Origin: Synechocystis sp. PCC 6803 substr. PCC-P
GTDB lineage: Bacteria > Cyanobacteriota > Cyanobacteriia > Cyanobacteriales > Microcystaceae
NCBI RefSeq assembly: GCF_000284455.1
Contig: NC_017039.1
Location: 1-32,000, forward strand
DNA length: 32,000 nucleotides
Direction: 5' to 3'
A model generated the notes under the pieces. It had not been told where the DNA came from. It was given only the letters and a program-made list of their open reading frames with translations, and did not search any database. The translations under genes were made by a program, and so were the position numbers. This document shows, piece by piece, positions 1 to 32,000 of this stretch (within the stretch, counting starts at the first letter, position 1; the number at the start of each line of letters is the position of its first letter).

Positions 1-12754: not shown

Positions 12755-13363
12755 GTGCAACCCAAGCAGAGGGCTGTCCCCATGAGCGTCGCCACTTCTC
12801 CGTTAACTCTCAGTGAAAGTCAAAATTTTATCCTCCCCGGTCGTCATAGTTGGGAAGATTTTAAGACGATTCAGGCGGCGATGGAACAACGGTCAGGGCT
12901 ACGTATCACCTATTTTGACGGAGTAATTGAGTTCATGACCCTGGGAGAGTACCACGAATCCATCAAAACCATAATCGGATTTTTGATTGAATATTATTTA
13001 TTCTCTCAGGGTATTGAATTTTTTCCAGTTGGTAGTGCAACCCGTGAATCGAGGGAGAAATCGGTATCGTTTGAGCCGGATGAATCCTACTACCTTGGTG
13101 AAAAAAAGGAGCATCCTGATTTGGCAATTGAGGTCAATGTCACCAGTGGCAGTCCAAGCAAACTAGCAAAGTATCAACGGCTGGGCATTCAAGAGGTTTG
13201 GCTGTGGCAGGACGGAAAATTTTCTATTTACTCCCTAGAAGGCGAGCATTACCAAGAAACTTCAACCAGCAAATTACTTCCAGGTTTAAATTTTGCGCTG
13301 CTAGAGGAATGCGTATTGATGCCCTCTCGACTAGAAGCAATCCAAAAGTTTACAGCTCGATAA
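12755..13363 (+). CDS. Uma2-family (DUF820) putative PD-(D/E)xK endonuclease
   Basis: The C-terminal block HPDLAIEVNVTSGSPSKLAKYQRLGIQEVWLW fits the Uma2 signature (PDLxIEV...K...Y...GIxEYW). The ORF-track start is GTG 12755, but ATG 12782 (MSVATSPL...) is the more likely start. Recalled as slr1315. Confidence 0.8.
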   Translation: MQPKQRAVPMSVATSPLTLSESQNFILPGRHSWEDFKTIQAAMEQRSGLRITYFDGVIEFMTLGEYHESIKTIIGFLIEYYLFSQGIEFFPVGSATRESREKSVSFEPDESYYLGEKKEHPDLAIEVNVTSGSPSKLAKYQRLGIQEVWLWQDGKFSIYSLEGEHYQETSTSKLLPGLNFALLEECVLMPSRLEAIQKFTAR

Positions 13364-13497
13364 AAATAAACAGCGATCGCCATGGACAAGGCAGGGAACT
13401 ATTCCGGTTGCCCCCTTTTATTGATAATCTTTCCTAGTAACTTCACTAAAGTAAAGAACGGAGTCGGGCAATTAGGTTAATCCCTACCTAAAGATCC

Positions 13498-14529
13498 GTG
13501 CCCTTTCTCCAATGCATTATGCGATCGTCCTTGTATTTTCGAGCTAAATCTCCCGGTTATCTTGCCTTGGGCCTTGTCCTGGGGGCAACGGTTTTATTCG
13601 CCTGTCTAATATCCAGTATTCTCCTGGGAGCGGCGGATATTAGTCCCCAAACAGTGTGGCAAGCCCTATTTCAATTTGACGGTTCCACTGACCATTTAAT
13701 TATTCGCACGGTACGTTTACCCAGGGCCATTCTGGCGATCGTGGTGGGAGCTTCCTTGGCTGTGGCCGGGGCCATTACCCAGGGTTTAACCCGTAATCCT
13801 CTGGCAGCTCCCGATATTCTGGGGGTTAATGTGGGTGCGTCCTTAGCGGTGGTTCTGGCCACATTTATTGGTGGCGATGGTAGTAACCAGTGGGCATTTG
13901 CCTTCATTGGAGCGGCGATCGCCGCTGTAGTTGTCTATGGCTTGGGAACCCTTGGCCGCAGTGGTCTCACCCCAATTAAATTGGTCATTGCGGGGGCGGC
14001 CCTGTCGTATTTTTTAGGCTCTTTGACCACCGGCATTCTCCTGCTCAATCAACGTACCCTAGACGATATTCGCTTTTGGTTGGCCGGCTCCCTAGGGGGA
14101 CAAGATTGGAATGGTTTAACGGCGGTTTTGCCCTACATCATGGTTGGTTTGGTCAGTTCCCTTAGTTTGGGTAGGCAATTAACCTTACTGACCTTTGGAG
14201 AAGAAGTGGCCCAGGGATTAGGCCTAAAAACGGCCTGGGTAAAATTGGGGGCGGCAACGGTTTTGGTGTTACTGGCGGGCAGTGCCGTCGCCCTGGCGGG
14301 GCCGATTGGCTTTGTCGGTTTAATTGTGCCCCACGTGGTTCGTTTTGGGGTCGGAGTGGATTATCGATGGATTTTACCCTACGCCATGGTGATGGGGGGA
14401 ATTTTTCTTTCTGTGGCTGACATGGCCGCCCGATTATTGATCAGCCCGCAAGAACTACCAGTGGGCATTATGACTGCTTTGGTGGGGGCACCTTTTTTTA
14501 TTTATCTTGCCCGCTCCCAAATTAAATAA
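13498..14529 (+). CDS. fecC: FecCD-family ferric-siderophore ABC transporter permease
   Basis: 343 aa and polytopic, with FecCD hallmarks (RLPRAILAIVVGASLAVAGAITQGLTRNPLAAPDILGVN; C-terminal ELPVGIMTALVGAPFFIYL). Start is GTG 13498 or ATG 13519. Recalled as slr1316. Confidence 0.9.
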   Translation: MPFLQCIMRSSLYFRAKSPGYLALGLVLGATVLFACLISSILLGAADISPQTVWQALFQFDGSTDHLIIRTVRLPRAILAIVVGASLAVAGAITQGLTRNPLAAPDILGVNVGASLAVVLATFIGGDGSNQWAFAFIGAAIAAVVVYGLGTLGRSGLTPIKLVIAGAALSYFLGSLTTGILLLNQRTLDDIRFWLAGSLGGQDWNGLTAVLPYIMVGLVSSLSLGRQLTLLTFGEEVAQGLGLKTAWVKLGAATVLVLLAGSAVALAGPIGFVGLIVPHVVRFGVGVDYRWILPYAMVMGGIFLSVADMAARLLISPQELPVGIMTALVGAPFFIYLARSQIK

Positions 14530-14580
14530 TCAAACCTAACGGGTCAACTCCAAAGACAACCCAAGGCCATTCCAGGCTAA

Positions 14581-15675
14581 TTGATTGAATCCCGAATTTT
14601 ATTAACTGTTTGTTCCATTTGTGCCATGTTTGCCCCTCGACCTTGGATTGTGGTCCGTCTCCGGTCTTTACCCCTATCGTTTCGCCTCGATCGCCATGTC
14701 CCCTTGGTAATGGGATTACTTACTGCTCTAGCATTATTACTATTTATTCTCAATATTAGTTGGGGGGAATATCCTGTCCCTCCCTTGGCGATGCTCCAGG
14801 CCATCTTTGGGCTATCTACCGATGCTGACCATGAATTTGTGGTGCGTACTCTGCGATTACCCCGGTCCTTGGTGGCATTGTTGGTGGGTATGGGTTTGGC
14901 GATCGCCGGAGGGATTTTGCAAGGCATTACCCGCAATCCTTTGGCAGCCCCTGAAATTATTGGTGTCAATGCGGGGGCTAGTTTGGTGGCGGTTACCTTC
15001 ATCGTTTTGCTACCGGGTATTTCTCCTTCCTTGCTGCCAGTGGCCGCTTTTTGCGGTGGTTTAACAGCGGCGATCGCCATTTATGTGCTGGCTTGGAATC
15101 AGGGCAGTGCCCCCGTCCGGTTAATTTTGGTGGGCATTGGCCTAGCCGCATTAGCCAGTTCCCTCACCAGTTTGATGGTCACCTTTGGGGAAATTAGCGT
15201 GGTTAGTCAGGCCCTAGTTTGGCTCACTGGTAGCGTCCATGGCCGGGGTTGGGAACATTTATTGCCCCTGCTACCTTGGCTAGCCTTGTTTATTCCCCTC
15301 TCCTTGGCATTGGCCCGGGAGTTGGACACCCTAAACCTAGGGGACAATCTAGCCCGAGGATTGGGTAGCCGGGTGGAATGGATGCGGGGTCTTTTACTAG
15401 TTTGCAGTGTGGCCCTAGCGGGTTCCTGTGTGGCCACCGCCGGCAATATTGGCTTTGTCGGTTTGATGGCTCCCCACCTGGCCCGCCATCTGGTAGGCCC
15501 CTCCCATGGGGGCATGATTCCCGTTGCGGCCCTAACTGGAGCCTGCATTACAGAACTGGCAGATTTAATTGGTAGAACCGTTTTTGCCCCGATAGAAATT
15601 CCCTGCGGAGTAATTACGGCGATCGTGGGCGCTCCCTATTTTCTCTGGCTCCTATACCGAAATCGGAATCAATAG
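14581..15675 (+). CDS. fecD: FecCD-family ferric-siderophore ABC transporter permease (second subunit)
   Basis: Paralogous to the previous gene (RLPRSLVALLVGMGLAIAGGILQGITRNPLAAPEIIGVN; EIPCGVITAIVGAPYFLWLL). The ORF-track start is TTG 14581, but ATG 14626 is more plausible. Recalled as slr1317. Confidence 0.9.
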   Translation: MIESRILLTVCSICAMFAPRPWIVVRLRSLPLSFRLDRHVPLVMGLLTALALLLFILNISWGEYPVPPLAMLQAIFGLSTDADHEFVVRTLRLPRSLVALLVGMGLAIAGGILQGITRNPLAAPEIIGVNAGASLVAVTFIVLLPGISPSLLPVAAFCGGLTAAIAIYVLAWNQGSAPVRLILVGIGLAALASSLTSLMVTFGEISVVSQALVWLTGSVHGRGWEHLLPLLPWLALFIPLSLALARELDTLNLGDNLARGLGSRVEWMRGLLLVCSVALAGSCVATAGNIGFVGLMAPHLARHLVGPSHGGMIPVAALTGACITELADLIGRTVFAPIEIPCGVITAIVGAPYFLWLLYRNRNQ

Positions 15676-15936
15676 CCCCATGACCTCATTTACTTGTTTT
15701 TAGATAACGGTTTCCCGGGGTGAATTACACTGCTCAGTTAGAAAGCAAAAATTTCTTACTATTCCTAATTATTCTTAACAATTAATAGCCACTACAGCAA
15801 TATTTGCAGGAAAAAGGAAGAATCCCCATGGCGACCAAGCATTTAACAGAGGACTATTCGGCATTAAAACCCATTTCCCTGTCCCCCAGTCCTCTACAAT
15901 AATCTCTAATCTTATTAGTAGTTAATCTTAATAACT

Positions 15937-16743
15937 ATGTTGGATGTTGCCACTCCCATTGCCCTCACTACCAGGAAGCTCAGCCTAGCCTACGATAGTC
16001 ACCTAATTATTCAAGGGCTCGATTTGGCAATTAACCAAGGGGAAATCACCACACTGGTGGGACCAAATGGCTGTGGCAAATCTACTCTCCTACGGGGCAT
16101 GGCACGACTACTCAAACCCCAGGGCGGCACCGTGTATTTAGAAGGAGAGGCGATCGCCCATCTGCCCACCAAAGAATTGGCCAAACGTCTGGGTATTTTG
16201 CCCCAAAGCCCCCCCGCCCCGGAAGGATTAACTGTCAGGGAACTGGTGGCCCAGGGCCGTTATCCCCATCAAAACTGGCTACAACAATGGTCAAAACAGG
16301 ATGAATTGAAAGTAGAAGAGGCGATCGCCACCACCGATTTGCATCAATTTGCCAACCGCCCTCTTGATAGCCTTTCGGGAGGCCAACGCCAGAGAGCCTG
16401 GATTGCCATGGCCCTGGCCCAAGACACTGAAATTTTATTGTTAGACGAACCCACCACCTATCTCGATCTAGCCCATCAAATTGAAGTTTTAGATTTACTC
16501 CATTGGCTGAACCGGGAAGCAGGACGCACCATTGTGATGGTATTGCACGACCTCAATTTGGCCTGTCGCTATAGTCATCGCTTGATTGCCCTACGGGATG
16601 GAAAACTACTGGCCCAAGGACGACCCCAGGCGATCGTCACCGAAGAACTAGTACGACAAGTTTTTGGACTGGAGAGCCGCATCATCGCCGATCCCGTCAC
16701 TGGCACCCCTCTCTGTGTACCCGTTAGCCGACACCTAAAATGA
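15937..16743 (+). CDS. fecE: Ferric-siderophore ABC transporter ATP-binding protein
   Basis: Walker [13 protein letters not shown] signature LSGGQRQR, Walker B ILLLDEPT and H-loop VLHD. Recalled as slr1318. Confidence 0.93.
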
Positions 16744-17687
16744 AAAGTAAACTAATAATTTTTACTTTCTGCCTGGTGCTATTTGGTTGTGCTAAACAAG
16801 TACCCGTTGAATTTTCCCCTGGGGAAACCATTCAATCAAACCTAACCCAGCGCACCATAGCCCACGCCATGGGCGTAACGGCAGTCCCCAATGAGCCACA
16901 GCGCATAGTGGTGTTGACCAATGAAGCAACAGATATGGTATTGGCCTTGGGAGTCACCCCGGTGGGGGCAGTTAAATCTTGGTCCGGAGATCCTTACTAC
17001 GAATATTTAGCAAAGGATATGCTTGGAGTCCCCATCGTGGGAGATGAAATGCAGCCTAACCTAGAGAAAATTGTCGCCTTACAGCCGGACTTGATTATCG
17101 GTAGTCGGTTGCGCCAGGGACAAATTTACAAGTCACTGAGTGCCATTGCCCCCACAGTTTTTTCAGAAACCATTGGTGAATCATGGCAAGATAACCTACG
17201 TCTTTATGGGCAGGCCCTTGACAGAGAAGCCGAAGCGGAGCAACTTTTGAACGATTGGGACACGCGTGTGGCCCAAATGCGTCAAAAACTAAGTGCAAAA
17301 GATTTAACAATTTCCCTCGTCCGATTTATGCCAAGGGGAGCCCGCATTTATTTACAAAATTCTTTCCCCGGTCAAATTTTGCAGGCAGTGGGTTTGGAAA
17401 GACCGGCGAGTCAAGCTAACCATGGCTTTGCTGAACATGTTTCCTTCGAGCAAATTCCCCAAATGGAAGCTGATGCACTGTTTTACTTCATCTATACCGG
17501 AGATAGCGGGGACCAAACCCCCGGCAGCATAACGAATCCTTGGTTAAACCATCCCCTATGGCAGCAGTTGGAGGTTGTTCAATCGGGTAAGGCCTACGCT
17601 GTTAGCGATGTGGTTTGGACCACTGCCGGAGGTATCCAAGCCGCCCACCTGCTACTAGATGATTTGGAACGACATTTAGAGCCTTAG
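16740..17687 (+). CDS. fecB: Periplasmic ferric-siderophore/dicitrate binding lipoprotein
   Basis: The start overlaps the fecE stop (ATGA at 16740-16743), suggesting translational coupling. It has a lipobox LFGC in [20 protein letters not shown] and a class-III PBP layout ([22 protein letters not shown]). Recalled as slr1319. Confidence 0.9.
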
Positions 17688-17711
17688 AACGTGTTTGGAA
17701 AGTTTTACTCC

Positions 17712-17758
17712 GCCCCCTAAATCTCCTCACTAAAGCTCCGGCAATACTAGGGGGCTTT
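17712..17758 (+). terminator. Candidate terminator hairpin downstream of fecB
   Basis: gcccccta (17712-17719) pairs perfectly with tagggggc (17748-17755) and is followed by TTT. The loop is long (28 nt), so this is weak. It lies in the convergent fecB/receptor spacer. Confidence 0.3.
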
Positions 17759-17768
17759 CATTCAGTTT

Positions 17769-17800
17769 CCCCCCAAAGTTGGGTGGGCAGGGGGGCTTTT
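17769..17800 (+). terminator. Candidate terminator hairpin (C6/G6 stem) in convergent spacer
   Basis: cccccc (17769-17774) pairs with gggggg (17790-17795) across a 15-nt loop, followed by cTTTT (17796-17800). It might act for either convergent gene. Confidence 0.35.
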
Positions 17801-17852
17801 AAAACAGGCTCTTAGCATGGGTTGCCCCCCAAAAAATTGAGGGGAAAGGCAT

Positions 17853-20393
17853 TTACCACTCAAATGCATAGCCAATGCGGAGAAATCGTCCCCGGGCGGC
17901 GGCATTACTCAACTCGTTGGGCTGGAGTTGGGACACCACCGGAAAGTAGTCAGTGTTTAACAAATTAGCAATGCCAATTTCCAGTTTCCCAGGGCCAACA
18001 TTGATCCTACTTATGTAGTCCAGGGTGACATAGCTACTGACGGGGAGCTGGCCAAAAACAGTGTTATTGCTAAACACATCACGATCGCCAGAATAGAGGA
18101 GTTGTAGCCGGTTTTGCCAACCGGGGGTGGTTTGGTGTTGTACATAGGCTGTGAGCTTCACCGGTGCAATGCGAAAACCATCGAGGGGAGTATAGTTGCC
18201 GGTGTTCAAGCGGTCAATTTCGCCGGCGGACAAGCTAAATGTGCCCCCCAACTGCCAACTTTCCCCCACCCGGGCATCCATGGTGGCTTCCACTCCATAA
18301 ACCCGTTCCGGTGCTCGCAAAATTTCCCCTGGAGCCGTGAAGGTCGTGCCCAAATCAGAGGAATTATAAAACCCCGCCAAAGAAAAGCGGAGATTTTGCC
18401 AATTGCCCCGCACACCAATTTCGTAATTGTTGACCCGCTGGGCTTCCGGTTGCAGAGTGGCTAGGGAAAAGCCCGCAGGGGCATTACGAAGCACTAGGCC
18501 CACGTCGGCTAGGGAAAAACCTTGGGCAAAGCTGGCAAACAAACTGATGTTATCGGTGACATCTACTACTCCCCCCAGGTTAAAAAGCGTTGCATCGTAG
18601 CTTAAGTCACCCCCTTGGACTGTATTGCCGCCCAGGGTAGTGAAATCATCCACCGACAGGCCCACTTGTTCATGGCGGATGCCCCCCAGTAGGGTGAGCC
18701 AATCGTTAGCCCGCCAGTTCAATTGGCCGAACAATCCCAGGCTGTCTTGGTTGAGAGATGGAACCCAAGTCCTTTTACCAGTATTGCGATAGCTTAAACC
18801 GCCACTGCTATCAAAAGTAACTGGATCAAAAATGTTCACTGGCTGAGCGGTACTTTCATTGTTGTAGTCCGCTCCCCACAGTAGGCGCAGATTTTTTTCT
18901 CCCGTTAGGGGGGTGTCCAGTTGTAGTCTGCCGCCCCACTCGGTGGAGTCAATTTCAGACTGAAAAATACTATTGCCCAAGCTAACGGAGGCTCGGCCGT
19001 CGAAAGGGAAAAACCTAGTCAGATAATCACGATAGTAGATTTGTCCCTTAAGGTTGCCATTGAGGACGTTACTGTGGCTGTAATCAAGGCTGACTACGGT
19101 GTTATTGCTGGTTTGGGGGGTATCAAGGTCCAGCCCGTCAATCGCTTGGGATCTCTGTCTACCGGCGATCGCCGTAATACTAGGATCAACGGTGAAATCA
19201 GTGTTTTGGGTGGCTTGAAAATGATTAATGGTAATTTGCAGGCGCTGTTCGTCAGTCATGTTGATGCCCAATTTACCCAAAACATTAAAGCTATCAGTGT
19301 CCGATACTCCTCCTTGGCCATTGGGATCGGGGGGAATGCGATTACCTAAGGCGTCAAAAAATCCCCCAACGGATTCATAGGATGCGGTGAAAGCGTAGTC
19401 AGCATAGTCAAGGGTTCCGCCCACATATTGTTCCACCATCCTCCCTAGGCTGTTGGATACACTGTCAAAATCGGTGTTGATGGCTAGGCGGGTGCTGGCT
19501 AGGAAGGGCTCAGGGGCAGGACCACGGGTGATGATGTTGATTACTCCTCCAGTGGCACCATCCCCGTAAATGGCCGTTGGCCCCTGGATCACTTCAATCC
19601 GTTCAATGGCACTGGGAGCAATGGTTTGCAAATCTCGGAAGGCATTACGGTTGGTGGTTTGGGGCACACCGTCAATCAAAACCAAAACGTTACGTCCTCG
19701 CAAAGCCTGGCCAAATTGACTGGCACTCCCGGTGCTGGGGGCTAAGCCTGGCACTAGTTGACCCAAAATATCCGCCAAGGAAGAGTAAACCTGGGTTTGT
19801 TGCTCAATTTCTGCCCGTTCAATTACCGTTACCGACCGGGGAATGTTAGCGATTTCCTCCTCTGTACGGGTGGCGGAAACCACAATTTGTAGGGCCTCAC
19901 TTTCCTCTATCTCGGCGGTTGTCCCGGCAACCCCTGGTCGAATCAGCAATTGTAACCCTTGCGAGTTAGGCTTTACTTCGGCTTCCGGTGGCCCATTTAC
20001 CCCCGTGATAGCTAAGCGCACTTGGTTATCGGTCATTTGGGTAACACTGACAAACGCAATGTCCGCAGTGGGGCTCACTTCTTCAAACCCCTGGCCCCCA
20101 GGTAAGGCCATCAAAGTATTGGGAAGATCAATAATTAAGGCATTGCCCACCGTTTGTAGGTTCGGAGAGGCGATCGCCCCTCCCGCTGTCACCAAAATAA
20201 TTTCTAACCCTGGCCCCGATGGCTCTAGACGCACTTCCTGCACTTGTACCAACGATGTCCCCTGATCCAGTTCCACTGTCACAGATGGGGATGGCTCACT
20301 AATAATTTCTTGAGCCCCCAGGGGCATAGCCATCGTTTCCATCACTATTCCAAGGGCGATCGTCCAGCCAAATCGTACTAATCTTGTTTTCAT
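17853..20393 (-). CDS. iutA: TonB-dependent ferric-siderophore outer-membrane receptor (IutA-like) with N-terminal extension
   Basis: Contains a plug (TonB-box-like LQIVVSATRTEEE; IERIEVIQGPTAIYGDGATGGVINIITR), a long beta-barrel and a terminal aromatic ...RIGYAFEW. I place the start at ATG 20393 (signal peptide MKTRLVRFGWTIALGIV...), preceded by GGAGG 7 nt upstream. The ORF-track GTG 20408 lies inside that SD. Recalled as sll1206. Confidence 0.9.
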   Translation of the reverse strand: MKTRLVRFGWTIALGIVMETMAMPLGAQEIISEPSPSVTVELDQGTSLVQVQEVRLEPSGPGLEIILVTAGGAIASPNLQTVGNALIIDLPNTLMALPGGQGFEEVSPTADIAFVSVTQMTDNQVRLAITGVNGPPEAEVKPNSQGLQLLIRPGVAGTTAEIEESEALQIVVSATRTEEEIANIPRSVTVIERAEIEQQTQVYSSLADILGQLVPGLAPSTGSASQFGQALRGRNVLVLIDGVPQTTNRNAFRDLQTIAPSAIERIEVIQGPTAIYGDGATGGVINIITRGPAPEPFLASTRLAINTDFDSVSNSLGRMVEQYVGGTLDYADYAFTASYESVGGFFDALGNRIPPDPNGQGGVSDTDSFNVLGKLGINMTDEQRLQITINHFQATQNTDFTVDPSITAIAGRQRSQAIDGLDLDTPQTSNNTVVSLDYSHSNVLNGNLKGQIYYRDYLTRFFPFDGRASVSLGNSIFQSEIDSTEWGGRLQLDTPLTGEKNLRLLWGADYNNESTAQPVNIFDPVTFDSSGGLSYRNTGKRTWVPSLNQDSLGLFGQLNWRANDWLTLLGGIRHEQVGLSVDDFTTLGGNTVQGGDLSYDATLFNLGGVVDVTDNISLFASFAQGFSLADVGLVLRNAPAGFSLATLQPEAQRVNNYEIGVRGNWQNLRFSLAGFYNSSDLGTTFTAPGEILRAPERVYGVEATMDARVGESWQLGGTFSLSAGEIDRLNTGNYTPLDGFRIAPVKLTAYVQHQTTPGWQNRLQLLYSGDRDVFSNNTVFGQLPVSSYVTLDYISRINVGPGKLEIGIANLLNTDYFPVVSQLQPNELSNAAARGRFLRIGYAFEW

Positions 20394-20480
20394 GTCACGT
20401 CCTCCCACACGTCAGTTACTTGTTGCAAATCTTTCTTGATTGGCTAGGAAAATTAGTGTAGATAGTTGTCTCTGGCCTTG

Positions 20481-20520
20481 TCTATCCAAAAAACGGTCAC
20501 GTTGATCCAAAAACGGACTT
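20481..20520 (-). promoter_or_regulatory. Tandem direct repeat (2 x 20 bp, core ATCCAAAAA(A)CGG[A/T]C), candidate PchR operator of the receptor promoter
   Basis: Plus strand reads tctATCCAAAAAACGGTCAC / gttgATCCAAAAACGGACtt, with CGG triplets 20 bp apart (20494 and 20514). The repeat lies between the AraC gene stop and the receptor start. A possible -10 TACACT (20460-20455, minus strand) puts the proximal repeat at the -35 position. Confidence 0.45.
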
Positions 20521-20526
20521 TGAGGC

Positions 20527-20558
20527 AAAAAAATCCCCGGCTAACGGGAGAAACTCCC
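20527..20558 (-). terminator. Candidate terminator of the pchR-like gene
   Basis: On the minus strand a GGGAG-uuu-CUCCC hairpin (20558-20546) and a short CCGGGGA element are followed by U7 (plus-strand A7 at 20527-20533). This is 57-88 nt after the regulator stop and just before the tandem repeats. Confidence 0.35.
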
Positions 20559-20614
20559 CTAATTTTCTTTGTTTGGGTAGATGGAAATCCTCTGGCTTTA
20601 ACCGGGAGAGACTA

Positions 20615-21595
20615 TCAATTACTCAGCATCCACTGTTTAGGGCTGACACCAAACTGTTTGCGAAACGCCGCGGAGAAGTGGCCTAAGTGGCTATAACCCA
20701 CGTTGTTAGCGACTTCGGCGACAGTGTAATTGCCCTGGGAGAGCAGATCTTTGGCCTGGTGAAGACGTTGTTGGGTCAGATAACCGATTACAGAGGTGCC
20801 AAACAGTTCCCGAAAACCACGGCGGAGGGTACGATCACATAACCCCACCTGCTGGGCCAACTCCAAAACGGAAGGAGGGCTTTCCAGTTGGGCAACTAGT
20901 CTGGCTCTCGCTTCGTAGATCTTCTCAATTGTTTTTGGTTTCAAAGTGCCAGAAAATGGAGAAGAATTTTGGTCGGCCATAATGCTATGCAATTGAAGGG
21001 CGAAAAGTTCAAACACCTTGGCTTGGAGAAAAAAACGTCGCGTCACTCCGTGAAATGGACATTGGAGCATCTGCTGAGCTACTGTCCGCATTTCAACCGT
21101 AATGGAGGGAAACCAAGCCATTTTCCACTCATCCTTTTTGAGTAAAGCTTGGCCTAGGGATAGGGATTGCCCAACTAAAAATTGTTCTAAAATTTGGGGT
21201 TCGAGGTGGACGTTAATGCCTTCTAGGTGGCCCAATTGGCCATACCGTGCCACATAACCAGGGGAAAGGCCACTCCCGGATACATAACCCTTCTTTGTCT
21301 CCAGAGTTGGATAGGTTTCCTCATAATCAACGGTCCCCGACAATAGGACGGTGAACTGTACTAAATGCTCGTGTACCGGTACTTTCAGTGCCCAGGGCCG
21401 GGTAAATTCCTTGTTGATCAAATCCAACCAAACCCCAGGGGAAAGTTCCAAGCAGCGGGTACGGCCATGGCCCAGGCAAGCGGGCAGCCAGCGAATGGTT
21501 TCAAAACTGTCAACTGGAGTGGTGGTGTAATACTCAGGTTCAAAGGGAATTTGACAAAGCTCATGGTAGTCGGACTCGGAAAGAAGTAGGGTCAT
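20615..21595 (-). CDS. pchR: AraC-family transcriptional regulator, PchR-like
   Basis: 326 aa with a C-terminal double HTH (LELAQQVGLCDRTLRRGFRELFGTSVIGYL...AEVANNVGYSHLGHFSAAFRKQFGVSPKQW). It is a close paralogue of the regulator at 27990-29030. Recalled as sll1205. Confidence 0.9.
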   Translation of the reverse strand: MTLLLSESDYHELCQIPFEPEYYTTTPVDSFETIRWLPACLGHGRTRCLELSPGVWLDLINKEFTRPWALKVPVHEHLVQFTVLLSGTVDYEETYPTLETKKGYVSGSGLSPGYVARYGQLGHLEGINVHLEPQILEQFLVGQSLSLGQALLKKDEWKMAWFPSITVEMRTVAQQMLQCPFHGVTRRFFLQAKVFELFALQLHSIMADQNSSPFSGTLKPKTIEKIYEARARLVAQLESPPSVLELAQQVGLCDRTLRRGFRELFGTSVIGYLTQQRLHQAKDLLSQGNYTVAEVANNVGYSHLGHFSAAFRKQFGVSPKQWMLSN

Positions 21596-21837
21596 GGGCA
21601 GATGGGAAGCTGAATAAGCTGAAGTAGATTGAAAGAATTGATCAATCTATTAGTCTACTCCTAATGCAAATTATTCCTAAATATTTGATGGGTTTAATTT
21701 ATTGAGCAAAGCCCTAACGGGCAAAATACCAGTGCAGTATATTTGTTGGAAAAATGTGCTGTGGCGATTGGGACAACCTTGTGGATTATCTCAATAACGA
21801 TGAGAGTTCAATGTCCCATAGGAGATGGTATTACTTG

Positions 21838-23121
21838 CTAATCATCCCCACGTTGATAAATCAATAGACCCCATAGCCCCAATAGAAATGCGAGCACTCC
21901 ACAGTTCACCATTAAGAATGCCATGCCGCTGCCTGGGGGAGGTCCAAAAATTTCATTGATAGGTAGGATTAAAAAGTTACTCAAGTGAGTCAGCATTACC
22001 GATATCTGATTAGCTAAAATTCCTGCGGCCAATCCAGATAAACTACTGATAACAGTGCCGATCAAATAATCTGCAGCCAATACTCGGCCTTGTATTTCCC
22101 GTGCAACTTTCTCATACCAAATTGCTGTATATGAACTGGTGATTAAGGGACTTGGTAGTGATGCACCAACGTTAGCTAGTAGCCAAAATTTTGGTTGGGC
22201 AATCAGTCCCATGGCCAATCGACTGAATCCATTGATTATAAAGCCAATAAAAATACCAGTTGTTCTTCTTTTGAAGCCTCCCCAAATACTACAAATAGTT
22301 CCTCCAACAATACCCCCCACTCCTCCGATGGCCACAATAATCCCTAAAATCTCAGTGTTTCCTCCAGTTTTTGCTAGAATCATAGGCTGGTAAATTACTT
22401 CAGTGATTCCTTCTACAAAGCTAAACAATGAAAAAATGATCAATATCTTTGATAAATTTGGATGGTTATAGATATATTTAAGTCCAAAAAATATATCGTC
22501 AACAAAATTTTCTTTCAATCGTACAACAAATAAAGTTTGGTTGGTGATTTTAGGAGATTTAATTCCGAATGCTATTGGTAGAATCAAGATCGTTATAGCG
22601 GCGATCATGAACGTTGTCATGTCAATTATTGTGATGCCAGTTAGCCCCATCACAGGAAATAAGATTCCAGCCAAAGCGGGGGCAACAATTCCGGCGCTAT
22701 ATGCAGTAATGGCTCCCATACTACTAGCACGAGCATGGTGTTGATAAGGAACAATTAAAGGGACCAGGGTAATATAACTAAGGGTTTGAATGTTACCAAA
22801 ACAACCAATAATAGATGCAATCAGATATATATACTTAACATTAAGAATCTGTAAAAAAGCTAGGATTCCCACAGAAAATGTACATACAGCAGAGCCGATA
22901 TCGCTAACAATTAGCAATTTTTTGTGAGAAAAATAATCAGTAAGGATACCAGATAAAGGTGTAATGATAATTTGCGGGAGCTGATAAAAAACTAAAATCA
23001 AAGCCACTGACATAGCAGAATTTGTCTTTTGCCATATCCATATAGTCAGAGAAAAATAAGTCATACCGCTACCAATAGACGACAGAGCCTGTCCCAAGCA
23101 AAGAGTGACAAAGGTCTTCAT
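21838..23121 (-). CDS. MFS transporter (EntS/macrolide-efflux-like annotation; transport direction unresolved)
   Basis: 427 aa with about 12 hydrophobic segments and a central hydrophilic loop around residues 185-225. AT-rich codon usage. It starts 17 nt after the upstream gene's stop. Recalled as sll1204. Confidence 0.88.
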   Translation of the reverse strand: MKTFVTLCLGQALSSIGSGMTYFSLTIWIWQKTNSAMSVALILVFYQLPQIIITPLSGILTDYFSHKKLLIVSDIGSAVCTFSVGILAFLQILNVKYIYLIASIIGCFGNIQTLSYITLVPLIVPYQHHARASSMGAITAYSAGIVAPALAGILFPVMGLTGITIIDMTTFMIAAITILILPIAFGIKSPKITNQTLFVVRLKENFVDDIFFGLKYIYNHPNLSKILIIFSLFSFVEGITEVIYQPMILAKTGGNTEILGIIVAIGGVGGIVGGTICSIWGGFKRRTTGIFIGFIINGFSRLAMGLIAQPKFWLLANVGASLPSPLITSSYTAIWYEKVAREIQGRVLAADYLIGTVISSLSGLAAGILANQISVMLTHLSNFLILPINEIFGPPPGSGMAFLMVNCGVLAFLLGLWGLLIYQRGDD

Positions 23122-23138
23122 TTATTTTTGTAAATTAA

Positions 23139-24104
23139 TTATTTATCAATTTCTTTTAAGTAGCTGACACTATACTGCTTGACAGAAATAAGTTCATCTC
23201 CTGAATTTCTAGCAGTCATCACTGACCCATTGACTTCAACTCTTGCAAAATAAGCTCCTTTAACTTTATCGGGAGAAATAAAATCAAATTGAACCTCTAC
23301 CCAATTGGGATCATGCTGATTATCATCCATGTTCAATATTTGAGCTGATTTTTGATAATTTAACCATTGCCAACCTCGTTGAGTCCAAATTTCACGCTCA
23401 ACAATCTGGGCAAATTTTGTTACGCCTACCCAACCTCGATAAAATTTATAAAGTTGTTTAACTTGACCTTCTTGCCTTACCAGATTATCTAAAACTTCAG
23501 ACTCAAGATGTCCCCAAACTTGCCCATTTGGAAAATCAATTAAAGTCGGAGCAAACTGATGTCCCCCAAAATGAGAGCAGCGCCATATTCTTAAATTTTT
23601 TGATGCATATTTTTGTCGTAATTGTTTATAAATAGGATAACCAAATCTCGAACAAGCCACATCAATGTTTCCATGAGTACATACCATCATATCTCGATCA
23701 ACAACATCTGACAGTTTATAGTTACGAAAATTTTCTAACTCTGGAGATTGATAACATAAATTTTTGATAAGATCCCACCTTTGATCATCAGGAACTAAAT
23801 ATTCTTCTTTTATAAAACTGGAAAAGAGCAAATTAAACTTTTGGTAGTGAATAATACGACTAAATCCTGATTGAGAATACTCGTGATCTGAGGCGATCGC
23901 CATTGGAGATACTTTAACTCCTTGATCAGAAAGTTGATGAAAAAGATCATGAATTGGTTTAAGAATGGGGTCATGATGAAAGCGTTCCTCTGTCCAAGGT
24001 TGGGGTAATTCCATAATTAACCAACGATCACTTGAATTTGCTGTGCCGATAGGATCTTCCCCGTTAGATTTGGAAATAACGGAACAAAATTGACAATTAA
24101 TCAT
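23139..24104 (-). CDS. Sucrase/ferredoxin-like (thioredoxin-like, putative [2Fe-2S]) protein
   Basis: 321 aa with no signal peptide. The N-terminal block CQFC...IGTANSSDRWLIMELPQPW is present, as are C-X8-C (VCTHGNIDVAC, residues 142-151) and H-X3-H (SHFGGH, residues 178-182). The start overlaps the upstream stop (ATGA 24101-24104). Recalled as sll1203. Confidence 0.8.
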   Translation of the reverse strand: MINCQFCSVISKSNGEDPIGTANSSDRWLIMELPQPWTEERFHHDPILKPIHDLFHQLSDQGVKVSPMAIASDHEYSQSGFSRIIHYQKFNLLFSSFIKEEYLVPDDQRWDLIKNLCYQSPELENFRNYKLSDVVDRDMMVCTHGNIDVACSRFGYPIYKQLRQKYASKNLRIWRCSHFGGHQFAPTLIDFPNGQVWGHLESEVLDNLVRQEGQVKQLYKFYRGWVGVTKFAQIVEREIWTQRGWQWLNYQKSAQILNMDDNQHDPNWVEVQFDFISPDKVKGAYFARVEVNGSVMTARNSGDELISVKQYSVSYLKEIDK

Positions 24105-25144
24105 GGTTTTTGATTGGTTAAGAGTTGTTTTTTTAATTCATTAAGATAAAGTTTTGTACCGAAAAAACCTGGTAAACCCGTGCATAGATAAGTTGGAATA
24201 TAATAAACACGATTTTCTCGACTTGCTTTCATTGATTGTGTTATTGCATTTTCTGACCACTGTTGTTGTAAATTAGATAATTGATGCTCAGTAAAATTTT
24301 GTCTACTTTTTGATTTATTGAATTCTTGAAAATTATAACCTAAGATAATAATTGAATTGGCATTATTTAACTTAGGAAGAGATTCTAAAGAAAGGGGCAG
24401 TCTTGAATTTGTAGATGTACCTGCTCCTGGTAAAGAAACTAATTCAAATCCCAATTCTTCAATTAGAGAGCTACAAAGATCTTCATTATTGGCAATAGAC
24501 AATTCCTGTAAATTTTGAGCATGAAGTAGAAGCATTTTGGGGTATCCTGCAACAATTTTGGAAAATTCCTGCTTTGCTTTTTCAATTTCTTGCTGAGTTT
24601 CTTGTAAAAGTTGTTCGACTTTTTCTTCTTGCTTAACAGCCTGGGCAATCTTCTCTAGATTTTCAGTAGGTTCATTCCAAGATAACATTAAGGTAGGTGC
24701 AAGTTGAGAAAATTTTTGATATTCATTTTTATTATGATCAGGACTCAAAATTAAATCAGGTTTTGCTTTAAAAATTCCTTCTAACGAAGGCATGTAAGCA
24801 ATTCCTACATTGGCAATGGGTTTATTAATATATTGTCCCAAATAAGGAATTTGCTCGGTAGGATGATCATAATCTTCTTTATGAAAAGCAATGTGATCTG
24901 CATAGGCAATAGGTTGAATGTTTAACGCTAGTAAAGGTTCTAATAAATAGGGACCAAGTACAACAACTCTTTGAGGAATTCCACAGATTTCAGTTTCTCC
25001 CATTTTATGCTCAATTATCCGGCAACCTTTTTTATCTGATTGTTGTAGATGTGAAGATCGATCTATGTTTGTATTACAAGAAGTCAAAAGAGACGTCATA
25101 AAAATCATGAGAGTAGAAAAGTAATTTATCTTATATTTTTTCAT
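24101..25144 (-). CDS. Periplasmic siderophore-binding lipoprotein (FecB/FhuD-like)
   Basis: 347 aa with a signal peptide and lipobox (MIFMTSLLTSCNT). It has PBP class-III features (RVVVLGPYLLEPLLALNIQPIAYA; KPDLILS) and is paralogous to fecB at 16740-17687. Recalled as sll1202. Confidence 0.88.
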   Translation of the reverse strand: MKKYKINYFSTLMIFMTSLLTSCNTNIDRSSHLQQSDKKGCRIIEHKMGETEICGIPQRVVVLGPYLLEPLLALNIQPIAYADHIAFHKEDYDHPTEQIPYLGQYINKPIANVGIAYMPSLEGIFKAKPDLILSPDHNKNEYQKFSQLAPTLMLSWNEPTENLEKIAQAVKQEEKVEQLLQETQQEIEKAKQEFSKIVAGYPKMLLLHAQNLQELSIANNEDLCSSLIEELGFELVSLPGAGTSTNSRLPLSLESLPKLNNANSIIILGYNFQEFNKSKSRQNFTEHQLSNLQQQWSENAITQSMKASRENRVYYIPTYLCTGLPGFFGTKLYLNELKKQLLTNQKP

Positions 25145-25265
25145 ACAATAATTTAAATATGTAAGTATAAATAGCTCTCCTCTGCTTTTTGACTGGAGCT
25201 AAAGAAGAGCAGATTTTTTTGAACTTCCTAAATCATTAAAAAAACAGCAAGTAACTTTTAATGAT

Positions 25266-27839
25266 TTAAAACTGAACCGAAAATGAGCCAATAATAATAA
25301 ATGGTTCACCAGGTTCAATTCCTGTTTGGTTACCACTGACTGCTCGGACGTAGTTAGCATTAGTAAAATTCCTCAAGTTTAGGGCAACTCGATATTTATC
25401 TCGTTGGTAAAAAATCGCTGCGTTTCCGATGATATAATCCCCCACTGTGTAGGTATTAGCTAAATCACCAAAACGATCGCCAACGTAATTAAAGCCAATT
25501 CCAAACCCTAGTCCTTGTAATGCCCCCGATTGAATTTCATAGGTCGTCCATAAATTCGCCATATTATAGGGAATACCAAATAGGCGGTTATCGACAAAAT
25601 TAGGATCTGTATCCTCGGTGACTTTTGCATTGATATAAGAATAGTTACCAATAATTTTCCAGCCGGGTAAAATTTCTCCCACAATATCTAGTTCAATGCC
25701 TTGGCTTTGTTGTGTTCCAATGGTAGATAAAAATAGGGGATTAACTGGATCGCTAACCGCTACATTATTTTTACTAATATTAAAATAAGTTAAGGTTGTG
25801 AGAAGTTGTTGCTCAAATAGTTCCGCTTTAACGCCAATTTCAAAACCTTCTCCCCGTTCTGGTTCTAGGGGATTGCCACTGATATCTATTCCACTATTGG
25901 GAGTGAAAGATTGGGAATAGTTGCTAAAGAAGCTAATTTCCGGAATTGGACGATATAGTAGGCCTATCCTTGGTGTAACTGCACTATCTGTTTGTTGTGT
26001 ATTTCCCCCTTGGTTAAAATCAGTTTGTAAATTATTTGTGTTTTGAGTGATAGTATCGTAACGAAGTCCTGCAACTAAAATTAGATTTTCTAATAAAGAA
26101 ACTTGATCCTGTAGATAAATTCCCAAACGATTGGAACTGGTAAAAGTATCGCCAAAAAGAGGTAAATCAGAGCGATTAGGTTTGGGAATTGCATTATAAT
26201 CGGGATCAAATACGTTAATTGACGTCGGACCACCAAAAAGCGTTAAAATACTCTCTTCAGACCAGTTATAATCAATTCCAGCTAAGAGCTCATGTTTAAC
26301 TGAGCCTGTAGAAAATTTACCGACAGCATTGGTATAGAAAGAATAGGAGCCCTGTTGTCCGTCCTGGTCAGCAAAGAAGCGGGTAACCGTTGGCCCATTC
26401 ACAATAGTAGGAAGAGCAATGACGTTATAGTCATAGTTGTAGCTCATATAGCGAAAAGCATTGCGTAACTTCCAATTTTCATTGAAGCGATGCTCTAGAT
26501 TATATCCAGCGCTAATAAAGTTTTTGTTAACAATATCACTGGGATCATTAATTACCCGCGAGCGGGGTACTGGTGCAACCCCATCTCCGAAGCTACTCAA
26601 GCCAAAGTCAGCAGGATTCGTGTCATTAATATATTCAACAGCTAAACTTAAATCTGTGTCGTCAGTGATAGCATAGGTGACAATGGGAGCGTAGGCAAAT
26701 CGTTCTAACGGTTGATTAAAGTCGCGAAAACTCGCTTCATTACTATAAACGCCGTTTAATCGATAACGTAAATTCCCACTGGGATTTAAACCACCTGAAA
26801 TATCAAAACGGGGACGAACTAATCCTTGATTACCTAATTGCACTTCGACTTCAGCAAACGGTTCATTAAGTGGTTTTTTCGAGTTTAAATTAATTACACC
26901 TCCGGGTTCAATTTGGCCATATAAAATAGAAGAAGGACCTTTGAGCACTTCCACCTGTTGTAGGTGAGAAACTTCCGTAATCCCTTGAAACCCTCCATAA
27001 AGTCGAAAACCATCCCTAAGAATAGGAACCGTATCACTAAATTGATTGCCAAATCCTCGAATACCAAAGATAGTTTCTCTTCCCCCTGTAGTACCGCCAA
27101 AAGTCACACTGCTAACATTTGTCAACACATCTTCGAGGGTGATGGCTTGTTGGGAACGAATTACTTCTTCTGAAACAACCTGTGCAGAAAAAGGCGTATC
27201 CATAATGGGAGTGTCAGTCCCCGTGGCAACCGAAGTGTTGGGAACGAAAAATTCTTGGACTGCTGCTTCTTCTTCTCGGGTAGCAACAATTTCGATTTCT
27301 TCTTCCGATTCCACTGTGTTAATTGGAGGCGTTAGGCTCAAAATTAAATTTTCGGATGATGGTATCACCTGAGCGGCGGGAACAGTACCATTGCCAGTTA
27401 CGGTAATGCGTAGTGAATTTGAACTTGTCTGTACGGCGGTTATTTGACTAATTTGCTCACTGGGATTCTCAACTATAAAATTTTCCCCATCTGGTAGCCT
27501 TAAAACTGCGTCTAAAATATCGATGATGAGAATATTGTCCTCACTAATAATTAAGGGTATTAGCTGGGATTGATCGGCCGTTTTTAAAATTAATTCAATG
27601 CCAGTTTGCGTATCTTTAAGTTCAATTTGGATAACTTCTTTAATTTGAGCTTGGGATATTTGCTGTTGCCAATTTTCTATCTTTACATTTGCCTTATATT
27701 CATTCTGTAACTCCTGATCTTCTAATTTTTCTTTTTCAGATAAATTACTTTCCCCTACTGATCCTAGGGCAACACCAGAATGTAAGGCCGTCAAACCAAT
27801 CAAAACGGCGAGCGAAGTCTGTTCCAAAATTTTGATCAT
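25266..27839 (-). CDS. TonB-dependent siderophore receptor (FhuA-like) with N-terminal extension
   Basis: Contains a plug (EIEIVATREEE...; VEVLKGPSSILYGQIEPGGVINLNSKKP), a barrel and a terminal ...GSFSVQF. I place the start at ATG 27839 (MIKILEQTSLAVLIGLTALHSGVALG), preceded by GGGGAG. The ORF-track start is GTG 27857. Recalled as sll1409. Confidence 0.9.
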   Translation of the reverse strand: MIKILEQTSLAVLIGLTALHSGVALGSVGESNLSEKEKLEDQELQNEYKANVKIENWQQQISQAQIKEVIQIELKDTQTGIELILKTADQSQLIPLIISEDNILIIDILDAVLRLPDGENFIVENPSEQISQITAVQTSSNSLRITVTGNGTVPAAQVIPSSENLILSLTPPINTVESEEEIEIVATREEEAAVQEFFVPNTSVATGTDTPIMDTPFSAQVVSEEVIRSQQAITLEDVLTNVSSVTFGGTTGGRETIFGIRGFGNQFSDTVPILRDGFRLYGGFQGITEVSHLQQVEVLKGPSSILYGQIEPGGVINLNSKKPLNEPFAEVEVQLGNQGLVRPRFDISGGLNPSGNLRYRLNGVYSNEASFRDFNQPLERFAYAPIVTYAITDDTDLSLAVEYINDTNPADFGLSSFGDGVAPVPRSRVINDPSDIVNKNFISAGYNLEHRFNENWKLRNAFRYMSYNYDYNVIALPTIVNGPTVTRFFADQDGQQGSYSFYTNAVGKFSTGSVKHELLAGIDYNWSEESILTLFGGPTSINVFDPDYNAIPKPNRSDLPLFGDTFTSSNRLGIYLQDQVSLLENLILVAGLRYDTITQNTNNLQTDFNQGGNTQQTDSAVTPRIGLLYRPIPEISFFSNYSQSFTPNSGIDISGNPLEPERGEGFEIGVKAELFEQQLLTTLTYFNISKNNVAVSDPVNPLFLSTIGTQQSQGIELDIVGEILPGWKIIGNYSYINAKVTEDTDPNFVDNRLFGIPYNMANLWTTYEIQSGALQGLGFGIGFNYVGDRFGDLANTYTVGDYIIGNAAIFYQRDKYRVALNLRNFTNANYVRAVSGNQTGIEPGEPFIIIGSFSVQF

Positions 27840-27905
27840 TTTTTGTGCTCCCCACACTTACTGATAATTAATGGATATATTCTAGGGGAAAGCCAAAATG
27901 TATTT

Positions 27906-27947
27906 CTTTGTAGGACGGACTTTTTTCTTTGTGAAACGGACTTTTTA
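27906..27947 (-). promoter_or_regulatory. Perfectly tandem 21-bp direct repeat (17/21 identical), candidate PcrR operator of the receptor promoter
   Basis: Plus strand reads CTTTGTAGGACGGACTTTTTT (27906-27926) / CTTTGTGAAACGGACTTTTTA (27927-27947). The repeat lies between the AraC gene stop (27990) and the receptor ATG (27839). A possible -10 TAGAAT (27884-27879, minus strand) puts the proximal repeat against the -35 position. Confidence 0.5.
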
Positions 27948-27989
27948 GATCATAACTTTTCTTCTGTCAGAATGAAAAACTGCTTACTA

Positions 27990-29030
27990 CTATTTGTAGA
28001 AAATTGTCTTTTGATGGGTTTTGGGGCTAACTCCAAATTTTCGTCTAAATGCCATGCAAAAAGCTTCTGGATTGGTATATCCTACCCTTTGTGCTACCTG
28101 GGCCACGGATAAGTTATTATCTGCTAATAATTGCTGAGCCTGTTGCATGCGATAATTATACAGATAACCAAATACGGTCGTGCCAAATAGTTGACGAAAG
28201 CCTTGTTTTAGCTTACGCTCATTTAAGCTAACTTGTCGAGATAACTGTGCCAAGGAAGGAGGATCAAGTACTTGTTTGACCAAGATTTCCTGTGCATATT
28301 TCACTCTTTCTAAATCGTCTTTTTTTAATTGAGATGCTTTTTTTTCTGATTTAGTAGCATCCATACAATTAAATTGCCAGGCAAATAATTCTAAAGCCTT
28401 ACTTTCTAAATAAATTTGTTTAATTATGCCTTGATAGGGACATTGATAAATTTGCTGTAATATCTCAGTGACTTTAAGTGTGTTTTTACCTAGTGATAAG
28501 TGGAACTTTAAATCACGATCGCCTGTGATTAATTGGTTAATTAAGCTAGGAGCAAAGTTTTCACTTTGATAAAAACAACTGAAATAATCAACAGGAGCAT
28601 AAACACTAACTAATTTTATTTCAGTATCACATGGCCATTGCTCGAGTTCTGATAAATTAGGTAAATGATAAAGATAATTTCTGCCCGCTAATTCTGTATA
28701 TTTTGGCTCAATTTCTTTAGTTTTAAATGTTTCTACTACTGAATTTCCTGTAAGATAAAAGTGAGCAACTAGAGGAAAATTCTTCTTATGATTCCTCTTT
28801 AAGTACATAACTTCGGCAAGTTGTACCTGAATAATTTCAATTGTTAAGCCGTCCCTCAACTGGATAGATCGATTATACCCTTTACCCAGTCTTTGCGGTA
28901 AATTTATTATGGTTTCATTGTCTTGAAAATGTACTGTAAATTCATCAAAATCAACAATTTGTCTTGAAGTAGTTGGTTGATTTGGTAAAACAATCGTGGT
29001 GTTGGGATCAAATACATTAACATCTTTCAT
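27990..29030 (-). CDS. pcrR: AraC-family transcriptional regulator, PchR/PcrR-like
   Basis: 346 aa with a C-terminal double HTH (LAQLSRQVSLNERKLKQGFRQLFGTTVFGYL...AQVAQRVGYTNPEAFCMAFRRKFGVSPK). It is colinear with the regulator at 20615-21595 but in much more AT-rich DNA. Recalled as sll1408. Confidence 0.9.
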   Translation of the reverse strand: MKDVNVFDPNTTIVLPNQPTTSRQIVDFDEFTVHFQDNETIINLPQRLGKGYNRSIQLRDGLTIEIIQVQLAEVMYLKRNHKKNFPLVAHFYLTGNSVVETFKTKEIEPKYTELAGRNYLYHLPNLSELEQWPCDTEIKLVSVYAPVDYFSCFYQSENFAPSLINQLITGDRDLKFHLSLGKNTLKVTEILQQIYQCPYQGIIKQIYLESKALELFAWQFNCMDATKSEKKASQLKKDDLERVKYAQEILVKQVLDPPSLAQLSRQVSLNERKLKQGFRQLFGTTVFGYLYNYRMQQAQQLLADNNLSVAQVAQRVGYTNPEAFCMAFRRKFGVSPKTHQKTIFYK

Positions 29031-29097
29031 TTTTGCTTCGGGGTTTTATGAAATTTATCAAAAAGATACTCTGAAGGTAATACCGAAATTAAAATCA

Positions 29098-29895
29098 TCA
29101 TTTTACTGTGTATGCCCAGATTTCGAATTGTGCTTGAGACGATAACTCCACCTTTAATGAATCGTAATATTCATAACAAAATACTTCAAATTCCTTTATG
29201 GCAAGATTAAATGCTTCATCTGGAAGGAGCCAGCATAATCCATAGGCATGTGATCTGTAAAAATGGAGTAGTTCTTGCACCTGATTGCTTACCGTCCATT
29301 CCTTAGCTGTCAAATAATTACACTGATACCCTTTATTTAGTAAATATTCATCTATATTAATTTTGTTAGTTACTTCTAATGATTGTTGTGAAGGCTTTGG
29401 CTCTTGATACTTAAGCAAAATAGTTTTGAAATGGTTCTCAAATTCTAGATGTGCAGGGGGAGTAACCCATTGAGCATTTAAATAAAAACCATTTGGTTTT
29501 AGGACTCGATCAATCTCATCTAAAAACATACCTAAATTGGAAACAGAATGAAGCATATGAACCGTTAACACTACGTCGAAGCTGCTGTCTGGAAAAGATA
29601 GTTGCGATGCATCTTCATGGATCAACCTAAGATTCGGAGGAATACGGGGCAACTTTTGAGAAAATTGGCTAAGCATTTCCTGAGAAATATCAACACCAGT
29701 TACAGAATAACCACGTCTGACTAAAGGAATGACATTGAGCCCAGTCCCTACACCAGGCTCAAGAAAAGTAGTTTCTCTTGTTGCCTTCACTAGAGCGAGA
29801 ATAAAATCTGCAACTTCTTCAGCAATTGGTTCTGTCATCCAGCGAGTTTGATCGTAAATGTCAGCAATTTTGCTGTAGTAAACATTTTTTTTCAT
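29098..29895 (-). CDS. Class I SAM-dependent methyltransferase
   Basis: 265 aa with motif I FLEPGVGTGLN, an acidic post-I residue (VTGVDIS), motif II/III region (FDVVLTVHMLH, LKPNGFY), and an unassigned C-terminal domain of about 110 aa. Recalled as sll1407. Confidence 0.85.
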   Translation of the reverse strand: MKKNVYYSKIADIYDQTRWMTEPIAEEVADFILALVKATRETTFLEPGVGTGLNVIPLVRRGYSVTGVDISQEMLSQFSQKLPRIPPNLRLIHEDASQLSFPDSSFDVVLTVHMLHSVSNLGMFLDEIDRVLKPNGFYLNAQWVTPPAHLEFENHFKTILLKYQEPKPSQQSLEVTNKINIDEYLLNKGYQCNYLTAKEWTVSNQVQELLHFYRSHAYGLCWLLPDEAFNLAIKEFEVFCYEYYDSLKVELSSQAQFEIWAYTVK

Positions 29896-29931
29896 CTTTC
29901 CAATCCTGGTTTTGGAGCATTAGAAAATTTA

Positions 29932-29956
29932 CTGCTGATAATCTCATCATCAGCAG
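29932..29956 (-). other. Perfect 8-bp inverted repeat/hairpin between receptor and methyltransferase genes
   Basis: CTGCTGAT (29932-29939) pairs with ATCAGCAG (29949-29956) across a 9-nt loop. It embeds TGATAAT-ctc-ATCATCA. It lies 12 nt after the upstream receptor stop and 37 nt before the methyltransferase ATG. Confidence 0.3.
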
Positions 29957-29967
29957 TCTTAAAATGC

Positions 29968-32000
29968 CTAGAATGTTACGCCAATTTTTCCTACTACCGT
30001 AAAGGGAGCCCCGGGATAAACACTCAGGTCAAAATCATTTGATTCGGCCAAATACTGGGTATTAAACAAATTTTCGATGTTTAATTGTAATTCCCAATTT
30101 TCCCGACGATAAAAAATGGCAGCATCGGTGCGGAAATAGCTGGGTAACACAAAGGTGTTGTCCAAGTCCCCCTCCCGTTGATCAACATAAAATAGTCCTA
30201 AACCAAAGCCCAAGCCTTGTAAATTTCCCGATTGAATTTCATAGGTTGTCCAGAGGCTAAACTGGTTGCTAGGAACATTAGATAAAGTGTTGTCTACGAT
30301 ATCGGTATTATCTTGGCTTACAAAAGCATCAAGGTAACTATAACCGGTGACAATATTCCAACCAGGCAAAATTTCTCCACCCAGGTAAAGCTCCACCCCT
30401 CGGCTAGTTTGTTCCCCTGTTTGAATGGTAAATAATAGATTGGCAGGATCAATGGTAGGAACATTTTGTTTCCTAATATCAAATGCCGAGAAAGTCACAC
30501 TTAACTTGTCGGTAATGTCTGCCTTAACTCCCACTTCAAACTGGCGACCGGTCTGGGGATCAAAGGTAGAACCATCGGCGTTGAGGGAGGCGGCAAAAGA
30601 AGGATTAAAAGAGGTGGTGTAAGAGCCATAAAGGGAAACCGTGGGAATTGGTTGATAGATAATACCAACCCGGGGTGTTAATTGGTTATCGGTTTGGTTA
30701 AATTCTTCCCTTGGATCTGTAATAGACTGGGTCGACCGATTTTGGGTAGCGGAATCGTAACGGAGTCCCACCAATAGCTTCAGGTTGTCAAATAAATCCA
30801 TTTGATCCTGTAGATAAACCGCAAAGCGATTGACTTGATCATCACGGAAAAATTCTGGCGCGATGGGGAAAGGGGTATTGGTGTAAACCGGGTTGAAAAC
30901 ATTAATGGGAGCAAAGGTGTTGCTGAATTGAAATTCTGGAGTCTCTGTATCGTTACGATACTCCAATCCAAATAACACCCGATGTTTAACCGGCCCAGTG
31001 TAGAATTCTCCTATCAATTCTGCATTGGTGAAAAAACGCTGATAATTTCCTCCCCCATAATATTCAAATCGATTTAATTCCCCAGTATCTTCGTCAAAAA
31101 AGTCAAAGAGGGGCGCATAGCGGACGGGGGCGTAGGCCAAGTATTGCATGGCATGGCGTAGCTTCAGATTTTCGTTAAAATCGTGGTTGAAGGTGTAGCC
31201 AATTAGGTATTGATCTTGCTCAAATTTACTAAATCGCTCTCCTAAAAATCGATTCGATGGCAAGTCTGCGATATTTGGTGCTGGGATGCCTTCATCTAAG
31301 GTTTCCCGATTGGTTGTGTATTGTCCATAGATATTCAACTTCGTGTCTGGACCAATATTCCAAGTTAAAGTTGGTGATACAACCCAGAGATCACCGTAGA
31401 CGAAATCTCGAAAACTGCCGGAGGTTTCATAGGAAACATTGAGACGATAATTAACTGTATCAATGGCTTCCGGTAGGAGGGGACCGGATAAATCCACATC
31501 TAAACGATAGTCATTATAATTACCAAGGGACACAGCCGCATTGTAATAGGGTTCATCCAAAGGTTTTTTGGAAATTAGGTTGATTGATCCCCCGGGTTCT
31601 CCAGCACCAAACACAATGGAAGAGGGGCCTTTGAGCACTTCTATTTGTTCGATGTCTGTGGTATTTAAGGGGGCTAAGGATTGATAGGGAATGCCATCAC
31701 GAAAAATACTGTTATTGACGGGAAATCCACGGATTAGAAAGCCGGGGCCAAAAACACTAGTTCCCCTGCCCCCGGCGGGGCTAACCCCTGGCACTGTTTG
31801 GAGGGCTGGTCCCAATTCGGTTACGTTTCGGTCTTGTAAGACCTGTTGGGGCACAACTTGAATGGACTGGGGGATATCGAGTAAAGGGGTATCTAATCCT
31901 GTGGCGGTGGAAGCACTGGGCACAAAGTAGCTAGCTTCCCCCTGCCCTTCTTGGGTGGCTACCACTTCAATTTCTGATTCTGGATTCTCAGGGGCGATCG
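29968..32000 (-). CDS. fhuA: TonB-dependent siderophore receptor (FhuA-like), N-terminus outside the window
   Basis: The reading frame stays open from the listed GTG 31965 to the window edge (...IAPENPESEIEVVATQEGQ...), matching the acidic linker/TonB-box region of the two other receptors. It has a plug (IEVLKGPSSIVFGAGEPGGSINLISKKP) and a terminal ...GKIGVTF. Recalled as sll1406. Confidence 0.9.
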   Translation of the reverse strand, partial: IAPENPESEIEVVATQEGQGEASYFVPSASTATGLDTPLLDIPQSIQVVPQQVLQDRNVTELGPALQTVPGVSPAGGRGTSVFGPGFLIRGFPVNNSIFRDGIPYQSLAPLNTTDIEQIEVLKGPSSIVFGAGEPGGSINLISKKPLDEPYYNAAVSLGNYNDYRLDVDLSGPLLPEAIDTVNYRLNVSYETSGSFRDFVYGDLWVVSPTLTWNIGPDTKLNIYGQYTTNRETLDEGIPAPNIADLPSNRFLGERFSKFEQDQYLIGYTFNHDFNENLKLRHAMQYLAYAPVRYAPLFDFFDEDTGELNRFEYYGGGNYQRFFTNAELIGEFYTGPVKHRVLFGLEYRNDTETPEFQFSNTFAPINVFNPVYTNTPFPIAPEFFRDDQVNRFAVYLQDQMDLFDNLKLLVGLRYDSATQNRSTQSITDPREEFNQTDNQLTPRVGIIYQPIPTVSLYGSYTTSFNPSFAASLNADGSTFDPQTGRQFEVGVKADITDKLSVTFSAFDIRKQNVPTIDPANLLFTIQTGEQTSRGVELYLGGEILPGWNIVTGYSYLDAFVSQDNTDIVDNTLSNVPSNQFSLWTTYEIQSGNLQGLGFGLGLFYVDQREGDLDNTFVLPSYFRTDAAIFYRRENWELQLNIENLFNTQYLAESNDFDLSVYPGAPFTVVGKIGVTF

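Follow-up and report, generated by a model that had tools for sequence, protein, structure and literature searches.

Among the closest described systems is the cctA-F gene set of Leptolyngbya sp. NIES-3755 (bioRxiv 10.64898/2026.07.30.741596), which lies beside a biosynthetic cluster in a siderophore producer and encodes an AMIN-TonB receptor, a binding protein, an MFS protein (interpreted by its authors as an exporter), a Suc_Fer thioredoxin-like ferredoxin and two FecCD permeases of its own. The yeast proteins Apd1 and Aim32 are bis-histidinyl [2Fe-2S] ferredoxins (Stegmaier et al. 2019, as cited in PMC8482512), whose cluster-ligand motif, CX8C...HX3H, is defined in PMC8482512. FhuF and SIP are the only families recognized among cytoplasmic ferric-siderophore reductases; both are proton-coupled (redox-Bohr), and a potential of -420 mV is quoted for FhuF. 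No cyanobacterial ferric-siderophore reductase has been characterized so far, and the sole characterized cyanobacterial siderophore exporter is SchE (All4025) of Anabaena, also an MFS protein.

We analyzed a window of 32,000 nucleotides (positions 1 to 32,000 of contig NC_017039.1) from the Synechocystis sp. PCC 6803 substr. PCC-P genome. The initial annotation of this DNA had described three packed minus-strand genes, and their boundaries were found to be exactly as given there (Table 1). These genes, sll1202, sll1203 and sll1204, are intact ORFs encoding proteins of 347, 321 and 427 aa, respectively. The stop codon of sll1202 overlaps the start codon of sll1203 (ATGA), 17 nt separate the sll1203 stop from the ATG of sll1204 (position 23121), and the triad module is free of ABC transporter genes, all as previously noted. 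The TonB-dependent receptor gene placed upstream of the triad (sll1409) is indeed present, at a distance of 121 nt, although its start was misassigned: position 27839 is an in-frame ATG, and the gene begins with a GTG at 27857. The receptor exceeds the cut-off of TIGR01783 (364.7 versus 223.5 bits), and its closest named models are FhuA and FoxA. The 121-nt spacer contains a perfect inverted repeat that overlaps the receptor stop codon, and the folding energy of the spacer RNA is -27.8 kcal/mol (z = -3.0).

Table 1. Features of the cassette and of related loci within the window
Feature	Position	Strand	Basis
Low-GC island holding the whole cassette	21600..29900		GC, GC3 vs flanks
sll1204, 12-TM MFS protein of DHA3/EntS-like (MFS_3) type	21838..23121	-	PF05977, PF07690
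sll1203, cytoplasmic Suc_Fer-like thioredoxin-like ferredoxin, candidate reductase	23139..24104	-	PF06999
Sll1203 conserved C-terminal domain, residues about 225-321	23142..23432	-	Conserved, outside Pfam domain
Sll1203 cluster-binding motif C142-X8-C151 ... H178-X3-H182	23559..23681	-	Conservation and motif definition
Sll1203 N-terminal C4-x-x-C7	24084..24095	-	Conservation in homologue alignment
sll1202 (fecB2), lipoprotein siderophore-binding protein	24101..25144	-	Peripla_BP_2, NCBIfam matches
Sll1202 Glu254, C-lobe, SLE motif	24383..24385	-	Invariant alignment column
Sll1202 Glu122, N-lobe, PSLE motif	24779..24781	-	Invariant alignment column
13-nt perfect inverted repeat TAAATCATTAAAA / TTTTAATGATTTA	25229..25268		Sequence search of spacer
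sll1409 (fhuA1), TonB-dependent siderophore receptor, N-terminal AMIN	25266..27857	-	Pfam AMIN, Plug, TonB_dep_Rec_b-barrel
sll1408 (pcrR / iutR2), AraC-family cassette regulator	27990..29030	-	Pfam HTH_18, HTH_AraC
sll1407, class-I SAM methyltransferase	29098..29895	-	Pfam Methyltransf_11, Methyltransf_25
slr1316-slr1319 (fecC, fecD, fecE, fecB1), type II ABC importer	13498..17687	+	Pfam FecCD, ABC_tran, Peripla_BP_2

The triad makes up the distal half of a siderophore-uptake cassette that was acquired horizontally and is regulated by iron. The full set is composed of (i) the AraC regulator Sll1408, (ii) the AMIN-TonB receptor Sll1409, (iii) Sll1202, (iv) Sll1203 and (v) the MFS protein Sll1204. 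The GC content from sll1204 to sll1407 is 32-39% (GC3 18-33%), compared with 48-53% in the fec genes and the flanking sll1205/sll1206; the compositional contrast between the triad and the fec genes, remarked upon earlier, is real. The cassette has been described as an insertion that is missing from strain PCC 6714 (PMC8634477), and its nearest relatives outside Synechocystis occur in the genus Geminocystis. The same island holds sll1407 (36.7% GC), whose connection with the cassette is uncertain; a methyltransferase-SucFer fusion of Rubrobacter shows only a generic resemblance to Sll1407.

Published data show that fecB2, sll1203 and sll1204 are co-transcribed under the control of Fur (PMC8634477) and that sll1202 is induced 2.7-fold upon iron depletion (PMC11221513), so two checks proposed in the initial annotation, on co-transcription and iron response, had already been answered. 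The regulator Sll1408 has also been named and studied (PMC11221513). In the literature searched, we found no biochemical or genetic test of any of the three genes. Synechocystis does not produce siderophores (PMC8634477).

Many cyanobacterial genera carry this gene set, and purifying selection acts on each of the three genes (dN/dS 0.13-0.29 between strains 6803 and PCC 7339); the cassette is therefore more than a chance association. The order AraC-TBDT-PBP-SucFer-MFS is found in Lusitaniella, Symploca, Anabaena, Leptolyngbya, Goleter and a Nostoc PCC 7120-like genome. An AraC gene heads the cassette in many other cyanobacteria, and the 4-nt PBP/SucFer overlap is often retained. Geminocystis carries TBDT-PBP-SucFer-MFS, with a Suc_Fer protein 74% identical to that of Synechocystis. 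We also inspected 10 kb around the Suc_Fer gene in 84 non-redundant loci: uptake genes were present in 39 and NRPS/PKS genes in 55, and 78 loci had at least one of the two kinds, which marks the Suc_Fer protein as a steady cytoplasmic companion of siderophore traffic. In Nostocales clusters the Suc_Fer gene was observed right after two P450 genes, where it could be a P450 redox partner and not a siderophore reductase.

The pathway that we prefer, and to which we assign roughly an even chance, leads from the receptor through the binding protein and a shared FecCDE importer to reduction by Sll1203 and expulsion of the iron-free ligand by Sll1204; its substrate, docking partner, reductase activity and direction of MFS transport are all predicted. 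According to this model, (i) a ferric xenosiderophore, probably of the hydroxamate type, would be carried across the outer membrane by Sll1409 with energy from the TonB/ExbBD system, whose genes lie close by, (ii) Sll1202 would capture it in the periplasm and dock via its two lobe glutamates on FecC/FecD/FecE (encoded 4-8 kb away), which would import it into the cytoplasm, (iii) Sll1203, with electrons from ferredoxin or flavodoxin, would reduce the bound Fe(III) and set Fe(II) free, the His ligands of its Cys2His2 [2Fe-2S] cluster permitting proton-coupled electron transfer, and (iv) Sll1204 would act as a DHA3/EntS-type proton antiporter and export the iron-free ligand, possibly modified first, which would permit its re-use and prevent chelation of intracellular iron.

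Sll1203 matches the Suc_Fer-like family with 112.6 bits (cut-off 34.9), and no signal peptide is visible in its sequence. The bis-His [2Fe-2S] signature ascribed to it earlier was confirmed, since all four ligand residues of CX8C...HX3H are invariant in 18 aligned homologues. The core of its structure model (pLDDT 80.8) resembles the Aquifex thioredoxin-like [2Fe-2S] ferredoxin, with a match probability of 0.93-0.99. In the homologue alignment, C7 of the N-terminal motif is invariant and C4 is present in at least 90% of sequences; residues 1-16 are disordered in the model. The C-terminal domain, modelled separately (pLDDT 86), consists of one helix and a four-stranded sheet; its matches are at best weak and NTF2/VirB8-like, none with E <0.06, and it is possibly a substrate-binding module. 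The Pfam search revealed no FhuF or SIP domain in the cassette proteins, and the Sll1203 sequence contains no CC motif. Its genomic company is best explained by ferric-siderophore reduction, as suggested in the initial annotation. Sll1203 is a good candidate for such a reductase, of which it would represent a third class.

This company includes loci in which SucFer directly follows importer genes, either FecCD-FecCD-ATPase (L028, L029, L031) or PBP-FecCD-ATPase (L098), or, in L099, has a fused ABC gene plus a binding-protein gene ahead of it. The Rubrobacter order is PBP, methyltransferase-SucFer fusion, flavodoxin, with the flavodoxin as a plausible electron donor. Judging by the chemistry of Rieske proteins, mitoNEET and Apd1, bis-His [2Fe-2S] clusters usually have potentials above that of FhuF, so that hydroxamate reduction by Sll1203 would be uphill unless Fe(II) were trapped. 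It also counts against the preferred pathway that the CctD ferredoxin is dispensable in the cyanochelin system (bioRxiv 10.64898/2026.07.30.741596), which may reflect complementation in trans, since the host has Sll1203.

The dispensability of CctD for cyanochelin-dependent growth is also consistent with Sll1203 being a general electron carrier or a redox/iron sensor that accompanies siderophore genes and is not a reductase; it could be a P450/oxygenase partner in producers, a redox gate of the adjacent efflux pump or a guard against siderophore-linked oxidative damage. The order P450-P450-(TauD)-SucFer-MATE, typical of about 45 Nostocales loci, fits such roles, as do the 53 of 84 loci with an efflux-family pump directly beside SucFer and the functions of yeast Apd1 and Aim32, which concern redox stress and quality control and not iron release (PMC8482512). 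We nevertheless consider this explanation unlikely. The uptake-only cassettes of the non-producers Synechocystis and Geminocystis lack P450 and biosynthetic genes, and neither a pump nor a P450 accompanies SucFer in L028, L029, L031 and L098. Moreover, class-A and class-B Suc_Fer proteins show about 50% identity from end to end, and both have the additional C-terminal domain; this speaks for a single molecular function.

With regard to import, Sll1202 matches Peripla_BP_2 with 64 bits (cut-off 27.5) and, as the initial annotation had proposed, is a lipoprotein, bearing a signal peptide together with a lipobox (LLTS-C23). Its PDB sequence matches are exclusively siderophore- or iron-compound-binding proteins. 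The columns of Glu122 and Glu254 are invariant in the alignment of Sll1202, FecB1 and 15 cassette binding proteins. By analogy with E72/E202 of BtuF, glutamates with a role in docking to the ABC permease, these residues are presumed to dock Sll1202 on a FecCD-type ABC permease. We propose that the slr1316-slr1319 importer serves Sll1202 in trans. It had been placed more than 6 kb from the triad, which holds for fecD (end 15675; 6.2 kb) but not for fecE (16743; 5.1 kb) or fecB1 (17687; 4.15 kb); a second AraC-receptor pair, sll1205/sll1206, lies in between. Schizokinen uptake has been assigned to FecCDE/FecB1 (Obando et al. 2018, as summarized in bioRxiv 10.64898/2026.07.30.741596).

Sll1204 contains both MFS_1 and MFS_3 Pfam domains and matches TIGR00900 (3e-46) and, further, MefA, EntS, Tap and Tet(V), i.e. 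efflux families only, its score being below the curated cut-off of every named NCBIfam model. Its motif A is conserved, and it has a motif-C-like 'aPalAG'. Sll1204 is probably an efflux pump for the iron-free siderophore that operates beside an ABC importer. The direction of its transport cannot be read from the sequence, which counts against the preferred pathway, and the fungal siderophore-iron MFS transporters are importers.

The initial annotation had favoured import that bypasses ABC transporters, with Sll1202 delivering to Sll1204 and Sll1203 acting as a cytoplasmic reductase; if true, Sll1204 would be the first MFS importer dependent on a periplasmic binding protein. This reading agrees with the absence of ABC genes from the island and the tight coupling of the three genes. 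The MFS protein behaves as a cassette-specific part, as do receptor and binding protein, and TBDT-PBP-MFS is a recurrent unit that lacks a FecCD gene within 10 kb in L091, L018, L022, L087 and L034, so that ABC dependence in Geminocystis (L091), Anabaena (L018/L022) and Nostoc (L087) is an assumption. It is, however, not favoured, and we regard it as improbable, even more so than a carrier or sensor role of Sll1203. Secondary carriers known to depend on a binding protein belong to the TRAP and TTT types, to which Sll1204 bears no resemblance, and we know of no binding-protein-dependent MFS transporter. The RhtX/FptX-type logic invoked for it found no counterpart, as Sll1204 has no RhtX/FptX match even at E<=10 and its named homologues are all exporters. 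Sll1202 retains the docking glutamates. MFS and FecCD genes occur together in cctA-F and six of our loci (L007, L019, L043, L076, L077, L093), those of L077 belonging to one same-strand run of genes (TBDT-PBP-MFS-SucFer-FecCD-FecCD), and a MATE efflux pump replaces the MFS protein immediately downstream of SucFer in 37/84 loci, in Nostocales siderophore clusters. This co-occurrence and replacement, together with the efflux-family matches, favour the earlier fallback suggestion that the MFS protein recycles apo-siderophore. Finally, the foreign receptor and binding protein CctA and CctB suffice in Synechocystis, the inner-membrane components coming from the host (bioRxiv 10.64898/2026.07.30.741596), an experiment that does not specify which host transporter is used.

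That sll1203 and sll1204 are mere passengers from a producer's export/maturation module, roleless in Synechocystis, is very improbable: the island is foreign DNA, its host makes no siderophore and the MFS protein of producers is read as an exporter of the native siderophore, but the two ORFs are intact and co-transcribed, purifying selection acts on them (dN/dS 0.13 for sll1203, 0.29 for sll1204), both are unbroken in strain 7339, in which the AraC gene is broken, and Geminocystis keeps the same four genes in the absence of NRPS/PKS genes within 10 kb.

The preferred pathway, with ABC import, reduction and ligand expulsion, may finally be compared with known systems. The cassette and cctA-F share a receptor, binding protein, MFS protein and ferredoxin. 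The layout of cctA-F is that of L077 (equivalents also occur in L015 and L019), with the MFS gene before the ferredoxin gene, whereas the Synechocystis cassette belongs to a non-producer, has no permease genes and includes an additional AraC regulator. Sll1203 resembles Apd1/Aim32 in its PF06999 domain, CX8CXnHX3H motif and thioredoxin-like ferredoxin fold. Apd1 and Aim32 function in redox stress and in the quality control of mitochondria and are not known to be linked to siderophores, whereas Sll1203 has an N-terminal CxxC, an extra C-terminal domain of ~95 residues and genes of a siderophore locus as neighbours. In its proposed job, i.e. cytoplasmic, iron-regulated, reductive iron release by a protein whose gene accompanies siderophore uptake genes, Sll1203 would resemble FhuF/FchR and the SIPs (ViuB, YqjH); it has no sequence or fold kinship with FhuF/FchR (C-C-X10-C-X2-C) or the flavin SIPs. 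Unlike the [2Fe-2S] cluster of FhuF/FchR, its own would have Cys2His2 ligands within a thioredoxin-like fold, and the His ligands could likewise give redox-Bohr behaviour. RhtX/FptX are, like Sll1204, MFS-type inner-membrane proteins whose genes adjoin that of a TonB-dependent siderophore receptor, and they function without a binding protein. Sll1204 shares with EntS/DHA3 exporters the MFS_3 domain and the TIGR00900, MefA and EntS matches. It differs from EntS and SchE in that its gene belongs to a non-producer's uptake cassette; its cargo would accordingly be a foreign siderophore undergoing recycling.

The initial annotation had described three minus-strand genes packed as an operon downstream of a receptor gene, and this arrangement is present as described (see the table; window positions are identical to AP012277.1 coordinates 1-32000). 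A protein identical in sequence to the Suc_Fer-like one is encoded on the chromosome of Synechocystis sp. PCC 6803. The stop codon of sll1202 and the start codon of sll1203 overlap by ATGA, a 17-nt gap lies ahead of the MFS start at 23121, and the binding protein is a lipoprotein with the lipobox LLTS-C23. Upstream, a 121-nt spacer leads to sll1409 (receptor), which is followed by sll1408 (AraC; pcrR/iutR2), sll1407 (methyltransferase) and sll1406 (receptor). Downstream are sll1205 (AraC) and sll1206 (receptor) and, on the opposite strand, slr1319-slr1316 (fecB1, fecE, fecD and fecC). The first 13 kb of the window contain housekeeping genes without relation to the cassette.

Genes of the triad in the window
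Gene and family	Position	Strand	Basis
sll1202 (fecB2), Peripla_BP_2	24101-25144	-	ORF call, Pfam
sll1203, Suc_Fer-like	23139-24104	-	ORF call, Pfam 112.6 bits
sll1204, MFS_1/MFS_3	21838-23121	-	ORF call, Pfam

The six genes from sll1204 to sll1407 have a G+C content of 32-39% (GC3 18-33%), versus 48-53% for the fec genes and sll1205/sll1206, which bears out the claimed difference in composition between the island and the fec genes. The remark that FecCDE is encoded more than 6 kb away holds for the permease genes, but fecB1 ends only 4.15 kb, and fecE lies 5.1 kb, from the triad. The set pcrR-fhuA1-fecB2-sll1203-sll1204 has been described as an insertion in strain 6803, missing from strain 6714, and was placed in the Fur regulon; fecB2 is co-transcribed with sll1203 and sll1204 (Riediger et al. 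2021, PMC8634477), and sll1202 is up-regulated 2.7-fold on iron depletion (PMC11221513). The co-transcription and iron response that the initial annotation had wanted checked are hence already on record. No functional study of sll1202, sll1203 or sll1204 was found in the literature, and a promoter and terminator scan of 21.4-29.2 kb gave counts at or under shuffle expectation. The product of sll1409 combines Plug and barrel domains with an AMIN domain and matches TIGR01783 with 364.7 bits (cut-off 223.5); by its domains and this score, it is a predicted TonB-dependent siderophore receptor. The locus is almost certainly a siderophore cassette.

Within the spacer between the receptor gene and the triad (25145-25265; RNA fold -27.8 kcal/mol, z = -3.0), a 13-nt perfect inverted repeat, TAAATCATTAAAA / TTTTAATGATTTA (25229-25268), overlaps the sll1409 stop codon and is followed by a second hairpin. 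The arms of the repeat are similar to Fur-box half sites (AATGATT / AATCATT), and it could act as an operator or, at the RNA level, as a hairpin for processing or attenuation.

The binding protein Sll1202 matches PF01497 (Peripla_BP_2) with 64 bits versus 27.5, and 34 PDB sequences, among them YfmC, SirA, HtsA, CeuE, FepB and BauB. Two glutamates, E122 and E254, one per lobe, do not vary among Sll1202, FecB1 and 15 binding proteins of cassettes. They presumably correspond to E72 and E202 of BtuF, and such lobe glutamates would dock on FecCD-type permeases, as in BtuF/BtuCD. With its family, solved relatives and lobe glutamates, Sll1202 has the predicted features of a binding protein of a type II ABC importer. 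Besides the lipobox cysteine, Sll1202-type binding proteins, including those of the cassettes in L009-L076, contain four conserved cysteines (motifs DCR, ICG, LCS and YLC). These cysteines, which FecB1 and FecB1-like binding proteins lack, may form two disulfides marking a subfamily.

The PF06999 match of Sll1203 (gathering score 34.9) spans residues 19-224. A word-indexed search gave 953 matches, the top 120 of which are all cyanobacterial (full-length identity 45-94%), and the Suc_Fer-like family comprises 3,072 clusters at E≤1e-3 in a representative library clustered at 50% identity. Residues C142, C151, H178 and H182 are invariant in an 18-sequence alignment; CX8CXnHX3H is the defining motif of the Apd1/Aim32 bis-histidinyl [2Fe-2S] proteins (PMC8482512). 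In the AlphaFold model (pLDDT 80.8, pTM 0.80), the core has clear Foldseek matches (probability 0.89-0.99) to (i) the Aquifex ferredoxin Fd4 (1f37, 1m2d, 1m2a; probability 0.93-0.99, target-normalised TM 0.5-0.6) and (ii) NuoE-like subunits of hydrogenases and formate dehydrogenase. Based on family, motif and modelled thioredoxin-like ferredoxin fold, Sll1203 is predicted to be of the Apd1/Aim32 type and to carry a [2Fe-2S] cluster. It has no signal peptide and should therefore be cytoplasmic.

Additional features conserved across the 18 sequences are H144, H199, C4-x-x-C7 and about 95 C-terminal residues that extend past the Pfam domain. The C-x-x-C (window 24084-24095, residues 4-7) lies in an N-terminus that is disordered in the model; C7 is invariant and C4 is kept in at least 90% of sequences. 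H144 and H199 are likewise invariant and separate from the four presumed cluster ligands. C4/C7 together with H144 and H199 could form a second metal site or a site of Fe(II) hand-off, or the cysteines a redox-active pair. By itself, the C-terminal domain is modelled with confidence (pLDDT 86), as a single helix against a sheet of four strands. Foldseek searches with the whole protein and with this domain gave only weak NTF2/VirB8/cystatin-like matches for its fold (E never below 0.06, TM 0.3-0.4), none of them a convincing relative, and a PDB profile search with the Sll1203 alignment gave no match at E≤1.

Membership in either recognised type of siderophore reductase was rejected. Sll1203 contains neither FhuF or FhuF_C Pfam domains nor a CC dipeptide (the cluster motif of FhuF-type reductases is C-C-X10-C-X2-C), which rules out a FhuF-type reductase. 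PF06999 is its sole Pfam match, with no FAD-binding or SIP domains, which rules out a SIP/ViuB flavoreductase. No literature tying Suc_Fer-like or sucrase ferredoxin proteins to siderophores was found by those names.

We also performed a census of the gene neighbourhoods of Sll1203 relatives (SucFer). The scan, with one genome per species, yielded 270 loci, the best 80 of which were fetched, and further loci came from look-ups of individual proteins. ORFs were labelled by BLASTP against the window proteins and seed proteins from Pfam-annotated loci, and counts were taken on 84 non-redundant loci, termed closest. Siderophore uptake genes (39) and/or NRPS/PKS genes (55) occur within 10 kb in 78 of the 84, and an MFS or MATE gene is present in 62. 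The gene directly downstream of SucFer encodes a MATE protein at 37 loci and an MFS protein at 12; at four, an MFS gene lies directly upstream.

The loci form two main classes. Class A (uptake cassettes) has the Synechocystis form, (AraC)-TBDT-PBP-SucFer-MFS, where TBDT is the TonB-dependent receptor and PBP the binding protein, and was found in Lusitaniella, Symploca, Anabaena, Leptolyngbya, Goleter, a Nostoc PCC 7120-like genome and Geminocystis. The co-occurrence of Suc_Fer-like, binding protein and MFS genes, which the initial annotation had wanted searched for in other genomes, extends to many cyanobacterial genera, and the 4-nt PBP/SucFer overlap is often kept. Variants of this class are TBDT-PBP-MFS-SucFer (L015, L019, L077), TBDT-MFS-SucFer with no binding protein labelled (L061, L085) and FecCD-FecCD-ATPase-SucFer (L028, L029, L031). 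Class B (Nostocales gene clusters) is PKS-NRPS-P450-P450-(TauD)-SucFer-MATE-(OMT), sometimes extended by AraC-TBDT-PBP-fused ABC-Fur. It is widespread, with about 45 Nostocales loci (L033-L092, e.g. L089 and L092 1-12428), and these probably represent siderophore clusters. Beyond the best 80 loci, one metagenomic contig has the order PBP-FecCD-ATPase-SucFer, another contig carries fused ABC-PBP-SucFer within an NRPS cluster, and Rubrobacter has a PBP gene, then a methyltransferase-SucFer fusion, then a flavodoxin gene.

The cytoplasmic SucFer protein accompanies siderophore traffic throughout, whereas the adjoining membrane transporter varies (FecCD/ATPase, fused ABC, MFS or MATE). This combination fits action on the internalised ferric siderophore, i.e. 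that of a reductase, a role to which we give rather better than an even chance. The flavodoxin of Rubrobacter is a plausible electron donor.

Several individual loci deserve mention. In Rubrobacter sp. (L095-L097), the Peripla_BP_2 protein gene overlaps the next gene by 1 nt; this encodes the fusion (596 aa; class-I SAM methyltransferase plus Suc_Fer-like domain) and is followed by flavodoxin and DUF3386 genes. The Synechocystis island has a stand-alone Methyltransf_11 gene, sll1407 (29098-29895). A link between the two was rejected: the similarity, 34% over 92 residues of the SAM-binding core, is generic, and methyltransferase genes are not consistently close to SucFer at other loci. Two proteins (P0368 and P0382, from Mycolicibacterium and a metagenome) join a xylose-isomerase-like TIM barrel (AP_endonuc_2) to a Suc_Fer-like domain; the family therefore also occurs in contexts without an evident siderophore link. 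Thalassoporum mexicanum PCC 7367 (L093) has a compact iron island, in which AraC-TBDT-PBP-MFS-MFS-(OFeT-like)-ferritin, all on one strand, is followed by a solitary SucFer gene, ATPase-FecCD-FecCD-ExbD-ExbB, TonB and another TBDT-PBP pair; its two tandem MFS genes stand next to a full ABC system.

For Sll1204, the best-supported direction of transport is outward. The protein matches PF05977 (MFS_3) with 49.8 bits versus 27, TIGR00900 (DHA3) at E 3e-46 (158 bits versus a cut-off of 319.6) and the EntS model with 52 bits versus 324, scores that place it near DHA3/EntS-like MFS proteins at family level and not as an equivalog. Its NCBIfam matches are exclusively efflux models (TIGR00900, MefA, EntS, Tap and Tet(V)), apart from a phospholipid acyltransferase fusion model that matches weakly (E 1.6e-05). 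The JGI label of its homologues is "DHA3 family, macrolide efflux", and motif A and, in TM5, a motif-C-like "aPalAG" are conserved. Its Pfam matches are MFS_1 and MFS_3 only, with no DctM/DctQ or TctA-type component (TRAP, TTT), and a PDB sequence search gave no match at E≤0.01. No PCC 7120 label occurs among the top 120 Sll1204 homologues that would link it to SchE (All4025), an experimentally supported exporter whose sequence relation to Sll1204 is not given in the SchE literature found. Judged by these matches and by the gene contexts given below, Sll1204 is probably an exporter.

The initial annotation had instead proposed that Sll1204 imports the ferric siderophore in place of an ABC importer, by analogy with FptX/RhtX-type permeases, and several cassettes (L018, L022, L087, L091) indeed have no FecCD gene within 10 kb. 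This reading now appears unlikely. No RhtX/FptX model is found among the Sll1204 matches at E≤10 (HMMER filters can drop very weak matches), which speaks against the analogy. MFS and FecCD genes occur together at six loci (L007, L019, L043, L076, L077, L093), and form one same-strand run in L077 and in the cyanochelin B transport cassette (cctA-F) of Leptolyngbya sp. NIES-3755. At 37 loci the position next to SucFer is taken by MATE, often overlapping SucFer or within 25 nt of it; this family is known for efflux only. The glutamates of Sll1202, presumed to dock on a permease, are kept. Finally, the cyanochelin cassette comprises an AMIN receptor (cctA), a binding protein (cctB), an MFS protein read by the authors as an exporter (cctC) and FecCD (cctE/F), and CctA and CctB are sufficient to restore growth of Synechocystis on cyanochelin, the host presumably supplying permeases, ATPase and ferredoxin (preprint of 30 July 2026, 10.64898/2026.07.30.741596). 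The inner-membrane machinery of a host can thus serve the binding protein of a foreign cassette, whichever transporter is used. Use of an ABC importer in trans is quite likely for Sll1202. Also unlikely is the full combination in which Sll1204 is a genuine importer that receives its substrate from the lipoprotein Sll1202, and Sll1203 is the bis-His [2Fe-2S] reductase dedicated to it. Sll1204 would then be the first MFS carrier to depend on a periplasmic binding protein, and would provide an ATP-independent inner-membrane ferric-siderophore route in cyanobacteria.

The view that sll1203 and sll1204 are passenger genes was rejected as the main explanation, since the genes are under purifying selection and are retained in Geminocystis, where the same four genes stand without biosynthetic genes in the vicinity. 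The dN/dS values between 6803 and Synechocystis sp. PCC 7339 are 0.22 (sll1202), 0.13 (sll1203) and 0.29 (sll1204), similar to those of neighbouring genes (0.06-0.19). Between these strains, the binding protein (L100 8961-10004) is 68% identical (dS 0.90), and its flanks are 97% (receptor, dS 0.08), 94% (SucFer) and 94% (MFS) identical. This mosaic divergence suggests a replacement of the binding-protein allele through recombination, perhaps with changed specificity. In PCC 7339 the pcrR/sll1408 AraC gene (L100 5081-6120) is broken, probably through a frameshift, into two ORFs (239 and 104 aa), and the transport genes are intact.

In the pathway that we favour, a siderophore would pass from Sll1409 to Sll1202 and through the shared FecCDE, Sll1203 would reduce it and Sll1204 would expel the ligand, under the control of Fur and the AraC regulator Sll1408. 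It builds on the identity, conservation, co-transcription, iron response and selection of the genes; we infer the substrate, docking partner, reductase activity and pumping direction, and give the path as a whole about an even chance. Efflux of a deferrated foreign siderophore would be physiologically sensible in a non-producer, because it would avoid iron chelation inside the cell and let the ligand be re-used. The pairing of SucFer with an MFS or MATE pump suggests a built-in "reduce and expel" recycling step. Synechocystis makes no siderophore, so this step would act on those of other organisms; among cyanobacterial models, it is the most tractable one.

The literature has already noted the locus and its oddity. 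What our analysis adds is a quantitative census, the finding that MFS and MATE are equivalents in one and the same position, operons in which ABC genes directly adjoin SucFer, the Rubrobacter order PBP-(methyltransferase-SucFer)-flavodoxin and the conservation of the presumed docking glutamates. Together, these results shift the hypothesis from import independent of an ABC system to a ferric-siderophore reductase of a third class, coupled with efflux of the ligand. Only two cytoplasmic families of reductases for ferric siderophores are recognised, namely flavin SIPs and FhuF-type FSRs, both of which depend on proton-coupled redox behaviour, and none has been characterised in any cyanobacterium. 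In SucFer, the histidine cluster ligands could be the source of such behaviour, and a third such family is indicated by our comparisons, the Suc_Fer-like Cys2His2 [2Fe-2S] proteins. This would be the first physiological role for bacterial members of the Apd1/Aim32 family, and would account for the release of iron from siderophores imported by cyanobacteria. A described counterpart is present in the cyanochelin cassette, whose authors noted a ferredoxin class recurrent in cyanobacterial siderophore loci and left its role open: cctD encodes a thioredoxin-like ferredoxin of the same family as Sll1203 (10.64898/2026.07.30.741596).

Follow-up and report, generated by a model that had tools for sequence, protein, structure and literature searches.

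The yeast proteins Aim32 and Apd1 are bis-histidinyl, non-Rieske [2Fe-2S] proteins belonging to the Suc_Fer-like family (Pfam PF06999 / InterPro IPR009737). Their ligand motif has been defined as C-X8-C-X24-75-H-X-G-G-H and histidine ligation leads to proton-coupled electron transfer (PMC11138216), the yeast site holding a stable, spectroscopically defined cluster (PMC8482512, PMC11138216). In the model of Apd1, a domain without metal site (FD1) accompanies a second one with a 2Cys2His site (FD2), and the ligands of the latter type of site lie at the same fold positions as in classical thioredoxin-like ferredoxins (PMC11126956). The ligands of the Aim32 cluster (C213, C222, H249 and H253) were assigned by Stegmaier 2019, as cited in PMC8482512, and their mutation impaired function (JBC 2021, PMC8482512). 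The spectroscopy of the yeast proteins is well described but their biochemical function is not agreed (PMC8482512, PMC11138216, PMC11126956), and no characterised member of the bacterial Suc_Fer-like family was found in the literature searched.

Two classes of cytoplasmic ferric-siderophore reductases have been described. E. coli FhuF, of the FSR class, is a cytoplasmic [2Fe-2S] protein of siderophore utilisation with a one-electron, pH-dependent potential, whereas the SIP class (YqjH/ViuB flavoreductases) consists of FAD/NAD(P)H proteins; the redox-Bohr effect occurs in both, and it has been argued that selection requires it of both (PMC8068687). For cyanobacteria, the literature searched yielded no ferric-siderophore reductase that has been characterised. 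A described bacterial relative of the protein studied here is CctD (BAU16020.1), encoded in the cyanochelin B transport cassette of Leptolyngbya sp. NIES-3755. Members of its family have been found repeatedly in siderophore transport loci of cyanobacteria, and Synechocystis expressing the cassette could do without CctD for growth that depends on cyanochelin B (bioRxiv 10.64898/2026.07.30.741596).

In this work, we analysed a stretch of 32,000 nucleotides of Synechocystis sp. PCC 6803 (hereafter the window), in which a Suc_Fer-like gene encoding a protein of 321 aa lies at 23139-24104 on the minus strand (stop codon included). The protein reads C142-THGNIDVA-C151 and H178-FGG-H182, i.e. C-X8-C-X26-H-X-G-G-H, within the published spacing, and the putative [2Fe-2S] ligand motif occupies 23559-23681 (minus strand) with ligand codons at 23681-23679 (C142), 23654-23652 (C151), 23573-23571 (H178) and 23561-23559 (H182). 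The C-X8-C and H-X3-H spacing that the original prediction had read from the sequence was thus borne out to the codon. A regular expression for the motif gave this single match in the six-frame translation of the window, and when the residues of the protein were shuffled 200,000 times it matched 5 of the shuffled sequences.

Family membership, another part of that prediction, was equally confirmed. PF06999 matched with 112.6 bits (E = 3.3e-32; gathering cut-off 34.9 bits), residues 19-224 covering positions 2-191 of the 191-position profile, a score as strong as that of Aim32 (111.3 bits). It was the sole Pfam domain found, and no NCBIfam model matched the protein. The Aim32 sequence, confirmed by exact look-up before use, aligned with the cluster domain at about 25% identity (BLASTP E = 4e-5; hhalign probability 88%, E = 3e-6), the only part over which similarity was detectable, and C142, C151, H178 and H182 fell one-to-one on C213, C222, H249 and H253, in agreement with their proposed role as Apd1/Aim32-type ligands. 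The two proteins differ in other respects: the first ligand is preceded by 141 residues in the window protein and by 212 in Aim32, a mitochondrial presequence is lacking in the former, and its end (...KEIDK) contrasts with the C-terminal Trp described for Apd1/Aim32 (PMC8482512). Their contexts also diverge, i.e. siderophore uptake for the bacterial protein versus functions that are undefined or relate to redox quality control in yeast.

The motif is strongly conserved among bacterial relatives. We retrieved 953 homologues, named 'sucrase ferredoxin' by NCBI, and the full ligand motif was present in 119 of the 120 best ones, the last having H-I-G-A-H. The four ligand residues were invariant in an alignment of 40 cyanobacterial sequences (A1) and in the Deinococcus homologue at 28% identity, the latter in a second alignment (A2) that includes the PCC 7002, Deinococcus and CctD homologues. 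Besides them, C7, H144 and H199 were invariant in both alignments. The N-terminal family block that had been recognised from the sequence must be partly reassigned: its 'CQFC' stretch precedes residue 19, where the Pfam model begins, and is a feature of the clade instead. Within this stretch Cys7 (codon at 24084-24086, minus strand) was invariant across the 40 cyanobacterial sequences and the PCC 7002 and Deinococcus homologues, whereas C4 was lost in the last two (alignment A2). There are six Cys in total, no two of them adjacent.

The protein consists of three parts. In its AlphaFold2 model (pLDDT 86.9, pTM 0.85), the N-terminus and the ligand loops were of low confidence (pLDDT <50 for residues 180-182). 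Residues ~136-224 (23433-23699, minus strand) form a thioredoxin-like ferredoxin domain equivalent to Apd1 FD2, as delineated by the model, by Foldseek and by hhalign to residues 206-307 of Aim32; this is the same fold as that of the cluster domain of yeast Apd1/Aim32. The five top Foldseek matches were all the Aquifex thioredoxin-like [2Fe-2S] ferredoxin (1m2d/1f37), with a probability of 0.99, target TM-scores of 0.56-0.63, E-values of only 0.02-0.06, about 97 aligned columns and about 14% identity, and the expected thioredoxin-like fold is thereby supported. PDB sequence searches, conducted with the protein itself and with a profile of the 40 sequences, returned nothing meaningful and no solved structure for any family member. 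Residues 19-135 (23700-24050, minus strand), the remainder of the Pfam match, have alpha/beta secondary structure and are probably a cluster-less FD1-like half, although hhalign detected no similarity between the two halves. More generally, when the ferredoxin domain was compared by hhalign with the N-terminal half and with the C-terminal domain, and these two with each other, the sequences gave no sign of an internal repeat or of a common origin.

The C-terminal part distinguishes the bacterial protein from Aim32, which ends where this part begins (hhalign), and the motif consequently stands in the middle of the window protein. About 110 residues beyond the motif region had been described as unassigned; they are still so, but the segment beyond the Pfam match is of 97 residues (225-321; 23142-23432, minus strand). 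It was modelled as a clade-specific alpha+beta domain made of a single long helix on a four-stranded antiparallel sheet (domain model, pLDDT 92.7), for which the fold search gave no significant PDB match and only weak cystatin/NTF2/VirB8-like ones (best E 0.05, TM <= 0.5). Only 110 representatives were found among 1.84 billion proteins. Full-length matches to residues 225-321 aligned at their C-terminal ends, and the domain followed a Suc_Fer-like domain in every genuine match scanned against Pfam.

Comparison with other [2Fe-2S] proteins sets the window protein apart. Classical all-cysteine thioredoxin-like ferredoxins (Aquifex aeolicus Fd4, A. vinelandii FeSI, NuoE/HydB-type domains) are homodimers of about 100 residues, whereas the window protein has 321 residues in three parts, and their second ligand pair is C-X3-C where it has H-X3-H. 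With C-X8-C followed by His178 and His182, it does not fit the classical Cys-X10-12-Cys-X29-34-Cys-X3-Cys motif, nor does it fit the Rieske motif Cys-X-His-X15-47-Cys-X2-His (both motifs from PMC11138216), its ligands being in the order C, C, H, H on a thioredoxin-like fold with no Rieske Pfam match. Moreover, its N-terminus is without any hydrophobic or signal-like stretch, as anticipated for a cytoplasmic protein, while the neighbouring periplasmic binding protein (PBP) has a lipoprotein-like leader in its translation. From homology, we consider it highly probable that the protein is a cytoplasmic PF06999 member whose ferredoxin domain would bind one [2Fe-2S] cluster, with C142 and C151 on one iron and H178 and H182 on the other, reducible iron.

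The genomic neighbourhood points to iron import. The gene of the siderophore-binding PBP (24101-25144, minus strand; Pfam Peripla_BP_2) ends in the ATGA at 24101-24104, its stop overlapping the Suc_Fer-like start by 4 nt, an overlap of identical length in Anabaena, and the Suc_Fer-like gene is translationally coupled to it through this overlap. Upstream lies the gene of an AMIN-domain TonB-dependent transporter (TBDT; 25266-27857, minus strand; Pfam AMIN, Plug and TonB_dep_Rec_b-barrel), and 17 nt downstream of the Suc_Fer-like stop begins that of an MFS_3 (EntS-like) transporter (21838-23121, minus strand; Pfam MFS_1/MFS_3), a conserved neighbour. An AraC-type regulator gene, conserved as well, is located upstream of the module (27990-29030, minus strand; Pfam HTH_18/HTH_AraC). 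The AraC-TBDT intergenic region contains two tandem direct copies of AAGTCCGTnnnACAAAGAA (27904-27943, minus strand), a candidate AraC-activator box, although 5 of 100 shuffles also reached two matches. About 6 kb from the TBDT-PBP-X-MFS genes (X being the Suc_Fer-like gene) are FecCD permease genes, part of a FecCD-FecCD-ATPase-PBP ABC importer (13498-17687, plus strand; Pfam FecCD twice, ABC_tran and Peripla_BP_2) that would deliver the ferric siderophore to the cytoplasm. The siderophore context assigned to the gene from the sequence alone therefore stands, with the qualification that the cluster is one for uptake and not for biosynthesis, since siderophore biosynthesis genes are absent. 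The Suc_Fer-like gene is probably co-transcribed with those of the TBDT and the PBP. A scan of 20300-29200 for sigma-70 promoters and terminators was uninformative on operon boundaries, its counts being no higher than those of shuffles.

The same context recurs in other genomes. The AraC-TBDT-PBP-X-MFS module or permutations of it occurred in 33-36 of 80 cyanobacterial loci, and the module was also present in Anabaena. In PCC 7002, pAQ7 carries ExbB-ExbD-X adjoining TBDT/PBP genes, Deinococcus gobiensis P1 carries PBP-PBP-X-FecCD and a plasmid of Chondrinema (Bacteroidota) carries TBDT-FecCD-ATPase-PBP-X. The Chondrinema protein has H-X-G-G-C in place of H-X-G-G-H, which indicates that bis-His ligation is not needed for association with siderophore loci. 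For Anabaena PCC 7120, we guessed alr2209-alr2213 as the orthologous region; it is described in the papers, from which no thioredoxin-like gene could be linked to it. We also considered a methyltransferase-Suc_Fer-like fusion, P0161, as a link to the methyltransferase gene of the cluster; the similarity (34% over 92 aa) is that of the generic SAM-binding core only, and this link was not relied on.

CctD is a described counterpart in both sequence and context. It shares 48.3% identity with the window protein over residues 1-320, motif and C-terminal domain included, and both genes lie within a TBDT-PBP-MFS import cassette. They differ in gene order, which is CctA-B-C(MFS)-D-E-F for cyanochelin and TBDT-PBP-X-MFS in the window, in an insertion of 25-30 residues in the C-terminal domain of CctD, and in the adjacent biosynthetic cluster, which is absent from the window.

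Taking context and predicted chemistry together, we propose that the protein may act as a cytoplasmic one-electron, proton-coupled donor reducing the imported ferric siderophore, a role whose chances we judge to be about even. According to this scheme, the TBDT and the PBP, together with the FecCD/ATPase importer encoded nearby, would bring the ferric siderophore into the cytoplasm. There the Fe(III)-siderophore would receive one electron from the reduced bis-His cluster, in a transfer coupled to a proton from one of the His ligands, and Fe(II) would dissociate. The MFS_3 pump could expel the iron-free siderophore, and docking of the siderophore or of a partner protein is a candidate function of the clade-specific C-terminal domain.

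This scheme would make the protein comparable to, and distinct from, both known reductase classes. Like FhuF, it would combine a cytoplasmic [2Fe-2S] cluster with one-electron transfer and the pH-dependent potential that bis-His ligation would give; however, FhuF has a C-C-x10-C-x2-C motif and a mainly helical structure (PMC8068687), is unrelated in sequence and fold, and no FhuF or FhuF_C Pfam match was obtained in the 321-aa protein at E <= 1. The window protein may thus work like FhuF, which is an analogy and not membership. With SIPs it would share the proposed step, i.e. reductive iron release, for which these enzymes display a redox-Bohr effect (PMC8068687), but it has no FAD- or NAD(P)H-binding domain (Pfam, NCBIfam). 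Neither an FhuF nor a SIP domain was detected by Pfam in the window ORFs scanned. The link to reductive iron release, offered as an inference in the original prediction, remains one; it has comparative-genomic support on one side and, on the other, the dispensability of CctD in Synechocystis, which could be explained by complementation from the host or by photolysis of cyanochelin B. The Chondrinema ligand variant and the family contexts discussed below, with P450 or catabolic genes, also count against a reductase role, as do the potentials of Apd1/Aim32, which may exceed those of hydroxamate siderophores.

The alternative that fares best, although we hold it to be unlikely, is that the protein is a generic one-electron carrier, i.e. 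a ferredoxin serving some other step of siderophore metabolism (for instance an oxygenase, an enzyme for tailoring or recycling, or the methyltransferase pathway of the cluster) instead of a siderophore reductase. In Nostocales, a large monophyletic sister clade adjoins P450 genes in PKS/NRPS clusters and not importers, in the order PKS-NRPS-P450-P450-X-MatE, X lying directly after one or two P450 genes, where the redox partner of a P450 is classically encoded; this fits such a carrier. Likewise, the Shinella and Agrobacterium members are found in catabolic, non-siderophore clusters. Against this, the siderophore cluster of the window contains no gene for a P450, an oxygenase or any other obvious redox client, the Suc_Fer-like gene is coupled most tightly to that of the binding protein, and import components are the sole neighbours of the Deinococcus and Chondrinema genes.

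Regulation offers another, quite improbable, reading, in which a labile His-ligated [2Fe-2S] cluster would, through its occupancy or oxidation state, report cytoplasmic iron status and modulate the transporter or the adjacent AraC regulator. His-ligated [2Fe-2S] clusters, e.g. of the mitoNEET type, are often labile or sensors, AraC regulators flank the module in the window and in most related loci, and the alphaproteobacterial members (Shinella and Agrobacterium) are paired with a GntR regulator. On the other hand, the usual signal for AraC siderophore regulators is the siderophore itself, Pfam revealed no DNA-binding or signalling domain in the protein, and there is no regulator among the annotated neighbours in Deinococcus, Chondrinema and PCC 7002.

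Still more improbable in our view, the protein could be an acceptor or chaperone that takes over the iron once the siderophore has given it up, or else a scaffold feeding Fe-S assembly, instead of an electron donor. Its gene is indeed placed at the entry point of iron into the cytoplasm, and the invariant C7, H144 and H199 would provide residues beyond the four ligands, but the homologous yeast site holds a stable cluster, and Pfam, NCBIfam and PDB searches connected the protein with no known iron chaperone or scaffold. We give very little credit to a role in thiol-disulfide exchange or redox quality control on cysteine-containing partners, as proposed for Aim32: a link of Aim32 with the control of thiol redox state has been described (PMC8482512) and the N-terminal C4-x-x-C7 pair stands at a predicted helix start, yet C4 is not conserved in the PCC 7002 and Deinococcus homologues, this region is modelled at low confidence and the context is iron import and not protein folding. 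Finally, sucrose cleavage, suggested only by the inherited name 'sucrase ferredoxin' and the reported sucrolytic activity of some members (bioRxiv 10.64898/2026.07.30.741596), was rejected as having practically no chance, since no glycoside-hydrolase domain is present (Pfam), conservation falls on metal ligands, the gene lies among those of iron transport and the yeast members are Fe-S proteins.

Returning to the proposed role as electron donor to the imported ferric siderophore, we tentatively suggest, at somewhat less than even chances, that bacterial Suc_Fer-like proteins with the C-terminal domain might represent a third class of cytoplasmic ferric-siderophore reductase beside the FhuF-type FSRs and the flavin SIPs. 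This class would be built on the Apd1/Aim32-type bis-His [2Fe-2S] cluster, whose intrinsic proton-coupled electron transfer would fill the redox-Bohr role, and would extend over Cyanobacteria, Deinococcus and Bacteroidota (the latter with a 3Cys/1His variant), while in the siderophore-like PKS/NRPS clusters of Nostocales the same scaffold would have been co-opted to partner P450s in electron transfer. As the window protein was already annotated and the association of its family with siderophore loci already reported, our findings refine and extend existing knowledge and do not break new ground. A family member whose gene is translationally coupled to those of siderophore import across several phyla nevertheless constitutes a testable candidate both for iron release in cyanobacteria and for the function of the family. 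If true, this would bring the enzyme classes for reductive iron release to three, provide a first concrete biochemical function for the Apd1/Aim32 family and explain why His-ligated, proton-coupled [2Fe-2S] centres have been retained in it.

The Suc_Fer-like gene lies at 23139..24104 on the minus strand and encodes a 321-residue product whose translation reads C142-THGNIDVA-C151 and H178-FGG-H182. The codons of these four putative ligands (23681-23679, 23654-23652, 23573-23571 and 23561-23559) show that the span 23559-23681 of the original prediction is exact. The spacing, C-X8-C-X26-H-X-G-G-H, had been likened to that of yeast Apd1 and Aim32, and X26 does fall inside the motif C-X8-C-X24-75-H-X-G-G-H as PMC11138216 quotes it from Stegmaier et al. 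2019. Translating the 32-kb window in all six frames gave the pattern a single time, and shuffling the residues of the protein itself reproduced it in 5 of 200,000 trials; chance is ruled out as a source of the match. The Pfam family named for checking, PF06999 (Suc_Fer-like), matched residues 19-224 over profile positions 2-191 of 191 (E = 3.3e-32, 112.6 bits vs a cut-off of 34.9), and the family assignment holds on every feature that could be tested.

An exact look-up in the protein collection confirmed the sequence of S. cerevisiae S288C Aim32 (P0230, 311 aa). The 90 %-identity cluster of this entry also includes GAL80 proteins (435 aa), also as representative; AIM32 and GAL80 are presumably chromosomal neighbours in yeast, and their co-clustering is taken to be a database artefact with no bearing on the finding. 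Aim32 scored 111.3 bits on PF06999, so the window protein suits the family model as well as a founding member. C142, C151, H178 and H182 were aligned with Aim32 C213, C222, H249 and H253 by BLASTP (E = 4e-5), and an hhalign profile comparison gave the identical ligand pairing (probability 88 %, E = 3e-6). These Aim32 residues are the cluster ligands according to Stegmaier et al. 2019, as cited in a JBC 2021 paper, and mutating them impairs function in yeast (PMC8482512). The AlphaFold model of Apd1 comprises two ferredoxin-like domains; the 2Cys2His pocket is found in the second only, which superposes on the 4-Cys site of a bacterial thioredoxin-like ferredoxin (PMC11126956). We are highly confident that the window protein is of the Apd1/Aim32 type, and homology strongly supports a cytoplasmic protein with a ferredoxin domain and a complete predicted 2Cys2His site.

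A search of 5.8 billion proteins returned 953 hits, and names, organisms and motif were read from the best 120. Among these 120 of 953, PF06999 was present in all and the full motif in 119 (the remaining one reads H-I-G-A-H); every named organism was a cyanobacterium and proteins, where named, were called 'sucrase ferredoxin' or 'hypothetical protein'. Judged by this protein, the closest organisms were Synechocystis sp. PCC 7339 (94 %) and Geminocystis sp. NIES-3709 (74 %). The four ligands were invariant in a 40-sequence alignment, together with T143, H144, D148, W174, G180, H199 and others, and stayed so after addition of Picosynechococcus PCC 7002 (30 % identity) and Deinococcus gobiensis (28 %). 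Not among the assigned ligands are Cys7 (codon 24084-24086, minus strand) and H144, both invariant from cyanobacteria to Deinococcus, and H199, invariant in the 40-sequence cyanobacterial alignment. The N-terminal block (CQFC), previously read as a family trait, is partly a clade feature, because Cys7, although invariant, lies outside the Pfam model and Cys4 is not conserved in the PCC 7002 and D. gobiensis homologues.

The anticipated thioredoxin-like fold was borne out by AlphaFold2 modelling from 40 homologues (mean pLDDT 86.9, pTM 0.85). The model's best PDB matches were structures of the Aquifex aeolicus thioredoxin-like [2Fe-2S] ferredoxin (~97 aligned columns at probability 0.99, target TM-score 0.56-0.63, with E modest at 0.02-0.06), and the corresponding HydABC hydrogenase domains ranked next. 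PDB searches found no solved structure of any Suc_Fer-like family member. Model confidence was low in the ligand loop (pLDDT under 50 at residues 180-182), as is usual when the cofactor is absent from the model. Aim32 stops at the equivalent of residue ~225, whereas the window protein runs on to 321, which makes residues 225-321 an addition. A search with these 97 residues on their own found only 110 relatives among 1.84 billion representative proteins, all at the C-terminal end of ~320-360-residue proteins or in fragments, and among the genuine hits run through Pfam with sufficient sequence all carry Suc_Fer-like upstream. Three multi-stretch hits were discarded as low-complexity noise. In a separate model (pLDDT 92.7), a single long helix packs against an antiparallel sheet of four strands, and no PDB match was significant (best, VirB8/cystatin/NTF2-like rolls, E 0.05, TM ≤ 0.5). 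Given these relatives, their Pfam context and the model, the C-terminal domain is real, conserved and clade-specific; a docking role, for the siderophore or for a partner protein, is speculative.

The gene is sixth in a minus-strand series that begins, in transcription order, with a TonB-dependent transporter (TBDT) gene (29968-31965; Plug and barrel only, Plug from residue 28), followed by genes for a class-I SAM methyltransferase (29098-29895), an AraC regulator (27990-29030), an AMIN-TBDT (25266-27857) and a periplasmic binding protein (PBP; 24101-25144), and continues after it with an EntS-like MFS_3 transporter (21838-23121), a second AraC regulator (20615-21595) and another AMIN-TBDT (17853-20408). 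A FecCD-FecCD-ATPase-PBP importer is encoded on the plus strand (13498-17687). The PBP stop and Suc_Fer-like start overlap as ATGA (24101-24104), and 17 nt separate the Suc_Fer-like stop from the MFS start. Biosynthetic genes, NRPS and NIS-synthetase included, are absent from the cluster, which is therefore one for siderophore uptake; the earlier label of siderophore operon stands for uptake, but not in the biosynthetic sense. No FhuF-type ([2Fe-2S] ferric-siderophore reductase) or SIP-type (siderophore-interacting flavoreductase) reductase was found among the window ORFs scanned. [quoted passage not shown]

Between the AraC and AMIN-TBDT genes, AAGTCCGTnnnACAAAGAA occurs twice in tandem, 21 nt apart (27904-27943, minus strand), ~20 nt upstream of a TAGAAT. 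These are its only 2 matches in the window, two being reached in 5 of 100 shuffles, and the repeat is a candidate binding site for an AraC-type activator. A 596-aa database fusion (P0161) joins a methyltransferase to a Suc_Fer-like domain and the C-terminal domain; since it has only a generic SAM-binding core in common with the window methyltransferase (34 % over 92 aa), a functional link of the latter is unproven. The window is cyanobacterial, encoding psbA, GUN4 and a rubrerythrin-domain protein that we take to be an AcsF-type cyclase; these housekeeping genes flank the iron cluster (2172-4268, minus; 7229-8311 and 12755-13363, plus), and the interval from the DNA ligase gene to the FecCD genes contains a Uma2-family endonuclease-like gene.

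A GTDB scan with one genome per species yielded 401 loci encoding relatives, and context was read from the best 80, all cyanobacterial, onto which the window neighbours were mapped by tblastn. TBDT, PBP or FecCD genes lie within 3-5 kb in 33-36 of these 80, typically as co-directional AraC-TBDT-PBP-X-MFS or TBDT-PBP-MFS-X (X being the Suc_Fer-like gene). An Anabaena homologue, P0034 (Anabaena sp. FACHB-709 at NCBI) belongs to an AraC-TBDT-PBP-X-MFS module whose PBP/X overlap is also 4 nt. On plasmid pAQ7 of PCC 7002, ExbB-ExbD-X adjoins TBDT and PBP, and plasmid P1 of D. gobiensis carries PBP-PBP-X-FecCD-PBP-FecCD-ATPase; of the 39 matching plasmid records, 13 are from Deinococcus, and 11 of these carry the annotation sucrase ferredoxin. 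Chondrinema litorale (Bacteroidota) has TBDT-FecCD-ATPase-PBP-X, and the Shinella and Agrobacterium members sit in a catabolic cluster with a GntR regulator. In these three genera the motif is C-X8-C...H-X-G-G-C, not H-X-G-G-H (L086:5965-6894, L087:6001-6873, L088:5662-6540), which predicts a 3Cys/1His ligand set. Bis-His ligation is thus not essential to siderophore association, since the Chondrinema protein is siderophore-linked.

A different context characterizes 38-39 of the best 80 loci (within L033-L080), which group by neighbour joining as one monophyletic clade of Nostocales. Their hosts are all heterocyst-forming filamentous genera (Nostoc, Anabaena, Scytonema, Fischerella and relatives) and their signature is C-THAQVDLA-C with WQTTHFGGH, that of the import-linked proteins being C-THGNxDxA-C with WRCSHFGGH. 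Here X directly follows one or two cytochrome P450 genes and precedes a MatE exporter, in the order PKS - NRPS (C-A-T-TE) - P450 - P450 - X - MatE (e.g. L037:3079-12401 and L054:22-18676); at L054, FecCD/ATPase genes and a penicillin-amidase gene, its product PvdQ-like in our reading, adjoin the cluster. The position directly after P450 genes is the classical one for a P450 redox partner. These may be uncharacterised lipopeptide-siderophore clusters in which the Suc_Fer-like protein serves as P450 redox partner, and the arrangement supports the overall view of the family as electron carriers. It also lends some weight to a less likely alternative for the window protein, in which it would act for an enzyme and not on the siderophore itself.

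The family is already annotated and its siderophore association published. Across its full length, the window protein shares 48 % identity with BAU16020.1, encoded on plasmid 2 of Leptolyngbya sp. NIES-3755 and named CctD in the cyanochelin B transport cassette; the preprint raises iron reduction as a possibility only, reports that engineered Synechocystis needs neither CctD nor the permeases to grow on cyanochelin, and calls CctD function unresolved (bioRxiv 10.64898/2026.07.30.741596). A 2019 review places a 'thioredoxin-like protein' beside a siderophore-binding protein and receptor in a candidate anachelin cluster (PMC6562677). In the literature searched, we found no paper characterising a bacterial member or noting the bis-His motif in such proteins.

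For the window protein itself, we rate a role as ferric-siderophore reductase at about even. TBDT/PBP/ABC import would bring the ferric siderophore to the protein, whose reduced cluster would donate one electron, proton-coupled via a His ligand, so that iron leaves as Fe(II); the MFS_3 pump may then clear the iron-free ligand. The chemical rationale is supported by the redox-Bohr effect of FhuF and SIPs, both established reductase classes, argued to be a shared selective requirement (PMC8068687), and by His-ligated [2Fe-2S] centres having this proton-coupled property built in. Against the role speak the dispensability of CctD in the heterologous host, the non-import contexts of the family (P450 sister clade, Shinella/Agrobacterium catabolic clusters) and the H-X-G-G-C motif of the Chondrinema protein. 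Reductive iron release, still unproven, is plausible and better supported than could be known when it was first proposed, and the window protein is a well-defined experimental target of moderate interest.

Follow-up and report, generated by a model that had tools for sequence, protein, structure and literature searches.

A tandem 21-bp direct repeat as the predicted operator of an AraC-family activator upstream of the siderophore receptor gene sll1409 in Synechocystis sp. PCC 6803

A classical operator composed of direct repeats is araI1-araI2 of the Escherichia coli pBAD promoter, where AraC occupies two direct-repeat half-sites placed about 21 bp apart (centre to centre), the proximal one overlapping the -35 region. 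Each half-site is read by one dual helix-turn-helix (HTH) domain of the dimer. The box described in this work, located upstream of the receptor gene sll1409 of Synechocystis sp. PCC 6803, resembles araI1-araI2 in its direct-repeat period and in the placement of its proximal unit at the predicted -35 position. In contrast, the sequences of the sites are unrelated, and no cupin arabinose-binding domain was detected with Pfam or NCBIfam in Sll1408, the regulator encoded next to the box.

Another example is Btr, which acts at feuA in Bacillus subtilis. This siderophore-sensing AraC protein binds two direct repeats that abut or overlap the -35 element of an uptake operon; activation depends critically on the proximal repeat and is enhanced by the ligand (Gaballa & Helmann 2011, PMC3333878). 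The sll1409 promoter is similar in that two direct repeats reach the predicted -35 of an uptake gene. Unlike Sll1408, Btr recognizes 9-bp repeats and carries a C-terminal sensor domain similar to substrate-binding proteins, and the NCBIfam Btr model matches Sll1408 over the DNA-binding domain only (33.8 bits, with a cut-off of 900). A similar gene arrangement is known from FoxR and foxA of Salmonella, where the gene of an AraC-like regulator lies directly upstream of a gene encoding a TonB-dependent xenosiderophore receptor (PMC9804782). The foxA promoter contains a direct-repeat motif, is under Fur control, and has annotated -35 and -10 hexamers (PMC9804782). It differs from the system considered here in the organism group, in the box, and in its -35 hexamer, which the sll1409 promoter does not have.

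PchR of Pseudomonas aeruginosa (Michel et al. 2005) is described, as far as it is cited in PMC8634477, as an AraC-type activator that is also controlled by Fur and that needs the ferric siderophore to recognize the PchR-box, a conserved box found upstream of receptor and biosynthesis genes. It is the annotation source of the names 'pcrR' and 'pchR'. In contrast to P. aeruginosa, Synechocystis makes no siderophore, and the targets are uptake genes only. The mechanism considered below is not conceptually new, and this kind of operator is classical, whether it is called AraC I1-I2-like, Btr-like, or FoxR-like.

In Synechocystis, Sll1205, Sll1408, and Slr1489 were named IutR1, IutR2, and IutR3, respectively, and sll1409 was named tbdt3 (Liu et al. 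2024, PMC11221513). The IutR proteins were demonstrated genetically to activate receptor genes under iron deficiency, and tbdt3 was among the genes whose expression depended on them. The text of that work contains no 21-bp direct repeat, and its motifs were derived with HOMER from IutR1 ChIP-seq (PMC11221513). No published description of the box or of a recognition code was found in the literature searched.

The locus, the repeat, and the predicted promoter

The analysed stretch, called here the window, is the beginning of the Synechocystis sp. PCC 6803 chromosome (32 kb). On its minus strand, the order of transcription is sll1406 (receptor), sll1407 (methyltransferase), sll1408, sll1409, sll1202, sll1203, sll1204, sll1205, and sll1206, and the repeat sits between sll1408 (pcrR/IutR2, AraC-type regulator) and sll1409 (FhuA-like TonB-dependent receptor). 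The genes psbA2, speA, and ligA lie upstream. The coordinates of all relevant features are listed in Table 1.

Table 1. Features of the sll1408-sll1409 region and of the paralogous sll1205-sll1206 region in the 32-kb window
Feature	Position	Strand	Details
sll1408 (pcrR / IutR2)	27990..29030	(-)	346 aa AraC-family regulator; Pfam HTH_18 and HTH_AraC, residues 263-341
Recognition helix of HTH 1	28203..28223	(-)	sll1408 codons; NERKLKQ, residues 270-276
Recognition helix of HTH 2	28044..28076	(-)	sll1408 codons; TNPEAFCMAFR, residues 319-329
Promoter-distal 21-bp unit	27926..27946	(-)	AAAAAGTCCGTTTCACAAAGA on the gene-sense strand; 32.7 bits against the 56-spacer weight matrix
Promoter-proximal 21-bp unit	27905..27925	(-)	AAAAAGTCCGTCCTACAAAGA; 25.2 bits; 3' end at the -35 position
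Predicted -10 hexamer	27879..27884	(-)	TAGAAT; starts 20 nt past the proximal unit
Predicted transcription start	27871..27873	(-)	about 7 nt past the -10; placed from the -10 position alone
sll1409	25266..27839	(-)	AMIN-domain TonB-dependent siderophore receptor, FhuA-like; Pfam AMIN, Plug, TonB_dep_Rec_b-barrel
sll1202, sll1203, sll1204	21838..25144	(-)	periplasmic binding protein, Suc_Fer-like, MFS (Pfam); downstream of sll1409
sll1205 (IutR1)	20615-21595	(-)	second AraC-type regulator
Paralogous box	20480..20521	(-)	AAAGTCCGTTTTTGGATCAAC / GTGACCGTTTTTTGGATAGAC; upstream of sll1206, downstream of sll1205
Predicted -10 of sll1206	20455..20460	(-)	TACACT; TACACT/TAGACT at fixed distance in Sll1205-family loci
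sll1206	17853-20408	(-)	second receptor; downstream of sll1205

The Sll1408 sequence is identical to the PCC 6803 protein encoded at the same chromosome coordinates. It contains the two-HTH C-terminal domain of the AraC/XylS family (HTH_18, E 2.2e-21), which aligns to the AraC, AdpA, XylR, GadX, and MarA domains in PDB. Neither Pfam nor NCBIfam has a model that matches the first 260 aa of the protein, and no PchR model is among the NCBIfam matches listed for the protein. The names 'pchR' and 'pcrR' given to this regulator come from database annotation only. The sll1409 product scores 364.7 bits with NCBIfam TIGR01783 (cut-off 223.5), and the NCBIfam models place it nearest to FhuA and ferrioxamine receptors. 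Both Pfam and NCBIfam thus confirm the flanking genes as those of an AraC-type, pcrR-like regulator and a siderophore receptor, which the preliminary description of this DNA had proposed.

It was shown by dRNA-seq that sll1404-sll1408 form one iron-induced transcription unit, which ends before sll1409, and that sll1206 belongs to a separate unit, TU24, the most iron-specific one of the genome (Kopf 2014, Table 4, PMC4195498). Such separate units fit promoters placed directly after the regulator genes. Riediger 2021 described a unit pcrR-fhuA1-fecB2-sll1203-sll1204 within a cluster that is controlled by Fur and has 11 predicted Fur boxes, and stated the role of these regulators as unknown (PMC8634477). 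Co-transcription of sll1202, sll1203, and sll1204 with sll1409 is probable.

The two copies of the repeat, CTTTGTAGGACGGACTTTTTT (27906-27926) and CTTTGTGAAACGGACTTTTTA (27927-27947), adjoin each other with no gap and are identical at 17 of 21 positions, exactly as first described; identity rises to 18/21 in the best register (27903-27944). These are two similar direct half-sites about two helical turns apart. Tandem Repeats Finder reports a period of 21, 2.1 copies, and 86% matches, with a score of 67, which is the highest in the window and belongs to its sole period-21 array. No other tandem pair of 21-mers in the 32 kb reaches 17/21, and the mean number of such pairs per window is 0.01 in 200 dinucleotide-preserving shuffles. 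The weight matrix introduced below gives the register 27905-27946 used in Table 1, offset by 1 nt from the original 27906-27947. In this register, the pair of units scores 57.9 bits, and no other pair on either strand of the window reaches 25 bits; the distal unit is the top-scoring single unit, and the next best reaches 18 bits.

The repeat lies in a spacer of 150 bp, delimited by the TAG stop codon of sll1408 (27990-27992) and the ATG codon of sll1409 (27837-27839), as had been noted. An AU-rich hairpin proposed for the same spacer (27957-27978) is not supported: with a minimum free energy of -4.3 kcal/mol (z = 0.6), it is matched or exceeded in stability by 145 of 200 shuffles, so that its folding is no better than chance. 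The spacer also contains no known RNA element, since an Rfam scan of the whole 32-kb window gave no match at the gathering threshold.

The hexamer TAGAAT, originally offered as a guess for the -10 element, is present on the minus strand and is supported by its position. Of 45 distinct related promoters, 42 carry TAnnnT at the very offset of TAGAAT, 20 nt past the proximal unit, and the other three carry it at 21 nt; the frequency in shuffles is 2.5%. The -10 hexamers of these related promoters are mainly TATCAT or TATGAT. With a 17-bp spacer, the -35 position would overlap the last bases of the proximal unit, and a scan for the sigma-70 consensus found no -35 at the proposed promoter and no -35/-10 pair. 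The single match of that scan (27978-27949) is at chance level and was discarded. As no -35 match is present, the box itself would reach the -35 position, as in class II activators, in agreement with the geometry that had been suggested from the letters of the spacer. The predicted arrangement fits that expected of an activator-dependent class II promoter, with the units spanning about -74 to -33 relative to the predicted start. A scan with the E. coli Fur-box consensus was not discriminating in this AT-rich DNA: matches of 12-13/19 are scattered throughout it, none of them on the promoter, where only the half-site ATTATCA (27862-27868) was found.

Conservation of the box and covariation with the regulator

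A scan of one genome per species yielded 78 cyanobacterial loci encoding relatives of Sll1408. In most of them, the regulator gene is adjacent to siderophore receptor or uptake genes, and 54 have a receptor-sized open reading frame (about 500-900 aa) on the same strand, starting at most 400 bp downstream. Together with two spacers from the 32-kb window, these 54 loci gave a set of 56 regulator-to-receptor spacers. A self-match scan that uses no motif found the best tandem offset to be exactly 21 in 45 of the 56 spacers (about 4% in shuffles), and 20, 22, or 23 in seven more. The consensus unit of an iterated weight matrix is AAAAAGTCCGTTTCACAAAGA, with most information at positions A1-3, T7, C8, C16, and A17-A21.

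In 50 of the 56 spacers, the regulator gene is followed by a pair of direct 21-bp repeats that together score at least 25 bits. When 596 kb were scanned on both strands, 84 such pairs were found, 82 of them on the strand of the regulator, and nearly all begin between a few and about 150 nt past its stop codon, with some overlapping the stop. At several loci in Nostocales and elsewhere, the box is nearly identical to that of Synechocystis (for example, AGAAAGTCCGTTTCACAAAGAAAAAAGTCCGTTTCACAAAGA). The closest homologues of Sll1408 by sequence, from Geminocystis (about 61% identity), have a different gene order with no receptor gene after the regulator and lack a box within 7.7 kb. The box also persists in two sister Synechocystis strains whose regulator is broken into two reading frames; at 95% identity, the divergence is too low for this to be informative.

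The two units of one promoter are more alike at variable positions than units taken from different promoters (0.78 vs 0.59; 0 of 5000 permutations), as would be the case if a single protein species, with preferences specific to the promoter, recognized both. Sll1408 was aligned to MarA (PDB 1BL0) with phmmer and MAFFT; BLASTP of the Sll1408 DNA-binding domain against MarA returned no alignment. In the ungapped alignment, R272, K273, K275, and residue 276 fall on W42, H43, Q45, and R46 of MarA, and residues 325/326 fall on T95/R96. In the crystal structure of MarA bound to DNA, these residues are reportedly those through which the two recognition helices touch the bases (Rhee et al. 1998).

Residues 272, 273, and 275 co-vary with box positions 6 and 9, in the 5' sub-site of the unit, and residues 325/326 co-vary with the 3' sub-site. 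At residues 272/273, R-K accompanies G at box position 6 (AGTCC), C-T accompanies T (ATTCC), K preceded by C, H, N, or Y accompanies C (ACTCC), and F-K accompanies A, while Y-R is found with CTTCA-type sites. Replacement of K by N at residue 275 goes with a change of C9 to G (GTCGG vs GTCCG), with one exception, locus L006, where K occurs with GTCGG. At residues 325/326, S-T is found with CAAAG, and C-N or S-N mostly with GCGCAG-type sites.

This covariation is descriptive and correlative, and a tree check was used in place of a formal phylogenetic correction: in a neighbour-joining tree built from the N-terminal domain only, each residue class is found in two or three distinct positions, which indicates that the association between residues and box is not a single inherited event. 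As raw mutual information was inflated by hypervariable linker columns, interpretation was confined to the HTH columns and to an explicit listing of contingencies. From these patterns, we infer that the first HTH would read the 5' sub-site and the second HTH the 3' sub-site 10 bp away. Contact of the half-sites by the recognition helices is thereby suggested by a covariation that is clear, although correlative, and it has to be set against a published gel shift of Sll1408 that was negative. Conservation in 50 of 56 spacers, together with covariation with HTH residues, supports the original reading of the repeat as a direct-repeat site of an AraC-type activator.

The two further regulator/receptor pairs encoded in this genome have boxes that are consistent with the same associations. 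The box upstream of sll1206 has the AGTCCG core in common with the sll1409 box and differs from it in the 3' part. Correspondingly, the counterpart of residue 272 in Sll1205 is also an arginine, found together with AGTCCG, and the second helix of this protein, LGHFSA, is paired with the 3' sub-site GGAT(C/A). The pattern TAGAC, followed after 18-23 nt by TA[CG]A[CG]T, was found in 15 of 46 metagenomic loci of the Sll1205 family (0.3% of shuffles), and each of these 15 matches also has an upstream repeat. The third regulator, Slr1489, is encoded outside the 32-kb window and was read from the assembly of an engineered knockout strain. It combines F-T at 272/273, which goes with T at position 6, with a second helix like that of Sll1205, and the box starting at the slr1489 stop codon, AAAAATTCCAATTTAGGATCA / AAATATTCCCTCCACTGATCA, has ATTCC joined to GGATCA, the combination that a code of this type would be expected to give.

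Candidate binders, rival readings, and significance

The repeat, its conservation, its fixed spacing to the -10, and its covariation with the regulator lead us to consider it highly probable that the two 21-bp direct repeats form the operator of an AraC-family activator of siderophore uptake, belonging to the cyanobacterial PchR-like or 'IutR' group, with the adjacent Sll1408 as the likeliest binder. According to this proposal, a dimer of the regulator would place one DNA-binding domain on each 21-bp unit. Within a unit, HTH 1 (around R272, K273, and K275) would contact AGTCCG, and HTH 2 (around 325/326) would contact CACAAAG one helical turn further on; the 21-bp period would bring both domains to the same face of the DNA. 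Because the proximal unit ends at -35 and the promoter has TAGAAT and no -35, the bound activator could stand in for the -35 contact and recruit or activate RNA polymerase in the class II manner. In this way, sll1409 would be transcribed, probably along with sll1202, sll1203, and sll1204. According to the literature, Sll1408 is supplied from the Fur-controlled unit sll1404-sll1408, induced by iron starvation, and a cognate ferric xenosiderophore is probably required for full activation.

An objection to Sll1408 comes from the gel shifts of Liu et al. 2024, in which the 'sll1409 promoter' was bound by IutR1 but not by IutR2 or IutR3 (PMC11221513, Table 2). When the primers were mapped, this probe was found to span 27858-28646 (789 bp) and to include the box. 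The slr1490 probe of that study likewise includes the slr1490 box. In contrast, the 'sll1206 promoter' probe (20597-20928) consists of the 3' end of sll1205 and 18 bp and contains neither the sll1206 box nor its -10, so that a probe published as a 'promoter' does not include it; even so, a shift with both IutR1 and IutR2 was reported for this probe (PMC11221513). Binding specific to the box may therefore not be what these gel shifts measure, although the negative IutR2 result still holds. They count against Sll1408 as the binder only moderately, because the probes were long and no siderophore ligand was present (PMC11221513).

The same experiments raise the question of whether the box is a functional AraC-type operator that is used in vivo by IutR1 (Sll1205) or by redundant IutR paralogues rather than by Sll1408. 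Redundancy would agree with the published mutants, since receptor-gene induction was lost only in part in single iutR mutants and wholly in the triple mutant (PMC11221513). Moreover, Sll1205 has arginine at the position that tracks G6, and its own box contains AGTCCG, which makes cross-recognition of the 5' sub-site plausible. The second helix of Sll1205, however, is unlike PEAF(S/C)(T/M) and goes with GGAT(C/A), not with CACAAAG, and the box variants of cyanobacteria follow the regulator encoded next to them. Among the targets tabulated from IutR1 ChIP-seq are sll1206 and sll1406 but not sll1409 (PMC11221513), and the gel-shift series that gave the IutR1 result is the one that also shifted a probe lacking the sll1206 promoter. 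Use of the box by IutR1 or by redundant paralogues in place of Sll1408 thus appears unlikely. Cross-binding of IutR1 through the common AGTCCG sub-site could plausibly reconcile the data with Sll1408 as the regulator of sll1409.

A further possibility is that the repeat acts without any sequence-specific activator, as a phased A-tract or curvature (UP-like) element stimulating the promoter. Each unit opens with A5-6, the 21-bp period would phase these tracts, and the A at positions 1-5 is strongly conserved. Nevertheless, T7, C8, C16, and A19-G20 are also among the most informative positions, so that the box is not an A-tract alone; its non-A positions co-vary with the HTH residues of the neighbouring regulator, and it is almost confined to sites after these regulator genes. 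We regard this explanation as very improbable. We consider it equally improbable that the box binds Fur or another repressor, or that it is a functionless chance duplication. The cluster is controlled by Fur and has predicted Fur boxes (PMC8634477), and a lone two-copy repeat could arise by duplication. Fur boxes, however, are A/T-rich palindromes, whereas the repeat described here is direct, has a G/C core, and has no match of at least 12/19 to the E. coli-type Fur consensus. Chance is excluded by the conservation across cyanobacterial orders with a fixed -10 spacing, and such repeats are rare in shuffled windows.

Synechocystis PCC 6803 serves as the principal model among cyanobacteria, and the description of its three IutR activators, which dates only from 2024, did not include an operator at nucleotide level. 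A 42-bp box at a fixed distance from the -10 provides exact targets for footprinting and promoter mutagenesis, and it would explain why separate transcription units begin with sll1206 and sll1409 immediately behind regulator genes. A broader proposal, which in our view could equally well turn out right or wrong, is that the cyanobacterial IutR/PchR-like regulators use a modular code readable from sequence, in which residues 272, 273, and 275 would specify the 5' sub-site and residues 325/326 with their neighbours the 3' sub-site. The paralogous receptor promoters of one genome would thereby be insulated from each other, and each regulator would be dedicated to one xenosiderophore rather than being a redundant 'global' iron activator, with Sll1408 as the specific switch of sll1409. 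If this is true, the published binding assignments for IutR2/tbdt3 and for the sll1206 probe need revision. The residue-to-box associations listed above suggest how paralogous siderophore systems escape cross-talk. The box also offers a route to orthogonal siderophore-inducible cyanobacterial promoters, and makes regulon prediction possible for hundreds of unannotated AraC/receptor pairs.

Boxes at the paralogous regulator-receptor pairs

The pair of 21-bp direct repeats in the sll1205-sll1206 spacer, AAAGTCCGTTTTTGGATCAAC / GTGACCGTTTTTTGGATAGAC, is followed on its 3' side by a conserved predicted -10 element, TACACT. This box architecture recurs at 15 of the 46 metagenome loci of the Sll1205 family, in many of which the distal unit lies within the 3' end of the regulator coding sequence.

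The third PCC 6803 box begins at the stop codon of slr1489. It was read from L141, a public sequencing-run assembly of an engineered strain in which resistance genes interrupt slr1489. In the L141 spacer, no TAnnnT element was found at the usual offset after the box, and the closest -10 candidates for slr1490 are TAAAGT, about one helical turn farther off, or TACCGG. A Fur-like sequence, TTTGAGAATTAGTTGCA, lies 3' of this box.

Coordinates of the repeat boxes, receptors and associated features
Feature	Locus and positions	Strand	Remarks
Paralogous repeat pair, AAAGTCCGTTTTTGGATCAAC / GTGACCGTTTTTTGGATAGAC, with predicted -10	Window 20455-20521	minus	sll1205-sll1206 spacer
Third PCC 6803 box, AAAAATTCCAATTTAGGATCA / AAATATTCCCTCCACTGATCA	L141 7891-7932		slr1489-slr1490 spacer, outside the window
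slr1489 insertion in the L141 strain	L141 5302-7071		rRNA adenine methyltransferase (erythromycin-resistance type) and chloramphenicol acetyltransferase genes
AMIN-bearing receptor	Window 17853-20408
AMIN-bearing receptor	Window 25266-27857
AMIN-bearing receptor	L079 6577-9063
Split sll1408 orthologue	L139/L140 2501-3540		Synechocystis CP054306.1, CP063659.1

Receptors, iron response and published probes

In all three cluster receptors, an N-terminal AMIN domain precedes the plug, a fusion described as exclusive to cyanobacterial TonB-dependent transporters (2026 preprint, 10.64898/2026.07.30.741596). In the reference dRNA-seq study, iron limitation was imposed with desferrioxamine B; under this treatment sll1206 (TU24) had a condition-specific factor of 1138-fold, the highest in the genome, and sll1409 was not among the top units (Kopf 2014, Table 4, PMC4195498). 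Because desferrioxamine B is itself a siderophore, the factor for sll1206 may partly reflect siderophore-specific activation via Sll1205 and not the lack of iron alone.

Most related receptor promoters (loci L002-L075) carry a conserved A/T-rich palindrome right after the -10 element, approximately 10-45 nt downstream of it, as exemplified by GCTAATAAGAATnATTTGCATTAGC and TTGAGAAnnATTCTTAAT. This palindrome looks like a Fur box of the 7-1-7 type lying across the start site. At the sll1409 promoter, the half-site ATTATCA alone is visible (27862-27868).

Primer mapping places the "sll1206 promoter" probe, used in gel-shift and one-hybrid assays (Liu et al. 2024, PMC11221513), at window positions 20597-20928, where it comprises the sll1205 3' end with a further 18 bp and leaves out both the sll1206 box and its -10 element. 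The "sll1409 promoter" probe corresponds to 27858-28646 (789 bp), chiefly sll1408 coding sequence.

Close relatives of sll1408

By comparison with PCC 6714, the sll1408-sll1204 block has been described as inserted in PCC 6803 (Riediger 2021, PMC8634477). In two sister Synechocystis strains, the sll1408 orthologue is probably a pseudogene, since it is called as two reading frames of 239 and 104 aa. Despite the split regulator, both strains keep the receptor gene and the box, with one distal-unit substitution (GTCCG to GTCCA) and a -10 element changed from TAGAAT to TAAAAT. The nearest homologues outside Synechocystis share about 61% identity with Sll1408 (e.g., Geminocystis sp. GBBB08, L001 2725-3756); they have no receptor gene directly downstream, and no box was found within 7.7 kb.

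Boxes at the regulator stop codon

In several loci (L027, L029, L035, L037, L038, L056 and others), the distal unit starts at or overlaps the regulator stop codon, which leaves the receptor promoter physically fused to the end of the regulator gene. At such loci, transcriptional read-through from the regulator gene would traverse the bound activator.
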